A DNA stretch of 58,727 nt, from the NCBI GenBank assembly GCA_016869935.1, contig VGCX01000001.1, forward strand, positions 1-58,727, written 5' to 3'. The stretch is from Alphaproteobacteria bacterium (GTDB lineage Bacteria > Pseudomonadota > Alphaproteobacteria > UBA7879 > VGCX01). A model generated the notes under the pieces. It had not been told where the DNA came from. It saw only the letters and a list, made by a program, of their open reading frames with translations, and searched no databases. Both the position numbers and the translations under genes were made by a program. Numbering within the stretch: the stretch's first letter is position 1; the number at the start of each line of letters is the position of its first letter. Of the stretch, positions 1 through 58,727 are shown one piece after another.

Positions 1-1047
1 TGGGAGAATCGCATCAATCAAGGAACGGAAAGGGATATATTCTCCAAACGGAAGCAATCGATGTTTGCCATACACCTCAGTCAGTTGAAGCGTATCATCG
101 AAAACTAGGGTTGCATTATAGGCTTTATAACCGAACGCCTCTCTTTCATAAAAAAAGCCATTCGTTATTAAAACACCGTCCGCGGGAATAGATCTTCTGA
201 CAAAATCAGCCATCCAAGGATATACTTGAAGGGCAAGAGGAAGGGAAAATTCTGGCCAAATAACCGCCTGCAATTTATGCATGCAGGGCTTATTTGACAG
301 TTGAACAAACTTTTCAAGTTGTCCTGCCATTTTTTCCTGGGTCCACTGAAATTCTTGCGGAGAATTTGGCTGCACCAAACGGATGGTCTTTGAGGGGGCT
401 TGGGTAGGGATTTGAAGACGATAAGTGCCATAAATCCATGTTCCTCCAATCGTTATCAGGACAACTATTCCATAAAGTTTCTTTTGAACCACCGAATAAA
501 TAGGGCTTAAAAAAATACAGGGAAATATACCCCAAAGAACTGTACAAAAGCTTAATCCATAGGGCCCAATCAAAGAGGCAATTTGGGCAATTGGAAGAAA
601 TGTTGTCCAAATAGTCCCAAGAGATGCCCAAGGGAATCCTGTTAAAAACTCCGCCCGAATAATCTCAAGAACTGTCCAAAGGATGGCAAAATAAAGAGGA
701 CGAATCTTTCTAGATTTATGCCAAGGAAAGACCCAAAAAATAAGGGCATAGTAAAAACCAAAAAAAACAGGAAGCCCTAAAAGGGCAAAAGGGATTAAAT
801 AATAATAAAGACCCCAATTTACATGCAAAGAAAAAACAATCCAATGAAGGGAGATCAAAAAATACCCAAATCCAAAACACCCCATCCAAAGAGGAACCTT
901 TTTTGAAAAAAGGGGATGATCAAGGATATAAAAAAGACCAGAGAGCCCTATAAAAGAAAAAAGTTGTAAGCCTGGAACTGGGATTGTACTGAGTCCAGTC
1001 ATGCTTCCCAAAAAAATCATTAAGAAAAAAAATGAACGCGTACTCAT
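1..1047 (-). CDS. lnt: Apolipoprotein N-acyltransferase (Lnt), N-terminal ~349 codons; ORF runs off the window at position 1
   Basis: My own minus-strand translation from ATG at 1047 stays open to the window edge. It is absent from the ORF track because it has no stop in the window. It has a multi-TM N-terminus (MSTRSFFFLMIFLG...), then LTGFPWASLG, IRLVQPN, AVIWPE and HRLLPFGEYIP motifs typical of Lnt/CN-hydrolase. It also sits in the conserved position after corC. Confidence 0.8.
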   Translation of the reverse strand, partial: MSTRSFFFLMIFLGSMTGLSTIPVPGLQLFSFIGLSGLFYILDHPLFSKKVPLWMGCFGFGYFLISLHWIVFSLHVNWGLYYYLIPFALLGLPVFFGFYYALIFWVFPWHKSRKIRPLYFAILWTVLEIIRAEFLTGFPWASLGTIWTTFLPIAQIASLIGPYGLSFCTVLWGIFPCIFLSPIYSVVQKKLYGIVVLITIGGTWIYGTYRLQIPTQAPSKTIRLVQPNSPQEFQWTQEKMAGQLEKFVQLSNKPCMHKLQAVIWPEFSLPLALQVYPWMADFVRRSIPADGVLITNGFFYEREAFGYKAYNATLVFDDTLQLTEVYGKHRLLPFGEYIPFRSLIDAILP

Positions 1048-1053
1048 AAGAGT

Positions 1054-1869
1054 TTACATTTTAGGCTTACTTAAAACGCCAAGGTTGTAAATGCGCATTT
1101 TTCGAATGCCTCGACTATGAACTTCCTTAATCTCAAACGTAACGCCCGTTGGATGTCGAATCACTTCTCCACGATTCGGAATCCGTCCCGTTAGCAAAAG
1201 AACAAGACCAGCCAATGTTTCTGGATCACTTTCTTTTTCTTTATCCGTCAAAAGTTGACCGAAATTCTTTTCAAATTCAGCAACCGAAAAACGCCCATCT
1301 ACCATTAAACTTCGACTCGGCGCATCATAGGTATAAAGCGCAGACTTAAGCTCACCTTCAGGATTTAGATATTCAACAAGCTTTTCAATAAGCGTATCGG
1401 CTGTGACAAGACCATCAACACCTCCAAACTCATCTAGAACAATGGCGATATATTTTTTGTCCTGTCGCATCTGAGACAATAAATCCAAACAAGACATAGT
1501 AGGGGAAATAAAAAGGGGCTTTTCGATATATTTCTTTAAGTTAGCATTAGTGGTTCCGCGCATAATAATATCTTTGATGTGAACCATGCCTAACACGTTA
1601 TCTAGGGTTTGATGACATAAAGGGTAGCGTGTATGGGAAAAATCTTTAAGGTGCGCTATTACTTTTTCAAGGGGCATCGCCGCGTTAATCCACGTAATAT
1701 CACTCCGAGGCACCATAATATCATGAGCCATCAGCTGATTAAGACCCATCAAATTTTTTACAACGTGTTCTTTCTCTGCTGATAGTTTTAAAGCTTCTTG
1801 ATCAGTCGCTGCCTCTGCAAGGTGTTGTATTTTGTTTCTGGGAAGAATTTTTAAAATTTTTTTTAACAT
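1054..1869 (-). CDS. corC: CorC/TlyC-family protein (CBS pair + CorC_HlyC transporter-associated domain)
   Basis: 271-aa ORF with a CBS-pair region (HDIMVPRSDI...) and a CorC/HlyC C-terminal domain. Part of the ybeY-corC-lnt synteny. Confidence 0.85.
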   Translation of the reverse strand: MLKKILKILPRNKIQHLAEAATDQEALKLSAEKEHVVKNLMGLNQLMAHDIMVPRSDITWINAAMPLEKVIAHLKDFSHTRYPLCHQTLDNVLGMVHIKDIIMRGTTNANLKKYIEKPLFISPTMSCLDLLSQMRQDKKYIAIVLDEFGGVDGLVTADTLIEKLVEYLNPEGELKSALYTYDAPSRSLMVDGRFSVAEFEKNFGQLLTDKEKESDPETLAGLVLLLTGRIPNRGEVIRHPTGVTFEIKEVHSRGIRKMRIYNLGVLSKPKM

Positions 1870-1872
1870 ATT

Positions 1873-2352
1873 TTACTCATAAGGATTCGAAATACTAAGA
1901 CTGTCTAAAATTTTGATTTCCAATCTTTCCATTTCTATTGCATCTTCCGTTGATAGATGGTCATACCCTAATAAATGCAAAAATCCATGAATAACCATAT
2001 GAAGAGTGTGCGACAAAAAATCTTTTTGCTGGTCAACTGCATCTTTTGCAATAATTTCATAGGACAGAATAATATCGCCTAAGTTTAAATTTTCAAGGAC
2101 TACTCTTTCCTCTTTTTTTAAAACCTCTTGAGGAAAGCTCAGTACATCTGTTGGTTTATCTTTACCTCGGTACTCTAGATTTAAAGGATGAACAAAGTCG
2201 TTGTCTGCTAAAACTACCGTCAATTCAAAGGATCCTTTTAAGTTTAAAATACTTGCTGCTTTATGAAGCGCAAGCTCTAAAGATTTTTTTGAAACCCTAT
2301 GCCCCCACCTCTTAGAGTGCCGATAAAGATCAAGAGTAAAATTAAGGTTCAT
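1873..2352 (-). CDS. ybeY: Endoribonuclease YbeY
   Basis: 159 aa with the diagnostic zinc motif HGFLHLLGYDH. Confidence 0.9.
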   Translation of the reverse strand: MNLNFTLDLYRHSKRWGHRVSKKSLELALHKAASILNLKGSFELTVVLADNDFVHPLNLEYRGKDKPTDVLSFPQEVLKKEERVVLENLNLGDIILSYEIIAKDAVDQQKDFLSHTLHMVIHGFLHLLGYDHLSTEDAIEMERLEIKILDSLSISNPYE

Positions 2353-3298
2353 AGGCCTTCACAATCTTTGAAACCAGGGGGTGTCGAACGACATCATCTG
2401 ATCCAAACTCTACAAAAGCAATTGATGGTATATTTTTGAAGCGTTTTTGCGCATCCACAAGACCTGATTCTTGTTGAGACGGTAAATCAATTTGCGTTAC
2501 ATCCCCTGTAACAACCATTCTGGAACCTTCTCCAAGACGCGTTAAGAACATCTTCATTTGAAGAGGAGTCGTATTTTGAGCCTCATCCAAAATAACGTAT
2601 GCATGAGATAAAGTTCTCCCCCTCATAAAAGCGAGAGGGGCAATTTCAATGGTTCCACTACTAATCAATTTTTCGACCTGCGTACGTGGAAACATTTCAT
2701 AGAGCGCATCATAAATAGGCCTTAAATAAGGATCGACTTTTTCCTTTAAATCCCCTGGCAAGAAACCAAGGCGCTCCCCCGCTTCGATTGCAGGACGCGA
2801 TAAAATAAGTCGCTCTACTTTCCCTGACATTAAAAGGGAGGCACCCATCGCAACGGCGAGATAGGTTTTACCTGTTCCTGCAGGCCCAATACCAAAAACA
2901 AGCTCATTATTTTCCATGGCCTCTATAAACGTTTCCTGAGACGGAGACCTTGGCAAAATGGATTTATTGGTTGATTTTAGATATATCTTCATACTTCCCT
3001 CCTCTTGAACTTTAGGATGCATCCGAACACTGCCTTCTACATCATTATGATCTATCGAATCCCCTTGCTTAAGTCTTTTTTCAAGATGCATTAAAATTGT
3101 TTTAACTTTTTCAACAGCGTGTTCTTCGCCTTGAATTAAAAGCACATTACCTCTGGAATAAATTTTAACACGCAAGTGATTTTCAAGACGTTTCAAATAA
3201 GAATTCTGGACTCCAACAATCTGCTGAAGGATATGATTGTCAGAAAAAACCAATGATATTTTTGATATGGACTGTGTACTCATCCCCCTAAAAAGCAT
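2342..3298 (-). CDS. phoH: PhoH-like ATPase (YbeZ)
   Basis: 318 aa with Walker A GPAGTGKT and a PhoH-family C-terminal core. Its ends overlap ybeY and miaB. Confidence 0.9.
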   Translation of the reverse strand: MLFRGMSTQSISKISLVFSDNHILQQIVGVQNSYLKRLENHLRVKIYSRGNVLLIQGEEHAVEKVKTILMHLEKRLKQGDSIDHNDVEGSVRMHPKVQEEGSMKIYLKSTNKSILPRSPSQETFIEAMENNELVFGIGPAGTGKTYLAVAMGASLLMSGKVERLILSRPAIEAGERLGFLPGDLKEKVDPYLRPIYDALYEMFPRTQVEKLISSGTIEIAPLAFMRGRTLSHAYVILDEAQNTTPLQMKMFLTRLGEGSRMVVTGDVTQIDLPSQQESGLVDAQKRFKNIPSIAFVEFGSDDVVRHPLVSKIVKAYEP

Positions 3299-4725
3299 TG
3301 CTCAGCAATGATTTCTCCCTGTAAGCTCGTTTCAAAGGCATCCGTAATAGAAACCCAACGAATCTTTCCTAATATATCATCATTCGATAGAACGTGTACA
3401 GATTGCATATAAGGGCTTTTTCCCAAAAATTGCCCCGGCTTTTTTCCATAACGTTCAAAAAGAACAGGAATTGTACGACCGATAAAACTTTTATTATAGG
3501 CAAGCTGTTGGGCAAACAATAAAGATTGTAGTCGATAGAGCCGTTCCTTTTTAACGGCTTCGGGTATTTGGTCTTCCAAGGCAGCAGCCGGCGTCCCAAG
3601 GCGGGGACTATAAGAAAAACTATATGCTTGACCATAAGATACCCGCTCTACAAGGCCGATTGTTTGTTCAAAGTCTTTATCTGTTTCACCAGGAAATCCT
3701 ACAATGAAGTCTGATGAAAAGCCTATATCAGGGTTTGCATCCCTTAAACGATGAATAATATCTTCATAAAAAGAAACCGTGTGTTTGCGGTTCATCAATT
3801 TTAGAACTCGATCGGACCCTGATTGCACGGGCAAGTGTAAAAAAGGCATAAGTTTTTCACAGGCTCCATGCGCTTGAATCAGTGCCTCGTCCATATCTTT
3901 GGGATGGGACGTAGTATACCGAATGCGCTTTAGGCCATCCAAATTTGCAAGCTCCAAACAAAGGGCCGCCAATCCCCATTCGCCGGATCCTGTGGGCGAC
4001 GTTCCATGGTAAGCATTCACGTTCTGCCCCAAAAGCGTAATTTCCTGAGCGCCCGCTTCTATATAGCGCTTCGCTTCCTCTAAAATATCAAAAACAGGGC
4101 GCGAATATTCTGCTCCACGCGTATAAGGGACACAGCAAAACGTGCAAAATTTATCACATCCTTCTTGAATTGTTAAAAAAGCCGAAAAGCGTTTGTTATC
4201 AGAAACCTGTGGCAGATGATCAAATTTTGACTCTACTGGGAAATCTGCATAAACGATTGGATCTTTCTTAAGCTCTTTTAATTTTTTCTGGTCATGGGCA
4301 TTTTCTTGACGGGCATGAAAGGCGCGTTTCGCCCGTTCAATCATTTCAGGCAATTGATGATAAGATTGGGGCCCAAGAACAATATCCACATAGGGAGCCC
4401 GCTTAACAATTTCGCCCCCCTCTGCTTGCCCGACACACCCAGCGACAGCCAAAATAAACGGTTTACCATCCTCTTCGCGTAGCTTTTTTATCGGCTTATA
4501 ACGACCCAGCTCGCAGTAAACTTTCTCTGTTGCCTTTTCCCGAATGTGACAGGTATTCATGATAATCATGTCTGACGCATCCGGATTATCTGTTAGCTCA
4601 TACCCATGGGGCTTTAAAATATCAGCCATCCGTTCAGAATCATACACATTCATCTGACAGCCATAGGTTTTAATATAAAGCTTTTTTAAGGCTTTTTCTG
4701 AAGAAGCACTAAGAGTTATCATCAA
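3280..4725 (-). CDS. miaB: tRNA-2-methylthio-N6-dimethylallyladenosine synthase MiaB
   Basis: 481 aa with an N-terminal YIKTYGCQMN motif, the radical-SAM cluster CDKFCTFCCVPYTRG and a TRAM-like C-terminus. Confidence 0.92.
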   Translation of the reverse strand: MMITLSASSEKALKKLYIKTYGCQMNVYDSERMADILKPHGYELTDNPDASDMIIMNTCHIREKATEKVYCELGRYKPIKKLREEDGKPFILAVAGCVGQAEGGEIVKRAPYVDIVLGPQSYHQLPEMIERAKRAFHARQENAHDQKKLKELKKDPIVYADFPVESKFDHLPQVSDNKRFSAFLTIQEGCDKFCTFCCVPYTRGAEYSRPVFDILEEAKRYIEAGAQEITLLGQNVNAYHGTSPTGSGEWGLAALCLELANLDGLKRIRYTTSHPKDMDEALIQAHGACEKLMPFLHLPVQSGSDRVLKLMNRKHTVSFYEDIIHRLRDANPDIGFSSDFIVGFPGETDKDFEQTIGLVERVSYGQAYSFSYSPRLGTPAAALEDQIPEAVKKERLYRLQSLLFAQQLAYNKSFIGRTIPVLFERYGKKPGQFLGKSPYMQSVHVLSNDDILGKIRWVSITDAFETSLQGEIIAEQCFLGG

Positions 4726-4728
4726 TAT

Positions 4729-5181
4729 TTAACGTTTTGCCGTTTTCTTGGGCGCTGAGTAGCGACCAATGTTGCCGAATAGTTCAGATACAAGACTAGG
4801 GTCCCGCCCCTTAACAGGGGTTGCTTCCGATTTAATATCTACTTCATGATGATCTTTTAGATCCTTAATTTCATAGGATTCAACAGTACCATTGGTGCCA
4901 AAGGTTACAATTAAAACAATCCGTTCCGTAATCTTAGGGTCAAAGAAAGATTTCGTTTCAACCTTATCACCAATATAATACCAGGCATCTTGACCAAACA
5001 GTTCTTGGCTTGTTGGAGGGCCAAAAAGATTTTCCATTTCTGCCTTTGTGGTTTTATTAAGTTCGATCTTTTTAATCACATCCATATCAAGAAAGTTTCC
5101 ACGAACATGCTGCACAGGCGTGCATCCTGAAATCGCAATAACCAAGCCAATCAAAGCAAAAAACTTTCCGTACATTGTCAT
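4729..5181 (-). CDS. bamE: Outer membrane assembly lipoprotein BamE (SmpA/OmlA family)
   Basis: Lipobox IAISGC and an SmpA/OmlA-like KAEMENLFGPPT...DAWYY motif. An AAGGAG RBS lies 4 nt upstream of ATG 5181. The ORF-track start at 5253 has no RBS. Confidence 0.75.
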   Translation of the reverse strand: MTMYGKFFALIGLVIAISGCTPVQHVRGNFLDMDVIKKIELNKTTKAEMENLFGPPTSQELFGQDAWYYIGDKVETKSFFDPKITERIVLIVTFGTNGTVESYEIKDLKDHHEVDIKSEATPVKGRDPSLVSELFGNIGRYSAPKKTAKR

Positions 5182-5204
5182 AATGCTCCTTAACAATTTT
5201 ATAG

Positions 5205-6692
5205 ATGATAAAGTTACATAGAGTCCTAGATGTGTCAATCTCTGATGTTGCACTTCCCCCTTCTCTCCCGTATGGTAGAGGAAGAAAAATTAAAGGATCA
5301 TTTTTGTTATTTATTATCGCAATTCTATTCCCAGCCTTGTCTTTTGCAAGCGACTTTCCAGGGGAAACTCTTAGCCTCTGGTGGACAGCGCCTTTTGGAT
5401 TGATTTTATTATCCCTTGCAACAGGTCCTCTTTTGTTTGCCAATTTTTGGCATCACCATTATGGGAAAATTATTTTTGGATTAACGACAGCTTTTTTGAT
5501 TCCTGGCATTCATGCTTTTGGGTTCCCTCTAACAATGCATCAGGTTTTAGATCACCTGCTTTTAAACTACATTCCTTTTGTTGTTTTAATCGCAGCCCTT
5601 TTTGTTGTAACGGGCAGTATTCGACTAAAAGCCCATTGGTTAGGAACACCCCAACATAATACGCTTATTCTTGCTTTAGGCGCCCTTTCTGCAAGCCTTA
5701 TTGGAACAACAGGGGCAAGCATGCTTTTGATCCGCCCCTTAATCCGAGCCAATGGCTGGCGTGACCAGAAAAAACATATCTTTATTTTCTTTATCTTTCT
5801 TGTGTCGAACGTGGGCGGCTGTTTAACCCCTCTTGGGGACCCGCCGCTTTTTCTTGGCTTTTTAGAAGGCGTCCCTTTTTCTTGGACGTTTGTCCATTTA
5901 TATCAACCATTTTTGGTAACAACTTTCCTTTTGCTTGGTCTTTTTTACACCATTGACCATTATTTTTACAAAAAAGAAGGGCAATCATCCCCCTTCACAC
6001 ACGATGGCAGAGAACACGGTATTATTGCCTGCGAGGGCCGGAGAAATTTTCTCTTACTAGCGGGAATTGTAGGCGCTGTATTTTTAAGTGGAAGCTGGAA
6101 GCCAGGGATCGTTTTTGACATCTTCGGCATTCCTTTAAAACTTGAAGATCTAACAAGAGACGGTCTTTTGATCTTAATCATTTTCCTTTGTCTTTATTGG
6201 ACAAAACCCATTGTTCGACTTGAAAACCATTTTTCATGGGCTCCCTTGATAGAGGTTGCAAAAATTTTCCTTGGTATTTTTATCACCATTATCCCTGCCC
6301 TTAGCATTCTAAAGTCTGGGACTTCTGGACCGCTTGCCTCGTTTGTTTCTCTGGCAATGCAGGATGGAATCCCTTATGACCCTGCTTATTTTTGGCTCTC
6401 TGGATTTTTTTCCAGCTTTTTAGATAATGCCCCAACGTACTTTGTTTTCTTCAACATGGCAGGGGGAGATGTTACAACGCTTACCACTACACTTTCTACA
6501 ACCCTACTCGCCATTTCTATGGGATCCGTCTTTATGGGTGCTGTCACCTATATTGGAAATGCCCCCAATTTTATGGTCAAATCAGTTGTTGAGGGTCATG
6601 GCATTCAAATGCCCACTTTCTTTGGCTATATGGCCTGGTCCTGCGCATGCTTACTGCCCATCTTTGGCCTTTTGACGTGGATGTTTTTCTAA
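5205..6692 (+). CDS. ArsB/NhaD-superfamily permease (putative sodium:proton antiporter)
   Basis: 495-aa polytopic membrane ORF with a GDPPLFLGFLEG motif seen in this permease family. The true start is probably downstream of 5205, since there is no RBS there and a signal-like FLLFIIAILFPALSFA follows. Confidence 0.6.
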   Translation: MIKLHRVLDVSISDVALPPSLPYGRGRKIKGSFLLFIIAILFPALSFASDFPGETLSLWWTAPFGLILLSLATGPLLFANFWHHHYGKIIFGLTTAFLIPGIHAFGFPLTMHQVLDHLLLNYIPFVVLIAALFVVTGSIRLKAHWLGTPQHNTLILALGALSASLIGTTGASMLLIRPLIRANGWRDQKKHIFIFFIFLVSNVGGCLTPLGDPPLFLGFLEGVPFSWTFVHLYQPFLVTTFLLLGLFYTIDHYFYKKEGQSSPFTHDGREHGIIACEGRRNFLLLAGIVGAVFLSGSWKPGIVFDIFGIPLKLEDLTRDGLLILIIFLCLYWTKPIVRLENHFSWAPLIEVAKIFLGIFITIIPALSILKSGTSGPLASFVSLAMQDGIPYDPAYFWLSGFFSSFLDNAPTYFVFFNMAGGDVTTLTTTLSTTLLAISMGSVFMGAVTYIGNAPNFMVKSVVEGHGIQMPTFFGYMAWSCACLLPIFGLLTWMFF

Positions 6693-6879
6693 CTTTATTC
6701 AGAAATTGCCTCTGAAGACTTCAGAGGATGTCGCAAAAAATTTTTCATAAATTTTCCTTTACTATAGATCGTGATAAAGAACTGTCGGTTTACTGATAAC
6801 TTCACTAATTAACACATGGATAAGCTTTACATGCTGAAAATACAAGAGTATCCAGGAGAAATTTAAAAGGAGTTATATT

Positions 6880-6990
6880 ATGATGAAAAGATTAAAAATA
6901 TTATCGGTTTGTTCATTCCTCGGGGTATGCAACAGCGGTTTTGGAGCGACATATGGTGATGATATCTCGGGGGGGGTGCTGCAAGATTAA
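6880..6990 (+). pseudogene. Detached signal-peptide ORF (36 codons) belonging to the downstream lysozyme; frames differ across a G8 tract
   Basis: AAGGAG RBS at 6867-6872, 7 nt before ATG 6880. The translation is MMKRLKILSVCSFLGVCNSGFGATYGDDISGGVLQD*. The lysozyme frame is open from 6963. Confidence 0.6.
6969..6976 (+). repeat. G8 homopolymer tract at the frame junction of the signal peptide and lysozyme domain
   Basis: Read directly: tc-gggggggg-tgct. One extra G, or two fewer, puts both parts in frame. Confidence 0.9.
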
Positions 6991-6992
6991 TT

Positions 6993-7529
6993 ATGCGTTT
7001 TGAAAATTTTAGTCCTATAATATATGCAGATATCACTGGCAATCCAACAATTGGTTATGGGCATCTTGTAACGGCGGGAGAGAATTACTATGGTGCTTTA
7101 AACCAAGATGATGCTTTAGGTCTTCTTGTGTCTGATATAGAAAGCAAAGCTAATATTATGCCCTATCTTGGAGTTAGTTTAGAAGAAAATCAACTAGACG
7201 CATTAACATCTCTTTGTTTTAATATAGGGATTGGAAATTTCATGCGTTCTACTCTTTTGCAAAAAATCAACATGGAAGATACGTATGGATCCTATGAATA
7301 TTTTGGTCATTGGAGAAATGCTAACGGGGTAGTTAGCACCGGTCTTATTAAAAGGCGATTTGCAGAGTTATTTGTTTTTGCAAACCAAGAACTGGACCCA
7401 TCAGATGATACAGCGCCAAGTATGCAATGGGGATTAGATCCTATGCCTATCACGGACGAAAACTGGCGAAGGATTGGTTATGATTTACGCAATGAAGCTG
7501 TTGCAATTTATCAAGATTATGTTAGTTAA
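6993..7529 (+). CDS. GH24 (phage T4/lambda-type) lysozyme catalytic domain
   Basis: RFENF...YADITGNPTIGYGH matches the GH24 E-x8-D-x5-T catalytic signature. The ATG-initiated ORF has no RBS and no export signal of its own. Confidence 0.8.
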   Translation: MRFENFSPIIYADITGNPTIGYGHLVTAGENYYGALNQDDALGLLVSDIESKANIMPYLGVSLEENQLDALTSLCFNIGIGNFMRSTLLQKINMEDTYGSYEYFGHWRNANGVVSTGLIKRRFAELFVFANQELDPSDDTAPSMQWGLDPMPITDENWRRIGYDLRNEAVAIYQDYVS

Positions 7530-7573
7530 TAATCCATAGTCAGTTCAGACCTTAGTAGTTTATAGGGATTTTC

Positions 7574-8485
7574 ATGAAGTTTGTTTGTGTCTTTTTTTCT
7601 TGCGCCATTCTTCTTAAAGAATGCTGTTTTGCAGATACCAAAACAATTCTGGAGCAAGAGGTTGTTCTTGAAGAAATTCTGGACAAATTATTAAAAAAGA
7701 AAAAAGATTCTCATATAGACTATCTAAGGTCTTTTAAAGAAATCCTTTTTGCCTATAGAAAAAAACATGTAGAAGGTGTTTTTGCGCAAGATAATCAGTG
7801 CCCTGGCACTATTGTTCGTGAAAGCTCATACTACACACAGTCTTGTATCATCAAAAAACAAACTAAAGACATAAGATTTCTGTCAGGTCATTCAATCCCT
7901 ACAGATGTCCGTATTTGGCTAGAGGATGCAGAACAAGATTTGTGGAAAGAGTTGGAACCCATTCTTTCTCATGAAGACTATCTTTCAAAAAGCATGACAT
8001 ATATCAAAAAAAAGCTGATGTTTGAAAAAGTCTTAGAGAGACGGCAAGAATTTTATTGGGATTCTTGTTATGATCTTGCAAGAAGAAATAAAATAAAATT
8101 TTCCAAAGAAGAAATATCTTTTTTAAAGGCGCTTGATGAACAAATTTCTGAAGCATTTTTAAAGGTCTTAAGCCTTTATAAAACAGCGCCTATTTCAATG
8201 CGATTGATATTGGAAGACCATAGTGTATGGCTATCTTACCGCTTATATCTTCTGTTGATTGGAGAGCATCTGGGTGTCGATGGCGACCTTCTAAAACTCC
8301 GCCTTATTTGTCTGGGGCTGGCCCGTTTGTATTTTTATAAAAGATTTTTTGCCTACTTTGATCCCGAAAAATCTGTCGAGCAATACGCTGTACTACCACC
8401 ACGTGAATATGCTGAAATATGCGAGTATGATTATACGCGCAAGCTAAAAGGACTGCCTTTGTCAGAACCTTGCTATCCTTCCTAA
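7574..8485 (+). CDS. Hypothetical secreted protein (303 aa)
   Basis: N-terminal signal-like MKFVCVFFSCAILLKECCFA on a helical, K/E-rich protein. I recognise no family. It lies directly downstream of the lysozyme. Confidence 0.45.
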   Translation: MKFVCVFFSCAILLKECCFADTKTILEQEVVLEEILDKLLKKKKDSHIDYLRSFKEILFAYRKKHVEGVFAQDNQCPGTIVRESSYYTQSCIIKKQTKDIRFLSGHSIPTDVRIWLEDAEQDLWKELEPILSHEDYLSKSMTYIKKKLMFEKVLERRQEFYWDSCYDLARRNKIKFSKEEISFLKALDEQISEAFLKVLSLYKTAPISMRLILEDHSVWLSYRLYLLLIGEHLGVDGDLLKLRLICLGLARLYFYKRFFAYFDPEKSVEQYAVLPPREYAEICEYDYTRKLKGLPLSEPCYPS

Positions 8486-8541
8486 CCCAACATCCCCCGC
8501 ACATGTTCTAGGTCATCAGGTGTATCAACACCAACCAGGTC

Positions 8542-8594
8542 GTTGTTTTAATTGCAGCCCTTTTTGTTGTAACAGGCAGTAGATGTTTTTCTAA
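8542..8594 (+). pseudogene. Relic of the 5205-6692 permease gene with a large internal deletion
   Basis: 8542-8581 matches 5580-5619 at 38/40 nt. It is followed directly by 8582-8594, which is identical to the permease 3' end 6680-6692 (gatgtttttctaa). Confidence 0.65.
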
Positions 8595-8675
8595 AAACAG
8601 CTCTATCCTTAGGCTTGAATCTTAAAAGTGAACCAGGTACATTACCCTAAATAATGATAAGAAGGAGTACCCCTT

Positions 8676-9272
8676 ATGAGTTTTCATCTTCCTAAGTTGC
8701 CTTATGAAAAAACAGCCCTGGAACCTTATATTTCCAGAGATACTTTAAACTTCCACTATGATAAACATCACCAAACTTACGTCACAAAACTAAATGAATT
8801 AGTAGAAGGAACAGGCTTTGCTGAAATGGAACTTGAAGATGTTATCCGAGAAACAGAAGGAAACAAAGACTTTATAGGGATTTTTAACAATGCTGCGCAA
8901 GTTTGGAACCATACTTTTTACTGGCACTGCATGAAAAAAGACGGGGGAGGCAAACCAACAGCCCCTCTTTTAAAGCGATTGGAAGAATCCTTCGATACTT
9001 ATGAAAATTTTTGCTTCCTGTTTAAGCAAGCGGCCCTAACGCAATTTGGCAGTGGATGGGCTTGGCTTGTTGAAGAAGCAGGTGCACTGAAAATCCTCAA
9101 AACACCGAACGCAGAAACACCCCTCACAAAAGATGTAAAAACCCTATTAACCTGTGACGTTTGGGAACACGCTTATTATTTAGATTATCAAAATCGACGC
9201 CCTGATTACGTAGATACATTCTTAAATCATCTTGTTAATTGGGATTTTGTTGAAAAGAATCTTCACTCATAA
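8676..9272 (+). CDS. sodB: Fe/Mn superoxide dismutase
   Basis: 198 aa with FHYDKHHQTYV and DVWEHAYYLDYQNRRPDY signatures. An AAGGAG RBS lies upstream. Confidence 0.93.
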   Translation: MSFHLPKLPYEKTALEPYISRDTLNFHYDKHHQTYVTKLNELVEGTGFAEMELEDVIRETEGNKDFIGIFNNAAQVWNHTFYWHCMKKDGGGKPTAPLLKRLEESFDTYENFCFLFKQAALTQFGSGWAWLVEEAGALKILKTPNAETPLTKDVKTLLTCDVWEHAYYLDYQNRRPDYVDTFLNHLVNWDFVEKNLHS

Positions 9273-9276
9273 CTTT

Positions 9277-10482
9277 ATGGACGATCAACGCGTCACTATT
9301 ATTGGAGGCGGCCCCGTTGGGGCTGCTTTTGCCTGTGCCCTTGCAGAGCAAAAAATTTCGTCCCGCATTATTGACCGAACTCCCTTAGGCTTTTTTTTAT
9401 CTGATGAAAACTCTGACTGCCGGGCCATTGCCTTATCCCCAAGCTCAAAAAACTTTCTACACCACTTAGGTATTTGGGAAAGTATAAAACCTACAGTTTG
9501 CTCTATTGATCAAGTCAAAACGGTTCATGGACCTACAAACACAACTGTCCGTTTTGATCCATCAGCAAGTGATCCTTTAGGATACATCATTCCTTTGTCA
9601 CTTTTGCGTCAAAAAATTGCCCAGCGCGTTAAGACTTTTGCTGATAGAATCGAGTGGGTAGAAGGAACTCTTGGTTCTTTAGAAAAACAAGGGCCTTTTA
9701 TTACAGTGCACCTGAATGACGGTCGCTTTTTTAAAAGTTCTATCCTAGTTGGAGCCGATGGGAAGGGATCTTTTGTTCGAAAGCTTGGAGCTTTTGAAAC
9801 CATTGAACATCCCTATGGGAAGGATGCCATTGTTTGCACCTACGAACATAAAAATAATCACGAAAATATTGCTTGGGAAATTTTTAGAGAAGATGGCCCT
9901 CTCGCCTTGCTGCCGATGACACACAATCGATCTTCGCTTGTGTGGAGCGTTGATCACACAATTGCTGAAAGCCTTCGTGAGGCCTCTGATGAAGATTTTG
10001 ATCAAATTTTGTCTCATGAGTTATCCCCTTATCTTGAGCAGTCAAAAAGGGTAAGCCCTCGATGGATTTATCCTCTTTCCTTGCAGTTTGTAGACCACAG
10101 TGCAAAAGAAGGAATTTTTCTGATCGGAGATGCTGCCCATGTCATTCACCCCTTAGCGGGACAAGGCGTCAATCTAGGATTAAGAGATGCCGCCACTTTA
10201 GCTGAAGTCTTGATTGAGGGCGCTCAAGTTGGACTTTTATTATCTGATTCTACTATTTGCCAAAAATACGAACGCTGGCGGCGTTTTGATGTTTTTTCTA
10301 TGATTCTTGCAACTGACGGCCTAGAAGCCTTATTTTCCAATCATAACCCCCTTATAAAAAAGATGCGTGACATCGGATTAAAAATGGTAGATCGTAACAA
10401 AGGATTAAAGAGGCTTTTATCCAAAAGCGCGATGGGAACCCTTGGGAATTTACCGCGGGCTCTAAAAGAAAAAGTTTCGTGA
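9277..10482 (+). CDS. UbiH/UbiF/COQ6-family FAD-dependent ubiquinone-biosynthesis hydroxylase
   Basis: FAD fold VTIIGGGPVGAAFA, a GADG motif and LIGDAAHVIHPLAGQGVNLG. I prefer the start at MDDQRV (9277) over the ORF-track 9232, which overlaps sodB. Confidence 0.85.
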   Translation: MDDQRVTIIGGGPVGAAFACALAEQKISSRIIDRTPLGFFLSDENSDCRAIALSPSSKNFLHHLGIWESIKPTVCSIDQVKTVHGPTNTTVRFDPSASDPLGYIIPLSLLRQKIAQRVKTFADRIEWVEGTLGSLEKQGPFITVHLNDGRFFKSSILVGADGKGSFVRKLGAFETIEHPYGKDAIVCTYEHKNNHENIAWEIFREDGPLALLPMTHNRSSLVWSVDHTIAESLREASDEDFDQILSHELSPYLEQSKRVSPRWIYPLSLQFVDHSAKEGIFLIGDAAHVIHPLAGQGVNLGLRDAATLAEVLIEGAQVGLLLSDSTICQKYERWRRFDVFSMILATDGLEALFSNHNPLIKKMRDIGLKMVDRNKGLKRLLSKSAMGTLGNLPRALKEKVS

Positions 10483-10497
10483 GATACGGAGACATAG

Positions 10498-11535
10498 ATG
10501 GATTCATTTCGACAAGTAAAATATATTATTCTACTTTTGTGTGTCCCGTTTTTAATGTGGGGGCTCTGGGGAAACTATTATGGGGAAGGCAACTTTAAGC
10601 TTGCCCATGATTTGTATGAAGAAAGCTATCAGTTAAACATCCTACAGATTTTTTCTAATAATTTAGAGCTTGATACAAAAAAAGAAATTCATATCACAAC
10701 AGAAGATGTTAACAAAGACCTATGGCCCACATCAGAAATAAAAGAGGCTGTCCAAAAAGGTCTTTTTTCTTTCGGATGCTTGTACCTCGAGCACTTAAGA
10801 AAAGAAGATCCCATCTTTGAAATGGATTCTATTCCTTTTTTAGCAACAGACTATGAACAGGCCCAGATTTTATGGAAAGTAACGCGTTCTTATATTGAAT
10901 CTAAATTTAATCAATCAGGCCTTGTTTATCTTTTTTCTATTCCCTGTTCACCACAAGATCTCTATTTAAACAAAAGCATGGATAATTTAAGTGCCCTCCG
11001 GGTTTTAAAAATTCGAACCTATGGGCAAATTTTACCTGAATACGTGAGTCTTTTAGGAATGAATCCTGTTTTATTTAAAGGTCCAAAGGAATTTAAAAAA
11101 TTACAAGAGGGTCAAGTAGACGGATTTTTTGGAAGTCGCAACTCTGCCTTTCTTGCACAAACTTCCATTTTTGCCTCTTATTACTATCGGCTAAAATATT
11201 CTTTACCCAAGTACGTTGTTGTTATGAACATAAAAGATTTTGAAGCTCTTTCTCCTGATGCAAAAAACAACCTTTTTTTGCAGGCCAAAAAAATGGAAAT
11301 GCTTGCGTGGCGCATGAGCCAAACAGATGATCAGCGTCGTCAGCATCTTTTCAAGCAACTTCCTATCCCAGAATGGTTTAAAAAACGCTCTCTAGAGGTT
11401 ACGTCCACTATGCTTAAAGAGTGGAAATCCCGTGCGGGGGATCTTGGTCAAAAACTTTTAGATACCTACAAAAATGCTCTGATCGAATCAGGCAAGCCAC
11501 TTCCTCCAGCGCTAGGCGGACAGATGGATTCCTAG
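10498..11535 (+). CDS. DctP-like (TRAP-type) periplasmic solute-binding protein, orphan
   Basis: N-terminal TM/signal sequence. DSIPFLATDYEQAQ, LKIRTYG and KKLQEGQVDGFFG resemble the DctP-family pattern. No dctQM genes are nearby. Confidence 0.5.
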   Translation: MDSFRQVKYIILLLCVPFLMWGLWGNYYGEGNFKLAHDLYEESYQLNILQIFSNNLELDTKKEIHITTEDVNKDLWPTSEIKEAVQKGLFSFGCLYLEHLRKEDPIFEMDSIPFLATDYEQAQILWKVTRSYIESKFNQSGLVYLFSIPCSPQDLYLNKSMDNLSALRVLKIRTYGQILPEYVSLLGMNPVLFKGPKEFKKLQEGQVDGFFGSRNSAFLAQTSIFASYYYRLKYSLPKYVVVMNIKDFEALSPDAKNNLFLQAKKMEMLAWRMSQTDDQRRQHLFKQLPIPEWFKKRSLEVTSTMLKEWKSRAGDLGQKLLDTYKNALIESGKPLPPALGGQMDS

Positions 11536-12065
11536 CTCAGGACAATAATCCCGTCCTTTTTCTGTTTGTCATTTTTGAGCTTAGGGGCATCTTTCCATTT
11601 GTGTGACGTAATTCTAACGGTATAGTCTAAAAGCTCAACTTTTACACAATCCGCAGAAAATATATTCCATCGATTGGCTTTTTGGTTGGAATAGTCAGCA
11701 AAAACAAACCCTGCAGCAACTTCGGTTTTTTGATATTTTAAAGGAATAATAATACTGGTTCCCGGAATCATTTCGAAGGATTTAATTTTAATTTTTTGCG
11801 GATGATCATATTTAAGCTGTTTGCGCTGTTTCATATATTGACGGGCCGTTAATATACCAACTTGTTCCGCAATCCGTTCATCTTTAACAATAACAACATC
11901 AACCTTAAGAGCCGTTTTATTGTTCATATTAGGGGTTGCAACAAGGGTCAATTCATCAATAAATTCCCAATCTTCTTCTTCAAAAAGCGTTGAACTTAGA
12001 CGACTACATCCCGTAAAAAGAGTCAAAATCATTAAAAGAGAAAAGCTATGTCGATTTAAAATCAT
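11532..12065 (-). CDS. TssJ-like (SciN/VasD-type) T6SS lipoprotein candidate
   Basis: Lipobox LFTGC with an AAGGA RBS 7 nt before ATG 12065. The pattern LTLVATPNMN..ALKVDVVIVKD...IPGTS..IPL....AAGFVFADYS...NRW resembles the TssJ family. It is the last gene of the vgrG operon. Confidence 0.5.
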   Translation of the reverse strand: MILNRHSFSLLMILTLFTGCSRLSSTLFEEEDWEFIDELTLVATPNMNNKTALKVDVVIVKDERIAEQVGILTARQYMKQRKQLKYDHPQKIKIKSFEMIPGTSIIIPLKYQKTEVAAGFVFADYSNQKANRWNIFSADCVKVELLDYTVRITSHKWKDAPKLKNDKQKKDGIIVLS

Positions 12066-12075
12066 GGTAAAATCC

Positions 12076-13002
12076 TTATTCACTCCGTACATCATCCTCA
12101 ACTAAAACTATGATAGGAGAAAGAGAAACATCTTTAGCAATCCTATCTTTATACTGATGGGATTCCCGCTCTGTTAAGGCGGCATTCAAACGCACATAAA
12201 ACCATGACTGATCCTTGTGTGTGCGATCCTTATAAACCCCCACATCATATCCTTTTGATTGAAGCTTTTCCTTAAATTCATCGGCATCAGCTTCTTGTTC
12301 AAAAGAACCCAATTGTAACGTAAAAGTATTCTTTGGATCAAGCACAGGGAGCGTTGTATTTTGCACAGCATTTTTCATGAGCGGTAAAGGATAAGATGGC
12401 TTCTGATAAGAATCTAAATGGCCGCTTTCTTTTTCATCCATTGCAGTGGGGTCACTTTCAATCGACAATAAAGATCCTTTTTCAAAAATCTTATATTTTA
12501 CAGAAGGAGGAGGGCCATAAGGAGACGTGCCCAAAGCATAAACAGCGCCGTGCGTCATACTATGATTCATGCTATCGCGTTTCTTTACAACAAATAAGGA
12601 TGATGCCTTTAAAGTAGGCTTTTCTTCTTTTTGATCAGCCTCCTTTTTTTGTTTTTCTTGCTCTTCTTTTTCCCGTTTTTCCTTTTCTTGTTTTTGTTTT
12701 TCTCGCTTTTCTACATCAATCCCAGCGAGTTTATTAAAATATTTTTGTGCTTCTGTCACTTCTGAATCTGTCATAGTAATTCCAGGAGTTGGAGTCCCTT
12801 CCTTTTGCATGCTTTCTTGAGAAAACTTTGATGTGTCTATAACCGCTTCAGGTATTTCTGAAAATAGCGCCTTAAGGGATGAAAATGTTCCTTTAACTGC
12901 TTCCCAAGGAGAGGGCTTTTTTGGATCATTTAAATAGCCTGCTATCCCAAACCCTATCGTTAAAGAAACGAGTATAACACCAATATTTTTTAAAAAATCC
13001 AT
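12076..13002 (-). CDS. Membrane-anchored coiled-coil protein with C-terminal SPOR (peptidoglycan-binding) domain
   Basis: N-terminal TM (IGVILVSLTIGFGIAGY), a KE-rich stretch (EKREKQKQEKEKREKEEQEKQKKE), and a C-terminal FTLQLGSFEQEADADEFKEKLQSKGYDVGVYKD..WFYVRL SPOR-like fold. Confidence 0.65.
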   Translation of the reverse strand: MDFLKNIGVILVSLTIGFGIAGYLNDPKKPSPWEAVKGTFSSLKALFSEIPEAVIDTSKFSQESMQKEGTPTPGITMTDSEVTEAQKYFNKLAGIDVEKREKQKQEKEKREKEEQEKQKKEADQKEEKPTLKASSLFVVKKRDSMNHSMTHGAVYALGTSPYGPPPSVKYKIFEKGSLLSIESDPTAMDEKESGHLDSYQKPSYPLPLMKNAVQNTTLPVLDPKNTFTLQLGSFEQEADADEFKEKLQSKGYDVGVYKDRTHKDQSWFYVRLNAALTERESHQYKDRIAKDVSLSPIIVLVEDDVRSE

Positions 13003-13004
13003 TT

Positions 13005-13391
13005 CTACTGTGCCTCAACAATCACTTGCCCCGGAAAAACAATTTTAATTTGTCCTGCATAGGCGCAATTCAGCATACTCGAATCAAGAACTGCTGGAAC
13101 CCCCCCAATCAAAACCTTCGCTGAAGGAGGCGCCCAAGGACCGGCAGGGGCTGGCACGCAAGGCTGGGGCGTCAAGACCCCTAGTGCCGCGGATGTAGCA
13201 GCTGCAACAGTAGGGTTGGCCAAGCTTAAACACATTCCAAACGAGGCTACGTTTGCCATCGGTGCATTTCCCATAATCGTCCCAGCAGGGGTTTTTCCCA
13301 TAATAGGGGGTGAGGGCGGAAATGTGAGAGGGGCTGGAGCCGTTCCTTTAGAACACTGCGCTGTTGCCCCTGTTACGACAAGTTTTGGCAT
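13005..13391 (-). CDS. DUF4280 (PAAR-like) VgrG-capping protein
   Basis: 128 aa. VVTGATAQCSKGTAP...FGMC...QPCVP...GPW...LIGGVP.L..SS.L.CAYAGQIKI..PGQ matches the DUF4280 pattern. Confidence 0.8.
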   Translation of the reverse strand: MPKLVVTGATAQCSKGTAPAPLTFPPSPPIMGKTPAGTIMGNAPMANVASFGMCLSLANPTVAAATSAALGVLTPQPCVPAPAGPWAPPSAKVLIGGVPAVLDSSMLNCAYAGQIKIVFPGQVIVEAQ

Positions 13392-13403
13392 TGATATCCT
13401 TTT

Positions 13404-14111
13404 TTATTTTTGCGAGTCCATTGATTTTTTTTCAATCAGATTTCCTCGATCATCATATACTTCTTCATAAATAACCATACCATCTTTATACTGTTTTAGC
13501 ATCATAAGAGACTGATTCATATGATAAGTTTTTGAGTCACCCACCGGAATATCTTTTGAAAACAAAACCTCTTCATACAAGGTACCGTTGGGATAAAAAT
13601 TTTGACTAAGACCCTCTTTATATCCAGATTGATACTGTTCTTTTTTAAGAAGATGTCCTTGATCATCGTAAATGCAAAACTCTTGATCCATCATTCCGTG
13701 TGTATAGGTTCCTGTCGTATTAATTTGTCCATTGGTATGATAGGTCACAAAGGGACCCTCTAAAATATCTTTTACAAAGGTAGTCTCAACAACTTTCTGA
13801 CCTTTGATGTAAAAAATACTGAGCCCATTTTTTTGTCCTTGATCAAAAAAAATTTGGCAAACAAGATCCTTTTGATCATCAAATTCTTCCATCATCCCAT
13901 GGGGAATTCCGTCTTTGAGGGGAATTTTTTGGATCACGTTTCCTTGGTCATTTTCAACAGTATGGAAAGTGATATCCGTAAGATTCTCTGGGAGAGAAGG
14001 CTCCAAAGTACTTGTCTCTAGGCTTTGCACAGATTCCTTTTTCGGTGGGCCTTCCTTTTGCTGCTGGACAAGTCGAAGTTGTTCTAAAATTTCAGGGGTA
14101 ATTTCTAACAT
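13404..14111 (-). CDS. MORN-variant repeat protein (YwqK-like)
   Basis: 235 aa with repeated G.....Y..NG....E..Y..G units (GPFVTYHTNGQI, GLSQNFYPNGTLYEE, DSKTYHMNQSL...YKDG). It lies 3 nt downstream of vgrG. Confidence 0.7.
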   Translation of the reverse strand: MLEITPEILEQLRLVQQQKEGPPKKESVQSLETSTLEPSLPENLTDITFHTVENDQGNVIQKIPLKDGIPHGMMEEFDDQKDLVCQIFFDQGQKNGLSIFYIKGQKVVETTFVKDILEGPFVTYHTNGQINTTGTYTHGMMDQEFCIYDDQGHLLKKEQYQSGYKEGLSQNFYPNGTLYEEVLFSKDIPVGDSKTYHMNQSLMMLKQYKDGMVIYEEVYDDRGNLIEKKSMDSQK

Positions 14112-14114
14112 GTG

Positions 14115-16157
14115 TTAGCCTAATTTAATCATTCCCCCCGTAAGGGCAATCATTCCACCAGCAATAGTAACACCCCCCGCACCGGTTAATTTGGCTGTTG
14201 CTCCTTTAATATCTACAAGAGTATCTGCCTCTATTTTAATAGTTGGCCCCTTAAAATCTGTGAGAGTCTTTCCAAGGGTTTTAATGTTATCTGCATTAAT
14301 AATAAGATCTTTTGTAATATTAAGGGTTAGGCTGCCATCAACGGTCACAGTCCCATCTTTTCCTACTTTAATCGTCGCATTTTTTCCAATCGTTAAATTC
14401 AAATCATCGCTGATCTTTGTGGTGCGACTTCCAGCAGCCAGTGTTAGAAAATCATCACCTTTACTAAGCGTTGTATCTCTTTTGCCTTCAACAATTGTTA
14501 AAATATCGTGACCCTTGCTTTTTGTTCCTTTAATAGTTGTCGTACGTTGACCATCTAAAATCATGGTCGTCATATCTGTTTGAGCTTGCATAAAGAAGTT
14601 TTCAGACCCTTTTGTGTCATCAAAATGAAGCTCGTTGAACCCACCACCGCCTTTGGAAGAATTTGTTTTAAAGCCACTTTTGATCGCCATATCGGGCCCA
14701 TAAGGGGGCATATTCGTTGCATTGTAAACGCACCCAATTACCAGAGGCTGATCAGGGTCCCCGTTCAAAAAAGTAATGATGACTTCCTGCCCAACACGGG
14801 GAATAAAAAAAGCACCCCAGTTTTTATCAGCCCAACTTTGGGCAACACGCACCCAACAAGAAACCGCATCGTCTTTTGTGTCGCTCAAATCCCAATGAAA
14901 CTTCACCATAATCCGGCCGTATTTGTCAGTCCAAATTTCTTCGCCAGCTTTACCGGAAACTGTTGCCGTTTGAGTCCCATAAATTTTTGGGATATGCGCT
15001 GTTTTGGGGGGGTGATAGGGCGTTTCTTTTTTATAAAATGTTATTTGATTATTATACTCTAAATCAAAAACATTCTCGGGAGAAAAAGATTGATTTGTCT
15101 CCAAGGCCTCTAAAACTGCCCGATGCTCAATGGAAAAAATTGTAAAATCTTTGCTTTTCAGGTCATCTCGAACGAGATTTTTTGCTACCTCATCTGACAG
15201 TGTGAATGTAGATCCTACCTCTACCATATGAATATCTGACTGCGCTTGAAGAGAGTTTTTGGGAAACTCCAAAGCAGCCATACGAATGTCAGAAAGGGCA
15301 GTGCCTCGATCCTGTAGAGTGTAGCGTCCGGGATAATGGTAAACCTCTCTTCCGCTCCCCTTCCCTGCAGAATCAACCTTGAGGCTCGTCTGTGTTTTCT
15401 CAAAATCATAGTCCGTATAAGTATGTTTGGAGGGAACTATTTGTTGCAAGAAACGAAGATTCCAGAGAGAAAAATCTCCCCCTAAAGGTCTTTCAGGATA
15501 CGGGGACATTTTTAGGGTAGCAAAATCAGCATCTTCAAGCGCTTGATAGGGCTGGCTTTCATCTACAAGGGTCAGTGTATGACTCCCCTCTTTATGCTTA
15601 AAATAGTATGCAATTCCTTCCTCTTCCATTAATCGAGAAACAAAATTGAAATTACTTTCATTATACTGAACACAAAAGTCTTTTTGTACCGTCCCTGCTG
15701 TACTGGTATTATCTTGTAAGGTGATGCTATGGTCTGAAAGAACGCTTTTGATGATTTCAAGAGGTGTTTTCTTTTGAAAAATCCGACACTGCTCTGTAAG
15801 AGTCATCCCCCACATTTTAGGACGAAGTTTGGCCTGAAAGTACGTTGATTGGGCGGTTCGATCTGCCTCTGCCCCTGCATGTAAGAAGGTTCCACCCTGA
15901 GTGACTTCTGTAATAACGCCGTGAAAATAGCGTTTCTTTTTATTAATACAAACCGTGACGGTTGCTTCTGTTTCCACAAGGGTTGAAAGATCTAGATTTG
16001 GTCCCTTTTTGTTAACCTGATAAGGAACATAAAGAGATAGGTCAAAGTCAAAAAGACCTGAGATGCGCTCTACGCCCTTAAACTCTCGAAGAAAGATCTG
16101 ATCTTTTCCAAGGGTCGTCGTAATTGATAGATAAACATTATCTTGAGTTGTGAGCAT
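14115..16157 (-). CDS. vgrG: Type VI secretion spike protein VgrG (TssI)
   Basis: 680 aa with a gp27-like N-terminal half and a gp5 OB-fold signature (RVAQSWADKNWGAFFIPRVGQEVIITFLNGDPDQPLVIGCVYN). The C-terminus is a beta-helix of G/T/K-rich repeats. Confidence 0.92.
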   Translation of the reverse strand: MLTTQDNVYLSITTTLGKDQIFLREFKGVERISGLFDFDLSLYVPYQVNKKGPNLDLSTLVETEATVTVCINKKKRYFHGVITEVTQGGTFLHAGAEADRTAQSTYFQAKLRPKMWGMTLTEQCRIFQKKTPLEIIKSVLSDHSITLQDNTSTAGTVQKDFCVQYNESNFNFVSRLMEEEGIAYYFKHKEGSHTLTLVDESQPYQALEDADFATLKMSPYPERPLGGDFSLWNLRFLQQIVPSKHTYTDYDFEKTQTSLKVDSAGKGSGREVYHYPGRYTLQDRGTALSDIRMAALEFPKNSLQAQSDIHMVEVGSTFTLSDEVAKNLVRDDLKSKDFTIFSIEHRAVLEALETNQSFSPENVFDLEYNNQITFYKKETPYHPPKTAHIPKIYGTQTATVSGKAGEEIWTDKYGRIMVKFHWDLSDTKDDAVSCWVRVAQSWADKNWGAFFIPRVGQEVIITFLNGDPDQPLVIGCVYNATNMPPYGPDMAIKSGFKTNSSKGGGGFNELHFDDTKGSENFFMQAQTDMTTMILDGQRTTTIKGTKSKGHDILTIVEGKRDTTLSKGDDFLTLAAGSRTTKISDDLNLTIGKNATIKVGKDGTVTVDGSLTLNITKDLIINADNIKTLGKTLTDFKGPTIKIEADTLVDIKGATAKLTGAGGVTIAGGMIALTGGMIKLG

Positions 16158-16225
16158 GGAATTATATTATACCTAAAAACATATTACCAAAAGAGCGCTG
16201 TGGTGCAACATCTTTTAGGAAAAGG

Positions 16226-16618
16226 TTACAAGGCCCATTGGCGTGCATAGATTCCACAAAATCGAGGGGCAAAGAATAAGGCGATTAACAGATAAATCCA
16301 GGGACCAGAAAAACAGAAAAAGCTCTCAAACGCGTCTGGCTCATAAATTATTTGGATGATCAACGCCCCAAAAGCCCATACCATTCCAAGAAACCACAAG
16401 TCTTTGCGCGCGTAACGAATCCGCATATTTTTTAAAACATTTCCCAAAATGAATCCAAAAGACAAGAAAGAAAATCCACTTAAAATCCAAAGAGACCAAA
16501 AATTTAGAACGCTTTTAAGGACCAAGACCCCGTAAAGAATGCCTAAAAAAGGAATCAGTGCTTTACTAAAAACCGTCGAGAGAAGAAAAGAGATTGTTGA
16601 ATGTTTTATTGATGACAT
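16226..16618 (-). CDS. Hypothetical membrane protein (130 aa, ~4 TM)
   Basis: Hydrophobic ORF only. I recognise no family. Confidence 0.4.
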   Translation of the reverse strand: MSSIKHSTISFLLSTVFSKALIPFLGILYGVLVLKSVLNFWSLWILSGFSFLSFGFILGNVLKNMRIRYARKDLWFLGMVWAFGALIIQIIYEPDAFESFFCFSGPWIYLLIALFFAPRFCGIYARQWAL

Positions 16619-16651
16619 ACGCCCCTTACCTCCTTATAGTTTTAATTTATC

Positions 16652-17662
16652 ATGGCATATTATAAAAAAATGTCAAATGAAGGACTTTATAGGTTGAACA
16701 AAACGATCACTATTCCATCAGAACTCTCTGGAAAGCGCCTTGATAAGGCGCTCAGCGAACTTCTGTCGCTTTCCAGAGAAAAAGTAAAAAAGCTTATCTT
16801 GGAAGGTGGTGTTACTCTAGAAAAAACCAAAATAATTGATCCATCCCTGCAAACGAAAGAAGGAATGCTTTTGGAAATTTTAGAAATCCCTCAAGAAAGA
16901 ACGTCTTCTTATGAGGGGGAAAATATTCCTTTAACCATTATTTTTGAAGACAGTCATCTTTTAGTCCTCGATAAACCTGCTGGCCTAGTTGTGCACCCTG
17001 GGGCGGGCAATCATAGAGGAACGCTTGTTCATGCCTTGCTTCATCACTGTGGATCAAAGCTTTCAACCTTAGGAGAGTCGGATCGTCCCGGCATCGTTCA
17101 TCGCTTAGATAAAGAAACAAGCGGCTTAATGGTTATTGCGAAAACGAATCAAGCCCATCAAGGTCTTGTGGAACAGTTTGAGAGTCGCTCCTTATCAAGA
17201 TGTTATTTGGCCTTTGTTGAAGGAGTTCCCAGTCCAACTAGGGGTGTGATTGAAAAAAATATTGCCAGAAGTGATTCTAATCGGAAAAAAATGGCAGTTT
17301 TTGACTTTAAAGGAAAACCCGCAATCACGGAGTACGAAACGCTGAAAACATTTGTTGTCGGCAATGCAATTTTTGGAAGCCTTGTAGAATGTCGCTTGAA
17401 AACGGGGCGTACCCACCAAATCCGCGTTCATATGGCCTCTATTGGTCATCCGGTTGTTGGGGATCCCACTTATGGGGCTCAAAAGAAAAAAGCCATTATC
17501 AAAAGATTAATGGCCGAACATTCTTGTGCACTTTGGACCAATGAGCGACAAGCTTTACATGCCTATAAGCTTCAGTTCATACATCCCATTACCCAAGAAT
17601 TCTTGTCTTTCGAAAGCCCTCTTCCACAAGATTTACAAGAACTGCATGAAATTCTAAAGTAG
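16652..17662 (+). CDS. rluD: 23S rRNA pseudouridine synthase, RluA family (RluD-like, S4 domain)
   Basis: N-terminal S4 domain plus HRLDKETSGLMVIAK and GRTHQIRVH motifs. Confidence 0.88.
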   Translation: MAYYKKMSNEGLYRLNKTITIPSELSGKRLDKALSELLSLSREKVKKLILEGGVTLEKTKIIDPSLQTKEGMLLEILEIPQERTSSYEGENIPLTIIFEDSHLLVLDKPAGLVVHPGAGNHRGTLVHALLHHCGSKLSTLGESDRPGIVHRLDKETSGLMVIAKTNQAHQGLVEQFESRSLSRCYLAFVEGVPSPTRGVIEKNIARSDSNRKKMAVFDFKGKPAITEYETLKTFVVGNAIFGSLVECRLKTGRTHQIRVHMASIGHPVVGDPTYGAQKKKAIIKRLMAEHSCALWTNERQALHAYKLQFIHPITQEFLSFESPLPQDLQELHEILK

Positions 17663-17743
17663 CCCTAAGATAAATTACAATTTGAAATATTAATTGATGG
17701 CTGATATATACATCTATAGTCGTATATTGGTGATTGTTAATGA

Positions 17744-17817
17744 GCACCCGTAGCTCAGCTGGATAGAGCGTTGCCCTCCGGAGGCAAAGGTCAGAGGTTC
17801 GAATCCTCTCGGGTGCA
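17744..17817 (+). tRNA. tRNA-Arg (anticodon CCG)
   Basis: Hand-folded cloverleaf. The acceptor GCACCCG pairs with CGGGTGC, the anticodon stem TTGCC pairs with GGCAA, the anticodon loop is CTCCGGA and the T-loop is TTCGAAT. No CCA is encoded. Confidence 0.9.
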
Positions 17818-17840
17818 TTTTTAAGGATAGATAGACGACA

Positions 17841-18974
17841 ATGACAAATTTAAAGATTCCCTTTATTGATCTTCAAACCCAACAGACTTTTATTAAACAA
17901 AAGCTTGATGCGCGCTGGCAAGATATTCTTTCTCATGGCCAATATATCATGGGCCCAGAAGTATTTGAGTTGGAAGAACAACTCAAAGCTTTTACTGGTG
18001 TTCATGAAGTTATTTCTTGTGCCAACGGGACAGATGCCCTTTATATGGGGCTTATGGCCTATAATATTGGTGTTGGAGATGCCGTCTTTGTCCCAAGTTT
18101 TACATTTGCTGCAACAGCAGAAGTAGTAGCCCTTATTGGGGCAACGCCTATTTTTGTGGATGTACAGGAAGACACCTTTAATATGGATCCAAAAAGTTTG
18201 GAAGCAGCAATTCTTGCAATTAAGAAAGAGGGCTCTCTTAAACCAAAAGCGATTATCCCTGTTGATCTTTTTGGACAACCTGCCGATCACCAACAAATAT
18301 TTGATCTTGCCGTACAGCACGATCTTAAAATGATTGTGGATGCGGCACAAAGTGCTGGCGCCTTATATAAAGGTAAATCAACACTTAGTTACGGACATAT
18401 GGCAACGACCAGCTTCTTCCCTGCAAAGCCTTTGGGATGCTATGGGGATGGAGGAGCGATTTTTACAAACGATTCTGATACAGCCGCCATTTTACGATCG
18501 ATTCGTATCCATGGTCAAGGCGCCACACGGTATCAAAATGTGCGTTTGGGCTTAACGGGGCGTTTGGACACATTGCAAGGGGCTATTCTTTTAGAAAAGC
18601 TTGCGATCTTTCCAGAAGAAATTAAAAAACGCCAACATGTAGCAGACATTTATAATGAACAACTTTCAGATAGTGTTAAAACCCCTGTACTAAAAAACGA
18701 TCGAACGTCTGTTTGGGCACAATATACTATTCAAGTAAATAATCGAGATCAGCTTCAAAAAGCACTCTCAGAGCACAGCATTCCCACCATGATTTACTAT
18801 CCAGAACCCCTGCACACTCAAAAACCTTACCGAGACTTTCCAAAATCTCCCACAGGACTAGATGTCACTGAAAAACTAGCCAAGACAGTCCTAAGCCTTC
18901 CCATGCATGCATATGTTACAGCAGACCATCAAAGGATTATTGTGGAGGGAATACGAAAAGAAACCCTTAGATAA
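17841..18974 (+). CDS. DegT/DnrJ/EryC1/StrS-family PLP-dependent sugar aminotransferase
   Basis: 377 aa with typical family motifs ([31 protein letters not shown]). Confidence 0.88.
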
Positions 18975-19211
18975 AAAGTGGCTAACCTTTGTATATATAT
19001 CTAAAGTTATCGCCAAGCATCATCGTGGCTATATGTCTTTATTCCTTCTTTATCAAGAGACATGGCAAGAACTGACAAAGCTATATGTTCTTGAAGTTCT
19101 AACGCTTCAAATATCGCATTGATTCTAGGATTTTCTGTAGCCATTTTATTCACCATAATAATAGAGAAACTGTAAGACTTTACATCTATTGATCAAGATA
19201 ATTCGAGAGTT

Positions 19212-20240
19212 TTAATAGCAGAAACAGAACGCCCATTGACCCGCTTTGATCGACTGCTGCGCAGCATTGATAATAGAGAGAATTTGAATAGCCTCTTGCG
19301 CGGGGGTACGGGGCGCTTTGCCGTGTTGAATACAGTCGATGAAATGGGTCATTTCCGCGTCTAAAGGATTTTGTGCTTCATACAGTTCAGGGACACCTAC
19401 ACGATCCTGATGAATGGAAAAATGATCAGGACTTTCCTGGATGACATGGCTATTAAAAAAAGTCAGTTTCCGATCTTGAGGCAATGTATCATCCAATACA
19501 GCCATTCCTTTTGTCCCAACCACTGTCACCTTCTGTTCTTTAAAAGGGCTGAGGCGTGACAAGCTAATAAAAGCCTGCTGGGAACTATTTTCAAACTTAA
19601 GACTAAGGAGTGCTTCATCGGCAAGACGAGGAACCGCATAGTTTGCCCCTGTTGCTAAAACCGATTCGACCGGATGGGGGATTAAAGCTAAAATCATAGA
19701 TAAATCATGGGGTGCCAAGTCCCAAATCACATCGTCATGCGGATAGATTTTTCCCAAATTCTTTCGGCTTGTGTTGATATGAAGAATGGATCCTAGTTTC
19801 CCCCCCTTAACCCATTCCTCAAGAATTTGAAAGGCTTTATGGTAACGAAGAAGGTGCCCCACCATTAAAATCAAACCCTTTTCTTTTGCTAGAGTCTCTA
19901 AAGCTTTCCCTTCTGCAATAGACAAAACCAAAGGTTTTTCTACAAAGACATTTTTTCCAGCCTCCAAGGCTTCTTTCGCAATATCAAAATGGGTGTGGGG
20001 AGGGGTTGCAATACACACACCCTGAATCTTTTCGTCGTTCAATATTTGATCAAGGGGAACAAGGTCTACGTTTGTGTCTTTCGAACACTGAATGGCTTTA
20101 CTAGAGGAGAGATTTTGATCACCAAGGGCATAAAGGCTGCCAAGACGATGAAGGGTAAGGGCAATATTCCTACCCCAATCACCACATCCAATAACTGCAA
20201 TACGGACAAATTGATCTTTTATTTTAGTGCTCATGGACAT
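19212..20240 (-). CDS. Gfo/Idh/MocA-family NAD(P)-dependent oxidoreductase
   Basis: Rossmann motif RIAVIGCGDWG and EKPL. I prefer the start at MSMSTK (20240) over 20285. Confidence 0.8.
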   Translation of the reverse strand: MSMSTKIKDQFVRIAVIGCGDWGRNIALTLHRLGSLYALGDQNLSSSKAIQCSKDTNVDLVPLDQILNDEKIQGVCIATPPHTHFDIAKEALEAGKNVFVEKPLVLSIAEGKALETLAKEKGLILMVGHLLRYHKAFQILEEWVKGGKLGSILHINTSRKNLGKIYPHDDVIWDLAPHDLSMILALIPHPVESVLATGANYAVPRLADEALLSLKFENSSQQAFISLSRLSPFKEQKVTVVGTKGMAVLDDTLPQDRKLTFFNSHVIQESPDHFSIHQDRVGVPELYEAQNPLDAEMTHFIDCIQHGKAPRTPAQEAIQILSIINAAQQSIKAGQWAFCFCY

Positions 20241-20335
20241 AAAAGTGACCGGTTTTTCGATAAAAATCAAGGGGACTTCTTGCATACAAACATAAAATGC
20301 AACAGGATGTAAGAAAGAAAAAAAAGAGTGTTTAA

Positions 20336-21055
20336 ATGACCCAACGTCCTATTATAGGGATTGTCATGAATTACGATGACAACGGTACCTATTTTTCAAA
20401 GATGCCATGGTATGCCCTTAGGTGTAATTATTTCGAATCTATCGAACGTGCAGGCGGCATCCCTATTGCCTTGCCCTTTCAAGTGAATGCTGTGCCTGAT
20501 TATATAGGCCTCCTGGATGGCCTCGTGATTTCAGGGGGGCAAGATTATCCCCCAGAGTTTTACGGAGAGGAAGCCCTTCCTAATGTAATCAATTTGATTA
20601 AAGGGGGACGCGCAGAGTTTGATTTTAAAATTTTGGATGCCGCTCTCAAGAAAAATATTCCCGTTTTAGGGATCTGTGCGGGAGAACAAGCCATTAATAT
20701 TTATTTTGGCGGAACTTTGCTTCAAGACATTCAAACCCATGATCCAAAAGCTATGAATCACCTAAAGCCTCGACCAACAACAGAGTCAAGTCACGCGATT
20801 AGTGTAACAGAGGGAACGCTTTTGCATCGCATTACAGGAAAAACTCTGTATGAGGTAAATTCATCCCATCATCAATCTGTTCATAAGGTTGGACGCGGCC
20901 TTGTGGTGAATGCCGTTGCACCCGATGGGGTTATTGAGGGGGTAGAACACCCAGGGTACAAGTTTTGCTTAGGAGTTGAATGGCATCCGGAATTTGAGAT
21001 ATGTCCTGAAGATACGAAGATCTTTAACGCTTTTGTAAAAGCAGCAGGCTCTTAA
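20336..21055 (+). CDS. Class I glutamine amidotransferase / peptidase C26 (gamma-glutamyl-GABA hydrolase family)
   Basis: GICAGEQ nucleophile elbow, HHQ and VEWHPE motifs. Confidence 0.8.
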   Translation: MTQRPIIGIVMNYDDNGTYFSKMPWYALRCNYFESIERAGGIPIALPFQVNAVPDYIGLLDGLVISGGQDYPPEFYGEEALPNVINLIKGGRAEFDFKILDAALKKNIPVLGICAGEQAINIYFGGTLLQDIQTHDPKAMNHLKPRPTTESSHAISVTEGTLLHRITGKTLYEVNSSHHQSVHKVGRGLVVNAVAPDGVIEGVEHPGYKFCLGVEWHPEFEICPEDTKIFNAFVKAAGS

Positions 21056-21784
21056 ATGACAGCGCAACGTATTGCAAAATTTTTAGCGCATGCAGGTGTA
21101 TGCTCTAGACGCGCTGCGGAAAAACTAGTCCTAGAAGGCAAAGTTACTGTCAATGGCCACAGCATCGAATCTCCGGCGTTTAACGTAACAGAAAAAGATT
21201 TGATTGAAATATCAGGCAAAAAAATTAAACCAAAAGAAAGAACGCGTCTTTGGCGGTATCATAAGCCGGTAGGGCTTATCTGCAGTCGAGCTGACCCGCA
21301 GGGACGTCCTACGATTTTTGATGCCCTTGAGTCGAAACGCCTGCCCTACATTGTATCGATTGGAAGATTGGATTTAAACTCTGAGGGGCTTCTTTTGCTA
21401 ACAAACGATGGAGATTTTTCTCGCTTTCTAGAGCTTCCAGCGAGCAATCAGGAACGCACCTATCGTGTACGCGTTCACGGCCTCGTTAAAGAAGAAGACT
21501 TAAGGAGGCTTGAAAAAGGAATGACTGTTGAAGGGGTGCGCTACCAGGGAGTCATGACAAAAATTGAACGCCATCAATCGAGCAATACCTGGCTTCAAAT
21601 GACATTGATAGAGGGAAAAAATCGAGAAATTCGACGCCTGATGGAACATTTAGGATACAAAGTAAATCGACTGATTCGCATTGGATACGGTCCCTTTCAG
21701 TTAGGAAGTCTAGAAAGAGGAGAAATCGAAGAAGTTCCATCGAAGTACATAAAAGACATTTATCCCGCAGATCAAGATTCATAA
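21056..21784 (+). CDS. Pseudouridine synthase, RsuA/RluB family (S4 domain)
   Basis: S4 N-terminus (RIAKFLAHAGVCSRRAAE), GRLDLNSEGLLLLTNDG and GKNREIRR motifs. Confidence 0.85.
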   Translation: MTAQRIAKFLAHAGVCSRRAAEKLVLEGKVTVNGHSIESPAFNVTEKDLIEISGKKIKPKERTRLWRYHKPVGLICSRADPQGRPTIFDALESKRLPYIVSIGRLDLNSEGLLLLTNDGDFSRFLELPASNQERTYRVRVHGLVKEEDLRRLEKGMTVEGVRYQGVMTKIERHQSSNTWLQMTLIEGKNREIRRLMEHLGYKVNRLIRIGYGPFQLGSLERGEIEEVPSKYIKDIYPADQDS

Positions 21785-21890
21785 GAAACATTTTTGGAAA
21801 TTTAAATTTTCTTGACGTCTGCTTCTTGACACGTATGTGTCGTATGATAAAATGAAGTTATAAAAATAAATAATATGGGAGACAAAGGTT

Positions 21891-22457
21891 ATGAGTAATT
21901 CATCCAAAAAATTTCTAATCGGCGCTATCGCAGCAGCAGCTATTGGTGGCTACATTGTACATAAAAAATCACATAAAGAGGAAGAGCATCAAGCTCCTGT
22001 TGCTGAAACACAAACTTCAGAAACTTGCCCAGCGCATGTAATGATGACAGCACATGAAGAAATGAAGCTTGAAGCTGAGAAAAAAGCAGCAGAACATCAT
22101 GGCGTCGAGCATGCAGCACCTGCTCATCACGAAACTCCTGCTCATCATGTAGCACCTGCTCATCATGCAGCACCTGCTCATCACGAAACTCCTGCTCATC
22201 ATGCAGCCCCTGTTCATCATGCAGCCCCTGTTCATCATGCAGCTCCTGTTCATCATGCAACGCATGTTATGAAAACAGCGCATGAAGAAATGAAAAAAGA
22301 GGCAAAAGCGCCAGCACATGCTAAAGCGCCAGCACACCCAGTTGCGCATCATAAAGCGCCAGCACATGCTAAAGCACCTGTGCATCACAAAGCGCCAGCA
22401 CATGCTAAAGCACCAGCTAAGCAAGCTGAAACAGCTGGAACAGCTGAAAAGAAATAG
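21891..22457 (+). CDS. Membrane-anchored histidine-rich repeat protein
   Basis: N-terminal TM (FLIGAIAAAAIGGYIV), then eight xxP(A/V)HH hexapeptide repeats and KAPAHA-type repeats. The motif V M x TAHEEMK x EA occurs twice. Confidence 0.7.
   Translation: MSNSSKKFLIGAIAAAAIGGYIVHKKSHKEEEHQAPVAETQTSETCPAHVMMTAHEEMKLEAEKKAAEHHGVEHAAPAHHETPAHHVAPAHHAAPAHHETPAHHAAPVHHAAPVHHAAPVHHATHVMKTAHEEMKKEAKAPAHAKAPAHPVAHHKAPAHAKAPVHHKAPAHAKAPAKQAETAGTAEKK
22113..22256 (+). repeat. 8 x 18-bp in-frame tandem repeat (encodes xxP(A/V)HH units)
   Basis: Counted directly: the units start at 22113, 22131, 22149, 22167, 22185, 22203, 22221 and 22239. Confidence 0.9.
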
Positions 22458-22486
22458 TTTTTTTCGTTTAGTATCTCTCGTTTCAA

Positions 22487-22522
22487 ATCTCTCGCCCTTC
22501 ATCAGGCGGGAGATTTTATTTT
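22487..22522 (+). terminator. Rho-independent terminator after the His-rich gene
   Basis: The 10-bp stem atctctcgcc / ggcgggagat (one G-U pair) has an 8-nt loop and is followed by tttatttt. Confidence 0.55.
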
Positions 22523-22571
22523 GACAAGATTCCCCCTTCTCCTTCACAATAAAAATAAGAGGATAACCAGT

Positions 22572-23270
22572 ATGAAAAAATCAATTCTTTTCACCTTTTT
22601 ATGGGTCATTTTTTGTATAAGCCCCCTCAACAATTCAGAAGTTGTTTGGGCTAAAGGCAAGTCAGGCGGCAAATCTAATCCTGCAGATCAAGGTAGCGGC
22701 AATGATGGATCTGGAGGTGGAGGTGATGTGGCGGATGGTTCTCAAGACGGTTCTCAAGACCCTGGTGATAACGGCGGAGATAGCGGCGGCGTAGACGGCG
22801 CTGATGGTAATAGCGGAAACGATGGGAATGATAATGGGGGCGATACTTCTTCTGACGGGTCCTCTGATGCCTCTGGAGGGAATTCTGCCACACCCCCCAA
22901 ATGGGATGATAGTGCAATGTCATCGAGCAAACTGGCCCCACCCCCACCGCAAGAAGCTGTTGAATGCTTTGGCATTATGGGCGCAGGACAAAATGACAAC
23001 GTTTTTGTTGATGTGGATGGGCGTCAATATGGATACGGCGAAGCGCCAGCATGTCATCCTTTAGCCTCTATTAAACTTCCCAAAGACAGTCTCTATATGT
23101 GTGAAAATATTACAGTGGGTCGAACAGAAAAGGGGGAGCTTATTCGAGGATCGTTAAAACCCGATCCCGATCGCCGGTCCCCAATAGTTTGTTATCCTTA
23201 TGATTTTATTAAGCAAAAAATCACCTATATGAATCCCGATTATGCAGTCCCCCTCCGTGGTTTCAATTAG
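22572..23270 (+). CDS. Secreted DUF2282-like (bufferin BufA-like) protein with a long G/D/S-rich spacer
   Basis: AAGAGGA RBS before ATG 22572 and signal peptide MKKSILFTFLWVIFCISPLNNSEVVWA. ECFGIMGAGQNDN resembles the DUF2282 core C(Y/F)G(I/V)xxAGxNDC. There are four Cys in the C-terminal domain. The 3' end overlaps the DUF692 gene. Confidence 0.55.
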   Translation: MKKSILFTFLWVIFCISPLNNSEVVWAKGKSGGKSNPADQGSGNDGSGGGGDVADGSQDGSQDPGDNGGDSGGVDGADGNSGNDGNDNGGDTSSDGSSDASGGNSATPPKWDDSAMSSSKLAPPPPQEAVECFGIMGAGQNDNVFVDVDGRQYGYGEAPACHPLASIKLPKDSLYMCENITVGRTEKGELIRGSLKPDPDRRSPIVCYPYDFIKQKITYMNPDYAVPLRGFN

Positions 23271-24078
23271 TGCCGGTATTGGGTTGCGTCCCAATCATCT
23301 GGAAGAATTTATAAAAACACAGCCGCCCATTTCTTGGATCGAAGTCATTCTTGAAAACCATCGCTCAGGGGTCCGCCGCCAAGCACTGGAGAAGCTTCGA
23401 TCCACCTATCCCTTAAGTGTTCATAGCATTGGATTATCCCTTGGAAAGGCAGGTCCCCTTTCCAAAGATCACCTACGTCTTCTAAAAGAATTTTGTGATA
23501 TTTTTGATCCTTTTCTTGTTTCTGATCATGTAGCATGGACAGGAACGGATGATATTTTTTTGAACGACCTTCTGCCCCTTCCCTATACAGATGAATCTTT
23601 AAAAATTATTGTAGACCATATCCAAGAGGTCCAGGATTTCTTAGGACGTCAGATTTTAATTGAAAATTCTTCTAGTTATTTGACCTTTAACACATCAACA
23701 ATCGACGAAGCGGATTTTATGATTGCACTGGCACAACAAAGTGGATGTCTGATTTTGCTGGATGTTAATAATGTTTATGTCAGTAGCCATAATCATGGAT
23801 GGGATGCCATGCGCTATATCAGCAAAATCCCCGGATCTTTAGTTGGCGAAATTCATTTAGCCGGCCACCAAAAAGTCCAAGTGCCCAATCATCAAACGAT
23901 GCTTATCGATCATCATGGGGACTTTGTTGCAGAAGATGTGTGGAGTCTTTACGAAAAAACCCTGACCCTTTTAGGGCCCAAACCGACCCTCATTGAATGG
24001 GATACGAACATCCCCTCCCTTGATACAATTTTAAAGGAATCTTCTAAAGCTCAGGCGTATCTGAAGCGACTTCAATGA
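23242..24078 (+). CDS. DUF692-family multinuclear non-heme iron oxidase (MNIO; MbnB/BufB-like)
   Basis: GIGLRPNH, WIEVILEN, VHSIGLSLG, VSDHVAW, NDLLPLPYT, LIENSSSY, LLDVNNVYVSSHNHG and EIHLAGH follow the DUF692 consensus along the whole length. Confidence 0.82.
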   Translation: MQSPSVVSISAGIGLRPNHLEEFIKTQPPISWIEVILENHRSGVRRQALEKLRSTYPLSVHSIGLSLGKAGPLSKDHLRLLKEFCDIFDPFLVSDHVAWTGTDDIFLNDLLPLPYTDESLKIIVDHIQEVQDFLGRQILIENSSSYLTFNTSTIDEADFMIALAQQSGCLILLDVNNVYVSSHNHGWDAMRYISKIPGSLVGEIHLAGHQKVQVPNHQTMLIDHHGDFVAEDVWSLYEKTLTLLGPKPTLIEWDTNIPSLDTILKESSKAQAYLKRLQ

Positions 24079-24454
24079 TAGACGCGCTATCGGATGCTTC
24101 GTCTTTTTCACGTCCTTGCATAAGCTTTCGGTCAATTTCAAAAAGCACGTCCATAATATCACGAAGAGGCACGAGCACCTCGTGCACAAGATTCAAGATA
24201 TCCCAAAGATGTCGATACATCGCCTGTTGAAGAGGCGATATAACCATTCCCTTGCGCTGACGCTCCCACAAAACAGCTGCTTTGGTAAGGCCGTAAAAAA
24301 TTTCAAGTTCTTCAATTTCTTCTTCATCGAAGGGCTGGTCATCTTTTATAACCGATTTTGCAATCGCTTCTGTTTTCTTTTTTAAAATCAAACAATCTTT
24401 CAAAAGAGAATATTCGTTTTCTAAATCTTTATGCAGGGGTGATTTTTTAGTCAT
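24044..24454 (-). CDS. Hypothetical protein (136 aa, helical, acidic C-terminus)
   Basis: ORF only. It is convergent with the DUF692 gene and overlaps its 3' end. Confidence 0.4.
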   Translation of the reverse strand: MTKKSPLHKDLENEYSLLKDCLILKKKTEAIAKSVIKDDQPFDEEEIEELEIFYGLTKAAVLWERQRKGMVISPLQQAMYRHLWDILNLVHEVLVPLRDIMDVLFEIDRKLMQGREKDEASDSASIIEVASDTPEL

Positions 24455-24484
24455 TTCATGCCTCTTATTTTTTCGTTAAGTCCT

Positions 24485-24775
24485 TTAAAAATATGGATAT
24501 TTTTTTAATTCGTTGATAAATTTCGATAATAATACCGTGAAAAACCCTAGGGTTTCTGAGGGATTTTGACCTTTTGTTTGTCCTAATATTTTTTTCATTT
24601 TGCCCTCTTGATTTTTACCAAAGTCCCATGGTATTCTTAAGTCAAGTAAGGACTTTGTTCTATTGAGATTTGGGAGACAAGGTGTCAAGTAAAACTTGGC
24701 AAGGTCGATGTAAGTTAAGGCTTGTATCGGCCTTTTTGCTTTTATGTTGAGGTAAAGTTGTTTTTTATTGTTCAT
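24485..24775 (-). CDS. Hypothetical protein (96 aa)
   Basis: AAGGAG RBS 8 nt before ATG 24775 (MNNKKQLYL...). It has its own TTGACA-N16-TATAGT promoter and is divergent from the LysR gene. Confidence 0.5.
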   Translation of the reverse strand: MNNKKQLYLNIKAKRPIQALTYIDLAKFYLTPCLPNLNRTKSLLDLRIPWDFGKNQEGKMKKILGQTKGQNPSETLGFFTVLLSKFINELKKYPYF

Positions 24776-24821
24776 CCCAAACACTCCTTCCATTATTATT
24801 CCATAGTACCAACTTGCATGC

Positions 24822-24849
24822 ACTATAGTGCTGTTAAAAAAATTGTCAA
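24822..24849 (-). promoter_or_regulatory. Sigma70-like promoter TTGACA-N16-TATAGT for the 24485-24775 gene
   Basis: On the minus strand TTGACA is at 24849-24844 and TATAGT at 24827-24822. The same architecture recurs in the three downstream repeat modules. Confidence 0.55.
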
Positions 24850-24884
24850 TAGGTTTTTATTTTTATTTTTGGTTTATAAGAAAA

Positions 24885-25841
24885 ATGATAGAAAAAATTA
24901 ACTTTCAGGAATTAAACAACATTTACGTTCTAAGCAAATGCTTGCATATGCAATCAGCAGCTAATGCCCTAAAAATGCCAAAGTCAACGCTTCAGAATCA
25001 TTTGGAAGCTGTTGAGAAACGTCTGGGTGCAAGAATTTTTGAGCGCAGCCAAAAGTCTGGAGAAATGCTTCTCACCGCCTTTGGAAAGAATATTATTCCT
25101 AAAATTCAAGATATTCTGTGGCTTGCTGGCTCTCTATCTGCAACGGACGGCTTTTCAAAAGAAAAGAATAACTCTGGGGAGGTTTCTATTATGTCTACCC
25201 AAACAATCCTTGAAAACTACATTTGCCCAAATGTTAGAGAGCTTCTTGTTGAAAACCCTGAAATTAAGCTTTCTTTGAAGCAAAAAGACGAAAATTATTA
25301 TAGCCAACCCAATGTTAATGAAATATTTATTGGATGCTGGGAAGACAATACTGAAAATTACGAGTATTTTTTCTTTCATACATACACTCAAACCCTATGG
25401 GCTTCAGAACAGTACTTAGCATCTAATCCTCCCATTAATGAAATAAATGATCTGAAAGGCCATACTGTGATTTGCTTAAGAAGCATCAATGAGCATGAGT
25501 ATATAGCAACACAAGATTCGTTTTTCAAAAAATTAGCCCATATTAAAAATGAGATCAAAGTTCTTAGTGTGGCAGGTCCACGTGCAACAGACGTGTTGGC
25601 TGAAAACGGTGCAGGACTTATTTTGTGCGCTTCCGAATCTGTACGCCTTTGTGGACTAAAGTTAGAACCAGTTCTGCCTAGCGTAGTTGGGGAAACTGTT
25701 AATATTTACGTAAAAGTGCACAAGCAGTTTTTGAAATGGCCCCTTGCAAAGTTTATGGTTGACTGGATTTTTATGTGTAGAGACAAATCTCTCTCCTCTA
25801 TCGGAGTTCTTCCTGCAGAGCATAAGCCTTTACAACTCTGA
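24885..25841 (+). CDS. LysR-family transcriptional regulator
   Basis: N-terminal wHTH (LHMQSAANALKMPKSTLQNHLEAVEKRLGARIFERS) and a substrate-binding C-terminal domain. I prefer the start at MIEKINF (24885). Confidence 0.85.
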   Translation: MIEKINFQELNNIYVLSKCLHMQSAANALKMPKSTLQNHLEAVEKRLGARIFERSQKSGEMLLTAFGKNIIPKIQDILWLAGSLSATDGFSKEKNNSGEVSIMSTQTILENYICPNVRELLVENPEIKLSLKQKDENYYSQPNVNEIFIGCWEDNTENYEYFFFHTYTQTLWASEQYLASNPPINEINDLKGHTVICLRSINEHEYIATQDSFFKKLAHIKNEIKVLSVAGPRATDVLAENGAGLILCASESVRLCGLKLEPVLPSVVGETVNIYVKVHKQFLKWPLAKFMVDWIFMCRDKSLSSIGVLPAEHKPLQL

Positions 25842-25906
25842 GATGGAACTCCTTCTTTGAACAAAATGCCAAATGCTAGAGGAATCATTGCTTTTAAGCT
25901 TTTGTG

Positions 25907-25975
25907 TTAAGGCATTGTTGCGCAAGATAAGACATTTACACTTAATATTAAAAACGACACTCTATAAATCCACAT
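25907..25975 (-). CDS. Small hydrophobic peptide, copy 1 (22 aa: MWIYRVSFLILSVNVLSCATMP)
   Basis: Hand translation with GGAGA RBS 6 nt before the ATG and a promoter at 26023-26050. It is conserved in three paralogous copies with mostly synonymous or conservative changes. Confidence 0.55.
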   Translation of the reverse strand: MWIYRVSFLILSVNVLSCATMP

Positions 25976-26022
25976 TATAATCTCCAATGCTCTTACTATG
26001 TTAATATACCGCGGGTTTCTCT

Positions 26023-26050
26023 AATCTATTCTCTACCTTTAATTTGTCAA
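26023..26050 (-). promoter_or_regulatory. Sigma70-like promoter TTGACA-N16-TAGATT for peptide copy 1
   Basis: On the minus strand TTGACA is at 26050-26045 and TAGATT at 26028-26023. Confidence 0.55.
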
Positions 26051-26101
26051 CTTTTCATTGAAAAAATTTCGATAATGTATAATCAAAAAAAATACCTTGA
26101 T

Positions 26102-26119
26102 ATAACCATACATGGTTAT
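26102..26119. promoter_or_regulatory. Perfect palindrome ATAACCAT-AC-ATGGTTAT (candidate LysR-type operator)
   Basis: 8-2-8 inverted repeat downstream of a plus-strand TATAAT (gataatgtataat). An identical copy lies at 26929-26946. The middle module has a degenerate version. Confidence 0.45.
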
Positions 26120-26332
26120 GAAAAAAATCTAATTTTAATATAAAAGCTAATTAAAAAAAGACTCCGTAGAGGTTTTCGTAAAAGTTCATAGAGAATTCGC
26201 AGAACACGCCCTTGGAAAATTCATGATCAACTGGATTTTTCACTGCAGAGATCGTCTTTTTTTGGAGAATAAAATAACGCCCTCTTACGAATTTACTCCC
26301 CTCTAAAAACTATCTCTAGACTACTTAAAGCC

Positions 26333-26401
26333 TTAAGGAAACGTCGCATAAATCAGCACATTCACTGACAACACGAAAAACGACACTTTATAAATCCACA
26401 T
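26333..26401 (-). CDS. Small hydrophobic peptide, copy 2 (22 aa: MWIYKVSFFVLSVNVLIYATFP)
   Basis: Same architecture as copy 1: GGAGA-ctata-ATG, promoter at 26443-26470, same length and the same CCT TAA end. Confidence 0.55.
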   Translation of the reverse strand: MWIYKVSFFVLSVNVLIYATFP

Positions 26402-26442
26402 TATAGTCTCCAAATTTTAAATGAAATTTTAATCTAGGATTT

Positions 26443-26470
26443 AATGTATGCGCCGCCTTGAATTTGTCAA
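26443..26470 (-). promoter_or_regulatory. Sigma70-like promoter TTGACA-N16-TACATT for peptide copy 2
   Basis: On the minus strand TTGACA is at 26470-26465 and TACATT at 26448-26443. Confidence 0.55.
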
Positions 26471-26735
26471 CATATTCCTGGAAAAAATTCTAACTCTATT
26501 CTTCCATGTACTTCTTAAGAAATGATTTTGATGGTTTTTGAAAAAAATCTAATATTAATATAAAAGCTAATTAAAAAAAGACTCCCTAGAGATTTTCTTA
26601 AAGGTTCAGAGAGTATTTGCAGAAGATACCTTCGGAAAACTTATGCTCAACTGGATTTTTGCAACTAGAAACAAATTATGCACTTCGCTTGAGATCTTTT
26701 CGAAGATCAGAGGAATCATTTATTTGATAGATATC

Positions 26736-26804
26736 TTAAGGCATCGTTGCGCAAAAAAAGGCATTCAAAGTCAATACAAAGAACGATACTTTATAGGTCC
26801 ACAT
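26736..26804 (-). CDS. Small hydrophobic peptide, copy 3 (22 aa: MWTYKVSFFVLTLNAFFCATMP)
   Basis: Same architecture as copy 1: GGAGA-ttgta-ATG, promoter at 26850-26877, same length and the same CCT TAA end. Confidence 0.55.
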   Translation of the reverse strand: MWTYKVSFFVLTLNAFFCATMP

Positions 26805-26849
26805 TACAATCTCCAAATTTATGAAACATTCGCTTAACAAGGCCATCTT

Positions 26850-26877
26850 AATCTATTAGAAGGCTTAAATTTGTCAA
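26850..26877 (-). promoter_or_regulatory. Sigma70-like promoter TTGACA-N16-TAGATT for peptide copy 3
   Basis: On the minus strand TTGACA is at 26877-26872 and TAGATT at 26855-26850. Confidence 0.55.
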
Positions 26878-26928
26878 CTTTTCATTGAAAAAATTTCGAT
26901 AATGTATAATCAAAAAAAACACCTTGAT

Positions 26929-26946
26929 ATAACCATACATGGTTAT
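26929..26946. promoter_or_regulatory. Second copy of palindrome ATAACCAT-AC-ATGGTTAT, upstream of the MFS transporter gene
   Basis: Identical 18-mer, about 115 bp upstream of the MFS start at 27061. Confidence 0.45.
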
Positions 26947-27060
26947 GAAAAAATTCATATTTTAATAAAAGTTTTTTGTTTAGAAATTCTTTGAATTAAA
27001 TTTGAAAAGACTACCCTCAGACCCTTGTCAATCATTGGGCTTTCTATTATAAGTATTTTC

Positions 27061-28299
27061 ATGCGTGAAAAAACAAAACAATCTGTTATCTACACCGTCT
27101 TCAGCCACATATACGAACACTATGAAAATAGCTTGTTTACCTTTGTTGCGCCTTTTTTTGCAACGGCTTTTTTTGAGCCAGGTGAGAATGCGCGAATGGG
27201 TGTTTTTTATGCAATGGCAACAAGCTTTATCATGCGACCCATTGGGGCTGTCATTTTTTCATGGATTGGAGACAAGCAAGGACGTCGAAAAGCCTTAATG
27301 TATTCTATTTCCCTGTGTGTCTTTCCTGCCGTTTTGATTGCAGTCCTCCCCCCTTATGAACTTATAGGAGGATGGGCTTCTGCAGGGTTGATTCTGGTCC
27401 GTGTTCTTCAAGGGATCAGCGTTGGTGGCGGGTTTTATGCAACGCTTACCTTGATTTCAGAAACAGACCAAGCATCAAAAAGAAACTTACTTTTGGGTGT
27501 TTCTTTAGCCTTCGGGTTTGTCGGGGCAATTCTTGGAACTCTTTTGTCAAAGTTTTTTATGAAACCAGAGCTTCCGTCTTATGCCTGGCGGATTCCTTTT
27601 GTTATTGGCGCTGTTTACGGGTTAGCTTTATTTTATTTTAAACAATCTATCAAAGAAAGTACTGTCTGGGAAAAAGCAGAGCACTCCCATTCATTGGTTC
27701 CTTTTTTCGAGGCTGTACGCTATCATTTGAAAAATATTATAGCTGTATTTTTGTTTGGTATGGCCATTCTGTCGCCTTTTTATGTAGTATCAGCCTGGCT
27801 TCCTGGAAAAATTACAGCGCTGTTTCAACATCATGCCACAGACATGCTGATGATAACGTCGATTTTAATGACTGTTTGCGGTCTGGGAATTGTCTTGTGC
27901 GCGTGGCTTAGCACATGGATTAAGCCAAAAGTTATGCTAACGATCGGCTGTTTTTGCCTTTTGGGATGCTTTTTCTTTTTATTCCACGCGCTTAACACTT
28001 TGGACTATTCTATGATTCTAACGGCTCAATACCTTGTAACTATTACGACAGCGATTTTGTCTGCTCCCGCTTTTTTGATAATTCAACAGTTGTTTCCTGT
28101 ACGTTATAAATTTTCAGGATTTGCCGTTCCCTTTGCCGTTGGGCAAGGGGTATTTTTAGGTCCAACCCCTATTTTATGTGAGAAAATCTCTAAAATAACA
28201 GGGACCCTTTCTTCCAGTGCTTATATTATACTCGTTGGACTGCTTTTTATTGCCATTGCTACGTACATAGCACAACCTCAAAAAAATATTTTCCGCTAG
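27061..28299 (+). CDS. MFS transporter, metabolite:H+ symporter (ProP/MHS-like) family
   Basis: About 12 TM segments and the MHS-type loop motif GAVIFSWIGDKQGRRKAL. I prefer the ATG at 27061 over the ORF-track TTG at 27025. Confidence 0.8.
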   Translation: MREKTKQSVIYTVFSHIYEHYENSLFTFVAPFFATAFFEPGENARMGVFYAMATSFIMRPIGAVIFSWIGDKQGRRKALMYSISLCVFPAVLIAVLPPYELIGGWASAGLILVRVLQGISVGGGFYATLTLISETDQASKRNLLLGVSLAFGFVGAILGTLLSKFFMKPELPSYAWRIPFVIGAVYGLALFYFKQSIKESTVWEKAEHSHSLVPFFEAVRYHLKNIIAVFLFGMAILSPFYVVSAWLPGKITALFQHHATDMLMITSILMTVCGLGIVLCAWLSTWIKPKVMLTIGCFCLLGCFFFLFHALNTLDYSMILTAQYLVTITTAILSAPAFLIIQQLFPVRYKFSGFAVPFAVGQGVFLGPTPILCEKISKITGTLSSSAYIILVGLLFIAIATYIAQPQKNIFR

Positions 28300-28743
28300 C
28301 TATTCACCTAAAGAAGACTTAAGAATCCATATGTTTTTTGTGTGAATGCTCAAACGTTCTGTAGCAAGGGCTTCCGTAACAGAGTCTTCCTCTTTTTTAG
28401 CCTCTATCAAAAGTAAATTTAGATGATCAATAATTGTTTGATGCCCTCTAATCAAATCCTTGATCATTCCCTCTGCGTTTTCAGGGAGATCGTCAAATGA
28501 GAGCGCTGTATGTGTTTTTAGAAAATCAAAACTTACAGGAACTTTTTCGCCTAAAGCACTGATGCGCTCTGCCAGTGAATCGATTGCTGGAACCATTGAA
28601 AGATACTGAGATTCAAAAAGAGTATGATAACTATAAAAATGAGGACCTTTCACATTCCAATGATATCGCTGCGTTTTTAAATAAAGAGCATAAGTATCGC
28701 TAAAAACATTAAAAAGAAGATTTAAAACAGTTTTGTTAGACAT
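28300..28743 (-). CDS. dps: Dps-family DNA-protection/ferritin-like protein
   Basis: 147 aa with LKTQRYHWNVKGPHFYSYHTLFE and ferroxidase-centre residues. Confidence 0.9.
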   Translation of the reverse strand: MSNKTVLNLLFNVFSDTYALYLKTQRYHWNVKGPHFYSYHTLFESQYLSMVPAIDSLAERISALGEKVPVSFDFLKTHTALSFDDLPENAEGMIKDLIRGHQTIIDHLNLLLIEAKKEEDSVTEALATERLSIHTKNIWILKSSLGE

Positions 28744-28763
28744 GATTTCCTCCGGTTTTTTGC

Positions 28764-29255
28764 CTAAGACATTTGAAATAAATGAAGCGTTGCATAAGAA
28801 AAATGTTCGAGCCGATTGTTTTGATGCCCTTCTGTGGTGGGGTCTTCGCCGTCAACAGGGGGAATCAAAATTTTTAGCATGAGCGATTTATCCTCTTCCT
28901 TATAAAATAAATCTTGGACAAGGGCATGTTCACGCCGCGGCACAGGAAAGGGTATCTCAACCGAAACAAAAAAGGATTCTTGGCTCATGGTTTTGATTTC
29001 ATGCCAATTCTTTAAAAAATCATCCCTAGAAATACTTTTAAAAATATCTTTGGGATTTTCCTTAGAAAAATACAAAAACTCTTCAGAGGGCTTTTTCAAA
29101 GTTATTACTCCCTCTGTCCCGTCATTCCGCCACTGAATTTTCATATCATACCCTTCAATGACATAAAGTCGACTCGGAAGTTTTGAATAGTCCGCCAACG
29201 AATATCCAAGGATAAACGCAGAGAGAAAAATTAAAATGCCTGTTAATAGTTTCAT
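28764..29255 (-). CDS. Hypothetical secreted protein (163 aa)
   Basis: Signal/TM sequence MKLLTGILIFLSAFILGYS. I recognise no family. Confidence 0.4.
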   Translation of the reverse strand: MKLLTGILIFLSAFILGYSLADYSKLPSRLYVIEGYDMKIQWRNDGTEGVITLKKPSEEFLYFSKENPKDIFKSISRDDFLKNWHEIKTMSQESFFVSVEIPFPVPRREHALVQDLFYKEEDKSLMLKILIPPVDGEDPTTEGHQNNRLEHFSYATLHLFQMS

Positions 29256-29386
29256 GATACTATTATAACAAGCTGAAAATAAAAGCGCCAGAGTTTATCA
29301 AGATCATTCTTAGAGGAACAAATCTCCCCCCTTGAATAAAATAAAACTCCCTCTTATACTGAAAAACAAGCAGTGAGGCATAATCA

Positions 29387-29785
29387 ATGAATAACAATAA
29401 TCAAATTGCTGACAAGATCTATATCACATCTCAGCCTGTTTTTTTGGAAGAAGAATCATCTCCTTTTCGGGATCAGTTTGTGTGGGCTTATCATATTACC
29501 ATTAAAAACCTAAGTGACTGTCCTATTAAAATTCGCAAACGGCACTGGCTGATTACAGAATCCAGGGGTATTCAGCAGGAAATTAAGGGCAATGGAGTTG
29601 TAGGACAAGAACCAATGTTACAGCCCGGGGAAAGTTTTGTGTATACGAGCGGCGCTTTGCTTTCTTCCCCTTCAGGAATGATGGAAGGCAATTACGAAAT
29701 TGAATGCGATGATGGCCCTTGTTTTTTGGTCCCCATTCCTGCATTTTCTCTTGACAGTCCTCATGAAAAGAGCCTTATTCACTAA
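29387..29785 (+). CDS. apaG: ApaG (DUF525) protein
   Basis: 132 aa with W.YHITI.N, HW.IT...G and GVVGQEP.L.PGESF.YTSG motifs. Confidence 0.88.
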   Translation: MNNNNQIADKIYITSQPVFLEEESSPFRDQFVWAYHITIKNLSDCPIKIRKRHWLITESRGIQQEIKGNGVVGQEPMLQPGESFVYTSGALLSSPSGMMEGNYEIECDDGPCFLVPIPAFSLDSPHEKSLIH

Positions 29786-29788
29786 GCA

Positions 29789-31240
29789 ATGATTCACTAT
29801 CGCTCGATCTTTTTCTTTGTGGGGTGGCTTCTGCTTGTTTTAGCAGTGGCAATGCTTTTTCCACTCGCTTTTGAAGTAGCACTTCATGGGAACGATATTA
29901 AGGCCTATGGGTTAAGTTCAGCGATTACTTTGTTTTTGGGTGGATTACTTGTATCCTCTCATCAAACAGATCATGTGCTGGCTCTTGGAAAAAGAGATAC
30001 ATTCTTGCTGACAGTTTTCAGTTGGACCATTTCCATTTTATTCTCGGCCCTTCCTTTTCTTTTTTCTATGACGAACATATCGTTAACCGATGCTTTCTTT
30101 GAAAGTATTTCTGGAATGACGACAACGGGGGCAACTGTTTTAACAGATCTTGACCATAGTCCTGTTGGGATTCTTGTATGGCGCGCCATACTTCAATGGC
30201 TTGGAGGCATTGGAATCGTCGTAATGGCACTGACAATCATGGCAGACCTTCGTATTGGAGGCATGGAGCTTTTTCAAACAGACGGAGGCGATCCAACAGA
30301 AAAGCTTTTCCCTCGCATTCGCCAAGTAGCGCATACGATCTTTTTATCCTATATTGGAGTCACTATGGTTGGGATTGCTGCGCTTTACACCGCAAAGCTT
30401 TCTTTTGTTGATGCTTTCTGCCACGCGCTAACATCGATTGCAACTGGGGGATTTGCCAACTATGATACATCAATAGGGCATTATGACAGCCTGTCTGTTC
30501 CTTTGATTTTAACAGTCATTATGATTATCGGAGGATGTTCACAATTGCTCTTTGCGCGGTTGTGGATTGGGAAATATACAACACTTTTAGACGACTCTCA
30601 GCTTAGAACTTATATTAAAATTCTTTTGTTTATTGTTCTGAGCGTTTCTTTGTGGCGTCTTCTTAATAGTCAAAATCCTTCTTTTAAGATGTTGGTCCAT
30701 ACTTTGTTCAATATTACCTCTGTTATGACCACCACAGGATTTGCATCCGAGGACTATACAGCCTGGGGACCTTTTGCGATGATTCTCTTTTTTATTCTTC
30801 CCTTAATAGGCGGCTGCACAGGATCAACAACCGGAGGACTTAAAGTTTTTCGCCTTCAAGTGATTGCAGCTGTTATTATGATACAGCTTAAAAAATTGCG
30901 GCGGCCTCATGGTATTTTCTTGCCGAAATTCAAAGGCAAAGAACTTTCAGAAAGCTTAGTTCAATCCATTATTGGATTTGTTATGCTCTTTTTCTTATCT
31001 TGGTTTGTCCTTGCTCTTATTTTAAGTTTTCTAAATCTTGATTTTGTCACTGCACTTTCTGCTGCTTGTGCGATGCTCACAAACCTAGGCCCAGGCCTTG
31101 GTCCCCTCGTTGGCCCTGAGGGTACGTATGCTGGGTTTGCACCCGAAGTTAAATGGTGCCTAATGATTGGGATGCTTTTTGGGCGTTTAGAACTTCTTAC
31201 CCTTTATATTTTGTTTCTTCCTTCTTTTTGGAAAGATTGA
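29789..31240 (+). CDS. trkH: Trk-type potassium uptake protein TrkH
   Basis: 483-aa polytopic protein with repeated selectivity-filter-like MTTTG/ATGG/TTTGF/TGG segments typical of TrkH. Confidence 0.9.
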   Translation: MIHYRSIFFFVGWLLLVLAVAMLFPLAFEVALHGNDIKAYGLSSAITLFLGGLLVSSHQTDHVLALGKRDTFLLTVFSWTISILFSALPFLFSMTNISLTDAFFESISGMTTTGATVLTDLDHSPVGILVWRAILQWLGGIGIVVMALTIMADLRIGGMELFQTDGGDPTEKLFPRIRQVAHTIFLSYIGVTMVGIAALYTAKLSFVDAFCHALTSIATGGFANYDTSIGHYDSLSVPLILTVIMIIGGCSQLLFARLWIGKYTTLLDDSQLRTYIKILLFIVLSVSLWRLLNSQNPSFKMLVHTLFNITSVMTTTGFASEDYTAWGPFAMILFFILPLIGGCTGSTTGGLKVFRLQVIAAVIMIQLKKLRRPHGIFLPKFKGKELSESLVQSIIGFVMLFFLSWFVLALILSFLNLDFVTALSAACAMLTNLGPGLGPLVGPEGTYAGFAPEVKWCLMIGMLFGRLELLTLYILFLPSFWKD

Positions 31241-31470
31241 TATCATAAAATAAAAATAATAATTGGGAGAACTTTCATGCGACTTATTGGGGCATTTTTT
31301 ATTTTTTCAGTGACGTATGCAACCATCATTTCGATCCTTTAAAGATTGAATTGTTGCAAAAGGGCATCTTATAAGCCTTTTAGAGAAGAAAACTGTTGAT
31401 CTGGTTTAGATAAAATGCGACAGTAAATTATAAAGATATAGAAGCATAAAGATTTTTAGGAGGATTAATA

Positions 31471-31674
31471 ATGAAAAAATTACTTTTAGCTACAGTATTA
31501 GTCGTAACAGGACTTGGTTTGTCTTCTTGTGTAACACAAGGATCAAAAAGGGAAGGGTATGACTCTGAAGCGTGTCGGTCTAAATGTCAACGCCTTGGAC
31601 AAACTGTTTCCGTAACTGCAAGCGCCGAAGCTGGTCGTTGCATTTGCAGAAACGATTCGTCAAACGAAGGTTAA
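31471..31674 (+). CDS. Small Cys-rich lipoprotein (67 aa)
   Basis: AGGAGG RBS and lipobox LSSC, with four further Cys. A strong terminator follows. Confidence 0.5.
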   Translation: MKKLLLATVLVVTGLGLSSCVTQGSKREGYDSEACRSKCQRLGQTVSVTASAEAGRCICRNDSSNEG

Positions 31675-31710
31675 AAAAATTTAAAGTTTCTTTCTCTCTC
31701 TTTTTAAAAA

Positions 31711-31737
31711 CCCTCTCTGCACAGAGAGGGTTTTTTT
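31711..31737. terminator. Bidirectional rho-independent terminator between convergent genes
   Basis: The hairpin ccctctctg-ca-cagagaggg is flanked by aaaaa upstream and ttttttt downstream. Confidence 0.7.
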
Positions 31738-31740
31738 ATA

Positions 31741-32301
31741 CTAGACTTTGTAAAATAGGTGATTTCCAAATCGTCCAACGGGTTTAACTTTCTTGTTCTT
31801 AGCCCACAGAGGTCTTTTCTTAAGATGAACGCTATGATAATGGGTTGCACCATTGGTTGGATCTATAGTGCGATTTAGAGTCATTATTGCTGCCCGGTAG
31901 GCACGCCTGAAGTCCACATCATCAAGTGTGGCATTTTTTAGAAAATGACAATTTGGATCATTTTTATTCCAGCACGAAAACTGTGCTTCCTCTAAAACAA
32001 CTGTTTTTGGGGAATTAGACCAGTTTTTGTGGCCAACTCGGTTCATAATCACGTGGCCAATTGCAAAAAGCGCTCTATCACTTTTTTCTCCACGGGCTTC
32101 CCCATAAATAGTTCGAGCCATAATATCAATATCTATCCGTCTTTGAGGGGCAAGGGATCCAATTTCTTTTTCTATGCCCAAACGTGAAGCGCCATTCATT
32201 CTATGATCTACCGGTAATACTTTTTCCAAGAACCGCAGACCCATTAAAAAAGGGAGGCTCCAGATAAATATTAATTTCGTCAAGAAAGGTAATTTTTTCA
32301 T
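31741..32301 (-). CDS. SleB-like cell wall hydrolase (Hydrolase_2 family)
   Basis: IYGEARGE, AIGHVIMNRV, QFSCWN and GATHYH motifs, with signal sequence MKKLPFLTKLIFIW. I prefer the start at 32301. Confidence 0.8.
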   Translation of the reverse strand: MKKLPFLTKLIFIWSLPFLMGLRFLEKVLPVDHRMNGASRLGIEKEIGSLAPQRRIDIDIMARTIYGEARGEKSDRALFAIGHVIMNRVGHKNWSNSPKTVVLEEAQFSCWNKNDPNCHFLKNATLDDVDFRRAYRAAIMTLNRTIDPTNGATHYHSVHLKKRPLWAKNKKVKPVGRFGNHLFYKV

Positions 32302-32384
32302 GATTTCCCCAACGCTTATACTTTGCATACAAGACATATAGGAAGGGACTTTAAGAAAAACAAGAGGGGGAGTGTTTTGGAGCC

Positions 32385-32960
32385 CTAAGACGGAACAGCT
32401 CGTACCTCTAAAACCTCTGGCACATAGTGCTTGAGCATACTTTCAATGCCTGATTTTAGGGTAAAAGATGAACTAGGGCAGCCCGAGCAGGCACCGCGAA
32501 GCTTTAAGAAAACAATACCCTCTTGGAATTTGGAAAAAACAATATCGCCCCCATCGACCGCAACAGCTGGTCGAATACGGGCTTCAATCAGATCTTTGAT
32601 CTGCTCAACAATCTGTAATTCTTCTTCTGTATACGTAATGTCAGTTTCTTCAAGATCCTCATAAATATCAGAAAGAATAGGTTTTTGTGCCAGCAAATGG
32701 TCCATTAAGGTACTTAAAATAAAGGGCTTTAAAGTGTCCCAGTCGGCATCATTATCTTTAGTAATGCTGACAAAGTCTTCCCCAATAAAAACCCGAGTGA
32801 TCCCATCAATGTCAAAAAAGCGTGTGGCAAGGGGGCTTTTTTGGGCCTCTTCCCGTGACGCGAAATCAGCAGATCCTGTCATGAGCAAGATAATACCTGG
32901 AATAAACTTGAGGGTTAAGGGGTTTGGGGTTTCTTGAGTTTGAATAAACATACCATTCAC
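32385..32960 (-). CDS. NFU-type iron-sulfur cluster scaffold/carrier (Nfu_N + NifU C-terminal domain)
   Basis: MFIQTQETPNPLTLKF N-domain and the CSGCPSS cluster motif. The start could instead be 32951. Confidence 0.85.
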   Translation of the reverse strand: MNGMFIQTQETPNPLTLKFIPGIILLMTGSADFASREEAQKSPLATRFFDIDGITRVFIGEDFVSITKDNDADWDTLKPFILSTLMDHLLAQKPILSDIYEDLEETDITYTEEELQIVEQIKDLIEARIRPAVAVDGGDIVFSKFQEGIVFLKLRGACSGCPSSSFTLKSGIESMLKHYVPEVLEVRAVPS

Positions 32961-33050
32961 TATTTCTTAAGGAAAATATAGGAGCTTTTTGGAAAAGCTG
33001 CAAGAGTGAAGCTAATTTTCAAAACCTCAATAGTCTTTTAAAAGCAGAGT

Positions 33051-33073
33051 TTTAAGAAGTTGCGAATAAATCT
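33051..33073. repeat. 23-bp boundary repeat tttaagaagttgcgaataaatct (copy 1), spanning the stop and last codons of the antitoxin
   Basis: Identical to 33854-33876. It encodes the shared C-terminal LFATS* of two otherwise unrelated antitoxins. Confidence 0.9.
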
Positions 33074-33378
33074 TCTTTTGGAACAATTTGGAACTTTAGT
33101 CCTAATCCATCCAAAATCATCCCAATGGTTTCGATTTTTGGTTGACGCTTGGCAGACAAAACTTTGTATAAGTTTTGACGGTTTAATGCCGTTCTTTTAG
33201 CAAGTGCCCCGACCCCACCCTGTGATTCAGTCACATCTTTAATCGCCTTTAAAAAGCAAGCTACGTTATGGTCTCGTTTAAAATCTAGTAATGCTTCTGT
33301 TAGATATAAAGCAGCATCCTGTGGATCTTTAAGCTCCTCAATGTTGTAGGCGTGAAATGATCTGATTGTGTGTTGCAT
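33052..33378 (-). CDS. Addiction-module antidote protein (HTH, HigA-2-like)
   Basis: 108 aa. YNIEELKDPQDAALYL...GGVGALAKRTALNRQNLYKVLS is typical of this antidote family. It is paired with an upstream killer gene. Confidence 0.8.
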   Translation of the reverse strand: MQHTIRSFHAYNIEELKDPQDAALYLTEALLDFKRDHNVACFLKAIKDVTESQGGVGALAKRTALNRQNLYKVLSAKRQPKIETIGMILDGLGLKFQIVPKEDLFATS

Positions 33379-33691
33379 TTTTTATGTCCTTCCAATATCT
33401 AATCGCTTTTTTAATATCTTCGGCTTGAGAAGCCTTATGTCCACCACAAAGAAGAAAAATCGTTAAATCACCTTGTAGCCCAAAATAAACACGGTATCCC
33501 GAGTTAAAGAAAAATCTAAGCTCATAAACACCAAAACCTAAAAATTTATAGCCCCCAAAATGTCCTATTTCTAGTTGTGCGACTCTTTTTCTAATCCTTA
33601 GCTGCACCACTTTATCAAGAGATTTAAGCCAATCTATAAAAGGCTCTCTTTCTTCAAATGTTTTGTAGATAAGAACATGTTTAAAGCTCAA
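33338..33691 (-). CDS. RelE/ParE-superfamily addiction-module killer protein (Gp49/HigB-2-like)
   Basis: 117 aa with a TTG start preceded by AGGAG. Motifs: F..WL..L.......I..R...L..G.FG..K.LG.GVYELR...GYRVYF. Confidence 0.8.
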   Translation of the reverse strand: MSFKHVLIYKTFEEREPFIDWLKSLDKVVQLRIRKRVAQLEIGHFGGYKFLGFGVYELRFFFNSGYRVYFGLQGDLTIFLLCGGHKASQAEDIKKAIRYWKDIKNATHNQIISRLQH

Positions 33692-33707
33692 GACTTACTT
33701 ACTCCTG

Positions 33708-33736
33708 ATAGTATCCTATGGGCGACAATTTGTCAA
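33708..33736 (-). promoter_or_regulatory. Promoter TTGACA-N17-TACTAT with overlapping palindrome GACAA-t-TTGTC for TA cassette 1
   Basis: Read on the minus strand. The palindrome at 33724-33734 overlaps the -35 element. Confidence 0.55.
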
Positions 33737-33748
33737 ATTCTTTAACAA

Positions 33749-33802
33749 ATCATGGAAAGAAGAATGGCTGAAGTCCAGTTGAAAAAAAGGAATTTTTTCA
33801 AC
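33749..33802. repeat. 54-bp repeat with internal hairpin gttgaaaaaa-N5-ttttttcaac (copy 1), upstream of TA cassette 1
   Basis: 53/54 identical to 34541-34594. Confidence 0.9.
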
Positions 33803-33853
33803 TAAATAGTAGGATTTTTATGTCTATTGAGGCGGTTAGTAAAGCTTCTTTAA

Positions 33854-33876
33854 TTTAAGAAGTTGCGAATAAATCT
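33854..33876. repeat. 23-bp boundary repeat (copy 2)
   Basis: Identical to 33051-33073. Confidence 0.9.
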
Positions 33877-34187
33877 CCATGTGATTGGATCAATTTCAAC
33901 TCTGGAGCTATTTTTTTCTCGGCGTGCCACAAGTCAAAGTTCTGCTGCATCCGCAACCAAAAAGAGGGCGTACCGCCACAAAATCGGGCAAGCTTTAGAG
34001 CCATTTCTGGCGTAACGGATGCCTTTTCTGCCATAATTTTATGAAGAGTTTGGCGCGAGATTCTAAGATGAGCCGCCGCTTCTTTGACAGAGAGTTTTAA
34101 AGCCGGCAAAACATCTTCCAAAAGAATAGCCCCAGGATGTGTTGGAGGGCGTATTAAAGGTTCTTTTACAGTATAAATCATCTTCAT
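33855..34187 (-). CDS. higA: HigA-family antitoxin (XRE HTH)
   Basis: 110 aa. THPGAILLEDVL...LSVKEAAAHLRISRQTLHKIMAEKASVTPEMALKLARFCGGTPSFWLRMQ is the canonical HigA/VapI pattern. Confidence 0.85.
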   Translation of the reverse strand: MKMIYTVKEPLIRPPTHPGAILLEDVLPALKLSVKEAAAHLRISRQTLHKIMAEKASVTPEMALKLARFCGGTPSFWLRMQQNFDLWHAEKKIAPELKLIQSHGDLFATS

Positions 34188-34192
34188 CTCCT

Positions 34193-34468
34193 TTAGTGGT
34201 ATTGCTCAAAGTCAACAAGCTTCACCAGTTGATCTTCCCATTCAAACGTCAAACAACAAGGCCCGTTCACGTGAAAGGTAAATCGCAGGGGACTACCTTC
34301 TAATGAATGAAAGTTAAAACCGGCTATGTTCAAATCTTTTAAGGCTTCCGCATTATGTAGCACATCAAGTCTTCGCAAAATTCGCTTATGAAAAGCAGGC
34401 GATATTTTAGCTGTGTGGCCTGTTATAAAAAGCTCTTTTAATCCCTTATGTTTAAAACTTTGAATCAT
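34193..34468 (-). CDS. higB: HigB toxin (plasmid maintenance system killer family)
   Basis: 91 aa. MIQSFKHKGLKELF..G....I........RL..L and the family C-terminus FEQYH. Confidence 0.85.
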   Translation of the reverse strand: MIQSFKHKGLKELFITGHTAKISPAFHKRILRRLDVLHNAEALKDLNIAGFNFHSLEGSPLRFTFHVNGPCCLTFEWEDQLVKLVDFEQYH

Positions 34469-34472
34469 TTTA

Positions 34473-34501
34473 TGAGTAGCCTATTTTACGACATATGTCA
34501 A
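34473..34501 (-). promoter_or_regulatory. Promoter TTGACA-N17-TACTCA with overlapping palindrome GACATATGTC for higBA; near-leaderless
   Basis: Only 4 nt separate the -10 element from the higB ATG and no RBS is visible. The palindrome at 34490-34499 overlaps the -35 element. Confidence 0.5.
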
Positions 34502-34540
34502 TTATTGGTTTACAATTAATGTTTTTATTCCCTTAAAAGA

Positions 34541-34594
34541 ATCATGGAAAGAAGAATGGGTGAAGTCCAGTTGAAAAAAAGGAATTTTTTCAAC
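34541..34594. repeat. 54-bp repeat with internal hairpin (copy 2), upstream of higBA
   Basis: 53/54 identical to 33749-33802. Confidence 0.9.
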
Positions 34595-34666
34595 GAAAAG
34601 GAGAGTTTTAAAAATACAAACTCGAAAGCTACGAGTTTTCTAGTCTTGCCTCTAAACTATTACATT

Positions 34667-35947
34667 TTATAAAGGATGCAAGTCGAAATACTTTAAATCT
34701 GCCAGAGCCTCTCTGACTTCATTTGCAATACTTTCATGGATATACGAGCGATATTCCAAAACCTTTGATAATCTTTCTTGTGCTACTTTTAGATTGGGCC
34801 TCAATATACCTAACCCTTGTAAATCCATTTTACCTAAAAAATAAAGAGCAAGAACCCAGTCCTCTTCAACAATATTTTCTATAGAAAATTTTAATATTTC
34901 TTCAAAATGAAGGCGTGCTTTCTCATAGTTCATTCTTTCATCAGAAAGCTCTATATTACCAAGAATAAGCAAAAAAGAAGCCCTGAAATGATCTGGAATA
35001 TCTTCACATTGAAGACCCTCTAATGCGTACCGCTCAGCCGCTTTAAAGTTTCTATTATTAACCCCCTCTCCTTTAAATTCCATCTGCGCTAGATACAGAA
35101 GAACGATAGGTCTACTATGGTCCTCAACTTTTTTATACAAACCAAGCAAAAGTCTTCTTGCTCCTTTAAAGTCAGGATTTTTATCTTTAAGATTTGTTCG
35201 TTTAATTTGCACTAATCTTAGATGAACATTTATCTTTTCACCAAAAGATAGATGTGAGTTATCCAAATTTCTTTTGTAAACTGATTCCAAATCAACGCTA
35301 TTTGCTAGTTCAATGATTGGTTTTTGCTTTAGCTCAATCTCCATTAAGTAATACAAAGCTTCAAGTTTTAACTCATCATTGTCCCAGGTATACTCAGAAC
35401 TTTCTTTAAATATTTTTTTTGCCTCAGTCATATCAGATGATTCATTTTCGTAAAACAATATAGTGCCCATTAGGTGTTTTGCATAAATAAGATCTTTAGG
35501 ACGCTGAGGTTTGGAATCAATAAATGCCCGCAAATCTTCTCTAAGTTTTTGTCTTTCTCGCTGAGGGCTTATATACCCTCTGATTTCCAATGAAAAATTC
35601 TTTAAGGCACAATATTCTCTCTGTTCTTTTGAAAGATTTTTTGACTCTGACAGAATTGAAAATTCGTCATATACTTCTTGTACAGACCTTGTTGAAACTT
35701 CATCATAAGACCAATAAATAATAAGGCTATAGTATTGTGATAAATGCTTTTCTTGAGAACGTGTTTTTTTGTCTTGAATAATTTCTTGAAATAGCTCATA
35801 TGCTTTTAGGACTTCTTCTTTTCCTCCAGCTTCTTCGTGAAGTAGTTGCACTGCCTCTTTAAATTTAAGATTATCTTTTTTTTCCCGAATGATATACCAA
35901 GCGGTCCAAAATAAAATATGCAATAAAACTTTAGCACTAAAATCCAT
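34667..35947 (-). CDS. Hypothetical helical-repeat (TPR-like) protein with N-terminal TM
   Basis: 426 aa with recurrent about 35-40-aa helical units (A..Y/F...A pattern). The family is not recognised with confidence. Confidence 0.45.
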   Translation of the reverse strand: MDFSAKVLLHILFWTAWYIIREKKDNLKFKEAVQLLHEEAGGKEEVLKAYELFQEIIQDKKTRSQEKHLSQYYSLIIYWSYDEVSTRSVQEVYDEFSILSESKNLSKEQREYCALKNFSLEIRGYISPQRERQKLREDLRAFIDSKPQRPKDLIYAKHLMGTILFYENESSDMTEAKKIFKESSEYTWDNDELKLEALYYLMEIELKQKPIIELANSVDLESVYKRNLDNSHLSFGEKINVHLRLVQIKRTNLKDKNPDFKGARRLLLGLYKKVEDHSRPIVLLYLAQMEFKGEGVNNRNFKAAERYALEGLQCEDIPDHFRASFLLILGNIELSDERMNYEKARLHFEEILKFSIENIVEEDWVLALYFLGKMDLQGLGILRPNLKVAQERLSKVLEYRSYIHESIANEVREALADLKYFDLHPL

Positions 35948-36004
35948 AAAAAAACCCTATTACATTCATATAAGATGACTTTAGACTAATTTCTAGTAAA
36001 AACC

Positions 36005-36841
36005 CTAAATCATTTCTTTGGGATTAAATTTAATCTCGAAGGTTTTCCACTCAGAGTAGCGATTCTTGGGAAGCCTGAGAGGCGTGCAGGCGGGGGAAAA
36101 GAGAGCACGTTTAGCGCTTTCGGCAGCTGTTCTAAAATAAGGATCATGATGCATGCGACTTTCATCATAAATTTTAACATCCCGAACGACAGCGTCAGGC
36201 CCCATAGAAACTTGAACTGTCACAATCAGCTCATCTGCATGTAGCGCTCCCGCTGGAACATTCCAGCAGCGTTGTAATTGTTGTCGCAGGGCATCCAGCT
36301 CTGAAAGAGAAAGTTTATCTGCAATATTTTCCGATTCAAATGCTTTATCGGTGGCCCGGGAATCATCGACAACATCAACGCGTTTTACTTCTTCGACAGC
36401 TTGCAGGACTGACATAAAGTCATCAGACTTTTCTACTTTCTTCCCTTTTTTATCTTTTTCATTAGGCTTTTTCTTAGGTTTTATATCCGTTTTTACCGAT
36501 TCTTTAGAGGGTTGAGGGGGTATCTTTTTCGCCTTTGGCTGCGGCATACCATCAATAACTTCTTTCTTAGATACTTGAGGTGTTTCTTTTACTTCTACCT
36601 TAGACGCTGATTGCTCTTGCGGGGCCCTTCTAGTTTCCAGTTTTGTTTTAGCAATCGGCTCTTTTATTGGTTGAACTTTTTTCGGGGGCGATGTGGTTAA
36701 ATCTGAAATAGAAACGATTTCAATGGGAATAATAGGAGGCGATTTAAGAGGACGTGTTCTTAAAAAAGGAATATTCACAAAGAGTAGTATCAAAACCACT
36801 ATGTGCAGAAAAGCTGATGAAAGAAGAGCGTTTCGTTCCAT
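36005..36841 (-). CDS. tolA: TolA-like cell envelope integrity protein (TonB_C-like C-terminus)
   Basis: N-terminal TM, a K/P/E-rich linker and a C-terminal LQRCWNVP... domain. It lies directly downstream of tolQ-tolR. Confidence 0.7.
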   Translation of the reverse strand: MERNALLSSAFLHIVVLILLFVNIPFLRTRPLKSPPIIPIEIVSISDLTTSPPKKVQPIKEPIAKTKLETRRAPQEQSASKVEVKETPQVSKKEVIDGMPQPKAKKIPPQPSKESVKTDIKPKKKPNEKDKKGKKVEKSDDFMSVLQAVEEVKRVDVVDDSRATDKAFESENIADKLSLSELDALRQQLQRCWNVPAGALHADELIVTVQVSMGPDAVVRDVKIYDESRMHHDPYFRTAAESAKRALFSPACTPLRLPKNRYSEWKTFEIKFNPKEMI

Positions 36842-36864
36842 TTTTCTCGTTCTATTCTTCCTTG

Positions 36865-37305
36865 TTACCGTTTCTTTGACGGTATTTCAGCAACAAGAGC
36901 AACCTTCGAATACCCAGCATCAGTAATTTGACCCATTACCTGCATGATAATGCCATAATTTAGCTGACGATCCCCTCGAACATAAATCCGAGTATTAGTA
37001 TTTTGCTTTGTAATTTGACCAAGTCGTGCAGATAATCGATTTAAGTCTACAGGAGTTTCTTGGATATAAACCCTTTGATCGGCATTAACCGTTACAACAA
37101 CAGGATCCATTTTATCATTCAACGTGGAGGCAGAACTTTCAGGAAGATCCACAGGAATCCCAACTGTTAGCAAAGGCGCTGTTACCATAAAAACAATTAA
37201 GAGGACCAGCATCACATCCACAAAAGGCGTGACGTTAATCTCACTCATAGGCCTAAAGCCACGGCGTCGACCTCCTCCTTTATTGGAAGAAAGCTGTATA
37301 CCCAT
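36865..37305 (-). CDS. tolR: TolR (ExbD/TolR family)
   Basis: 146 aa. INVTPFVDVMLVLLIVFM is the hallmark of the family. Confidence 0.88.
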   Translation of the reverse strand: MGIQLSSNKGGGRRRGFRPMSEINVTPFVDVMLVLLIVFMVTAPLLTVGIPVDLPESSASTLNDKMDPVVVTVNADQRVYIQETPVDLNRLSARLGQITKQNTNTRIYVRGDRQLNYGIIMQVMGQITDAGYSKVALVAEIPSKKR

Positions 37306-37307
37306 GA

Positions 37308-38039
37308 TTATCCTCCAAATAGTTTGCGGGAAACCAAAGTATGCAATTCATGAGAAAAAGTTTCCATGGATGTTGCATACCTATTTAATTCAGCAGAAAT
37401 TTTGTTATAGGCCATAACGGCTGGAATTGCGGCAACAAGCCCTAAGGCTGTTGCAAATAGAGCCTCTGCAATCCCTGGAGCCACAACCGCAAGGCTTGTA
37501 TTTTTGGACGCTGCTATTGCCTGAAAGCTGTGCATAATTCCCCAAACAGTTCCAAGAAGACCCACAAAAGGAGCTGAGGAGCCAACAGTTGCAAGAAATC
37601 CAGTGTGCTTTTCAAGATCTTCCATCTCAAGAGCCATACGACTTGAAAGAACCCGATCAATTCGATCTAGGAAGCTTTGTTTGGCAGCCATATCATTTTT
37701 CTCCGGGTGACGGGCATGCTCTCCCCATTCTTGCATAACAGCAACAAACATGCGGGCCAAAGGATCATGGGCCTTGTAGCGCACTTGTTGATAAAGGTCA
37801 TCTAACGAATGTCCTCCCCAAAACACCGACTCAAATTGTTTGCTCAGTTTTTGAAGTTTATTGATTTGTGTTATTTTGGAAAAAATAATGCTCCAGCACC
37901 AGAAGGAAGCGCCGAGCAGCACAAGAATAATAAGCTGAACAAAAATATCTGCATGAAGGAAAAGCCCCCATAAAGATAAATCTTTGGACACCATTTCAAC
38001 GGATTGCGCCAAAACTTGACCGGAACTTGTATCAACCAT
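37308..38039 (-). CDS. tolQ: TolQ (MotA/TolQ/ExbB proton channel)
   Basis: 243 aa with 3 TM segments and LATVGSSAPFVGLLGTVWGI. Confidence 0.9.
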   Translation of the reverse strand: MVDTSSGQVLAQSVEMVSKDLSLWGLFLHADIFVQLIILVLLGASFWCWSIIFSKITQINKLQKLSKQFESVFWGGHSLDDLYQQVRYKAHDPLARMFVAVMQEWGEHARHPEKNDMAAKQSFLDRIDRVLSSRMALEMEDLEKHTGFLATVGSSAPFVGLLGTVWGIMHSFQAIAASKNTSLAVVAPGIAEALFATALGLVAAIPAVMAYNKISAELNRYATSMETFSHELHTLVSRKLFGG

Positions 38040-38041
38040 AT

Positions 38042-38443
38042 CTAATTACCTCTTTCTTTAAGTTTTTCTAAAAACTCTGCAGGGAGTCTCATGAGTTTAC
38101 CACTTTGAGCAATAAAGGCCACATCCACCAACAAAACCACCACCTCTTTTCCGTCCCTTTTAATAATTTGTTTAAAAGAAACCTGAGCATTTTGAATTTT
38201 TGTTACGGTTGTTTCCACCACCAAAAGATCATCCAATTTTGCAGATGCCTTATAATTAATTTGTACGCGAGTCACCACAAAGAGGCAATGGGTGCGCTCA
38301 AATAATTCTTGCTGGTTAATGCCGAAGTCCCTTAAAAACTCTGTCCTTGCATGTTCCGCAAAGATCATATAGTGACTGTGATAAACGACACCACCAGTAT
38401 CGGTATGATCGTAATAAACCCGAAGGGAAAAATCATGTTTCAT
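38042..38443 (-). CDS. ybgC: Tol-Pal-associated acyl-CoA thioesterase YbgC (4HBT hotdog)
   Basis: 133 aa with the N-terminal signature VYYDHTDTGGVVYHSHY. Confidence 0.85.
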   Translation of the reverse strand: MKHDFSLRVYYDHTDTGGVVYHSHYMIFAEHARTEFLRDFGINQQELFERTHCLFVVTRVQINYKASAKLDDLLVVETTVTKIQNAQVSFKQIIKRDGKEVVVLLVDVAFIAQSGKLMRLPAEFLEKLKERGN

Positions 38444-38447
38444 CGGT
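38426..38447. repeat. 22-bp direct repeat ggaaaaatcatgtttcatcggt (copy A, contains the ybgC start)
   Basis: Identical to 39312-39333. The two copies flank the Bro-N gene. Confidence 0.9.
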
Positions 38448-39285
38448 GCTCTACACTCTTTTTTTCTTCTTGCCTATGCAGATAGTTTTCATGGGTTACA
38501 ACTTTTTTACCTGATTCACGTTCAAGCTGCTGTCGTGCATTCCCCGCAATGCTCCCCCCTATTTGAGACGCTTCATAATTTTCCTTGAACCCCTTAGCAT
38601 CCTTATTTCTTGCAATTTCAGTTGTCGAAGCCTCCCCAAGCATTGAAAAGATCAATTCAAGATCTGTCATGTGATCCCGTAAGTTTTCACGCTTTAGATT
38701 TTTATATTTCTTATGTTGACTTGGCGTTATCCCAAAAGCTGCCTTGGATATTTCCGCCGTTAATATAGAATATTCTTTGTTTTCTAAGATCCCTCTTTTT
38801 TGCCATTCATCCGTTAGTTCTTCCCGTATCGCAATCCCGCGCATACGTTTTTCAATCCAAGCGTCTGGGTATCCCTTTGCTTTGTAGGTTTCTCTCATTC
38901 TCTTTGACGCAAGTTCAGGGTCTTCTATCTCTTGTATACGTTCATAACCAATCTTTGCTAACCAACGTTTAAACGGCTCTGCTTTTGGAGAGGTAATAGA
39001 TTGTATAATACGAAATATTCCTTCTGTATTGGCACAGTTTATACGTTGCTTCCCGCCTTTTGTTTCGATCAAAAGGGGGGTGACAATTTGTCCCCACCCT
39101 TTAGAAAGCTCTTCATCTCGGCTTCGTACCTTTTTTATATAATCTGTAGGATTGGAAGTATTTGTTAGAACTTCAACCACATCATTAACAACAAACCACC
39201 ATTCTCCATTATAAATAGTTCGCCTTATGTTGATTCCTCTAAAAACAGCAATACGTTTGATATCTTCAATTTGATTTTTAGTCAT
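38440..39285 (-). CDS. Bro-N domain protein, DinD/antirepressor-like
   Basis: Bro-N motif (FRGINIRRTIYNGEWWFVVNDVVEVL). The C-terminal half resembles E. coli DinD (KNLKRENLRDHMTDLELIFSML). An AAGGAG RBS is present. Confidence 0.8.
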   Translation of the reverse strand: MTKNQIEDIKRIAVFRGINIRRTIYNGEWWFVVNDVVEVLTNTSNPTDYIKKVRSRDEELSKGWGQIVTPLLIETKGGKQRINCANTEGIFRIIQSITSPKAEPFKRWLAKIGYERIQEIEDPELASKRMRETYKAKGYPDAWIEKRMRGIAIREELTDEWQKRGILENKEYSILTAEISKAAFGITPSQHKKYKNLKRENLRDHMTDLELIFSMLGEASTTEIARNKDAKGFKENYEASQIGGSIAGNARQQLERESGKKVVTHENYLHRQEEKKSVEHR

Positions 39286-39311
39286 GTTTTGCTCCTTATG
39301 TAAGGGATATA

Positions 39312-39333
39312 GGAAAAATCATGTTTCATCGGT
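39312..39333. repeat. 22-bp direct repeat (copy B, contains the ruvB stop)
   Basis: Identical to 38426-38447. Confidence 0.9.
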
Positions 39334-40362
39334 CTCAAAAAAATCTGTTTGTCTTGGTTTGGGGGCTTTAACGCCCAAATACGAAAATGCTTTGGTCGTA
39401 AGTAAGCGCCCCCGAGGGGTGCGCTGCACAAAACCCTGTTGAATTAGGTAGGGTTCAATAACTTCTTCCAGGACATCCTTTTGTTCCGACAAAACGGCAG
39501 CCATGGTTTCAACCCCGACAGGCCCCCCTTCGTAATGTTCCGCAATCGTTTTCAAATATCGCCGATCCATCGCATCAAATCCTTGATCGTCCACTTCTAA
39601 TTGCCACAACGCTTCGTCTGCAATCTGACGATCAACAATGCCCTGATTTTTAACGGTTGCAATATCTCGCACCCGCCTTAAAAGGCGCATAGCGATGCGG
39701 GGCGTTCCACGGGATCGTTTACTAATCTCAAAGGCCCCCTCTTCGGTCATAGAAAGGGCTAACAAAGACGCCCCTCGTTGAATGACATGCTGTAATTCTT
39801 CTGGTGTGTAGAAAGCAAGGGGTGTTGGAATCCCAAACCGCTCCCGAAGGGGCCGTGTGATCAAACCAGAACGCGTCGTTGCCCCAATCAGGGTAAAGGG
39901 AGGCAAATCAATTTGGATGGAACGAGCGGAGGGCCCTTCTCCAATCATGAGGTCTAATTTAAAGTCCTCCATTGCAGGATAAAGAATTTCTTCTACCGCT
40001 GGGTTGAGCCTGTGAATTTCATCAATAAACAAAACATCTTTGGGCTGCAGGTTTGTCAAAAGGGCCGCAAGATCACCAGAACGGGCAATGACAGGACCAG
40101 AAGTTGCCCGAAATCCGACCCCCATTTCTTTAGCAATAATCTGGGCTAGTGTTGTTTTTCCAAGCCCTGGAGGTCCATAAAGAAGCACATGATCTAAAGC
40201 TTCTTGGCGTTGGCGGGCTGCTTTAATAAAAGTAAACAGATTATGCTTTGCCTTTTCCTGGCCAATAAATTCCTTAAGGCTTTGGGGTCGAAGCGCATAT
40301 TCCTGTTTTTCGTTTTGTTCTTCTGGCTGCGCGTTAAGAGAAACGAGACGATCATCCTTCAT
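39319..40362 (-). CDS. ruvB: Holliday junction branch migration ATPase RuvB
   Basis: 347 aa with Walker [10 protein letters not shown], Walker [10 protein letters not shown] and a RuvB C-terminal winged helix. Confidence 0.95.
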
Positions 40363-40964
40363 GATAAAGCCTTTGTCGTAAGAGCGAGCGCTTTAAGTGC
40401 ACGACCTATTAATGCTTCAAGGGATTCCCCTGGCGTTTCTTTTTCTATCGCTTCAAGGGTTTGCAGCGCTTCTGTTCGGCGGTAACCAAGATTCAAAAGA
40501 GCAGAAAGGGCTTCTTGTTGCACAGGCGGTTCTGATGGGGAATTCCCTCCATCAACAATACCTAATTTGTGAACTTTTCCCTTCAATTCCTGTACAATAC
40601 GATTGGCAAGTTTGGGACCAACGCCATCAGCTTGGGTTAAAAAAGTTGCATCCTGAGCGCCAATAGCCTGAAGCAAACGAGGCGTATTTCCGATCGACAG
40701 AAGGGCAAGCCCCATACGCCCCCCAACACCCTGGACCGTAACAAGCAAGTTAAAGCAAGATTTTTCGAGTTCTGTTGCAAACCCGTAAAGAACCAATTGT
40801 TCAGCTTTCATAACAGTTTCAATCCAAAGAGTAGCCGCGCTACCCCCTTGCATTTGAGACAAAGTTTCGCGGGAGGCATGAACTAAATACCCGACACCTT
40901 GTACATCGAGAATTAAAAAAGATTCTTTGAGCGTATCAACGCGTCCTTTGAGTTTTGCGATCAT
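40359..40964 (-). CDS. ruvA: Holliday junction DNA helicase subunit RuvA
   Basis: 201 aa with MIAKLKG...DVQGVGY and HhH motifs ([26 protein letters not shown]). Confidence 0.9.
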
Positions 40965-41301
40965 TTTGCGCCTTTTGTGATATCTTTTATCTAACAGGAA
41001 CTTTTTCTATTTTGCAAGGATGTCAGAAAAGAGAAAAAAGCAATCTCGCCTCAGACATTAATTTAATAATTTATGAAGATTTTTGTTGAATCTTAAAAAT
41101 CCAAACGTTAGATTGGAAATACAGTGATTTTTCCGGGGTAGCTGGTGCCCAAAAATTTTCTACTTCCCTGCAAAATAACCGTAAATTTGCCCACGAAATA
41201 TGATATTCTTCACTTAGACTTTTGCTCTTCAGAGTATTTGGGTTTTTTAGAGGCAAAGTTAAATTAAGTAAAAGTTAATTAAAAAAATTAAGGGACTCTC
41301 T

Positions 41302-43071
41302 GTGGAGCATTTTAATAGTACATCGATCGATATCATAGTGTACCTGCTCTGCGCTGTTTTAATATCCTTGCTTTGCAAGCGATTGAAGGTCAGCTCAGTT
41401 CTGGGTTACCTTGTTGTGGGCGTTATGCTCGGTCCTTCTATTTTCAGCGTAATTAATGACTTCGAAACAGCAAAAGCCCTTGGCGAATTTGGCGTGGTGT
41501 TCTTGTTGTTTACAATTGGGCTAGAACTTCCTTTTGACCGACTTCGAGAATTAAAGCGGTTTGTATTTGGTCTTGGGTTATCACAAGTTCTTGTCTGCTG
41601 TTTTTTCTTCGCTATTTTCTTTTCAGCTTATTACCACACAAGCATGGAAACAGCTATTTTAGCAGGAAGCGGCCTTGCCCTATCATCAACGGCTGTCGTG
41701 CTACAAGTTTTGGCGGATAGCGGTGATTTATCATCGCAACATGGTCGTATTACGTTTTCAGTCCTTTTATTTCAAGACCTTGTAGTTGTTGTATTATTAG
41801 TTTGGTTAACGCTTATGCAGAGCAAAGAAGAAGATATCTCAACGTGGATGCTCCTTTGGTATTCTATTTTACGCGCAACAGGAGTTTTTTTGGGGTTTGC
41901 AATTTTAGGGCGCTATGTTCTAAGGCCTGTTTATCGTGTTGTTGCAAGCACTAAAAGCTCTGAATTGTTTATGGCAATGACTCTTTTGATTATTCTTAGC
42001 ACCAGCATGGCAACGCAGCTAGCCGGAATGTCTTTGGAATTAGGGGCTTTTTTGGCTGGAATTTTACTTGCAGAAACAGAATATCGCCATCAAGTAGAGG
42101 CAGATATTAGGCCCTATCGATCCTTGCTTTTAGGTCTCTTTTTCATGACAGTGGGGATGTCTATTAATCCTTATTTGCTCTTACAGCAAACAACGATTGT
42201 TTTGACTATTGTAGGGGTTCTAATAAGCGCAAAGTTTTTGATTGTCGTTCTTTTGTCGCGCTTGATGAATATTCCTATGAAATCCTCTATTCGTATTGGC
42301 TTCCTACTTGCAGGCGGCGGAGAATTTGTTTTTGTCCTGTTTTCTCAAGCGGAAAAAGCTCAGGCAATTACTGGGACCCTTTCTCAAATTGTGTATCTTG
42401 CCGTAGTTTTAAGTATGGCTCTAACCCCTTTCTTGGCTTGGTTTGGTCGCAAAATAACCAGCAAAATGACGAAAGATATCGGAATTGCCATAAAAGCAGC
42501 TGAACAATATGCTTTCGATCTTCGGGACCATATTATTATTGTAGGCGCAGGTCGTGTAGGCACAACAGTTCATAATCTGTTAAACGATGTCGTATATCTC
42601 ACAACAGCCATTCCTCATGTCATGATTGACATGAACATGAAGCGCGTCAATGAAGGGCTCGATAAAAATATGCCTCTTTATTTTGGCGATGCCCGTCGAA
42701 TGGAGCTGTTTCAAGCTTTAAATATTGAACGGGCTCGAGCAGTGGTCATCACGATTGGTCTTTACAAAGATGCGTTTAAAATTGCTTCTGAATTACAAAA
42801 GAATTTTCCTAATATTGAAATATTTGTGCGTGTTGCCGATGTAAATGAGGCTTATGCGCTCCACGAACTGGGTGTCCACCCAGTTGCTCCAGAGTTACTT
42901 GCCCCTAGCTTCCAGTTGGCTTCTTCTGTTCTAGCGCTTTATAATATTCCAGTAGAACAAATTGACATCGTCATCGAAAAATTTCGAAAACGCCACATAC
43001 GATCAGGCGAACAGGACATAGCAGCGCCTTGGTCAACAAAAAATTTGTCTGGATTTGCTCATCAAGAGTAA
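41302..43071 (+). CDS. CPA2 cation:proton antiporter with RCK/TrkA-N domain (KefB/KefC-like K+ efflux)
   Basis: 589 aa with a GTG start, a Na_H_exchanger membrane domain and the Rossmann motif IIIVGAGRVGTTV. Confidence 0.85.
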   Translation: MEHFNSTSIDIIVYLLCAVLISLLCKRLKVSSVLGYLVVGVMLGPSIFSVINDFETAKALGEFGVVFLLFTIGLELPFDRLRELKRFVFGLGLSQVLVCCFFFAIFFSAYYHTSMETAILAGSGLALSSTAVVLQVLADSGDLSSQHGRITFSVLLFQDLVVVVLLVWLTLMQSKEEDISTWMLLWYSILRATGVFLGFAILGRYVLRPVYRVVASTKSSELFMAMTLLIILSTSMATQLAGMSLELGAFLAGILLAETEYRHQVEADIRPYRSLLLGLFFMTVGMSINPYLLLQQTTIVLTIVGVLISAKFLIVVLLSRLMNIPMKSSIRIGFLLAGGGEFVFVLFSQAEKAQAITGTLSQIVYLAVVLSMALTPFLAWFGRKITSKMTKDIGIAIKAAEQYAFDLRDHIIIVGAGRVGTTVHNLLNDVVYLTTAIPHVMIDMNMKRVNEGLDKNMPLYFGDARRMELFQALNIERARAVVITIGLYKDAFKIASELQKNFPNIEIFVRVADVNEAYALHELGVHPVAPELLAPSFQLASSVLALYNIPVEQIDIVIEKFRKRHIRSGEQDIAAPWSTKNLSGFAHQE

Positions 43072-43126
43072 TCCCGTCAAATTATCTTCCCTTAATTTTT
43101 TTATTTTTTTATTCAAAGGTTTTTTC

Positions 43127-43735
43127 ATGAACACTTACCAAAAACTTATAACACAACATCACAACCGCCCTTCAATACCCCCAACCATTGAAGACCCCTT
43201 AAGCGTCAAGGATAGGTTAGAGCGTATTGTGATAGGGGTAGATCCTGCTATCACAAGCGGGGAAAAAAGTAACGAAACAGGGATTATTGTTGCTGGTCTT
43301 TCCTTTCAAGGTGTGGGCTATGTTTTAGAAGATCTCAGTGGACACTACGCGCCCTCTGTTTGGGCGACGCGCGTGATCAATGCTTACGGCGCTTGGAAAG
43401 CAGATCGCGTTGTCGCAGAGGTGAATCAAGGGGGTGATTTGGTAGAAGCAATGCTTCGATCCATCGACAAAAACGTCAGTTACCGAGGGGTTCGAGCAAC
43501 CAGAGGGAAACGACTTCGTGCAGAGCCTATCGCCGCTTTGTATGAACAAGAGCGGGTGTTTCATCTGTCGTATTTTGAAGATTTAGAAAGACAGCTATGT
43601 GCATTTGATGGAAGCACGGGCGCAGAAACAGATCGCTTGGATGCCCTTGTTTGGGCGCTTACAGATTTAATGATTGATTCAGTTCCTTTAAAAAAAGTTC
43701 AAAAAAAACCTGATCCTCAAGTTTGGCGTATCTAA
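43127..43735 (+). pseudogene. Terminase large-subunit fragment (C-terminal RNaseH-like nuclease domain only; GTA/phage relic)
   Basis: IVIGVDPA...GIIVAG...VAEVNQGGD...RAEPIAALYEQERVFH...DRLDALVWALTDL matches the terminase nuclease domain. The ATPase half is absent and no RBS is present. Confidence 0.65.
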
Positions 43736-43837
43736 AAAATTAACAAAACAGGAGGCATCCCAAAATAAAAAGATTTTTTGGCGATTTGTTGTAGATTTTT
43801 CTTAGGTTTTTTGATAAGACTTAGAGAATCATCATGA

Positions 43838-43913
<76 letters not shown>

Positions 43914-44008
43914 TTTTATCCTTTTCAAACCCAGCCCATACAAGAATTTATAAAAACTTTAATATCCAACAACCCAGGTCTTAGAAAATTCTTTTATATC
44001 AATAGCGC

Positions 44009-44047
44009 ACCATGAAATTTCAAAGTGACAGTTTGAAATTTCATGGT
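44009..44047. repeat. Perfect 16-bp inverted repeat accatgaaatttcaaa-N7-tttgaaatttcatggt
   Basis: Read directly. It lies 12 nt beyond the stop of the 631-aa minus-strand gene and about 95 nt after tRNA-Asn. No U-tract follows on either strand. Confidence 0.7.
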
Positions 44048-44059
44048 AAATAGAACACC

Positions 44060-45955
44060 TTAAAACGTGTCAAGTATTTGTGAGGTAAGTTTAGTTTGAT
44101 CATAGCGATACCCTCTGATTTTACCTTGCAGCTCTGGAGCTAAATCACCAACACTCTCCCATAATTCATCATAGACAGATCTTCTCGATGGGGTTCCCTC
44201 GCCTTCAAAAGTTAAGGTTCCAAGGATTCTTCCTAAAACTTCTCTTGCGACTCCCTCTAGTTGAGACGTCACAGCTCGACGAAAATCAAAAACAGATTCT
44301 CGTTTAGCTACTGGGTCAAGAATTTCTGAAACAACAGGTACTGTGACTCCTTGGCCCACAAGCTTTAGAAGAGAATTTCGATCTATAGCATCCCCGAAAA
44401 GCAAACGAGACTTTATTAACTTTAAATTAATCGATTCTCCATCTTTTCTACTAATAGCCTTAACCAAGACTTGTAGAGGAGAGTCTTCAATCTGAATATC
44501 AAGTTCATCCCAAAGATCGCCTAAAACTTTTTTGTCAGCACTCAATAGACGCACATTTACAGGAAGATCCAGTGCCTTTATAGTTGCCTCGACTTCTGGA
44601 TTTTCTAAAGTCACTGCCCCACCACTAAGGAGCCTACCTGTTAGTGGATCTGTCTTAAGGGGATGGCAAGAAGATTTTTCAACTAATGCTTCACTGCTTC
44701 CAGTAACTGTACCTTCCCCTGATCCAGCTGCAGCTCCAGCATCTCTTGATTCCGTAGACCTTGATGAATCTGTTACTAAACCATCATCTTCCAAAATTTT
44801 CTTGAAAAACGCCCGAACTACTTCTGATGGGGAATCTGCATTTAAAACATCAAAGGTTAATCCTGATTCTTCATGCAGGATCTCAAAGAAGCAAATTAGT
44901 AACTTGTTATAGTCTTTCTTTGCTTGAGCTTTTAAAGCTTTATCCTCTCCATCGCTTTCCATCGCAGTCAAAAAATATTGAATGTTTTTGTCAAAGATAT
45001 TCTGAATAAGCCTTTGAAAGTTTTGAAACTTTAAACGACCAAGAGTTCCTGCAATCTTTGTTGCCTTCAAATACCCAACATCTGTTTTCTCCATTAAAGC
45101 GTAGGCTAGACGAGCACTCCAATTTTTAAGGACTGATTTTTGTTGTTTTAAAATATAAAAATGGCTTAAATCATGGGCTGCAAAATCTCTAGGACTCATT
45201 TTTAGTGAATGCGCTTCGTAGGTTTCTAAAGGTAGCGCAATAATATGAACGTTCTTAATAAGACGATCCACCATCAGAGAAAGACCGACCTTCCCCCCGA
45301 CAGCAAACACAGCCACGTGATCACCGAACCTTAAGTTTTTCCTTAATTCCTTTCTAGCACGATCTTTTAAATACCAATAGCCCTCTCCAGAAGCAACGGA
45401 GGAAGAGGCCGAAGTTTTCGAATCCTCATCGATGCTCTTCAGAGTTTGATCTTCTAAATACCATGCTGGAATTCCGTCAACTACTTTGTCAGCTCCAAAG
45501 ATGTGCTCCATAGGAAGCTGTAACGTAATGGATCTAAGCAGAGAGGACACACCTTCATCACTTGGTGCTGAGACAGAAGAAGCAGCATAAGTTAAACGGG
45601 TTATAGAGGCTAAATCAGGCAAAAGGCTCAAAATACGAGTGCCCTCAGTAGGTACAGTTTCTAGCTGAGCCCTAAGCGAGTCTACAAATTTAGAATGCGT
45701 TTCTATCAATAGGGGCTGTAGCTTATTTAAATATGCTAAGGCTACGCTGCGATAATAGTCAGTGGAAGCAAGATATTTTTTTCTTAAGATTTTTATTGTG
45801 CTGTCATCTGGCATCTGATCCATACCCTTTAAGGTTTGAGGATAAGCCTCACTTAATCGGCCAAGAAGTGAAGGCGATGCACCCGCACTATAAGAATTTG
45901 AAAAATAAAAAATTATTAAACTTGCGGTAATTAAATAGTGAATCTTTTTTATCAT
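44060..45955 (-). CDS. Large hypothetical secreted protein (631 aa)
   Basis: Signal peptide MIKKIHYLITASLIIFYFSNSYSA, a long uninterrupted ORF and an S/G/A-rich central linker. I recognise no family. Confidence 0.5.
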   Translation of the reverse strand: MIKKIHYLITASLIIFYFSNSYSAGASPSLLGRLSEAYPQTLKGMDQMPDDSTIKILRKKYLASTDYYRSVALAYLNKLQPLLIETHSKFVDSLRAQLETVPTEGTRILSLLPDLASITRLTYAASSVSAPSDEGVSSLLRSITLQLPMEHIFGADKVVDGIPAWYLEDQTLKSIDEDSKTSASSSVASGEGYWYLKDRARKELRKNLRFGDHVAVFAVGGKVGLSLMVDRLIKNVHIIALPLETYEAHSLKMSPRDFAAHDLSHFYILKQQKSVLKNWSARLAYALMEKTDVGYLKATKIAGTLGRLKFQNFQRLIQNIFDKNIQYFLTAMESDGEDKALKAQAKKDYNKLLICFFEILHEESGLTFDVLNADSPSEVVRAFFKKILEDDGLVTDSSRSTESRDAGAAAGSGEGTVTGSSEALVEKSSCHPLKTDPLTGRLLSGGAVTLENPEVEATIKALDLPVNVRLLSADKKVLGDLWDELDIQIEDSPLQVLVKAISRKDGESINLKLIKSRLLFGDAIDRNSLLKLVGQGVTVPVVSEILDPVAKRESVFDFRRAVTSQLEGVAREVLGRILGTLTFEGEGTPSRRSVYDELWESVGDLAPELQGKIRGYRYDQTKLTSQILDTF

Positions 45956-46018
45956 TTGAAACTCCTAAAAAAAACAATGTAGTGCGAAAAAAGATTATTT
46001 CAATACCTGACGATACTT

Positions 46019-46456
46019 TTATATCCGATGATACGGATGCCCTGCAAGGATTTGTTGCACGCGGTAGAGTTGCTCCATCAAAAGAACTCTGACCATTAAA
46101 TGGGGCCAAGTAGGTTTGCCAAAGGCAATCGTTTTATGGATATAAGGATCTAAGGAAAGGCTAAGACCATCTGCAGGTCCAATTAAAAAACATAAATGGG
46201 ACCGCCCCACGATACGCTTTGCCTCAATAAAGGCTGCAAACTGAACACTTGATATGTCATCCCCTCTTTCGTCTAAAGCAACGACAAAGGCCCCTTGGGG
46301 AATTTTTTCGATAAAAAGATCCCCTAAGTTTTTATGAGAATTTTCAGGAATTTCTTTGATTGTCACTTTCCAAGACAGGCGTTTTTCATATTCCTGCACC
46401 AAATCGTTCAAGGGCCCTGATTTTAATACACCGCCTGCGATAATCGTAATCTGCAT
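46019..46456 (-). CDS. rlmH: 23S rRNA (pseudouridine1915-N3)-methyltransferase RlmH
   Basis: SPOUT fold with FLIGPADGLS and GKPTWPHLMVRVLLMEQLYR. I prefer the start at MQITIIA (46456). Confidence 0.88.
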   Translation of the reverse strand: MQITIIAGGVLKSGPLNDLVQEYEKRLSWKVTIKEIPENSHKNLGDLFIEKIPQGAFVVALDERGDDISSVQFAAFIEAKRIVGRSHLCFLIGPADGLSLSLDPYIHKTIAFGKPTWPHLMVRVLLMEQLYRVQQILAGHPYHRI

Positions 46457-46461
46457 AGTTT

Positions 46462-46821
46462 TTAAGATTTCTCTTCTGTTCGTTGGTAAAGACTTGGGTC
46501 CCACATACTTTCAAGATCATAAAGGGTTCGTGTTTCTTTTAGGAATAGATGAACGACCACATCCCCTAAATCAAGAATAACCCAACCAGAGTTTTGAGCG
46601 CCTTCAAGGGTTGTGTTTTTAAATCCAAGACTCTTAGCTTTTTCTTGAGCATAGGTTGCAAGAGCGTTCAAGTGACGCATGCTTGTCCCTGTTGCGATCA
46701 ACATAAAATCACCAATACTAGATTTACCCTCTAGATCAATGACACAAATATCCTGTGCTTTGTGTTGATCCAGCGTTTCATTGATCGTCCGACAAAGCTC
46801 TATTGCTGTTATTTTTTTCAT
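46462..46821 (-). CDS. rsfS: Ribosomal silencing factor RsfS (iojap)
   Basis: 119 aa with DFMLIATGTS.RH and WVILDLGDVVVHLF. Confidence 0.88.
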   Translation of the reverse strand: MKKITAIELCRTINETLDQHKAQDICVIDLEGKSSIGDFMLIATGTSMRHLNALATYAQEKAKSLGFKNTTLEGAQNSGWVILDLGDVVVHLFLKETRTLYDLESMWDPSLYQRTEEKS

Positions 46822-46823
46822 TC

Positions 46824-49800
46824 CTAATTTTCTTTCTGTTTTTTAAAATCATATTCTACCAGTTGTGTCGCTTCTGTCCACAAGAGAAAAGGTCTAATTT
46901 TATAGGACGGGTAAATGACTTGCAGCGCTTGTTGATAAAGGATTATTTGGTTTTTGTAAGCTTCTGGTGGCATTTTTTTATAAGAATAGTCAAAAGCACC
47001 TGTCTTATAATCTATCACATGAACTTCCTTTAAAGTATCATTAACCCACAAAAAATCCATCGTCCCTTTTACAACAGAATTTGTTTCTGTATCAAGACGC
47101 TGAAACGGCACCTCTGTTAAAATTATCCCCTCCGCAAAATAAGAATGACGTACCAAAAGATCTATGGTTTTTTGAAGAAGTAGGAATAATCGATCCGCTT
47201 CTTCTTTTTGAACATACTGTTCTAAGAATTGCCTTGTTAGCCCCTCTCGTTCTGCACCCGGATCTTTAATCAACCACTCAAGGGCTTTGTGCAAAAGAAT
47301 CCCTCGATCCACAGCCCGAAGACTGCTTTCGATCCCATTTTTTTGACCATCAATTTCCCCTTGCTGGGAAGGGTAAATAATTGGAAGCACAGATTCTGCT
47401 TTTGCTTTTTTATCTACCCACGAGGGAAGGGATTTTGAAAAAGGCAATACGTCTTGTATAGGCTCAGACGAAACGACTTCTTCTGCTTTTTGATAAATTA
47501 CAAGCCCGTCTTCCTGGGTTTTTCCATCAAAGCATAAAGGGGTTGAAACACCAAGATCTTGAGTGGCGGCCAATACCAGGTCATACCAAGAAAGAGTCGT
47601 CGATGCTTTATGGTTCTTCCACCCGCATACATACAGCTCATCTTCGGCGCGGGTTAAGGCCACATAAAGCAAGCGATAGTATTCCGCCTGTTCATCGTAT
47701 TGCGGATGAAGAGACTGAATATAATCAGTTTTAAAGCGGCTTTTAGGACACCAAAATAATACGGGATTTTCAGCAATTGATTGGCCCCAAAACAAGGAAG
47801 CATGGGCATTTGGAACTTGTGTTGTATCAGGTAGAAACACGATCGGCGCCTCTAACCCTTTGGATCCATGAACCGTCATAATACGAACTTTGTCTTCTGT
47901 TGATTGTTCAAGATTTCTCTTAATTTCCGTATTTTCTTTTCGCATCCATGAAAGAAAAATCTGCAAAGATCCCCCAAAATCTTTTTCAAAAGAAAGACAA
48001 AGATTTAAAAATTCCTCCAGAGCATCTTCTGCATCATTCCCTAAACGTTCAAGCATCTTTTGCCGCCCTGGCAGGATATGCAAAACATAATGGTAAAAAT
48101 CAAACGGGGAATAAAAATCCACGCGATTTAAAAGATCTGTTAAATAAGCGAAAGCTTCTTGATAAATAGGCTTTTCTGTTTGTCTTTGCTTAAGCGTATG
48201 CCAGAGGCTCCGCCCCTTTCGATAATAGCTGAGCTCAAAAAGATCGTGTTCTTCCATCCCAATTAGGGGTGACTTTAAGATCGTTGCAAGGGCTAAGTCA
48301 TCTTCTGGAAGCAAGAGAAAATCACCTAAAACCAAGAGATCCATAATCCCCATATGATCCGTTAAGACTAGTCGATCGGCTCCTGTGACGGGAATAGATT
48401 TATTTTTTAAGGCTCGCACGAGCTCTTCAACGAATTGATCACGGCGGCGAACTAATATCATAATATCGCTTGGACGAATGGGTCTGTTTTTCGGTTCCAA
48501 AATTCTTTTTTCCTGGAGCCAAAGATGAATACGTTCTGCGATACGTTCTGCAACTTCCTTGCGGGCTGTTGTTGCATAAATTTGGGTATTGGGTAAAGCC
48601 CAAGGCTCACGTTCTTCTTTTTCTGGGGCATTGACCAGTGGCCAAACTTCCACCCGTCCACCATGATTTTTTCGATAACTTTCATGAGGTACATAGTCTA
48701 AATTTAAGCCAGGAGGGGATAATGTTGGGTTTTTCTGAAACACTTGATCGACAAGGTCTAAGACGGGCTGCGTTGATCGGAAAGAGGTAGAAAGCGTAAT
48801 ATTTTTCCAGGAATGTTTTGCATTTTCTGCCTGCGCAGAAAATAAAGATTTAACCGCTTGAAAGGCAAAAGGATTTGCCCCTTGGAAACTATAAATCGAT
48901 TGCTTCATATCGCCAACCACAAACAGCGTTCTAAGACGATTGGGATCTGGTTCTGTTGAAAAAAATTCAGCGGCAATTGATGCAATAACTTGCCACTGAT
49001 CTTCATTGGTATCTTGGGCTTCATCAACCAAAATATGCTGAATGCCCCCATCAAGCTTATAAAGAACCCATGGGGCATTTTCTGGTTGTTGGAATAGTAC
49101 TGCGGTTTTATAAATAAGATCATCATAATCCAAAAATGCTTCTATCGTTTTAAGATGGTGGTAGCGATCTAAGGCATGGTGAATAAAATGAAGAAAAACG
49201 TTTGTTGCTTCTGCAATAATAGCGTGATGATAGCGATGCATAACCATCATCAAATAGGCCGCCTCTTTTTGAAAAACTTCCTCCAGCTCTGGGTGTTTTT
49301 TTGCAAAAGAAGCAGAAACGATTTTCTGTCTTTGCTCATTTTTTGCCGTTAAGAAAAACTTTTTATAGGTCTCAAAATCTTCAACTTTTTCTTGAGGGCT
49401 TTTGAGAATCCATTTTTTTAAAAACCCTCCAAAAACATTATCTGCTGTCGTTCCTTGCTCCAAAAGATCAAAAAAATCTTGAGGGCCAGTCTCTAAATAA
49501 GACCCCTTCAGTTCTTCTTCCAAAATCTTATCTGGTGCAAGCCCAAAAGGAATCTTAAGAGAAGTATAAATATCCTCTATCATTTTAATTGAAGGTTCTT
49601 TCCCAACAATTCTAGCCCGTTTTTGTAGAATGCTTTTTAAAAGATCAAAAAGCTGATCTGTTGTCACATAGCGCGCAAAAACTTTCAGCTGATCCGAAGA
49701 AAGATCTTGCATTGTTTCTTTGAAGGATCGCTCAAGACAGTCTTTGCTTTGAGCATCAGTCATAACACGAAAATGTGGTGGAACCTTTGCTTCAAGGGGA

Positions 49801-50195
49801 AATTTTTTCAAAACCATCTGACAAAAAGAATGAATGGTCTGAATTTTCATTCCCCCAGGCACATCAATTACCGTTGCAAAAAGACTTGTCGCACGATCAA
49901 GCTCCTGACGGGTTGGAGCTCTCGATAAAAGTGATGATAATTCTTGTCTTAAGGCTTCTTCATCAAAAGACGCCCAAATTGCAAGTTTTTCTTGAATACG
50001 ATTGGCCATTTCAGCGGCCGCTGCTTTTGTAAAAGTCAGGCATAAAATGTTTTCAGGAACTGCCCCTGTTAACAAAAGCATTAAAACACGATCGGTTAAA
50101 ACTTTGGTTTTTCCTGTTCCAGCGGAAGCTTCCACCCAACAAGAATGTGTTGGAGATGCTGCTTGCCTTTGCTGAAGCGATGCTGTTGTGATCAT
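46824..50195 (-). CDS. addA: Double-strand break repair helicase-nuclease AddA (alphaproteobacterial type)
   Basis: 1123 aa with UvrD-like motifs (ASAGTGKT, VDEAQDT) and a C-terminal PD-(D/E)XK motif (DFLWV...VIDYKTG). Confidence 0.9.
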   Translation of the reverse strand: MITTASLQQRQAASPTHSCWVEASAGTGKTKVLTDRVLMLLLTGAVPENILCLTFTKAAAAEMANRIQEKLAIWASFDEEALRQELSSLLSRAPTRQELDRATSLFATVIDVPGGMKIQTIHSFCQMVLKKFPLEAKVPPHFRVMTDAQSKDCLERSFKETMQDLSSDQLKVFARYVTTDQLFDLLKSILQKRARIVGKEPSIKMIEDIYTSLKIPFGLAPDKILEEELKGSYLETGPQDFFDLLEQGTTADNVFGGFLKKWILKSPQEKVEDFETYKKFFLTAKNEQRQKIVSASFAKKHPELEEVFQKEAAYLMMVMHRYHHAIIAEATNVFLHFIHHALDRYHHLKTIEAFLDYDDLIYKTAVLFQQPENAPWVLYKLDGGIQHILVDEAQDTNEDQWQVIASIAAEFFSTEPDPNRLRTLFVVGDMKQSIYSFQGANPFAFQAVKSLFSAQAENAKHSWKNITLSTSFRSTQPVLDLVDQVFQKNPTLSPPGLNLDYVPHESYRKNHGGRVEVWPLVNAPEKEEREPWALPNTQIYATTARKEVAERIAERIHLWLQEKRILEPKNRPIRPSDIMILVRRRDQFVEELVRALKNKSIPVTGADRLVLTDHMGIMDLLVLGDFLLLPEDDLALATILKSPLIGMEEHDLFELSYYRKGRSLWHTLKQRQTEKPIYQEAFAYLTDLLNRVDFYSPFDFYHYVLHILPGRQKMLERLGNDAEDALEEFLNLCLSFEKDFGGSLQIFLSWMRKENTEIKRNLEQSTEDKVRIMTVHGSKGLEAPIVFLPDTTQVPNAHASLFWGQSIAENPVLFWCPKSRFKTDYIQSLHPQYDEQAEYYRLLYVALTRAEDELYVCGWKNHKASTTLSWYDLVLAATQDLGVSTPLCFDGKTQEDGLVIYQKAEEVVSSEPIQDVLPFSKSLPSWVDKKAKAESVLPIIYPSQQGEIDGQKNGIESSLRAVDRGILLHKALEWLIKDPGAEREGLTRQFLEQYVQKEEADRLFLLLQKTIDLLVRHSYFAEGIILTEVPFQRLDTETNSVVKGTMDFLWVNDTLKEVHVIDYKTGAFDYSYKKMPPEAYKNQIILYQQALQVIYPSYKIRPFLLWTEATQLVEYDFKKQKEN

Positions 50196-53014
50196 GCATT
50201 CCCTCCGTTAAGAGACCATTCCTTAATACGGGCTAAGTGATGATAGTCACCATAAAGGGATGTTTGATAAGGGATGGATAAATAGGCCGTTTCTTCCTCA
50301 TCAAAAGCTTCTAATAGACGACCTAGACCTTCTTTTGTTGACATAACAAGACTATCCAAATCTTGGCTGTATTCGATAATCTCTCCCCCCTCTCTATCAC
50401 CAATCAAATGCCAGAAAGAAAGAGACGATAGATTGTTTCGAGGAATGTCTTTAAACCCCCCTGCTTTCAATATAATCGCTTCAAGAGGCAGCTGAGGCGA
50501 AAGACCATATTCTATTTCTTTTTTTGTAGGAGGCGTTCCAGTCTTATAGTCAACAATCACCATTCCATGATTTGTTTCATCAATGCGATCTGCTTTTCCA
50601 ACCAAACTAAAGGAGCCTTTTTCCAAAGAAAATTCTAAAAGACCTCTCGTTTCTTGCCATGATTGCTCTAAAGAAAATGCAGGCATTTGTTTTATAATCC
50701 ATTGAAGAATATTTTCAAACCGATACCACCATAAGTTATGCTCTAAAGGTTCTTGAAAATAGATTGAAAACTTCTCTTTCCCTATAGCTATGCCAGTTTC
50801 ATGCATCAACGGAAGATTTTTAAACCACACCTCTAAAACATCATGGACAAAAAGACCAAACTCTAAACGCCCTGGCTTTTCTTCCAAAGGCTTCAAAGGT
50901 TTTAAGTGCAAAATCTTTTTAGCATAAAGACTATACGGATCATGGATGAGCGTTGTAATTTCTGTAATCGAAAGGCTTCGAGGGCGCGCAAGAAAAGGGG
51001 GCCTTGGTGTCGGCGGGCCCAAAAGAATTCGTTCTTTAGGGGCATAAAGTATTTGAGCATAGTACAAAAGCTCCCCTTTTCTTTGAAGGGAAAGATTGTA
51101 ACGCTTTAAATAAGACTGAAGCCGCGTTAAAAAACGAGACGGCACAGTAGGTGTTCCCTGTACACGTAAAGACCGTGTTAACAAAACATGAGGCGCTGCA
51201 CACGCTTGAACAAAATCCAGCGCTGAAAGACCCACCCGTCGATCATGCTCAGGCAATCCAAATTGTTTACGCATCGATTGGTTAAACCAAGGGTCAATCG
51301 ATGGCGTCCCTGGCCAAGACCCTTCATTCAAATCCCCCAAAATAACGAGATCTGCCGGAACAAGGCGTGCTTCAATCAGTCCCAAAATAGAAAGACGGGG
51401 ATGTAAAGCAAATTTCTTGCGGACAGAAAGTGTTGTGAAAAAATGGGTTAAAATATCCCCATATTCTTCCCCTTTTTGAAGGGGTATCGTTATAAGGTTT
51501 TCCTCTAGCTTTTGAATGAACCCATCAAAAACTTCTGATTCTTCTGTTTCGCCAAACCAAGGAGATTTTTTTTCCGTAAAAAGAGAAAGGAGTTCTTTAT
51601 GAAACATCCATAAATTTTTCAAATTAATGTTTTCTTGCGTTGCAAGAAGGCGTCCTTTTTCAAGGGCATTTTGTATGATTTTATACTCCTCTTGAAGAGC
51701 GATATCTTCTAACAATAAAGGATCAATATGATCGAAAGAAATTCCCTGACGTAAGAATTTTTTTTCAATCACATGAGCAAATCGTTTAAACCGATAGGCA
51801 TAAGGATGTTTCAGTGTTGCAAGAAGCGTTGATAGGGATAATTTTTCCTGAACCCACTCAGCTGTCAAAAGACAAAAAACCCCCACAGCTGTTTGAGACA
51901 AAGGAATTCCTCCAGAGTCATTGGCTTGAATGTTCCATCGCTTCAGTTCTTGCACCACACGCCGCGCAAGGGACCGATTGGCCGTTACAAAAGAAACAAA
52001 TTGATTTTCTTTTTCAAGATGCTCTCGAATAGCAAGGGCTATCACGGTTGCTTCTTCTTGTTGACTGGAACACTCCAAAAGATGCAGATGATTGATGGCT
52101 GTCTTAACTTTTTCTAGAGGAAGAGGTTTTGATTTGACATCAAAAATACCCTTCAATAGATCTCTTTTTTCTTCCCCTTTTTCCTCAACCAAAGGGCCAA
52201 CTTCTTGAGCCTCAATACCGATTGTTTCTAGCAATCGATACATCGTATGTTGAGGATGAGATGAGGGAGGAACTCCATCTAAAGAAGGATCAAGGTTTGG
52301 TAAAATTAGATGCCCTTCGGGAAGAGATTGGATGACTTTTAACAAACGTGCTGTTGCAGGAATACTCCCTGTTGATCCTGCCCCAATAACAGGGTGAGAA
52401 GGAGGGGTCTGTTCCCACAAACGCGCATAAAATTCCAATAGTAAACGCTGATACTCTGCAGGTTCTGTTTTATTGAGTTTTTTAATCAGCGATGGCCATT
52501 TTTCTGCAATGATTTCTAGAAATTCTACTGTCAATTGCCAATGAGACGCATAATCCTCAGGAACAAGATCTTTTAATCTTGAAAAATCTAAACCCTCTAA
52601 TTGCACTTGATCAATTAAATGCAAAAGGTCTTTTGCCAAAGCACAAGCCTGAGATGTCTTAAAATATTGATTTTTTTGACGGTAAAATTTCTGGATTTCT
52701 TGGGTTAAAAGAGCCAAACGCTCTTCTGCGCTGACAAGAGGGGGTAATCCCATCATTGTGTCGTACAAAGAAAGGGAACTTAAAGCGAGGTCTTCTCCAT
52801 CAATACCCCCTAAGGGAATTAGGCGCGGGAGAAGGAGTGCTTTCCCTTGACTCCTGTTGCACAAAATATTTTCAAGCTTTTGACAGGCTCGATATGTCGG
52901 CAAAAAAATAACGCTCGACGCAAGCTCTTTTTGATCATAAGTCGATAGAAGAAATTGTGCGAGTGTCTCTAAGAAAGGAAGATGAGCAGGAATAAAGGAA
53001 ACCTGTTCCTTCAC
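50192..53014 (-). CDS. addB: Double-strand break repair protein AddB
   Basis: 940 aa with the C-terminal nuclease motif GKADRID...VIVDYKTG. It overlaps addA by 4 nt. Confidence 0.88.
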   Translation of the reverse strand: MKEQVSFIPAHLPFLETLAQFLLSTYDQKELASSVIFLPTYRACQKLENILCNRSQGKALLLPRLIPLGGIDGEDLALSSLSLYDTMMGLPPLVSAEERLALLTQEIQKFYRQKNQYFKTSQACALAKDLLHLIDQVQLEGLDFSRLKDLVPEDYASHWQLTVEFLEIIAEKWPSLIKKLNKTEPAEYQRLLLEFYARLWEQTPPSHPVIGAGSTGSIPATARLLKVIQSLPEGHLILPNLDPSLDGVPPSSHPQHTMYRLLETIGIEAQEVGPLVEEKGEEKRDLLKGIFDVKSKPLPLEKVKTAINHLHLLECSSQQEEATVIALAIREHLEKENQFVSFVTANRSLARRVVQELKRWNIQANDSGGIPLSQTAVGVFCLLTAEWVQEKLSLSTLLATLKHPYAYRFKRFAHVIEKKFLRQGISFDHIDPLLLEDIALQEEYKIIQNALEKGRLLATQENINLKNLWMFHKELLSLFTEKKSPWFGETEESEVFDGFIQKLEENLITIPLQKGEEYGDILTHFFTTLSVRKKFALHPRLSILGLIEARLVPADLVILGDLNEGSWPGTPSIDPWFNQSMRKQFGLPEHDRRVGLSALDFVQACAAPHVLLTRSLRVQGTPTVPSRFLTRLQSYLKRYNLSLQRKGELLYYAQILYAPKERILLGPPTPRPPFLARPRSLSITEITTLIHDPYSLYAKKILHLKPLKPLEEKPGRLEFGLFVHDVLEVWFKNLPLMHETGIAIGKEKFSIYFQEPLEHNLWWYRFENILQWIIKQMPAFSLEQSWQETRGLLEFSLEKGSFSLVGKADRIDETNHGMVIVDYKTGTPPTKKEIEYGLSPQLPLEAIILKAGGFKDIPRNNLSSLSFWHLIGDREGGEIIEYSQDLDSLVMSTKEGLGRLLEAFDEEETAYLSIPYQTSLYGDYHHLARIKEWSLNGGNA

Positions 53015-53730
53015 GCCGTCACTTCCTTATGCTGTTCAAACCACTCCCGCGTTGCATTCAAATGCTCTGGTGTTCCAACATGAAACCACAGACCTTGGTG
53101 CTCTAGCCCATAGAGAGATTTTTCTTCTTCCAGCCTGTCATACACCGCTTTGAGAGAAAAGAATCCCGGCTCCCAATTTTTGAAAATTCTGGGATCTAAA
53201 ATCTGAATCCCTGAAAAAACGTACTTTGCTTTTTTTCCAAGCACCCTTCTTTTTAGATGATGAGAAGCAGCGATATCATAATCACCATCTCCCTGATACC
53301 CCTGAGCGCGATCTTTTGGAACAACCAAAAGCAAGGCTTGCATATCTTTTTTCCATGCTTTGGATAGTTCTTTTAAGCAATTTGTTTTTCCATCAGACCA
53401 AACAACGTCTCCATTGATCACGAAAAAGGGATCTTCTCCAAGTTCAGGAAGCGCTTTAAAAACGCCTCCCCCTGTTTCAAGAGGGGTATCCTCATCTGAA
53501 AATGTAATGTGAGGTGTTTTTCGATTTTCAAGATGCTTATGGACCATATCTCCCAAATAGGATGTGTTAATCACAACCTCTGTAACCCCTATTTCCTCTA
53601 GGTGATTTAAAATATGGTCTATCATAGGGGATCCATCCACATTAATCAGTGGTTTGGGACAAATATCTGTTAGAGGCCGCATCCGTTCTCCCCGCCCTGC
53701 GGCTAAAATCATCGCTTTTTTTATAAACAT
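53011..53730 (-). CDS. murU: Sugar-phosphate nucleotidyltransferase (MurU-like)
   Basis: ILAAGRGERMRPLT motif. Part of the conserved tsaE-kinase-nucleotidyltransferase-addBA block. Confidence 0.7.
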   Translation of the reverse strand: MFIKKAMILAAGRGERMRPLTDICPKPLINVDGSPMIDHILNHLEEIGVTEVVINTSYLGDMVHKHLENRKTPHITFSDEDTPLETGGGVFKALPELGEDPFFVINGDVVWSDGKTNCLKELSKAWKKDMQALLLVVPKDRAQGYQGDGDYDIAASHHLKRRVLGKKAKYVFSGIQILDPRIFKNWEPGFFSLKAVYDRLEEEKSLYGLEHQGLWFHVGTPEHLNATREWFEQHKEVTA

Positions 53731-54728
53731 GTAAGTTCTCTCCTTTTCTCCATTGGAAAGTATTCATTAAACCAATGACGAATGGCTAATAGATTATCAT
53801 GTTTTAAATCATTTTCCAGCCATTTCCATGTGCGCGGAATAAAACGCATGTAATGGTCCCGATTTTTTGCCAACAACATCCGCGCAAACACTCCGATAAT
53901 CCGTGTTGCTCTTTGGGCTCCCATTGTGTAGTACTGAGTCATAAATGTATGTTCGTCAAGATCCGGAAAAGACCGTAGGTATTTTTTTAACAACCGTTTC
54001 GTCAAATCAAAAGAAACATCCTGACGCACATCTTCAAACAAAGAAACAAGGTCATAACACTGGGGGCCAATCGCTGCATCTTGAAAATCCAAAAGCCCAC
54101 ATCTTTTAAACCCTTCTCGATCTTGAAGCCACAAAAGATTATCAACGTGAAAATCCCTAAGGATTAATGTTTGAGGAGCCTTATCTATTACTTGAAAGGC
54201 TTGACACCATGCATCTTCCCATTCTTGGATAATAGCCGTTGAGGGAACAGTTCCATGAATCGCTGGAAAATACCATTCCAGAAAAAGGTTAGCTTTCTCC
54301 AAAAGACTTTTTGTATCGTAGACTGGAAGAGTGGAAGAAGTCGATCGATCAAATTTTTGATGCAGATGAATAAGGGCATCAACAGCTGTTTCATACAAAA
54401 GACCCGCATCCATTCCCTTTCCCAAACACCAGGTAAATGTTTGATCCCCAAAATCTTCTAAAAGAAGAAACCGGTTTTCAAAGTCTTGCGACAAAACTTT
54501 GGGCGCTGAACACCCAAGATCATTCAAAAGACTAGAAATAGCCATAAAAGGCTCTACCTTTTCATTATCACCATAAGCATCCATTAAAACCGCTGTTGTT
54601 TTGTCTTTTTTGACCAAACGATCATAGGTCCTATTGGAACAGTCTCCCGCAAGAAAAGAAATTGTGGCATCTCCCCATCCATTCTTTTGAATAAAATCTT
54701 TTTTTAATTGCTCTCTAGTGTGTATCAT
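53721..54728 (-). CDS. amgK: Aminoglycoside-phosphotransferase-fold kinase (AmgK-like anomeric sugar kinase)
   Basis: APH-fold catalytic loop ILRDFHVDNLLW...LLDFQDA. Confidence 0.7.
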   Translation of the reverse strand: MIHTREQLKKDFIQKNGWGDATISFLAGDCSNRTYDRLVKKDKTTAVLMDAYGDNEKVEPFMAISSLLNDLGCSAPKVLSQDFENRFLLLEDFGDQTFTWCLGKGMDAGLLYETAVDALIHLHQKFDRSTSSTLPVYDTKSLLEKANLFLEWYFPAIHGTVPSTAIIQEWEDAWCQAFQVIDKAPQTLILRDFHVDNLLWLQDREGFKRCGLLDFQDAAIGPQCYDLVSLFEDVRQDVSFDLTKRLLKKYLRSFPDLDEHTFMTQYYTMGAQRATRIIGVFARMLLAKNRDHYMRFIPRTWKWLENDLKHDNLLAIRHWFNEYFPMEKRRELTCL

Positions 54729-55188
54729 TTTTTATCCTTTCCTGCCATTCACGGGAGGGAATTAGTGTTAAAAATCGTGTATCATTTTCACCAAAATGAA
54801 ACTGTAGTTTAAGGGTCGACAACGGAAGAATTTGCCCCCCTTTTTCTGGCCACTCAATCATAAGGACGCCGTCACTTAAAGCCTCTTCAATTCCTATATC
54901 AAAAAGCTCTTCTTCATTTTTTAGACGATAGAGATCGAAATGCCATAAAGGGAAATCTCTGGTTTCATAGGTATGAACAAGATTAAAGGTAGGACTTGGA
55001 ACATCAATCTTCTCGCCCACAAGCGCTTGAATTATGAAACGTGCAGACGTTGTTTTACCCGCCCCCAAGGGTCCTTCAAACAAGAGAATGTCTTTGTTTT
55101 TTATAAAAGGAATAATCCCTTCAAGAATGGCTTCTAGAGTAGCTAAGCTTTCGAGTTCTATCGGATGATTAAAAAAAATACTAGACAT
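54715..55188 (-). CDS. tsaE: tRNA t6A biosynthesis ATPase TsaE
   Basis: 157 aa with GPLGAGKTT and the SPTF.LVH.Y...HFDLYRL signature. Confidence 0.88.
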   Translation of the reverse strand: MSSIFFNHPIELESLATLEAILEGIIPFIKNKDILLFEGPLGAGKTTSARFIIQALVGEKIDVPSPTFNLVHTYETRDFPLWHFDLYRLKNEEELFDIGIEEALSDGVLMIEWPEKGGQILPLSTLKLQFHFGENDTRFLTLIPSREWQERIKNDTH

Positions 55189-55264
55189 TTCTTATACAAT
55201 TGTGAAACTTTTAGGGTTACTTTAATTTTTTATCGTATTTTTAAGCAGAATCCTAGGAAAAGTT

Positions 55265-56275
55265 ATGACTATTCATAAAACAGATGTAGCAATTATCGGC
55301 GCAGGACCCGTTGGTCTTTTTGCCATCTTTGAATGCGGGATGATGTCTATGAAATGTCATGTCATTGATGCCTTATCAGAAATTGGGGGGCAATGTATTG
55401 CTCTTTATCCAGAAAAGCCCATTTATGACATTCCAGCATGTCCCAAAATTCTTGCAAAAGATTTAATTGCCCGACTTGAAGAGCAAGCGGCCCCTTTTCA
55501 TCCAACCTATCATTTAGGGCAAAATGTTGTAAAACTTTTACCAACAGACGATGAACGGTGGGATCTTGAAACGTCTCTTGGCACAAAAATCAATGCCAAA
55601 GCTGTTATTATTGCCGCTGGTGTTGGTGCTTTTGGACCAAACCGCCCCCCTCTTGATGGATTAGAGGCTTTTGAAGGAAAAAGTATCTTTTATTATGTAA
55701 AAGACCCTAATCGATTCAAAGACCGCACTGTTGTCATTGCAGGCGGTGGTGACTCTGCCGTTGACTGGGCCCTTTCTTTAGCACCTCTTGCAAAGAAAAT
55801 TTATATGGTTCATCGACGCGACAAATTCCGCGCTGCCCCCGAAAGTGTCAATAAACTGCATGCGCTTGCGGATACTGGCGCCATAGAACTTGTTGTCCCC
55901 TATCAACTTGAAAGTGTTCGAGGAGAGCACGGCCAATTAAAAGAGGTAGGCGTCCAAACGCTTGATGGGGAGCACAGAACGCTTCCTGCCGATGATTTGC
56001 TGCTTTTCTTTGGTCTTTCCATGAATCTTGGTCCTATTGCTGAGTGGGGACTCGACCTTCACAAAAATCATATCGAAGTATCGCCTATTAATAACGCAAC
56101 ATCCGCTTCAGGAATCTTTGCAATCGGCGATGTTGCAAGTTACGAAAACAAGCAAAAGCTCATTTTGACAGGGTTTGCTGAGGCAGCTAGAGCCGCTTAT
56201 GTCATTCGTTCCCTTGTTTATCCAGGTGAAGTCTTTCACTTCGAATATTCAACAACACAGGGAGTCCCTAAATAG
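55265..56275 (+). CDS. Thioredoxin-reductase-like ferredoxin-NADP+ reductase (type 2 FNR)
   Basis: 336 aa with DVAIIGAGPVGLFA, a second GGGDSAVDWA motif and GDVA near the C-terminus. Confidence 0.8.
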   Translation: MTIHKTDVAIIGAGPVGLFAIFECGMMSMKCHVIDALSEIGGQCIALYPEKPIYDIPACPKILAKDLIARLEEQAAPFHPTYHLGQNVVKLLPTDDERWDLETSLGTKINAKAVIIAAGVGAFGPNRPPLDGLEAFEGKSIFYYVKDPNRFKDRTVVIAGGGDSAVDWALSLAPLAKKIYMVHRRDKFRAAPESVNKLHALADTGAIELVVPYQLESVRGEHGQLKEVGVQTLDGEHRTLPADDLLLFFGLSMNLGPIAEWGLDLHKNHIEVSPINNATSASGIFAIGDVASYENKQKLILTGFAEAARAAYVIRSLVYPGEVFHFEYSTTQGVPK

Positions 56276-57594
56276 TGCGATTTCGTTACCTTCGACATTT
56301 AGAGCTCATTGCCAGTATCTTATGCTTTGTCTTAGGTGCAACCCTTATTTTGGTAGATATCTACGAAGACCATCAAGTGGATATACAAAAAGATGCTTTT
56401 GAAGAATCCTACGTAGAAGCAGAAGAAGCAGAGCAAGCGCTTGAAGAAGAAGGTACCTCCAAGGTTGTTGCGCGCGAGAAAGAAGTTGCCGGAGAATCAT
56501 TCCTTGTTGAATCACGCATTAAACGAGGGGAAACCCTTGAAAAATTCTTGCAACGCAATAATACAAGTACTGACGAACGGAAGCAAATTGTCCAGGCGAT
56601 CCGTAAATATTTTTCTCCCAAACTTATTATGCCAGGTCACCGTTTTTATTTCAGGTATGATAAAAATTTGCCCGCTCAGCAGAATGTTCTTAAGAAAATT
56701 ATTTTTATTCTGTCTAATACTAAAAAACTCGTTATTACAAAAAACCAGTCAGGAGAATTTGTCTCCCCAGGGCCTCCAGTTTCCTTAAAAACAACGCTTT
56801 CTTATACCCACGGTGGTATCGAAGATAACTTTTACACATCTGCTGTTAAGGCAGGATTAAATGCGTCTCTTGTGAATCAGCTTATTCGTATTTACAGCTA
56901 CTCCATAGACTTTCAACGCGCCCTAAAATCAGGCGATACGTTTGAAGTCTTAGTTGAACACCCTCAAGACGAAGAAACAGGGTATGTTGGGTATGGTGAA
57001 GTTGTTTATGCCACCCTTTTTGTTGCGGGTGGCCCCCTACGTCTTTTCAAACACACTCTAGATGATGGATCCATCGAGTATTTTAATGAAAAGGGAGAGG
57101 GTGCGAAAAAAGCTCTTTTAAAAACACCCATTAAAGGCGCAAGAGTTTCTTCTTGTTTCGGCAAAAGAACTCACCCCATTCGGGGCTATACCAAAATGCA
57201 TCGTGGTGTAGACTTTGCAGCCCCTATTGGAACACCAATCTTTGCCGCCGGAGATGGCTTTATAAAGAAAATGGGCCGCTTACGAGGATTTGGGAATTAT
57301 ATCTTTATTCAACATAGTCAAGATTACGGAACCGCTTACGCGCACCTTCATCGCTACGGGAAAAACATGACGAAAGGGAAGAAAGTAAAACAAGGGGACG
57401 TTATTGGATACGTTGGAATGACTGGCCTTACAACAGGACCGCATCTCCACTATGAAATTCACTATCGAGGCGAAGAAGTGAATCCTCAACTGGTTAATAT
57501 GGCACCACAACAAAGACTGTCAGGAAAGTCCCTAGAAAAGTTTTTACAGGTCATGAGGGATATTGACCAAAAAGCAAAAGCCCTAAGATCCTAG
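56275..57594 (+). CDS. M23-family metallopeptidase (membrane anchored)
   Basis: HRGVDFAAPIGTPIFAAGDG and GPHLHYEI zinc-ligand motifs, an N-terminal TM and a GTG start. Confidence 0.85.
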   Translation: MRFRYLRHLELIASILCFVLGATLILVDIYEDHQVDIQKDAFEESYVEAEEAEQALEEEGTSKVVAREKEVAGESFLVESRIKRGETLEKFLQRNNTSTDERKQIVQAIRKYFSPKLIMPGHRFYFRYDKNLPAQQNVLKKIIFILSNTKKLVITKNQSGEFVSPGPPVSLKTTLSYTHGGIEDNFYTSAVKAGLNASLVNQLIRIYSYSIDFQRALKSGDTFEVLVEHPQDEETGYVGYGEVVYATLFVAGGPLRLFKHTLDDGSIEYFNEKGEGAKKALLKTPIKGARVSSCFGKRTHPIRGYTKMHRGVDFAAPIGTPIFAAGDGFIKKMGRLRGFGNYIFIQHSQDYGTAYAHLHRYGKNMTKGKKVKQGDVIGYVGMTGLTTGPHLHYEIHYRGEEVNPQLVNMAPQQRLSGKSLEKFLQVMRDIDQKAKALRS

Positions 57595-57603
57595 AGAAGA
57601 ATC

Positions 57604-58608
57604 ATGTACATTCTTGGTATTGAAACAAGTTGTGACGAGACTGCAGCCGCAATAGTTACAGAAAAAAAAGAAGTCTTAGCGCACGTTGTTTTTTCTCAGC
57701 TCGAGGCCCATCGAAAGTTTGGTGGTGTTGTCCCTGAAATCGGGGCACGTGCCCATCTAGAAAAAATCCAAGACGTAATCAAGCAAACCCTGCAACAAGG
57801 AAGCCTTGCTTTTGATCAACTGGATGCAATCGCTGCCACCTGTGGCCCGGGACTTATTGGGGGGGTGTTGGTAGGTGCCGTCACGGGAAAATCAATTGCG
57901 GCTTATCTTAAAAAACCCTTCATTGCCGTTAACCATTTAGAAGCCCACGCCCTATCCGTTCGGCTGACAGAAGATGTTCCCTTTCCCTATCTTCTGCTTT
58001 TGGCTTCTGGCGGACATTGTCAACTTATTCATGTCAAAGACCTTGGAAATTATGAAGTATTATCAACAACGATTGATGATGCCGCCGGAGAAACATTTGA
58101 CAAAGTTGCCCGCCTTTTAGGATTTCCCTACCCAGGAGGGCCCGCCGTTGAACAGTGTGCCCTTGGAGGTAATGCCAAAAGATTCCCATTTCCTCGCCCC
58201 CTTTTAAACAAATCAGGATTAGATTTTTCCTTCTCTGGACTTAAAACAGCCGTTCTAAGGACAGTCGAAAGCTTTAAGGGACCCCTTCAAGAGCAAGACA
58301 AAAAAGACATTGCCGCTTCCTTTCAACAAGCTGTTAGTGATGTTTTTGTTGATCGGCTATCTAAAGCACTTGAAGCTGTTCCCACCGTCAAAGATGTCGT
58401 AATTGCAGGAGGCGTTGGGGCCAACCAATTTTTAAGACATCAGTTGCAAACCCTTGTTGAATCAAAAGAAAAACGCTTCATCGCCCCTCCTTTAAAGTAT
58501 TGCACCGATAATGGCGCTATGGTCGCCTGGGCCGGTCTTGAACGATTTCAACAGGGACACACTGACCCCCTAACGTTTGCCCCACGTCCACGGTGGCCTT
58601 TGGGATAA
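57604..58608 (+). CDS. tsaD: tRNA N6-adenosine threonylcarbamoyltransferase TsaD
   Basis: 334 aa with ILGIETSCDETA, VNHLEAH and ASGGH motifs. Confidence 0.93.
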   Translation: MYILGIETSCDETAAAIVTEKKEVLAHVVFSQLEAHRKFGGVVPEIGARAHLEKIQDVIKQTLQQGSLAFDQLDAIAATCGPGLIGGVLVGAVTGKSIAAYLKKPFIAVNHLEAHALSVRLTEDVPFPYLLLLASGGHCQLIHVKDLGNYEVLSTTIDDAAGETFDKVARLLGFPYPGGPAVEQCALGGNAKRFPFPRPLLNKSGLDFSFSGLKTAVLRTVESFKGPLQEQDKKDIAASFQQAVSDVFVDRLSKALEAVPTVKDVVIAGGVGANQFLRHQLQTLVESKEKRFIAPPLKYCTDNGAMVAWAGLERFQQGHTDPLTFAPRPRWPLG

Positions 58609-58637
58609 AAAAAGGCAAACTAAATTGATCAATTTAC

Positions 58638-58727
58638 TATTTGGTCATGATTCTATTATGCATTTGGTCACATATCTAATTGCTATTTGGTCATAGTTCT
58701 ATTATGCATTTGGTCATAAGTCTAATA
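58638..58727. repeat. Four (t/c)atttggtca motifs phased at exactly 23 bp (two ~46-bp units); truncated by the window end
   Basis: tttggtca starts at 58640, 58663, 58686 and 58709. The unit ctatttggtcat(g/a)(a/g)ttctattatgcatttggtca is repeated. Confidence 0.7.

Follow-up and report, generated by a model that had tools for sequence, protein, structure and literature searches.

The window analysed here is a 58.7-kb (58,727-nt) stretch of a single contig, in which five intact open reading frames (ORFs), all on the minus strand, lie within positions 11532-16157 in the ORF list. Their coordinates give intergenic gaps of 3, 12, 2, and 10 nt and confirm the five-gene operon described in a first-pass annotation. 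The block begins with vgrG (tssI; 14115-16157, 680 aa), followed by genes encoding a MORN_2/YwqK-family repeat protein (13404-14111, 235 aa), a predicted DUF4280 PAAR-like spike cap consisting of the domain only (13005-13391, 128 aa), a predicted bitopic inner-membrane protein with a transmembrane (TM) helix and a SPOR domain (TM-SPOR; 12076-13002, 308 aa), and a putative divergent TssJ-type outer-membrane lipoprotein (11532-12065). The lipoprotein is 177 aa from its ATG in the NCBI and JGI calls and 189 aa in the ORF list, which starts it at a TTG. A multi-TM ORF of 130 aa (16226-16618, minus strand) is separated from the start of vgrG by 68 nt and may open the transcription unit. It had no family match in Pfam or NCBIfam and is kept only in a close relative (L005; same position, 55% identity); it is absent from the contiguous clusters described below, where clpV abuts vgrG. 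The block does not differ from the background in GC content (about 0.40-0.42). Pfam and NCBIfam scans of essentially all ORFs of ≥120 aa, together with precomputed Pfam calls, recognised no other type VI secretion system (T6SS) core gene in the window, so that the reported absence of tssA/B/C/E/F/G/K/L/M, hcp, and clpV from the 58.7 kb holds. The rest of the window comprises housekeeping genes and a few ORFs without an assigned family (426, 631, 303, and 249 aa); a Phage_lysozyme gene is located 4 kb from the block. The same two databases revealed no toxin domain in any of the five proteins, as had been noted before.

Profile-HMM searches supported the VgrG, MORN, DUF4280, and SPOR assignments of the first-pass annotation. 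VgrG combines a gp27-like hub with a gp5 OB domain and a beta-helix (Phage_GPD, 5.5e-71, 239.7 bits; Phage_base_V, 1.9e-15, 57.4 bits; Gp5_trimer_C, 2.9e-20, 73.0 bits) and matched TIGR03361 at 1.4e-153 (512 bits, cut-off 186). Its membership is indicated both by these domains, which exceed curated cut-offs, and by genetic association with sheath and baseplate genes. Its C-terminus is plain beta-helix sequence without an effector domain. The DUF4280 protein covers profile positions 1-109 of 109 (5.1e-27, 95.1 bits, cut-off 26.3) and has exactly four cysteines (13, 54, 78, and 109), which are kept in all five orthologues. Four conserved, metal-binding cysteines are the hallmark of IglG/DUF4280 proteins (PMC5014421). 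Judging from family assignment, VgrG would trimerise to form the spike; family membership and the conserved cysteines suggest that the DUF4280 protein would cap and sharpen it, like IglG in Francisella.

The MORN protein (MORN_2, 7.2e-10, 38.4 bits, cut-off 29.6) has a helix motif (ITPEILEQ.R) in its N-terminal part, followed after a variable linker of low confidence by an array of MORN beta-hairpins. Among the close homologues aligned the motif does not vary, and the other homologues have a near-identical version. In the AlphaFold2 (AF2) model, which was built on a shallow alignment of 4 sequences, pLDDT exceeds 90 at about residues 120-225 and is below 50 at residues 1-47. The best Foldseek matches were eukaryotic MORN1 proteins, with no enzyme fold among the top matches. 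The family is small (only 3 clusters at E≤1e-5), and the protein occupies the same position in all relatives examined at an identity of only 48, 38, 34, and 36% (L005, L015, L012, and L016). A YwqK-type immunity protein would be expected beside its cognate toxin; Pfam and NCBIfam searches of VgrG, the DUF4280 protein, and the neighbours found no YwqJ-like deaminase or other polymorphic toxin.

From its N-terminal side, the TM-SPOR protein carries a TM helix (roughly residues 7-24) and a periplasmic segment that is conserved; a linker rich in K and E then leads to the motif GAVYALGTSPYGPPPSVK and to the SPOR domain at the C-terminus (PF05036; residues 224-299, 2e-10). In the orthologue alignment the N-terminal part, like this motif, is conserved, while the SPOR domain is absent from the 211-aa orthologue in L012; peptidoglycan binding is thus not indispensable. 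A set of 1.84 billion proteins contained just 10 representative relatives of the N-terminal 216 aa. The Pfam search gave no match to the OmpA/Pal/MotB domain (PF00691), and given that the domain is SPOR instead, the protein is a functional analogue of TagL at most.

The lipoprotein had been described as TssJ-like on its sequence pattern. It scored below threshold against T6SS-SciN (PF12790; 0.011, 15.9 bits, cut-off 27) and TIGR03352 (TssJ; 0.001, 18.8 bits, cut-off 31.6). Its best orthologue, from L012, also fell short of the TssJ cut-off at 24.5 bits, and a profile-versus-PDB sequence search returned no match. The family (only 11 clusters) has a hydrophobic N-terminus with a signal peptide and a lipobox cysteine, C20, that is invariant across its 11 members. 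The AF2 model (alignment of 11 sequences, likewise shallow) has a mean pLDDT of 71, with about 85-93 over core residues 41-110, and adopts a transthyretin-like beta-sandwich. Its ten best Foldseek matches in the PDB were all TssJ (E 3.3e-6 to 3.7e-3, target TM 0.59-0.73), led by 3zhn (E 3.3e-6, TM 0.73) and followed by 4a1r, 6ixh, 4y7o_C, and 3rx9; the eleventh match reached only E 3e-2. The predicted fold supports the earlier assignment and, together with the gene linkage described below, the lipoprotein as the system's divergent TssJ, the predicted outer-membrane piece of the membrane complex.

The first-pass annotation had called the block an orphan tip operon and had proposed scanning the rest of the genome for the core genes. 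On other contigs of the same MAG (FJX18_ prefix, shared with the window) we found TssB, TssC, TssE, TssF, and part of TssG (adjacent accessions MBM3610511, -512, -515, -516, and -517), the remainder of TssG and ClpV (MBM3610271 and MBM3610270), and two Hcp-like proteins (FJX18_03175 and FJX18_03180). The sheath, baseplate, and ClpV genes are full length except for an assembly break inside tssG. The 10 kb around the clusters of L009, L010, L012, L014, L015, and L016 contained no tssK, tssL, tssM, or tssA; a complete machine is therefore an assumption here.

Gene order in relatives explains the arrangement. In L012/L007, the order tssB-tssC-hcp-hcp-tssE-tssF-tssG-clpV-vgrG-MORN-DUF4280-TM protein-TssJ-like forms a 13-gene cluster between housekeeping genes. 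In L015 and L016, each the representative genome of a different GTDB species, tssE/F-tssG-clpV-vgrG is followed by the MORN, DUF4280, TM protein, and TssJ-like genes. The same five genes therefore stand in the same order directly after tssE/F-tssG-clpV in three more distant relatives; the upstream region was read in one of these three contiguous cases, where the cluster begins at tssB. In one close relative, a single contig carries both T6SS halves on the same strand, with 15 kb between them. The flanks show the split between the halves: an RluD-type pseudouridine synthase flanks tssB in L012 and vgrG in the window (66% identity), while UbiH and SodB follow the lipoprotein gene in both the window and L015. 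Ancestrally, all 13 genes of this clade stood in a single contiguous cluster. Each of the five proteins has orthologues in the relatives (E 1e-30 to 0), with VgrG identities of 82, 61, 67, and 44% to L005, L015, L012, and L016; divergence is markedly faster in the MORN and TM-SPOR proteins than in VgrG, DUF4280, and TssJ. The named Holosporaceae genome L013 has a vgrG-MORN pair in a visibly eroded version of the genes: vgrG is frameshifted, and tssG and the MORN gene are split.

We consider it very probable that the block represents one third, that of the spike and envelope anchor, of the only T6SS(i) cluster in the lineage, detached by rearrangement from a tssB-tssC-hcp-hcp-tssE-tssF-tssG-clpV locus, and not an auxiliary effector island. 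The suggestion that its structural components serve a T6SS whose other genes lie elsewhere is supported by the core genes on contigs of the same MAG and by the position of the block at the 3' end of the cluster in relatives. The orphan reading fails for the same reasons, namely the same-MAG core genes and the contiguous clusters. An intracellular-symbiont context is plausible from the T6SS type and the Holosporaceae vgrG-MORN pair, together with an ATP/ADP translocase, which is encoded on the contig of a close relative. Membership of the MAG in Holosporales is likewise an interpretation.

The main competing reading is a true auxiliary vgrG island with a novel effector/immunity set, in which, for example, TM-SPOR would be a cell-wall effector against which the lipoprotein confers immunity in the periplasm, with the YwqK/MORN protein as another immunity protein. 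The YwqK family is annotated as antitoxin/immunity, a label also used in the symbiont papers, and periplasmic lipoproteins are common among T6SS immunity proteins. Furthermore, the MORN and TM-SPOR families are tiny and lineage-restricted, and their faster divergence also suits effector or immunity proteins. Against this, none of the five proteins has a toxin or enzyme domain, no neighbouring gene encodes a YwqJ-like deaminase, the lipoprotein has only TssJ structures as its best matches, and the N-terminal membrane anchor gives the SPOR protein the look of a resident envelope protein, not of a spike passenger. The genes and their order do not vary among five relatives at 44-82% VgrG identity, and in three the genes are joined to clpV. 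Typical vgrG islands, with adaptor, PAAR-toxin, and immunity genes, were the template of the first-pass annotation; a variable cargo was not observed, as vgrG is followed by one and the same set of four orthologues in L005, L012, L015, and L016, and we regard an auxiliary island as distinctly unlikely. The earlier proposal of the 308-aa or 235-aa protein as novel cargo did not stand, both having positionally fixed orthologues in every relative examined; they are fixed, orthologous, faster-evolving members of the block rather than swappable cargo.

A decaying remnant of a T6SS that no longer functions in this genome would fit the broken-up cluster, the eroded version in L013, and the only presumed presence of tssK/L/M/A. 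Nevertheless, the five ORFs are intact and tightly spaced, VgrG with an identical amino-acid sequence occurs on contigs from three samples, each of the other four proteins is recorded on 6-11 contigs, the orthologues are conserved at the protein level, and the same-MAG core genes are full length apart from the assembly break; L013 shows what erosion looks like there. We regard decay as very unlikely. Origin from a phage-tail-like particle, a prophage baseplate, or an extracellular contractile injection system is hardly credible: gp27/gp5 domains are common to VgrG and phage baseplate hubs and the lysozyme gene is nearby, but T6SS-specific VgrG models scored 512 and 349 bits versus 15 bits for phage P2 gpV, relatives have the block joined to tssB/C/E/F/G/clpV, and no phage tail, tape-measure, or capsid genes surround it.

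In this split cluster, it is the second locus of the genome that provides sheath, tube, baseplate, and ClpV, and TssK/L/M/A would be expected at a third locus by analogy with published Holosporales genomes (PMC8163844). The TssJ-type lipoprotein would contact TssM, and TM-SPOR, a lineage-specific inner-membrane accessory, probably ties the membrane complex to peptidoglycan, a TagL/TagN-like role exerted through SPOR instead of OmpA/MotB. The conserved N-terminal helix of the MORN protein probably docks on the VgrG/PAAR-like tip, and the protein would act as a loading adaptor or non-enzymatic passenger. These roles are worth testing given that it has no toxin partner and is fixed between the spike and cap genes, and YwqK/MORN proteins are routinely named immunity proteins. 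A more far-reaching joint reading is tentative and rather doubtful: in a freshwater Holosporales-like clade, the SPOR bitopic protein and divergent TssJ would partly replace or supplement the T6SS envelope anchor, and the MORN protein, whose gene adjoins vgrG in the examined Holosporales-type T6SS genomes as well, would be a conserved, spike-docked passenger reaching a protist host. If the passenger part were true, MORN repeats would bind membranes or proteins inside that host, and the published immunity label would be wrong.

Several known systems resemble parts of the block. Francisella IglG is likewise a DUF4280 protein with four conserved cysteines, encoded beside vgrG in the T6SS of an intracellular-type bacterium (PMC5014421). 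The protein here differs in lacking the N-terminal helical extension, and the system is a T6SS(i) with canonical TssB/C/E/F/G/ClpV matches, whereas that of Francisella is a T6SS(ii). With P. aeruginosa TssJ1 (3ZHN), Serratia Lip (4A1R), and EAEC SciN (3RX9/4Y7O), the lipoprotein shares the lipobox cysteine, the predicted transthyretin-like beta-sandwich, and a gene in a T6SS cluster. It departs from these canonical structures in its identity of only 10-14% in structural alignments, scores under the Pfam and TIGRFAM cut-offs, two inserted helices in the model (residues 63-87), and a 20-30-residue low-confidence C-terminal tail. T6SSs are known to use peptidoglycan-binding accessories such as TagL, TagN, TagP, and TagW, and TM-SPOR is like them in its inner-membrane anchor, its periplasmic peptidoglycan-binding domain, and its gene inside the cluster beside a membrane-complex gene (PMC13584744). 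In contrast to TagL-type proteins, with three TM helices and an OmpA/Pal/MotB domain (PF00691), it has one TM helix, a predicted SPOR domain (PF05036), an N-terminal region whose family has no more than about 10 representative sequences, and one orthologue without the binding domain. If it truly anchors the complex, a SPOR-based variant would be added to the known OmpA-type anchors.

The closest parallel is found in Holosporales symbionts, where dispersed T6SS loci including a [ywqK-vgrG] locus are known from Ca. Bodocaedibacter vickermanii, Paracaedibacteraceae, Caedimonadaceae, and Cytomitobacter/Nesciobacter (PMC8163844, bioRxiv 10.1101/719211, review PMC11909080); YwqK adjoins VgrG in all diplonemid endosymbionts studied (bioRxiv 10.1101/719211). 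Shared features are the dispersal of T6SS(i)-type core genes among several loci, a YwqK/MORN_2 gene directly adjoining vgrG, very divergent Hcp and TssJ that are reported missing or only '-like', a vgrG locus without an obvious toxin, and streamlined genomes of about 40% GC. Unlike in those loci, the MORN gene here is downstream of vgrG and followed by the DUF4280, TM-SPOR, and TssJ-like genes, and the clade ancestrally had one contiguous 13-gene cluster; in Bodocaedibacter, a tssJ-like gene stands in front of tssK-L-M-A, and tssF/G are apart from tssB/C. The split itself is already known for Holosporales-type symbionts and is not new here, and a vgrG operon with neither toxin nor machine thereby receives an ordinary explanation. 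The lineage-restricted SPOR-bearing accessory and the divergent TssJ backed by a predicted structure are modest additions. Reviews describe Holosporales-type symbionts as being without TssJ and Hcp, whereas this clade has a TssJ supported by its predicted structure and two Hcp paralogues, both weak, suggesting that at least part of the 'non-standard' picture may reflect sequence divergence rather than loss.

The five minus-strand ORFs proposed by the first-pass annotation, together with their spacing, were confirmed: vgrG (14115-16157, 680 aa), a MORN protein gene (13404-14111, 235 aa), a DUF4280 gene (13005-13391, 128 aa), a gene encoding a protein with a TM helix and a SPOR domain (TM-SPOR; 12076-13002, 308 aa) and a lipoprotein gene (11532-12065, 177 aa), separated by gaps of 3, 12, 2 and 10 nt. 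Profile searches also upheld the VgrG, MORN, DUF4280 and SPOR domain calls. VgrG matched Phage_GPD (5.5e-71), Phage_base_V, Gp5_trimer_C and TIGR03361 (1.4e-153), and these searches found no extra C-terminal domain in it. The 235-aa protein matched MORN_2 above cut-off (7.2e-10), the DUF4280 match of the 128-aa protein spanned the full profile (5.1e-27), and the SPOR match of the 308-aa protein covered residues 224-299 (2e-10). As the annotation had remarked, there was no recognisable toxin: none of the five proteins had a toxin or enzyme domain in the profile searches. In GC content, the block does not differ from the background. All proteins of the window that were looked up match an NCBI metagenome-assembled genome (MAG) labelled 'Alphaproteobacteria bacterium', with FJX18_000xx locus tags; VgrG is MBM3609923.1. 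VgrG of identical sequence is also encoded on a JGI contig from Lake Tanganyika, along with the rest of the block, and in two Logan assemblies, of which the shortest includes only vgrG. A promoter and terminator scan returned consensus-level matches only, and the best minus-strand promoter-like site, ending 4 nt before the vgrG ATG, is not informative.

The lipoprotein had been called TssJ-like, which held for its predicted fold but not at the level of sequence models. Its matches to T6SS-SciN (0.011) and TIGR03352 (0.001) were sub-threshold, and the profile of its family, which comprises only 11 sequence clusters, had no match among PDB sequences. A genome-collection scan with this profile yielded two loci only. 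The lipobox cysteine is invariant in the family. The mean pLDDT of an AlphaFold model built from a shallow alignment was 71, rising to about 85-93 in core residues 41-110. The ten best PDB matches of the model were all TssJ, including 3zhn (E 3.3e-6, TM 0.73), 4a1r, 6ixh, 4y7o_C and 3rx9, and the first match after this set had an E-value of 3e-2. Because the protein fails the curated sequence cut-offs, its designation as a putative divergent TssJ is based on predicted fold, lipoprotein signal and gene linkage.

The absence of T6SS core genes from the 58.7-kb window was borne out by scans of its other ORFs, which detected no further core gene and left a few ORFs without assignment. The assigned ORFs are housekeeping genes, including addAB, tsaE/tsaD, ruvAB, ybgC-tolQRA, sodB, ubiH and miaB. 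Large operons on the minus strand (34.6-41 kb and 44-55 kb), suspected of concealing such core genes, proved to be ruvAB/tolQRA, addAB/tsaE and similar. By exact-sequence cluster look-up, core genes were found elsewhere in the same MAG, namely those for TssB (MBM3610511), TssC (MBM3610512), two Hcp-like proteins (FJX18_03175 and FJX18_03180), TssE (MBM3610515), TssF (MBM3610516), TssG (MBM3610517 and MBM3610271, divided by a contig end) and ClpV (MBM3610270). The annotation had offered two readings, an orphan island with novel cargo or a module supplying parts to a T6SS encoded elsewhere; the latter is supported and the former is not.

Relatives clarified how the two parts belong together. In a 114-kb ENA contig of a more distant relative (L007/L012), whose lipoprotein is 56% identical to that of the window, the block directly follows clpV, forming a contiguous 13-gene cluster with housekeeping flanks (tssB, tssC, two Hcp-like genes, tssE, tssF, tssG, clpV, vgrG, MORN, DUF4280, TM protein and TssJ-like). 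Two other more distant relatives, L015 and L016, which represent GTDB species, likewise have a contiguous tssE/F-tssG-clpV-vgrG-MORN-DUF4280-TM/SPOR-lipoprotein arrangement. In the close relative with a lipoprotein 79% identical to that of the window (L005 and L010, one 76.7-kb JGI contig with confirmed overlap), the vgrG block and tssB-...-clpV lie on the same strand about 15 kb apart, with housekeeping genes between. Upstream of vgrG, L005 also encodes a Clp ATPase of 862 aa that was considered as ClpV; it is ClpB (TIGR03346, 1352 bits against 1232). A gene for an RluD-type pseudouridine synthase (66% identity) diverges from tssB in L012 and, via a 130-aa ORF, from vgrG in the window, and ubiH-sodB follows the lipoprotein gene in both the window and L015. 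These flanks indicate that the vgrG end stayed in place and that tssB-clpV moved. The 130-aa ORF (16226-16618), on the minus strand like vgrG and 68 nt upstream of it, encodes several hydrophobic segments. Conservation of this ORF (55% identity) is limited to the close relative whose cluster is split as well, and the small ORFs that precede tssB in relatives proved unrelated to it; the breakpoint may be where it originated or was captured.

No tssK, tssL, tssM or tssA was present within 10 kb of the clusters at six loci. At loci L009 (8299-9425), L012 (8289-9428) and L014 (7263-8506), tssC is followed by a tandem pair of genes for proteins of about 175-215 aa. Mostly, both have weak, sub-threshold matches to T6SS_HCP (E about 1e-3), so Hcp is probably represented by two divergent paralogues rather than missing. 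The cluster of Holosporaceae bacterium CP060261.1 (L013, 734928-756733) is eroded: tssG is in two pieces, a glycosyltransferase is inserted in the cluster, vgrG is frameshifted (three frames) and followed by a split MORN gene, no tssC was called, and homologues of the DUF4280, TM and TssJ proteins were not detectable at this locus.

We then considered whether the block could be a swappable effector/immunity cassette. Across L005, L015, L012 and L016, orthology is clear for all five proteins and their gene order does not change, which argues against this. The constant gene order, together with the TssJ fold, also led us to reject TM-SPOR and the lipoprotein as an effector/immunity pair as the main explanation. 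Identities of the window proteins to L005, L015, L012 and L016, respectively, were 82, 61, 67 and 44% for VgrG, 81, 62, 67 and 48% for DUF4280, 79, 55, 56 and 45% for the TssJ-like protein, 48, 38, 34 and 36% for MORN, and 57, 37, 34 and 32% for TM-SPOR; SodB values were 89, 82 and 72% for L005, L015 and L016. Any adaptation specific to host or envelope is best sought in the two fast-evolving proteins, MORN and TM-SPOR.

TM-SPOR orthologues share the N-terminal TM helix, NDPxNPSP and E(I/V)TEAQKYFN segments and the motif GAVYxxGTxPYGPPPxVK, which is strongly conserved. Four of the five carry the SPOR domain, which the 211-aa L012 protein lacks. For the N-terminal 216 residues, a set of 1.84 billion proteins contained only 10 representative relatives. 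Most economically, TM-SPOR would be a resident inner-membrane accessory linking the membrane complex to peptidoglycan, a proposed role analogous to that of TagL/TagN/TagP/TagW but with a different binding domain (PMC13584744). The MORN protein model, also from a shallow alignment, was confident over the repeat array (about residues 120-225, pLDDT above 90), with residues 1-47 disordered. It resembles eukaryotic MORN1 and junctophilin-type single-layer beta-sheets, and no catalytic fold was among its structural matches. The N-terminal helix ITPE(I/L)LEQ(I/L)R is nearly invariant despite the fast evolution of the whole protein. Since no toxin is adjacent, the database label "YwqK antitoxin" lacks partner backing here. 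Each of the five DUF4280 orthologues contains exactly four cysteines, in corresponding positions, in agreement with the metal-binding signature whose essential role has been demonstrated for Francisella IglG (PMC5014421).

Several other features of the window were recorded. The plus-strand region at 6993-8485, which is 3-4.5 kb past the lipoprotein gene, contains a GH24 Phage_lysozyme gene lacking a signal peptide and a 303-aa gene whose product has a hydrophobic N-terminus and no assignment. The slot beyond sodB differs among relatives, with a 1449-aa leucine-rich-repeat protein in L015 (12440-16789), and could be a place for real T6SS cargo genes. A 249-aa ORF with no assignment and a repeat protein of 188 aa precede an MbnB/TglH/ChrH (DUF692) RiPP-modification enzyme (23242-24078, plus strand; 1.2e-95), and the region (21891-24078, plus strand) may be a small peptide-modification locus. 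The minus-strand operon at 34667-40964 (ruvA-ruvB-ybgC-tolQ-tolR and a tolA-like gene of 278 aa) has a phage-type Bro-N gene (38440-39285) inserted between ruvB and ybgC, and its last gene, a 426-aa ORF in the expected tolB position (34667-35947), had no TolB, PD40 or other family match. A 226-aa ORF (43055-43735, plus strand), whose sole match is the Terminase_6C nuclease domain (1.5e-15), stands alone between a kefB-like transporter gene and tRNA-Asn (43838-43913) and is probably what remains of a terminase from a prophage or gene-transfer agent. A 631-aa ORF (44060-45955, minus strand) had no Pfam or NCBIfam match, and its 90%-identity cluster has two members.

The MAG appears to belong to Holosporales, judging from its T6SS type, the nearest named TssF (Holosporaceae bacterium, 48%) and an ATP/ADP translocase (TLC) encoded on the contig of the close relative. 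For the block, protein-protein contacts, peptidoglycan binding and the secretion target are what we infer. In three Holosporales families (Bodocaedibacteraceae, Paracaedibacteraceae and Caedimonadaceae), Midha et al. described T6SS genes at four or more loci with conserved arrangement, and in Bodocaedibacter a tssJ-like lipoprotein gene (CPBP_00933) lies before tssK (PMC8163844). George et al. found that a YwqK protein adjoins VgrG in all diplonemid endosymbionts studied, and reported TssD and TssJ as missing (bioRxiv 10.1101/719211); a 2025 review repeated the view of a "non-standard T6SS" (PMC11909080). The block is therefore an ordinary, already-described genomic situation, to which we add modest new detail that the cited papers do not spell out: in this clade the vgrG locus has a DUF4280-TM/SPOR-TssJ tail, the ancestral cluster is a contiguous run of 13 genes, and there is structural support for TssJ together with weak Hcp matches of the two tandem genes.

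Follow-up and report, generated by a model that had tools for sequence, protein, structure and literature searches.

Bufferins (captophorins) constitute the largest MNIO-RiPP family, in which the copper site is built from two central cysteines. The bufferin 1 system of Caulobacter vibrioides, BufA1-BufB-BufC-DoxX, has DUF2282 precursors encoded in 'gig' operons and counts among the captophorins (MNIO-PME1 thiooxazole peptides). The locus described here lies in a 58.7-kb window, i.e. the whole stretch of DNA that was analysed, and belongs to an uncultured alphaproteobacterium. Probably (at a rough probability of 0.55) it represents a Buf1-type bufferin (captophorin) system that has been reduced and split, and of which this is the bufA-bufB half. 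The system itself is known, and the locus is a new and rare variant of it, not a partner-less new class. In common with bufferin 1, it has a BufB-type MNIO above the NCBIfam equivalog cut-off, encoded directly 3' of a precursor gene whose product starts with a putative Sec signal peptide and keeps CysI and CysIV in a fold derived from DUF2282, and the full bufABC-doxX order is found in sister lineages. By contrast, the Buf1 thiooxazole and copper ligands CysII and CysIII are replaced here by Asn and Tyr, the precursor has an acidic spacer of about 95 residues after the signal peptide and a C-terminal extension of about 50 residues with two extra invariant cysteines, bufC and doxX are absent from the locus, and the Pfam DUF2282 model misses the precursor.

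Two other groups of systems invite comparison. The oxazolin system HvfA-HvfB-HvfC of Haemophilus influenzae and the fontiphorins have a closely related MNIO, Sec-exported precursors and a PME-type 1 partner; however, their precursors consist of EGKCG repeats, which are lacking from the folded domain found here, and the MNIO of the window scores 222.8 bits against the NCBIfam HvfB model, under its cut-off of 360. MovX, from Vibrio methanobactin-like clusters, and ChrH, for which ChrI is reportedly dispensable, resemble the locus in that no partner gene adjoins the MNIO. They nevertheless form separate MNIO sequence clusters, MovX carries a fused winged-helix domain whereas the MNIO here is without any additional domain, and a BufC orthologue very probably exists elsewhere in the genome in the present case.

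Layout of the locus and its enzyme

The features of the locus, in coordinates of the window, are as follows.

21891..22457, + strand: His/Met-rich membrane-anchored protein, 188 aa
22485..22564, + strand: intergenic signals, whole stretch
22485-22516, + strand: terminator-like hairpin (consensus match only)
22521-22550, + strand: promoter-like TTGACA-N18-CACAAT (consensus match only)
22558-22564, + strand: Shine-Dalgarno AAGAGGA (consensus match only)
22572..22652, + strand: predicted Sec-type signal peptide of the precursor, residues 1-27, MKKSILFTFLWVIFCISPLNNSEVVWA (inspection of the translation)
22653..22934, + strand: acidic G/S/D/N-rich low-complexity spacer, residues 28-121 (composition, alignment)
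22935..23270, + strand: 'NDN-type' extended DUF2282 domain, ~110 aa (alignment, hhalign, AlphaFold2)
23242..24078, + strand: BufB-type MNIO (DUF692), 278 aa, intact (HMM scores, motifs, dN/dS)
24044..24454, - strand: convergent acidic helical orphan protein, 136 aa (synteny in the reduced clade)
24885..25841, + strand: LysR-family regulator, divergent from the 136-aa gene unit (HTH_1 and LysR_substrate matches)

The original prediction of a secreted 232-aa protein overlapping a 278-aa MNIO by 29 nt, followed by a convergent gene, agrees with these coordinates: the precursor ORF (22572-23270, +; 232 aa counted from the ATG; MBM3609930) and the MNIO ORF (23242-24078, +; 278 aa; MBM3609931) share 29 nt, and the next gene runs from 24044 to 24454 on the reverse strand. 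The ATG at 22572 is likely to be the start of the precursor; AAGAGGA lies 7 nt upstream of it and is preceded by the promoter-like TTGACA-N18-CACAAT and the terminator-like hairpin. Promoter-like sites around the locus are no more numerous than the shuffled expectation.

The assignment of the 278-aa ORF as a DUF692/MNIO enzyme is secure, with scores above the cut-offs of both PF05114 (E 1.2e-95, 320.2 bits; cut-off 25) and NCBIfam NF050167 MNIO_BufB (345.4 bits; cut-off 310). It is similar to PDB 3BWW (E 1.4e-42), with the His/Asp/Glu motifs of which its own invariant motifs align. Across seven MNIOs from the partner-linked and reduced clades, H61, H96, E141, D174, N176, H205, H209, D223, H224/H225 and E252 are invariant; we take the His, Asp and Glu residues to be the TIM-barrel iron ligands, an assignment carried over from published MNIO structures. 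Within the reduced clade the MNIO has a dN/dS of 0.09-0.18, at a dS that is saturated (>1), and is under purifying selection.

The precursor and its divergent DUF2282 domain

In all precursor homologues the N-terminus is hydrophobic and shows a VWA-K junction, and on inspection it is judged to be a putative Sec signal peptide. The long, acidic G/D/S/N-rich spacer predicted to separate signal peptide and core is present at residues 28-121 (26 G, 18 S, 17 D and 8 N; pI 4.05), and alignment reveals that both its length and its sequence vary among homologues. It is followed by the motif ECFGIMGAGQNDN at residues 131-143.

This motif had led to the suggestion that the C-terminal domain resembles DUF2282/BufA, with a DUF2282 HMM search named as the check that could overturn the link to bufferins. 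Searched directly with Pfam PF10048 (DUF2282; gathering threshold 22.4 bits), the 232-aa protein does not score, no match being found at E<=10; the absence of a direct Pfam match is an observation against the favoured explanation of the locus. The resemblance is instead upheld by profile-profile and transitive evidence. Sub-threshold matches to PF10048 are found in three of the 11 NDN family members (best E 0.0069), hhalign pairs the domain with a Pfam-positive extended DUF2282 subgroup (99.2%, E 6e-20, 85 columns), and a search with the family profile recovers DUF2282 proteins that are themselves Pfam-positive (E from 4.5e-11 to 9e-4). Among 1.84 billion representatives, the profile search picked out 17 clusters, 15 of them genuine, and in seven clusters the Pfam DUF2282 model exceeds its gathering score. 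The large proteins P0017 and P0023 from this search are spurious repeat matches. Judged by these profile comparisons, the C-terminal domain is a real, very divergent DUF2282 domain.

The domain is well conserved, with 52 invariant columns in an alignment of 11 sequences, a mean column identity of 79%, and 68-95% identity between the family domains and that of the window. An AlphaFold2 model built on a 22-sequence alignment reached a pLDDT of 90.2, a run on a shallow 11-sequence alignment having been discarded (pLDDT 41). The predicted structure has two strands and a short helix that bear CysI and CysIV, an arrangement also described for Buf1 (PMC11626156). A Foldseek comparison of this model with the PDB produced no analogue (best E 0.2, TM <0.2), and searching PDB sequences with a profile turned up no more than chance matches to dihydroorotate dehydrogenase (E ~0.04).

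The NDN family is rare: it accounts for around 15 clusters in 1.84 billion representative proteins, and members occur in three of 185,579 species genomes. Of the metagenome scans, one yielded none and another a single near-identical 2-kb contig. The supplements of the MNIO landscape paper list no NDN family accessions.

Gene contexts in related lineages and a distal BufC

Full operons are found in L003/L008, L011/L012, L013 and L020, in the order BufA1, BufA1 with a His-rich tail, NDN-type extended DUF2282 protein, BufB, BufC (DUF2063-RRE) and DoxX; a canonical BufA1 is present in every one. A reduced layout is common to the window, L017, L005-7 and L014-15. The NDN gene is always directly 5' of the MNIO, usually overlapping it, an arrangement also seen in L016 and L019. 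Family members also occur with no adjacent MNIO, in L001/2, L009, L010 and L021, an observation that goes against the favoured explanation. Comparison of gene orders suggests that the window locus is a reduced derivative of the full operon.

The 188-aa protein upstream of the precursor contains 34 His residues, with seven AP(A/V)HH repeats and two HVM(M/K)TAHEEM motifs. It aligns with BufA1 proteins of L003, L011 and L013 through a common N-terminal anchor, MxNSxKKLLIGAVAAAAIGGY, and a His-rich tail; these proteins are PF10048-positive, and in the 188-aa protein the core region is replaced. On this alignment, it is the orthologue of the second BufA1 of the full operons, with the DUF2282 core lost. 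The ORF is kept upstream of the precursor in L005, L014, L017 and L001. A BufA1 in which the cysteine core has been swapped for His/Met-rich repeats suggests modification-dependent metal binding giving way to genetically encoded binding.

The prediction that the locus has neither a DUF2063 nor a DoxX gene was borne out across the contig, as tblastn with related BufC and L003 DoxX sequences detected neither gene in the 58.7-kb window (best E 1.2 for BufC and 2.1 for DoxX). Nor were remnants of bufC, doxX or canonical bufA1 detected in this window. However, a BufC-type DUF2063 protein (PF09836 cluster), MBM3610208.1, is 47% identical to the BufC of L003 and is encoded on a 25.9-kb contig. The proteins of the window are numbered consecutively from MBM3609928 to MBM3609966, and the number of MBM3610208.1 comes 242 proteins later than the last of these; this accession numbering indicates that it very probably comes from another contig of the same MAG. 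It might be part of a second complete buf operon, a possibility that counts against the favoured explanation. In a sister MAG, GCA_032155125.1, the equivalent DUF2063 protein is on a 94.6-kb contig, and the BufC identity matrix is congruent with that of the MNIO.

The original prediction had gone on to propose that a partner-less pair may represent a new MNIO-RiPP subclass. This is not supported, because the same precursor occurs in canonical bufA-bufB-bufC-doxX operons of sister lineages and because a distal BufC-type protein, MBM3610208.1, is very probably encoded by the same MAG. For genome mining, the implication is that an MNIO locus that looks 'partner-less' can stem from an operon that has been split. 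The favoured history is one in which the ancestral operon would still be intact in the sister lineages. In the clade of the window, the first BufA1 would have been lost and the second would have kept its membrane anchor and His-rich tail while losing the cysteine core, and bufC would no longer be adjacent, very probably lying on another contig of the same genome.

Cysteine positions and competing explanations

Profile alignment equates C132 with CysI and C177 with CysIV, and places the invariant Asn143 at CysII and Tyr155 at CysIII. The remaining cysteines, C161 (APACHP) and C207 (CYPYD), are specific to the subgroup, and all four of the NDN-type domain are invariant in the alignment. The replacement of the second core cysteine by Asn, and the retention of four cysteines, had both been recognised in the original prediction, which nevertheless understated the loss, CysIII having gone too. 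In Buf1, CysII and CysIII become thiooxazoles, while CysI and CysIV are unmodified and disulfide-bonded (PMC11626156, PMC12452194). On this alignment, the putatively secreted 232-aa protein lacks both of the cysteines that BufB and BufC convert to copper-binding 5-thiooxazoles in Buf1. The absence of both known target cysteines is a further observation against the favoured explanation; the four that are left could all be in structural disulfides, and hence there may be nothing left to modify.

Under the split-operon explanation, the 232-aa protein would be exported by Sec, with an acidic disordered stalk bearing a compact DUF2282-derived folded domain that retains the structural CysI-CysIV pair. 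It can be proposed tentatively, at a little short of even odds, that the MNIO and a trans-encoded BufC still modify this precursor in the cytoplasm before export, with C161 and/or C207 as targets and the metal site moved within the fold, and that periplasmic copper is buffered together with the His/Met-rich protein; here we infer the action of the partner in trans, the residues modified and the identity of the metal. That the BufB-type MNIO, with trans-encoded BufC or alone, modifies non-canonical positions of the ~110-residue folded domain (C161, C207 or even Asn143) is more doubtful. If true, the metal site would have moved or would differ chemically, these proteins would make up a new subclass of bufferins that has abandoned the classical thiooxazole loop, and the enzyme would be one that can be retargeted within one fold.

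The strongest alternative, although we consider it unlikely, is that the 232-aa protein is an unmodified, disulfide-stabilised bufferin paralogue, which might serve as a periplasmic accessory or bind another cation via its conserved QNDN/Asp/Glu/His loop and acidic stalk. It would then be merely co-transcribed with bufB, and BufB and the distal BufC would modify canonical BufA1 peptides encoded elsewhere in the genome. The loss of both Buf1 modification sites is as expected from this, as is the retention of homologues with no adjacent MNIO, and the four invariant cysteines are compatible with a pair of structural disulfides, one joining CysI to CysIV, as in Buf1, and the second assigned by elimination. 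There are genomes with several precursors, only some of which may be modified (PMC12452194), and canonical BufA1 genes are present in all the full operons; that these could be the sole true substrate of the enzyme is an observation against the favoured explanation. Yet the NDN gene is invariably directly 5' of bufB, often with translational overlap, and canonical BufA1 is undetectable in the 58.7-kb window. Furthermore, the protein is the sole cysteine-containing secreted protein at the locus in the reduced clade, in which the MNIO is nevertheless under strong purifying selection.

It is quite improbable that the locus encodes a partner-independent MNIO-precursor pair, in which the MNIO would directly recognise either the folded domain or the long spacer, the distal DUF2063 protein serving another system or genome. 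No DUF2063, DoxX or recognisable remnant lies within 22 kb upstream or 34 kb downstream, the layout is kept in at least three diverged lineages, and such MNIOs exist elsewhere in the superfamily, namely MovX and the system in which ChrI is reported to be dispensable (PMC12452194). Against this, the MNIO has no extra domain, at 278 aa compared to 280-295 aa in its partner-linked relatives, and the closest characterised systems need a partner: HvfA binds HvfC rather than HvfB, and BufB and BufC are both required. An intact BufC orthologue with a phylogeny congruent with that of the MNIO is also retained in the same lineage. Still less credible is a decaying, non-functional operon remnant in a genome undergoing reduction, as the stepwise losses across lineages (of the BufA1 core, of bufC/doxX adjacency and, in L001, of the MNIO itself) are set against three intact ORFs, invariant catalytic motifs, a precursor domain 68-95% identical across the family, and MNIO and precursor genes that are kept in several lineages with a dN/dS of 0.09-0.19 at saturated dS.

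The NDN family is a natural variant in which both copper-site cysteines are gone, yet the gene stays beside bufB and the enzyme is under selection. With it one can test directly which feature BufB/BufC recognise, be it the sequence around the cysteines, the signal peptide or the fold, and whether the modification site can migrate.

The convergent 136-aa ORF was considered as a hidden partner of PME-type 2, a class of DUF2063-like helical proteins that lack the Pfam signature, and this idea gained no support. Its product has no Pfam or NCBIfam match and belongs to an orphan family consisting of close relatives only; hhalign against three BufC sequences gave a probability of 0.6%, on shallow alignments (6 and 3 sequences), and a PDB profile search, also with a shallow alignment, found nothing. 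The ORF is kept in L005, L014 and L017 with a dN/dS of 0.15-0.22. The LysR-family regulator beyond it is likewise a syntenic neighbour in the reduced clade, with 86% identity in L005 and L014.

Bufferin homology of the precursor and its enzyme

The window, which is the entire 58,727-bp contig of the NCBI MAG titled "Alphaproteobacteria bacterium", encodes the precursor listed in GenBank as MBM3609930.1 (FJX18_00130, "hypothetical protein") and the enzyme listed as MBM3609931.1 ("DUF692 domain-containing protein"). ORF translation reproduced the overlapping 232-aa and 278-aa pair of the original prediction, and the ORF map 3' of the enzyme gene agreed that the next gene is convergent. The relevant features are:

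21891-22457 (+), His/Met-rich protein, 188 aa, upstream of the precursor
22572-23270 (+), precursor, 232 aa, ORF from the ATG at 22572
23242-24078 (+), MNIO, 278 aa, overlapping the precursor ORF by 29 nt

Upstream of this ATG are AAGAGGA, a promoter-like site and a terminator-like hairpin closing the preceding gene. Assignment of the enzyme to DUF692/MNIO was upheld by matches to PF05114 (E 1.2e-95) and NCBIfam MNIO_BufB (345.4 bits, cut-off 310), scores that identify it as an MNIO of the BufB type; no extra domain was found in it.

The precursor begins with a hydrophobic stretch; a G/S/D/N-rich spacer of 94 residues (pI 4.05) follows, and the C-terminal domain of 111 residues contains Cys 132, 161, 177 and 207. 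The likeness of this domain to DUF2282 was not recovered by direct testing, as the window precursor matched nothing in Pfam or NCBIfam; when 11 domain sequences were scanned singly against DUF2282 at E<=10, only three matched, all below threshold (best E 0.0069). By contrast, profile-profile comparison with Pfam-positive extended DUF2282 proteins gave 99.2% probability (E 6e-20, 85 columns). The domain profile matched only 17 clusters among 1.84 billion representative proteins, seven of which (P0016, P0018-22 and P0024) pass the Pfam gathering score for DUF2282 and cover the whole model; two of the 17 were discarded as spurious repeat matches. A confident AlphaFold2 model built from a 22-sequence alignment (pLDDT 90.2, pTM 0.82) places C132 on the first strand, followed by a second strand and a short helix with C177; Buf1 is described as having this topology, its disulfide joining the first strand to the short helix (PMC11626156). 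No structural analogue of the fold was found in the PDB. Homology to the DUF2282 bufferin domain is solid, despite the failed direct tests.

The system groups with the Buf1 bufferins, which are also counted among the captophorins (PMC13097082) and from which it differs in that the precursor has neither a Pfam score above threshold nor the central Cys pair, and in that bufC and doxX are not at the locus. The published survey of the MNIO landscape, which limited signal-peptide precursors to <200 residues and assigned no precursor to approximately 4,000 MNIOs, does not list the window or family accessions in its supplements.

Gene neighbourhoods and the probable location of BufC

The family, named after the NDN motif with Asn in place of the second Buf1 Cys, is very rare: a set of 5.8 billion proteins yields 11 clusters at 90% identity, and 185,579 species genomes contain three loci, each in an alphaproteobacterial MAG. 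Complete operons (loci L003/L004/L008, L011/L012, L013 and L020) run BufA1, BufA1 with a His-rich tail, NDN protein, MNIO, HvfC_N/DUF2063 and DoxX, usually followed by yajC-secDF. A reduced layout of His-rich protein, NDN protein, MNIO, convergent 125-136-aa orphan and LysR gene is found in the window, the sister MAG (L017, GCA_032155125.1), L005-7 and L014-15. At L016, L019 and one further contig the MNIO directly follows the NDN gene before the contig ends, and at L001/2, L009, L010 and L021 the NDN gene has no adjacent MNIO.

The 188-aa protein and the second BufA1 of the full operons have a membrane anchor and a His-rich tail in common, but the 188-aa protein carries HVMMTAHEEMK-type motifs where BufA1 has the DUF2282 core. 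It is a BufA1 whose Cys core has been lost, which makes the window locus a derived, reduced form of the three-precursor operon. GenBank annotates no protein for this ORF (accessions pass from 929 to 930 over 21891-22457); the sister MAG has an annotated gene of 189 aa at the corresponding place. His/Met-rich homologues are kept 5' of the NDN gene even without an MNIO (L001).

As originally predicted, no DUF2063 or DoxX gene follows the enzyme, and tblastn with related-operon sequences detected no homologue of either in the 58.7-kb window, nor a second DUF2282 gene; the convergent 136-aa gene, a member of a clade-restricted orphan family, showed no similarity to BufC in profile comparison. The partner-less new class proposed on this basis is not sustained, given the full operons in sister lineages and a probable distal BufC. 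A profile of three full-operon BufC proteins retrieved cluster P0050 (PF09836), 47% identical to the L003 BufC, whose NCBI member MBM3610208.1 (full length after trimming an over-extended start) lies on a 25.9-kb contig. As the window proteins are numbered consecutively along the contig (MBM3609928, 929, 930, 931, 939, 964 and 966, the last gene), MBM3610208 is 242 proteins further on, and by this numbering almost certainly comes from the same assembly. A second P0050 member, on a 94.6-kb NCBI contig, parallels this case, the NDN-MNIO pair of the sister MAG being on a 32.6-kb contig. Furthermore, the BufC identity matrix mirrors that of the MNIOs, with P0055, P0052 and P0053 apart from the full-operon BufCs, as expected if an orthologous partner had moved elsewhere in the genome. 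MBM3610208.1 may sit in a second complete buf operon. That the window holds bufA and bufB from a split Buf1-type cluster is well supported, with BufC very probably encoded in trans.

Cysteine complement and fate of the precursor

In Buf1, CysI and CysIV stay unmodified and pair in a disulfide, while CysII and CysIII become copper-binding 5-thiooxazoles (PMC11626156; PMC12452194). The alignment gives the following equivalences:

C132, CysI
N143, position of CysII
Y155, position of CysIII
C161 (APACHP, aligned with ACDP), subgroup-specific
C177, CysIV
C207 (CYPYD), subgroup-specific

The reported replacement of the second core Cys by Asn is correct but incomplete, since CysIII is also gone; hence the NDN family lacks both known modification sites. 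C161 and C207 are traits of an "extended DUF2282" subgroup with a C-terminal extension of ~50 residues, and the only Cys invariant in all 22 aligned sequences are CysI, C161, CysIV and C207.

In contrast to this well-supported identity of the locus, the mechanism is one we infer: C161, C207 or both may still be modified in the NDN protein before it is exported (probability roughly 0.45). This is favoured because the NDN gene always lies immediately 5' of bufB, because no other secreted protein with Cys is left at the reduced locus, and because the MNIO is under selection. The main rival, which we consider rather unlikely, would make the NDN protein an unmodified two-disulfide paralogue, with BufB and BufC acting on a canonical BufA1 encoded elsewhere. 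A truly partner-independent MNIO-precursor pair is improbable, because the closest published systems need a partner: HvfA binds HvfC rather than HvfB, both being required (PMC11252979), BufB and BufC are jointly required (PMC11626156), and PME-type 1 partners accompany MNIOs whose precursors bear a Sec signal (PMC12452194). A decaying remnant is the least credible explanation, as MNIO dN/dS is 0.09-0.18 among the reduced clade, where dS is saturated (0.06-0.07 in the partner-linked clade), and the His/Asp/Glu motifs common to MNIOs and the reference structure 3BWW are all invariant in both clades; the window enzyme is not a relic. The interest of the system lies mainly in its value as a natural experiment on how MNIOs recognise their substrates, not in a partner-less new class.

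Other features of the window and related loci

At L001 (8001-16555) and L002, the NDN-type and His-rich genes precede a gene for a 3144-aa protein running off the locus, with phage-like genes (Peptidase_S78, lysozyme) upstream. Distant short 'NEN' versions (143-159 aa, ~44% identical) without an adjoining MNIO occur at L009 (770-2277), where DoxX follows, and L010 (9836-10984); both loci have a conserved secreted helical protein of 212-240 aa downstream, then secA. The 270-aa database call for the NDN homologue P0008 (L003 8001-8813) starts ~80 residues too early, placing a charged non-homologous N-terminus before the signal peptide. L008 is a 46% GC MAG whose record title, 'Rhizobium sp. Q54', looks doubtful.

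Within the window, fragments at 26166-26303 and 26586-26729 resemble the final ~45 residues of the neighbouring LysR regulator (tblastn E 5.5e-9 and 1e-5); they fall in an apparently non-coding 1.2 kb (25842-27024) and may be duplicated pseudogene pieces. By synteny with L017, the 680-aa ORF at 14115-16157 (-) corresponds to a VgrG-like protein (Phage_GPD, Phage_base_V, Gp5_trimer_C), which would suggest that this MAG encodes a component of type VI secretion. Large ORFs lie at 46824-53014 (-). A Gp49-like ORF (sub-threshold, E 1.8e-4) adjoining an HTH_3 protein at 33338-34187 (-) has the look of a HigB/HigA-type toxin-antitoxin pair, and near it are:

28300-28743, Dps/ferritin-like gene
29789-31240, TrkH
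32385-32960, NfuA-type gene

Follow-up and report, generated by a model that had tools for sequence, protein, structure and literature searches.

Genes for short hydrophobic peptides coupled to LysR-type regulators in uncultured alphaproteobacteria

What is the role of three tandem 22-codon open reading frames (ORFs) that lie between the gene of a LysR-type regulator and the gene of an MFS transporter? The ORFs, pep1, pep2 and pep3, are found in a stretch of 58,727 nucleotides, hereafter the window, from an uncultured alphaproteobacterium. They were originally predicted to be type I toxin-like genes under purifying selection, with modulation of the neighboring transporter given as an alternative. 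On rechecking, the coordinates, strand and peptide sequences of all three matched exactly (Table 1). The tandem units that carry them are each about 403-426 nt long. An independent metagenome contig, L003, contains all three units at 99.6% identity and with identical peptides and, thus, the array is not an assembly artefact. It is also covered in part by L006, which spans pep3 and most of pep2, and by L001, which spans pep3.

Table 1. Positions of the peptide genes, their candidate signals and the LysR-derived sequences in the window.
Feature	Position	Strand	Remarks
LysR-type regulator, 318 aa	24885..25841	+	Pfam HTH_1 and weak LysR_substrate match; MBM3609934.1 (NCBI-annotated)
pep1	25907..25975	-	22-codon gene (MWIYRVSFLILSVNVLSCATMP); tail-to-tail with LysR, stop-to-stop 65 nt
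Shine-Dalgarno GGAGA of pep1	25981..25985	-	
Promoter-like site of pep1, TTGACA-N16-TAGATT	26023..26050	-	10/12
13-bp dyad TTTTCA-A-TGAAAA (T-N11-A)	26052..26064	.	1 nt upstream of pep1 -35; candidate operator
Perfect 18-bp palindrome ATAACCAT-NN-ATGGTTAT, copy 1 of 2	26102..26119	.	
Remnant of paralogous LysR, last ~50 codons (LKKDSVEVFVKVHREFAEHALGKFMINWIFHCRDRLFLENKITPSYEFTPL*)	26151..26306	+	Minus strand is 3' UTR of pep2, which ends in T7 run 26153-26159
pep2	26333..26401	-	22-codon gene (MWIYKVSFFVLSVNVLIYATFP)
Shine-Dalgarno GGAGA of pep2	26407..26411	-	
Promoter-like site of pep2, TTGACA-N16-TACATT	26443..26470	-	10/12
Second paralogous LysR tail remnant (LKKDSLEIFLKVQRVFAEDTFGKLMLNWIFATRNKL...)	26571..26702	+	Minus strand is 3' UTR of pep3
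pep3	26736..26804	-	22-codon gene (MWTYKVSFFVLTLNAFFCATMP)
Shine-Dalgarno GGAGA of pep3	26810..26814	-	
Promoter-like site of pep3, TTGACA-N16-TAGATT	26850..26877	-	10/12
T-N11-A dyad TTTTCA-A-TGAAAA, second copy	26879..26891	.	1 nt upstream of pep3 -35
Perfect 18-bp palindrome, copy 2 of 2	26929..26946	.	Between pep3 and MFS gene

The claim of purifying selection on a translated peptide was borne out and strengthened. The count of differences between pep1 and pep2 is corrected from 21 to 20 of 69 nt. Among the three copies, dN/dS was 0.08-0.28, third codon positions took 8-11 of the 15-20 differences, and an alignment of the three units placed indels in the flanks and none in the ORFs. The comparison was extended to orthologues and paralogues. 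In frame 0, pS exceeded pN in 13 of 14 comparisons, and the 14th pair differed by 1 nt. In all 11 comparisons below 80% nucleotide identity, pS (0.54-0.90) was more than two-fold higher than pN (0.20-0.36). In both shifted frames of the same comparison set, pS was below pN or close to it. The peptide ORFs of the compared copies and strains were free of frameshifts and premature stop codons. The 13 within-species differences all fall inside the array, and the peptides are nonetheless identical; both polymorphisms in pep3 are synonymous. Judged by these substitution patterns, the three ORFs are genuine genes under selection.

Homologues of 22-27 aa were found in 10 further loci, giving a total of 11 loci, 12 LysR-peptide modules and 20 distinct peptides, with one to at least three peptide genes per locus. 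All family members start with ATG, preceded 5-9 nt upstream by GGAG, GAGG or AGGA, and 20 of 20 peptides end in proline followed directly by the stop codon. This proline is the only invariant residue; its codon varies (CCT, CCA, CCG or CCC), so the amino acid is what is under selection. An N-terminal motif and the hydrophobic core are also conserved at the amino-acid level. The peptides have GRAVY values of 0.8-2.1 and a low hydrophobic moment, and their hydrophobicity profile is like that of SHP, ComS and Ibs and unlike that of the amphipathic PSMs. The best 15-residue hydrophobicity in most members, 1.7-2.0, is just moderately over the usual transmembrane threshold. Many members have a cysteine four residues from the C-terminus, which is absent in pep2 and in the peptides of L013, L023, L017 and L025. 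A lipoprotein or a Sec signal peptide with a mature domain, which would call for a lipobox [LVI][ASTVI][GAS]C or for an AXA site with a mature protein behind it, was considered and rejected, as only 3-4 residues follow the cysteine, the cysteine is not conserved, and positions -1/-2 are often L, F or V. No conserved frame continues beyond the peptide stop. There was no match at E <= 10 in Pfam (10 members searched) or NCBIfam (9 members), none to the toxin and antitoxin families of Rfam, and no similar peptide among 5.8 billion protein clusters. As far as these searches and properties indicate, the peptides are a new, previously unannotated and undescribed family of hydrophobic, membrane-type peptides of 22-27 residues that is coupled to LysR.

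The partnership with LysR was strict. All LysR orthologues at 56-86% identity have a convergent peptide gene, and LysR homologues at 45% identity or less have none downstream. The window LysR has no NCBIfam equivalog. In every module the peptide gene and LysR converge, and their stop codons are -4 to 96 nt apart, so that the two mRNAs probably overlap. Over the last 40 LysR codons, synonymous conservation was not above that of the rest of the gene, and no conserved RNA element was detected in the overlap. Neighbors other than LysR vary among the loci. L017 carries two complete modules in tandem, and L033 pairs a distinct peptide type with a paralogous LysR; by their gene order, whole LysR-peptide modules are duplicated together. 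The linkage to the 3' end of one LysR clade, seen in uncultured alphaproteobacteria, is the strongest clue to function. At L011 and L038, two to three peptide genes are arranged in one predicted operon with a spacing of about 110 nt and a single strong promoter. Both the LysR linkage and these operons had been missed in the original prediction.

The repeat units of the array had been described as containing decayed LysR-derived sequence with stops. This sequence is not a degraded tail of the adjacent LysR gene. It comes from a paralogous LysR of the 'NWIF' type, of which the last ~50 codons are left; in unit 2 they still read in frame as far as the stop codon of that gene, and in unit 3 the frame is kept for at least 37 codons. 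The C-terminus of the first remnant, ITPSYEFTPL*, resembles LTPSFSYTPI* of the paralogous LysR of L033. A weak hairpin (26581-26614) and a T7 run (26573-26579) lie in the 3' UTR of pep3. As reconstructed from these remnants, the window holds one intact module, LysR with pep1, and two units, pep2 and pep3, left from a paralogous module in which deletion has removed all of LysR but the last ~50 codons.

Each unit was read for expression signals; the promoters, terminators and operator named here are no more than matches to a consensus. The GGAGA motif is present in front of all three genes; its spacing from the ATG is 5 nt, and the predicted 6 nt applies to GGAG. The TTGACA-N16-TA(G/C)ATT sites were also found as predicted, but their -10 hexamers end 41-47 nt upstream of the ATG and not 35-40 nt. 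Promoter-like sites in the region were not more frequent than in shuffled sequence. A 6-1-6 T-N11-A dyad stands 1 nt from the -35 of pep1, pep3 and L038, where it reads TTTTTC-G-GAAAAA at the same place; the arm sequences differ. pep2 has the dyad only in a 5-of-6 version, and L011 lacks it. T/A-rich dyads of this kind are easily found in AT-rich DNA. The peptide promoters lack the motif that is conserved ahead of the LysR gene itself. The 18-bp palindrome occurs just twice in the 58.7 kb, both times within the array. In the window, no terminator-like site on the plus strand separates the LysR stop codon from the MFS gene, and L011 and L025 have terminator-like hairpins on the peptide strand across or inside the LysR 3' end. 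Both observations favor overlapping transcripts.

The explanation that fits best is a LysR-coupled micro-peptide module. The functional unit would be a two-gene module, a LysR-type regulator with a tail-to-tail peptide gene at its 3' end. The three ORFs would be translated, each from its own strong sigma-70-type promoter and ribosome-binding site. The membrane is the probable site of action of the peptide, and a link of its expression to LysR is likewise probable. It may enter the inner membrane as one short helix, keeping its N-terminal Lys/Arg on the inside, and either perturb the membrane in the manner of Ibs or modulate a membrane partner there. Control could be exerted in cis, if the overlapping convergent LysR and peptide mRNAs interfere with each other, and probably also in trans, where a regulator may bind the T-N11-A dyad abutting the -35. 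We give this explanation, taken as a whole, about even chances. One point against it is that LysR mRNAs are usually scarce and would, thus, have little power to silence a strongly transcribed gene by antisense pairing. Like AcrZ, MgrB, MgtS, KdpF and CydX, the peptides are conserved micro-proteins under purifying selection with a single predicted helix. Those proteins are single-copy and usually co-transcribed or co-regulated with a membrane partner, whereas the genes described here are present in one to at least three copies and have no conserved membrane partner nearby.

Another possible explanation is a classical type I toxin-antitoxin system, in which each peptide would be a membrane-depolarizing toxin curbed by a separate antisense sRNA encoded in cis, in the manner of ibs/sib and bsrG/SR4. 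The original prediction leaned this way, and part of it held: the mini-genes are selected, hydrophobic and multi-copy, each with its own promoter-like site and ribosome-binding site, and resemble Ibs in form. The likeness to Ibs/Sib, Ldr, Zor, AapA, BsrG/SR4 and Fst/RNAII includes the very small size and hydrophobic nature of the peptide, the one basic residue close to its N-terminus, and the diverged copies in repeats of a few hundred nucleotides (~420 nt here). It also includes the promoter of each copy and the predicted overlap with a convergent transcript, as in 3'-overlapping type I systems. In addition, the tail of the partner gene is kept beside every orphan peptide gene. The antisense promoter and the known family did not hold, and no excess mRNA structure showed up. 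The proposed plus-strand promoter over the start codon is the reverse complement of the spacer between Shine-Dalgarno and ATG in this genome only. Orthologues have other spacers and no such site, and no antisense promoter-like site occurred at a conserved position over the peptide start in the scanned orthologous loci. The only recurrent plus-strand promoter-like site (9/12) lies in the LysR codons FLxWP...FMV, and its -35 is lost in the orphan units. From what was scanned, only the LysR mRNA itself could supply any antisense RNA, so that the overlapping partner here would be a protein-coding mRNA and not a dedicated sRNA. Folding gave no sign of sequestration of the ribosome-binding site, with mRNAs that were no better structured than shuffles (z = +0.1 to +1.5), although single-sequence folding could miss specific local pairing. 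The lack of any sequence or profile similarity to known families in Rfam, Pfam and NCBIfam also sets the peptides apart from these toxins. Operons of two to three peptide genes, as at L011 and L038, are unusual for type I toxins, and strict vertical linkage to one regulator clade is atypical of type I loci. A toxin role of the peptides is possible, but a classical type I system is unlikely.

The constant presence of a transcription factor gene beside the peptide gene could also mean that the peptide is a signal. It would be a signal-peptide-like pheromone precursor that is inserted, cleaved and exported, and a fragment of it would be sensed directly or indirectly by the cognate LysR. The peptide or its membrane-released fragment would then be the signal of the adjacent LysR, in the first LysR-based and first alphaproteobacterial counterpart of Rgg/SHP or PrgX/PrgQ. 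Precursors of SHP, ComS and iCF10 match these peptides in length and likewise have a basic residue at the N-terminus, a hydrophobic core and a C-terminus that is short and conserved. As in Rgg/SHP, ComR/ComS and PrgX/PrgQ of Firmicutes, a signal-peptide-like gene of 17-27 aa adjoins a transcription factor gene, and regulator and peptide duplicate and diverge as pairs, as at L017 and L033. Several diverged peptide variants are kept per locus. The convergent arrangement is shared with group III Rgg/SHP, and prgX/prgQ have overlapping convergent transcription. Regulator-peptide specificity pairs would duplicate and diverge, and the orphan peptide genes would be extra signals or inhibitors. However, the regulator is an HTH_1 and LysR_substrate protein and not an RRNPP/TPR protein, and we know of no LysR regulator that binds a peptide. 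The host is a Gram-negative alphaproteobacterium, no linked exporter, processing protease or oligopeptide importer was found in the flanks of the peptide loci, and orphan peptide genes persist after their own LysR was lost. The C-terminus ends in Pro, in contrast to the Gly-Gly or acidic motifs of SHPs. We consider both the pheromone precursor and its LysR-sensed fragment to be quite improbable.

The invariant terminal proline raises the question of whether the peptide is a regulatory leader or arrest peptide. The Pro-stop would slow termination, ribosome occupancy would set antisense read-through into LysR, and the peptide would have no function in trans. PheL ends in TFP-stop and TnaC in Pro-stop, and the short hydrophobic ORF with a predicted stalling-prone end is shared with PheL, IvbL and TnaC. 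The stop directly follows the only invariant residue, and the ORF end is so close to the LysR stop (-4 to 96 nt) that read-through would be antisense to LysR. Unlike in those leaders, there is no co-directional gene downstream, as the peptide strand continues into LysR antisense or the next peptide unit, and there are no runs of one regulatory codon. In the operon-type arrays of L011 and L038, what comes after the upstream ORFs is a further peptide gene and not LysR. The N-terminal motif and hydrophobic core are conserved as amino acids over the whole peptide, which a pure stalling device would not need. A leader function is, thus, very doubtful.

It is highly improbable that the peptides serve the neighboring MFS (MHS-family) transporter as accessory subunits of small size or as modulators. 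pep3 is divergent from the MFS gene, distant LysR paralogues (L018, L021 and L026) lie within a few kb of an MHS-family MFS gene of 33-34% identity, and in L018 a candidate ORF of 25 aa that ends in Pro lies between the LysR paralogue and the MFS gene. Yet MFS is not a conserved partner: its orthologues with 63-67% identity (the L008 protein has 64%) keep the downstream synteny and have no LysR or peptide gene upstream, those at 63-84% identity likewise have no peptide upstream where sequence is available, and the other ten peptide-bearing loci have no MFS gene in their flanks. Equally remote is a precursor of a ribosomally made, modified peptide that would be processed by the nearby MbnB/TglH/ChrH-family enzyme (23242-24078): the enzyme gene is 1.8 kb off in the window and at L011, many members have the cysteine near the C-terminus, and tandem, diverged precursor genes are common in modified-peptide clusters of such enzymes, but this DUF692 enzyme is absent from the other peptide loci, already has a candidate substrate gene of its own, which lies immediately upstream and overlaps it, and is separated by LysR from the peptide genes, which are on the opposite strand and do not all encode the cysteine.

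The LysR-coupled module offers a micro-peptide family under clear selection with a strict LysR partner, a concrete pairing with the largest bacterial family of transcription factors. If the peptides are toxins, the regulator's mRNA would be the antisense partner in a type I-like system; if they are signals, Gram-negative bacteria would have a form of peptide sensing that is new. In both cases, a little-known group of uncultured alphaproteobacteria gains a marker module. Genes of 22-27 codons are below annotation cut-offs, and in the gene tables of L001 and L002 the gene callers placed spurious antisense ORFs over the peptide genes.

The three predicted ORFs, pep1, pep2 and pep3, were found on the minus strand of the window exactly as originally described in position, strand and peptide sequence. 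Each ATG was preceded by GGAGA, and a promoter-like TTGACA-N16-TAGATT or -TACATT site (score 10/12) was located upstream of each ORF, with the -10 hexamer ending 41-47 nt before the ATG. The tandem units are about 403-426 nt long. At NCBI, the metagenome-assembled genome to which the window contig belongs is labeled 'Alphaproteobacteria bacterium'. The same units were found on independent metagenome contigs and, therefore, the array is not an assembly artefact: in L003, all three are present (99.6% identity) and encode the same peptides, L006 extends over pep3 and most of pep2, and L001 includes pep3. All 13 differences between the window and L003, which comes from another sample, fell inside the peptide array, compared to none in LysR (737 nt compared) or the 1.2-kb MFS gene; the array is a local hotspot of variation. 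Two of these differences were inside pep3 and both were synonymous. Antisense ORFs were rejected as true genes since none stays open in all three copies. The possibility that translation continues past the peptide stop to give a longer protein was also rejected, as the downstream frames are unlike between copies and a sister strain has an indel after the pep3 stop. On L001 and L002, automatic callers placed an ORF over the LysR tail remnant and the antisense of pep3, and did not call the peptide gene itself, an example of how this peptide family escapes annotation.

Positions of the features and peptides of the homologous loci
Feature	Locus	Position	Strand	Peptide
pep1, 69-nt ORF	window	25907-25975	minus	
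pep2, 69-nt ORF	window	26333-26401	minus	
pep3, 69-nt ORF	window	26736-26804	minus	
Stretch differing from L003	window	26127-26760		
Region corresponding to the ORF called in L001 and L002	window	~26640-26840	plus	
Called ORF, LysR tail remnant plus antisense of pep3	L001	9640-9771		
Called ORF, LysR tail remnant plus antisense of pep3	L002	6805-6930		
T-rich element	window	24822-24866		
MbnB/TglH/ChrH-family enzyme gene	window	23242-24078		
Enzyme gene with overlapping upstream gene	window	22521-24078		
Enzyme gene with overlapping upstream gene	L011	1604-3062		
Distant LysR/MFS locus	L018	7-888 and 1771-1848		
Distant LysR/MFS locus	L026	1415-2479		
Distant LysR/MFS locus	L021	1695-2927		
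LysR gene, mosaic comparison with L025	L017	1760-2728		
LysR gene, mosaic comparison with L017	L025	5001-5960		
LysR gene, mosaic comparison with L035	L024	4995-5957		
LysR gene, mosaic comparison with L024	L035	4001-4963		
Peptides	L011			MYLYKLSFLMLSMNMLLCATMP and MWLYRMAFAALSVNTLVCATFP
Peptides	L038			n=3
Peptide	L016			MYHVYKIAFFAIAFNVISCATMP
Peptide	L013			MALFSLTAFVLAIVSVIPVGMP
Peptide	L017			MNKLYNLAVKYVYAVTVLTMAIGFTLP
Peptide	L024 (Tara contig)			MTKLHNVSVRCVYAMALLVATAGCTMP

A protein search with the three peptides concatenated gave zero matches among 5.8 billion clusters. Pfam and NCBIfam had no match, Rfam returned noise only, both at the gathering threshold and at E <= 5, and a degenerate peptide pattern had no match in viral contigs. 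Nothing relevant was found in the literature on LysR regulators with short hydrophobic peptides or type I toxins. Homologous loci were obtained by taking LysR homologues first, then retrieving the surrounding DNA and inspecting the downstream side for peptide ORFs; in the genome scan, a single LysR protein query found no match and a LysR alignment query did. Each LysR at 56-86% identity, as well as the paralogous LysR copies in L017 and L033, was followed by one to three small opposite-strand ORFs. These were hydrophobic, 22-27 codons long and had GGAG, GAGG or AGGA 5-9 nt before the ATG. In total, the family contains 20 distinct peptides in 12 modules (a LysR gene with a tail-to-tail peptide gene) at 11 loci. 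The sole invariant residue is the C-terminal Pro, with the stop codon always directly after it. This Pro is encoded by CCT, CCA, CCG or CCC, suggesting the constraint acts at the amino-acid level.

The pattern of substitutions agreed with the purifying selection originally proposed for the peptides. Among pep1-pep3, dN/dS was 0.08-0.28 (Nei-Gojobori), and 8-11 of 15-20 differences were at third codon positions. In 11 pairwise comparisons below 80% nucleotide identity, pS was 0.54-0.90 and pN was 0.20-0.36 in the peptide frame, whereas pS was below or about equal to pN in both shifted frames; three near-identical pairs were uninformative. Between the window and L011, synonymous sites of LysR have reached saturation (pS 0.81) and, thus, retention of the peptide ORFs is not due to recent common ancestry. 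When 293 kb were scanned for hydrophobic, SD-preceded ORFs ending in Pro, each family member directly followed a LysR gene or a remnant of a LysR tail. Seven ORFs outside the family were found, two of which are the candidates beside the distant LysR in L018. The coding status of the peptide ORFs is strongly supported, and we consider the comparisons with other genomes to be the decisive evidence. These loci are best described as a new family of micro-peptide genes coupled to LysR.

In every module, the peptide gene is convergent with LysR. The two stop codons are 65 nt apart in the window and 23, 21, 6, 96, 91, 2, -4, 1, 1, 13 and -4 nt apart elsewhere. Since there is little or no intergenic space, the 3' ends of the LysR and peptide mRNAs probably overlap. 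In L011 and L025, the peptide strand has terminator-like hairpins that span the LysR 3' end or fall within it, and no plus-strand terminator-like site was found between LysR and the MFS gene in the window. L017 has two complete modules in tandem, and neighbors other than LysR vary among the peptide-bearing loci. A downstream convergent peptide ORF was absent beside LysR homologues at 45% identity or less, and L018 has only a divergent candidate ORF, upstream of its LysR. No extra synonymous constraint indicating a hidden RNA element was found at the LysR 3' end. Peptide expression is probably tied to LysR through convergent, overlapping transcription and perhaps also through binding of the regulator.

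The peptides had alternatively been proposed to modulate the adjacent MFS transporter. MFS orthologues (63-67% identity) keep their downstream genes (Dps-like, a 163-aa protein, ApaG and TrkH) yet have unrelated upstream genes, with neither LysR nor peptide, and we therefore reject this link. No MFS gene was found in the flanks of peptide-bearing loci outside the window. More distant LysR paralogues (32-43% identity) do occur near MHS-family MFS genes (33-34% identity to the window MFS), adjacent in L026, at ~1.3 kb in L018 and at ~3 kb in L021. In L018, the space between the two contains a 25-aa ORF (MKKHTAIVLSYASALSAVVVAFGAP) that is preceded by an SD and ends in Pro. The pairing of LysR with MFS may predate the peptide family. 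Along the LysR gene, synonymous divergence was strongly mosaic in two comparisons: pS was 0.64 over the first 40 codons and 0.04-0.15 later in one pair, and 0.07 early and 0.5-0.8 later in the other. This indicates that lineages have recombined within the regulator gene.

In units 2 and 3, the LysR-derived stretches had been taken for decayed sequence, but they are not decayed duplicates of the LysR tail next to them. Divergence from that tail is 42-44% of positions, and 29% between the two stretches; both remain in frame for 37-50 codons and still show pS above pN in the LysR frame. Both have 'NWIF' in place of the 'DWIF' of the adjacent LysR. Unit 2 reaches its own stop codon, and its end, ITPSYEFTPL*, resembles LTPSFSYTPI*, the end of a paralogous LysR in L033. 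In the simplest history, two paralogous modules would have been side by side, as they still are in L017. The second LysR would then have lost all but its last ~50 codons by deletion, leaving a unit of tail, peptide and promoter, which would have been duplicated. LysR tail remnants beside extra peptide genes in L025, L024 and L033 support this history. Units 1 and 3 share 90% identity in their promoter regions, suggesting that these units later exchanged sequence. By contrast to such remnants, L011 and L038 have two or three peptide ORFs ~110 nt apart behind one TTGACA-N16-TAGTTT-type promoter, so peptide copy number has risen repeatedly by different routes. Peptide genes also outlive their own LysR. 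The contigs of L015/L016, L023, L013 and L035 stop 160-570 nt past the first peptide gene, and 2.9 kb without a called gene follow the LysR homologue P0123 on a 9-kb contig (JGI 3300059473). Both are consistent with longer repeat arrays that break assemblies.

Candidate control elements were also identified. At both pep1 and pep3, a 13-bp T-N11-A dyad (TTTTCA-A-TGAAAA) is located 1 nt before the -35. L038 has an equivalent, TTTTTC-G-GAAAAA, at the same position, and the pep2 version matches at 5/6. A perfect 18-bp palindrome has just two copies in the window, one each in units 1 and 3. These may be operators; chance is another possible explanation in AT-rich DNA. A LysR box common to the LysR upstream region and the peptide promoters was rejected, as there is no shared 9-mer and the conserved motif ahead of LysR has no second copy and is not repeated at the peptide promoters. 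A ~30-nt T-rich element (TCAATAGGTTTTTATTTTTATTTT(A/T)GGTTT) immediately precedes the LysR start codon and is near-identical in seven lineages (window, L011, L016, L013, L023, L017 and L024). LysR itself lacks an SD, and the element is outside any conserved reading frame. The minus strand of the element contains a promoter-like TTGACA-N16-TATAGT (11/12) directed away from LysR. The element likely serves as divergent promoter and control region for LysR's classical target, putatively a poorly conserved 125-215-aa protein 430-580 nt away.

Overall, the observation behind the original prediction was confirmed and its interpretation was partly supported. The peptides probably act in the membrane and may be toxins, modulators or signals. 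As toxins of type I toxin-antitoxin loci, they have the appropriate Ibs-like form, being short, with one basic residue near the N-terminus, a GRAVY of 0.8-2.1 and a low hydrophobic moment. However, the defining features of type I systems were not found, and this reading is rather unlikely. The proposed plus-strand antisense promoter is simply the SD-ATG spacer of this genome read as its reverse complement, and it is absent where the spacer differs. Only one plus-strand promoter-like site recurs (9/12), in the LysR codons FLxWP...FMV, and its -35 is lost in orphan units. Sequestration of the RBS was not supported either, since the peptide mRNAs fold no better than shuffles. Rfam, Pfam, NCBIfam and viral contigs gave no match, and both the operons of two or three peptide genes and the strict inheritance with a single regulator clade are untypical of type I. 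A toxin with the LysR mRNA itself as the antisense partner is possible.

By analogy, the peptides could be signaling propeptides. Like the precursors of SHP, ComS and iCF10 in Firmicutes, they look like signal peptides standing on their own, and the peptide gene adjoins a transcription factor with which it duplicates as a pair. The regulator is of the LysR type, which counts against this proposal, and we find it distinctly unlikely. A leader or arrest peptide would explain the invariant Pro-stop; it is highly improbable given the missing downstream co-directional gene and the amino-acid-level conservation over the entire peptide. The chance is very remote that the peptides are modified-peptide precursors for the neighboring MbnB/TglH/ChrH-family enzyme, as the enzyme occurs only in the window and L011 among peptide-bearing loci and has its own candidate substrate gene, and Cys is not conserved among the peptides. 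In both loci, the gene of this peptide-modifying DUF692 enzyme (Pfam E = 1e-95) is overlapped by an upstream gene whose 232-249-aa product combines an N-terminus resembling a signal peptide, a long stretch rich in Gly, Asp and Ser, and a C-terminal part that contains Cys (ECFGIMGAGQNDN...). The two genes look like a bufferin-type precursor-enzyme pair, but no recognizable partner protein gene was identified.

Follow-up and report, generated by a model that had tools for sequence, protein, structure and literature searches.

The two toxin-antitoxin (TA) operons that stand in tandem between nfu and tolA in the window, the whole 58,727-nt stretch of DNA analysed here, are best explained as a vertically inherited array whose matching edges represent a duplicated junction homogenised by gene conversion, rather than portable cassette ends, a reading to which we assign a probability of roughly 0.65. 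The initial annotation had regarded these operons as look-alike cassettes exchanged at a fixed site, with different TA cargos swapped into a common scaffold. The TA cargo of the site does vary among relatives and allele replacement is possible, but the shared blocks do not behave as portable boundaries or as a common scaffold.

All genes of the array are encoded on the minus strand. Cassette 2 is a HigB/HigA pair, in agreement with its first description: toxin 2 (T2, HigB, 91 aa, 34193-34468) and antitoxin 2 (AT2, HigA, 33855-34187, 110 aa from the ATG at 34187 or 108 aa from the ATG at 34181 chosen by gene callers) both exceed the cut-offs of their families in profile searches (PF05015 HigB-like, 48.5 bits, cut-off 27; TIGR02607 HigA, 103.9 bits, cut-off 47.7), and higA lies directly downstream of higB after a 5-nt gap. 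Cassette 1, annotated as a Gp49-type killer with an HTH antidote, indeed contains a toxin of the HI1419/Gp49/RelE-ParE superfamily (T1, 117 aa, 33338-33691, with a TTG start after AGGAG; TIGR02683 upstrm_HI1419 RelE/ParE, 93.2 bits, cut-off 62.85) followed by an HI1420-type HTH antidote (AT1, 108 aa, 33052-33378; PF21716 dnstrm_HI1420, 47.6 bits, cut-off 27) whose gene overlaps that of the toxin by 41 nt, but the Pfam Gp49 model itself stays just under its cut-off (22 versus 23.9 bits), and AT1 is also under the cut-off of TIGR02684 (44.5 versus 53.7 bits). When the window's genome (G000, 1.47 Mb, to which all C-numbered contigs belong) is compared with L052, a relative of ~85% nucleotide identity carrying the same tandem array, dN/dS values of 0.02 for AT1, 0.14 for T1, about 0.04 for AT2 and 0.11 for T2 indicate that the four genes are under purifying selection and argue that they are functional.

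Judged from their sequence, the cassettes are two autonomous type II TA operons, each with its own predicted sigma-70 promoter and an operator-like palindrome. Promoter 1 (33708-33736, minus strand; TTGACA, 17 nt, TACTAT), which is kept in both L052 and a second relative, L031 (~80% nucleotide identity), carries over its -35 element the palindrome GACAATTTGTC (33724-33734), a likely autorepression operator. Promoter 2 (34473-34501, minus strand; TTGACA at 34496-34501, 17 nt, TACTCA at 34473-34478), kept in L052, overlaps the palindrome GACATATGTC (34490-34499), and, with only 4 nt separating its -10 element from the ATG, the higB mRNA is probably leaderless. The proposed relatedness of the two promoters is marginal, since an equal or better score was reached in 72 of 2000 shuffles, and some likeness is to be expected of any two promoters that fit the sigma-70 consensus.

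The blocks at the edges of the cassettes are real. Block E, in which 33051-33073 equals 33854-33876 at 23/23 positions, extends to 27/30 (E1, 33051-33080; E2, 33854-33883), and E1 comprises the last codons of AT1 (DLFATS), its stop and one flanking base; the LFATS* ending reported for both antitoxins is found in the translations as DLFATS*. Block U matches at 62 of 67 positions between 33740-33806 (U1) and 34532-34598 (U2), with the 53/54 identity first noted for the core (33749-33802 versus 34541-34594) confirmed. No shuffle contained two copies of E or of U. Each U copy consists of an AU-rich hairpin, GTTGAAAAAA-N5-TTTTTTCAAC (33778-33802 in U1, 34570-34594 in U2), which folds in every prediction, plus ~30 nt homogenised between the copies. 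A small plus-strand ORF in U (MERRM[AG]EVQLKKRNFFN) was discarded, its start and frame being kept neither in L031 nor in L052. From the HigA stop to U1 there is a 47-nt spacer (33807-33853). Beyond the blocks, AAAAGGAGAGTTTTAAAAA (34596-34614) is an E-tail-like relic that abuts U2 without any antitoxin preceding it, and AAAAGCAGAGTTTTAAGAA (33040-33058) is a 17/19 copy of it; the repeat listing, together with the comparison with L031 and L052, suggests that 33040-33058 may be a relic of an original contiguous junction made of an antitoxin stop, ~15 nt and the hairpin. The array is bordered downstream by nfu (32385-32960, minus strand; Pfam Nfu_N and NifU) and upstream by a terminator-like hairpin with a T-run (34618-34638, minus strand) that follows ORF426 (34667-35947, minus strand). 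ORF426 encodes a protein that is specific to the lineage and matches no known family, and whose only homologues in a protein search were from its own species and an L031 database entry, with a partial copy on L052. Next comes tolA (36005-36841, minus strand), which closes the ybgC-tolQRA operon.

Both blocks are confined to this locus. Exact and 3-mismatch patterns and word-7 blastn returned no further copy of U or E in the 1.47-Mb genome; the sole extra match, on contig C46, is a 55-nt remnant of antitoxin 1 in front of tolB. The blocks are also absent from the three further TA loci that belong to these families (C35, C12 and C13). On C121, a hairpin-like stretch of 29 nt matched as well, which we attribute to chance. 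In public collections, scanned with one hairpin pattern for exact matches only, so that diverged copies would be missed and records near the window's genome were possibly left out, GTTGAAAAARTTCCTTTTTTTCAACTG had 0 matches in genome_contigs, and a 23-nt version of the hairpin had 1 match in metagenome_contigs, in an unrelated context and not a true match. Thus, the search for further copies suggested by the initial annotation places the blocks at one locus only, where they flank no other cargo. Within the species, all six contigs spanning the junction between HigA and toxin 1 have the same arrangement at >99.4% identity, and four shorter ones end inside U1, which suggests that the array is fixed. 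Uniqueness of the blocks coupled to conservation of both cassettes in all relatives had been proposed as the signature of a local duplication of flanks; the blocks are unique, but the cassettes are not kept in all relatives.

The history of the site can be traced in these relatives. It had been noted that tolB and pal would be expected downstream of tolA, and they are indeed found in G000 on C46, where tolB is preceded by a relic (..PKADLFATF* followed by GAAATCCTTTTAAA) that matches the AT1-tolB junction of L031. In L031, where the array is represented by U, promoter 1 and antitoxin 1 alone, these elements lie directly before tolB in the order tolQRA-ORF427-HTH-U-P1-AT1-tolB, the cargo of the gap being an Xre-type HTH gene and the orphan HI1420-type antitoxin. 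A congener, G001, carries a TumE/TumA pair between tolA and tolB, while its nfu adjoins trxA; the nfu junction of G000 is also present in L052. Elsewhere in the order the two genes are close neighbours, with no more than ~130 nt between tolA and tolB in 12 of 14 further genomes. Taken together, these comparisons indicate that the original site of the array was the tolA-tolB gap, with tolA as its original upstream border, and support the view that in this genus the gap serves as a variable point of entry for TA modules. The cargo differs between G001, L031 and the pair formed by G000 and L052, but U and E do not surround the other cargo: around the TumE/TumA pair they are absent, bar one weakly similar hairpin after tolA.

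The origin of E lies in one of the genes it terminates. HigA homologues from unrelated contexts end in SHGELF.., SHGNLF.. or SHGALF.. (SHGxLF), as does the HigA of the window (..SHGDLFATS*). Among HI1420-type sequences, 24 of the 26 aligned have other tails, DLFATS being restricted to G000 and L031; in L031, antitoxin 1 ends in PHGDLFATS at a locus without HigBA. This distribution indicates that E stems from HigA, of which it forms the native 3′ terminus, and was grafted onto the HI1420-type antitoxin. The opposite polarity, with E native to antitoxin 1 and HigA as the recipient, was our first reading, and was overturned once SHGxLF proved native to HigA. In L052, E is not common to the two antitoxins and the tail of antitoxin 1 differs. 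Three conspecific contigs have TTT in place of TTC at the E1 position, and this older TTT variant is also found in L031 and in the C46 relic. On these grounds we reject the idea that a tail like that of L052 was recently converted as a whole into E1 of G000; the antitoxin 1 tail that has been replaced is that of L052.

Block U has followed a different course. Over 58 nt, U1 and U2 agree at 55 positions in G000 and at 52 in L052, whereas the orthologous copies of the two genomes agree at only 47/58 and 44/58. The same pattern is seen in the 33 nt after the hairpin, where paralogues share 30 and 31 positions and orthologues 23 and 22, while beyond CCATGATT the sequences become cassette-specific and orthologous. 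On sequence comparison, U thus displays concerted evolution, i.e., lineage-specific homogenisation, and gene conversion would be the homogenising process. Paralogues would likewise be closer than orthologues if each lineage had duplicated the block independently, but this is disfavoured by the shared architecture and by the orthologous cassette-specific flanks.

The history that we propose would begin with formation of the array in the tolA-tolB gap, the shared edges together making up a single inter-cassette junction that was duplicated. U, the AU-rich hairpin and its ~30 nt, would originally have followed an antitoxin stop codon; on joining of the second operon, the HI1420-type antitoxin would have gained the HigA tail and the hairpin region would have come to precede both promoters. 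The direct repeats may then have undergone intrachromosomal gene conversion, which would have kept the copies near-identical within each genome while they drifted between species. A later rearrangement common to G000 and L052 would have moved tolQRA-ORF426 and the array beside nfu, its present downstream neighbour, leaving the 3′-end relic of antitoxin 1 before tolB. Crossing-over between the repeats could also delete a cassette, and the one-cassette state of L031, with a HigA tail on antitoxin 1, looks like the product of such an event between U copies. Toxin addiction would select against these deletions. With the array present, in whole or in part, in just three lineages, the constraint on the order of events is weak.

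The HigBA genes deserve separate consideration, as their excess synonymous divergence is unexplained by pure vertical descent. Between G000 and L052, codons of identical residues are unchanged in 86 of 156 cases in HigBA versus 520 of 693 in ORF426, nfu and cassette 1 (Fisher p = 2e-6), with nucleotide identities of ~76% versus ~85%, although dS is noisy in small, fast-evolving TA genes. This excess makes it possible that a HigBA allele was replaced by homologous recombination between shared flanks. It is conceivable, if rather doubtful, that such recombination, in which either U and E or the neighbouring conserved genes act as homology arms for DNA from related strains with another TA allele or family at this site, and with no dedicated recombinase, has more generally replaced or added TA cassettes, as the different cargos of the tolA-tolB gap in G001, L031 and G000/L052 and the spacer after HigA, replaced in L052 by ~240 unrelated nt, would suggest. 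On the other hand, U and E were found round other cargo in no genome, the TumE/TumA pair of G001 does without them, the six conspecific junction-spanning contigs have the same content, and the antitoxins of L052 lack a shared E. Exchange by homologous recombination can coexist with the homogenised tandem array, and represents the mildest form of the reading first proposed for this DNA. The stronger form, in which the blocks are a scaffold for swapping, is contradicted by their restriction to a single locus, their absence from C35, C12, C13 and the G001 cassette, the derivation of E from the HigA end, the homogenisation of U, and the lack of a shared E in L052.

A shared function of the blocks appears unlikely as a full explanation. 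According to this possibility, the hairpin would be an insulator, a terminator or a protein-binding site before each autoregulated TA promoter, and DLFATS a common tag for degradation or interaction. The hairpin is the best-kept part of U in G000, L052 and L031 (22-24 of 25 nt), with a single A-to-G substitution that still allows a G-U pair, and weakly similar hairpins occur after tolA in G001 and after pal in G017; its retention in three lineages means that part of the similarity of U may reflect function rather than conversion. However, the 33 nt that follow are near-identical within genomes and match at only 22-23/33 positions between them, as expected from conversion and not from constraint, and the hairpin has 2 G-C pairs only and no trailing U-run and was not called by a terminator scan. 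As for the tail, antitoxin 1 of L052 bears a different one while still under purifying selection, and the tails of HI1420-type homologues are highly variable.

Models based on dedicated capture or site-specific recombination fare worse. We consider it quite improbable that the junction (antitoxin 3′ end, hairpin and ~30 nt) is a cassette-capture site that, either with no integrase of its own or by means of a recombinase acting in trans, loads unrelated TA modules into the tolA-tolB gap, with the E-tail relic and the divergent HigBA as its traces. Even less credence can be given to a site of the integron attC or Xer/pdif type at which a recombinase from another locus would capture and excise TA cassettes. 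Chromosomal integrons commonly contain TA cassettes (PMC3827094), and the succession of junction, operon, junction, operon and partial junction, together with the E-tail-like relic that abuts U2 with no antitoxin before it, recalls a cassette array. Nevertheless, attC sites are imperfect palindromes of 55-140 nt with the order R′′ (RYYYAAC)...R′ (GTTRRRY) and extrahelical bases, whereas the hairpin is a perfect 25-nt palindrome, far below that range, without extrahelical bases and with the opposite polarity (GTTGAAA...TTTCAAC). The initial annotation had reported no integrase in the window, and in fact PF00589 has no match on the whole contig, which argues against an IntI/attI system; matches occur only on C5, C2, C62, C120 and C78 (XerC/D-like genes and three others). 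Regarding pdif, a 28-bp site with a XerC arm, a 6-nt spacer and a XerD arm is expected at both module ends. GTTGCGAATAA within E matches the E. coli XerC arm at 9/11 positions, a similarity expected by chance ~0.4 times in the locus, but no XerD arm accompanies it: the best site, with XerD arms of 6/11 and 4/11, falls within the genome background when scored with the E. coli consensus, which may not be the host's dif. Moreover, further copies of a putative site are found neither in the genome nor in the scanned public collections, leaving two copies at a single locus. Membership of a MITE or IS is dismissed on the same lack of further genomic copies and on the inverted 11-mer pair said to bracket cassette 1 (33025-33035 and 33822-33832), which exists but is near chance level, with 34 such pairs (≤1 mismatch) in the 1.7-kb locus versus 14-27 in shuffles.

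The main lesson for sequence scans is that identical edges around unrelated cargo need not denote mobile cassettes. The locus offers a clear, small-scale example of non-coding flanks of unrelated operons that evolve in concert, and an antitoxin with the C-terminal codons of another family shows that this tail tolerates replacement. In addition, a TA pair flanked by direct repeats able to delete it would constitute a natural test of whether addiction guards repeat-bounded DNA. In a broader context, the otherwise tight tolA-tolB junction has, in a single uncultured genus of alphaproteobacteria, come to receive no fewer than four TA-type modules.

Several known systems share parts of this organisation. 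On Acinetobacter plasmids, pdif (XerC/XerD) modules carry TA pairs as discrete units bounded by look-alike short sites, much as seen here; unlike them, the present locus is chromosomal and single, lacks a 28-bp XerC-6-XerD site and has no sites in inverted orientation. Sedentary chromosomal integrons such as the Vibrio superintegron also present arrays of unrelated TA pairs between similar repeats, and TA modules are thought to stabilise such repeat-rich arrays against deletion (PMC3827094), but here there are no IntI, attI or attC-type sites, and the repeats are limited to one locus and derived from the 3′ end of a gene of the array. Similar in gene content are the chromosomal type II TA loci that occur in tandem or in clusters (HigBA; HI1419/HI1420), with the same toxin-first order, short overlapping or adjacent genes, a promoter with a palindromic operator for each operon, family matches above cut-off and purifying selection. 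What sets the present locus apart from them is the duplicated junction common to both operons and the antitoxin bearing C-terminal codons of the other family, an arrangement of which a literature search found no description. Finally, the greater likeness of paralogues than of orthologues and the sharp-ended tracts are those of concerted evolution by gene conversion in bacterial paralogous genes and rRNA operons, with the difference that the tracts are here of ~25-95 nt, non-coding or gene-terminal, and placed around unrelated cargo.

Every gene of this region is encoded on the minus strand. In gene order, tolA (36005-36841), the last gene of tolQ-tolR-tolA, is followed by ORF426 (34667-35947), which has no family match and carries its own terminator-like hairpin on its 3′ side (34618-34638). 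Next come U2 (34532-34598), one of two copies of a hairpin block U, then promoter 2, higB (34193-34468) and higA (33855-34187), whose 3′ end is formed by E2 (33854-33883), one of two copies of the repeat E. After a 47-nt spacer, U1 (33740-33806) leads into promoter 1, toxin 1 (33338-33691) and antitoxin 1 (33052-33378), with E1 (33051-33080) at its 3′ end, and nfu (32385-32960) comes last. All four toxin-antitoxin (TA) gene families score over curated cut-offs: HigB (PF05015, 48.5 bits versus 27), HigA (TIGR02607, 103.9 versus 47.7), toxin 1 (TIGR02683 upstrm_HI1419, 93.2 versus 62.85) and antitoxin 1 (PF21716 dnstrm_HI1420, 47.6 versus 27); each operon is an ordinary representative of a known TA family. 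In the stretch 34466-34501, the -10 hexamer of the higB promoter, TACTCA, stops 4 nt short of the ATG, an arrangement kept in the related lineage L052, and no Shine-Dalgarno sequence precedes higB; judging from these signals, higBA is probably transcribed without a leader.

The initial annotation regarded E and U as the shared edges of exchangeable cassettes. The repeats are as it described, E being identical at 23/23 positions (27/30 when extended) and U at 62/67 (core 53/54), and no shuffled sequence contained two copies of either. Two further likenesses carry no weight: counting the inverted 11-mer pair, the locus has 34 of its kind, versus 14-27 in shuffles, and the similarity of the two promoters was equalled by 72 of 2000 shuffles. 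The evidence speaks against E and U as cassette boundaries. A pattern search with mismatches and word-7 blastn found no further E or U in the genome to which the window belongs, G000 (1.47 Mb, 170 contigs, 97% complete). Both blocks are missing from its three other TA loci in these two families, one HI1419/HI1420 pair (C35:2781-3429) and two HigBA pairs (C12:18409-18969 and C13:6894-7536), 29-42% identical to the window's proteins. Exact matching of the hairpin pattern gave no match among one genome per GTDB species, and a single, chance match in a metagenome contig collection. In a genome from another family of the order, an AU-rich hairpin with adjacent AGGAGA.TTTTA lies just 3′ of pal (G017:C27, 1500-1545); its identity to U2 plus flanking sequence is 83% across 42 nt, and it may be a chance likeness or an old Tol-Pal-associated element.

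The array, whole or in part, occurs in three lineages only. Among ten same-species contigs from other samples (>99.4% identity), six span the HigA-toxin 1 junction, with the arrangement unchanged in all six, and four short ones end within U1, as expected because the repeat is longer than the assembler's word size. L052 (~85% nucleotide identity) has the same array adjoining nfu, and its antitoxin 1 and HigA, which share no E block, end in ..PKENLSTIA and ..SHGNLFATS before the stop. In L031 (~80%) tolQRA is followed by ORF427, an opposite-strand HTH gene of Xre type, a single U hairpin, promoter 1, antitoxin 1 and, last, tolB; toxin 1 and HigBA are both missing from the locus, and despite the missing HigBA antitoxin 1 ends in ..PHGDLFATS.

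HigA homologues found in unrelated genomic contexts finish in SHGELFLP, SHGNLFGQ.., NHGELFHI or SHGALFHC, and assorted other tails are found in 24/26 aligned HI1420-type sequences, the exceptions being G000 and L031. E is thus the native 3′ end of HigA, grafted onto an HI1420-type antitoxin. Since L031 bears the graft, HigBA must have been present in its ancestors. E1 reads TTT in three conspecific contigs and TTC, the state of E2, in G000; TTT is also found in L031, in L052's HigA and in the relic described below, and E1 is therefore old. The 23/23 identity of E in this strain depends on one recent change.

In G000, tolB and pal are located on contig C46. Directly upstream of tolB (C46:6242-6294, outside the window), immediately past the end of a 708-aa ShlB/FhaC-like coding sequence, lies a relic of ~60 nt of the antitoxin 1 3′ end, encoding ..PKADLFATF and a stop, and then GAAATCCTTTTAAA, the junction also present in L031. 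The relic marks the breakpoint at which tolB-pal separated from tolQRA. The array therefore arose in the gap between tolA/ORF426 and tolB, tolB being split off later; the new nfu junction is common to L052. In the congener G001, where nfu adjoins trxA instead, the tolA-tolB gap (G001:C11, 7041-7793) holds a TumE toxin (PF20126), partnered by a winged-helix protein of HVO_A0114/MarR-like type, and in 12/14 other genomes of the order tolA and tolB lie within ~130 nt of each other. As a landing site for TA modules, the gap is thus specific to this genus. Of the proposed cassette exchange at a fixed site, the variable site stands and the portable boundaries do not. In G001, a hairpin (GTTGAAATTCC..TTCAAC) weakly like that of U lies ~27 nt 3′ of the tolA stop. 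G001 also carries, between rplI and secG (G001:C1, 5300-5726), a solitary HigA (61% identity to the window's) with a tail diverging past ..RHG, and ahead of it lies a remnant of HigB's final codons (..EQYH and stop); HigB was therefore lost there. Another interruption of the Tol-Pal cluster is a 488-aa AAA-type ATPase gene between tolB and pal (C46:3212-4678, outside the window). Elsewhere in the window, 22-bp direct repeats (38426-38447 and 39312-39333; ACCGATGAAACATGATTTTTCC on the coding strand) flank a Bro-N gene inserted at the junction of ruvB and ybgC, which overlap without an insert in L031; as in the TA array, the flanking gene ends are preserved by a duplicated target.

How the look-alike edges arose is suggested by TTTTTAAAACTCTCCTTTTC, which abuts U2 and is similar to the antitoxin 1 stop codon and its downstream flank, CTTCTTAAAACTCTGCTTTT (repeat D5, 34596-34614 and 33040-33058). 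Stretches like these lie 5′ of the hairpin of L031 and of each L052 copy. The ancestral unit would have been an antitoxin stop, ~15 nt and a hairpin, and the joining of the second operon would have duplicated this once-contiguous junction, the L031 state arising by a deletion between the two U copies; we infer this order of events. No other part is as well conserved across lineages as the U hairpin, which folds in every case; a role as terminator or insulator is only a guess, because the hairpin has two G-C pairs only and lacks a U-run.

Since the architecture is common to G000 and L052, the duplication is older than their split. Over 58 nt from the hairpin start, U1 and U2 match at 55/58 in G000 and 52/58 in L052 (30/33 and 31/33 over the 33 nt 3′ of the hairpin), versus 47/58 (23/33) between the two U1 and 44/58 (22/33) between the two U2. 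The post-hairpin tract has a genome-specific version carried by both copies in each genome, and right past CCATGATT the sequence is cassette-specific and orthologous between G000 and L052. The U copies have been homogenised since the split, a case of concerted evolution, most simply by gene conversion. Junction duplication followed by conversion is the favoured mechanism behind the look-alike edges.

The main rival, or complement, is that the HigBA allele was replaced in one lineage by homologous recombination. In its favour, synonymous divergence is higher in HigBA than in the flanks and cassette 1 (toxin 1 and antitoxin 1), with 86/156 versus 520/693 codons for identical residues unchanged (Fisher p = 2e-6); we consider it rather unlikely. 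Between G000 and L052, purifying selection acts on all four genes, dN/dS being 0.11 (HigB), ~0.04 (HigA), 0.14 (toxin 1) and 0.02 (antitoxin 1).

Three classes of known mobile elements were tried and all fail. For an integron, IntI is absent from the contig, and there is neither an attC-type site nor any further cassette framed by such a site; for pdif/Xer, the XerD arm is absent and chance would be expected to yield the XerC-like 9/11 match in E; for a MITE or IS, inverted repeats are not above chance and there are no other copies. The contig is also without a tyrosine recombinase, in agreement with the earlier remark that the window lacks an integrase. Behind the next closest HigBA (72% HigA identity; loci L054-L057, from other alphaproteobacterial MAGs) come an MqsA-like HTH gene and an IS110 transposase; outside this locus, HigBA of this subfamily is indeed carried along with mobile DNA.
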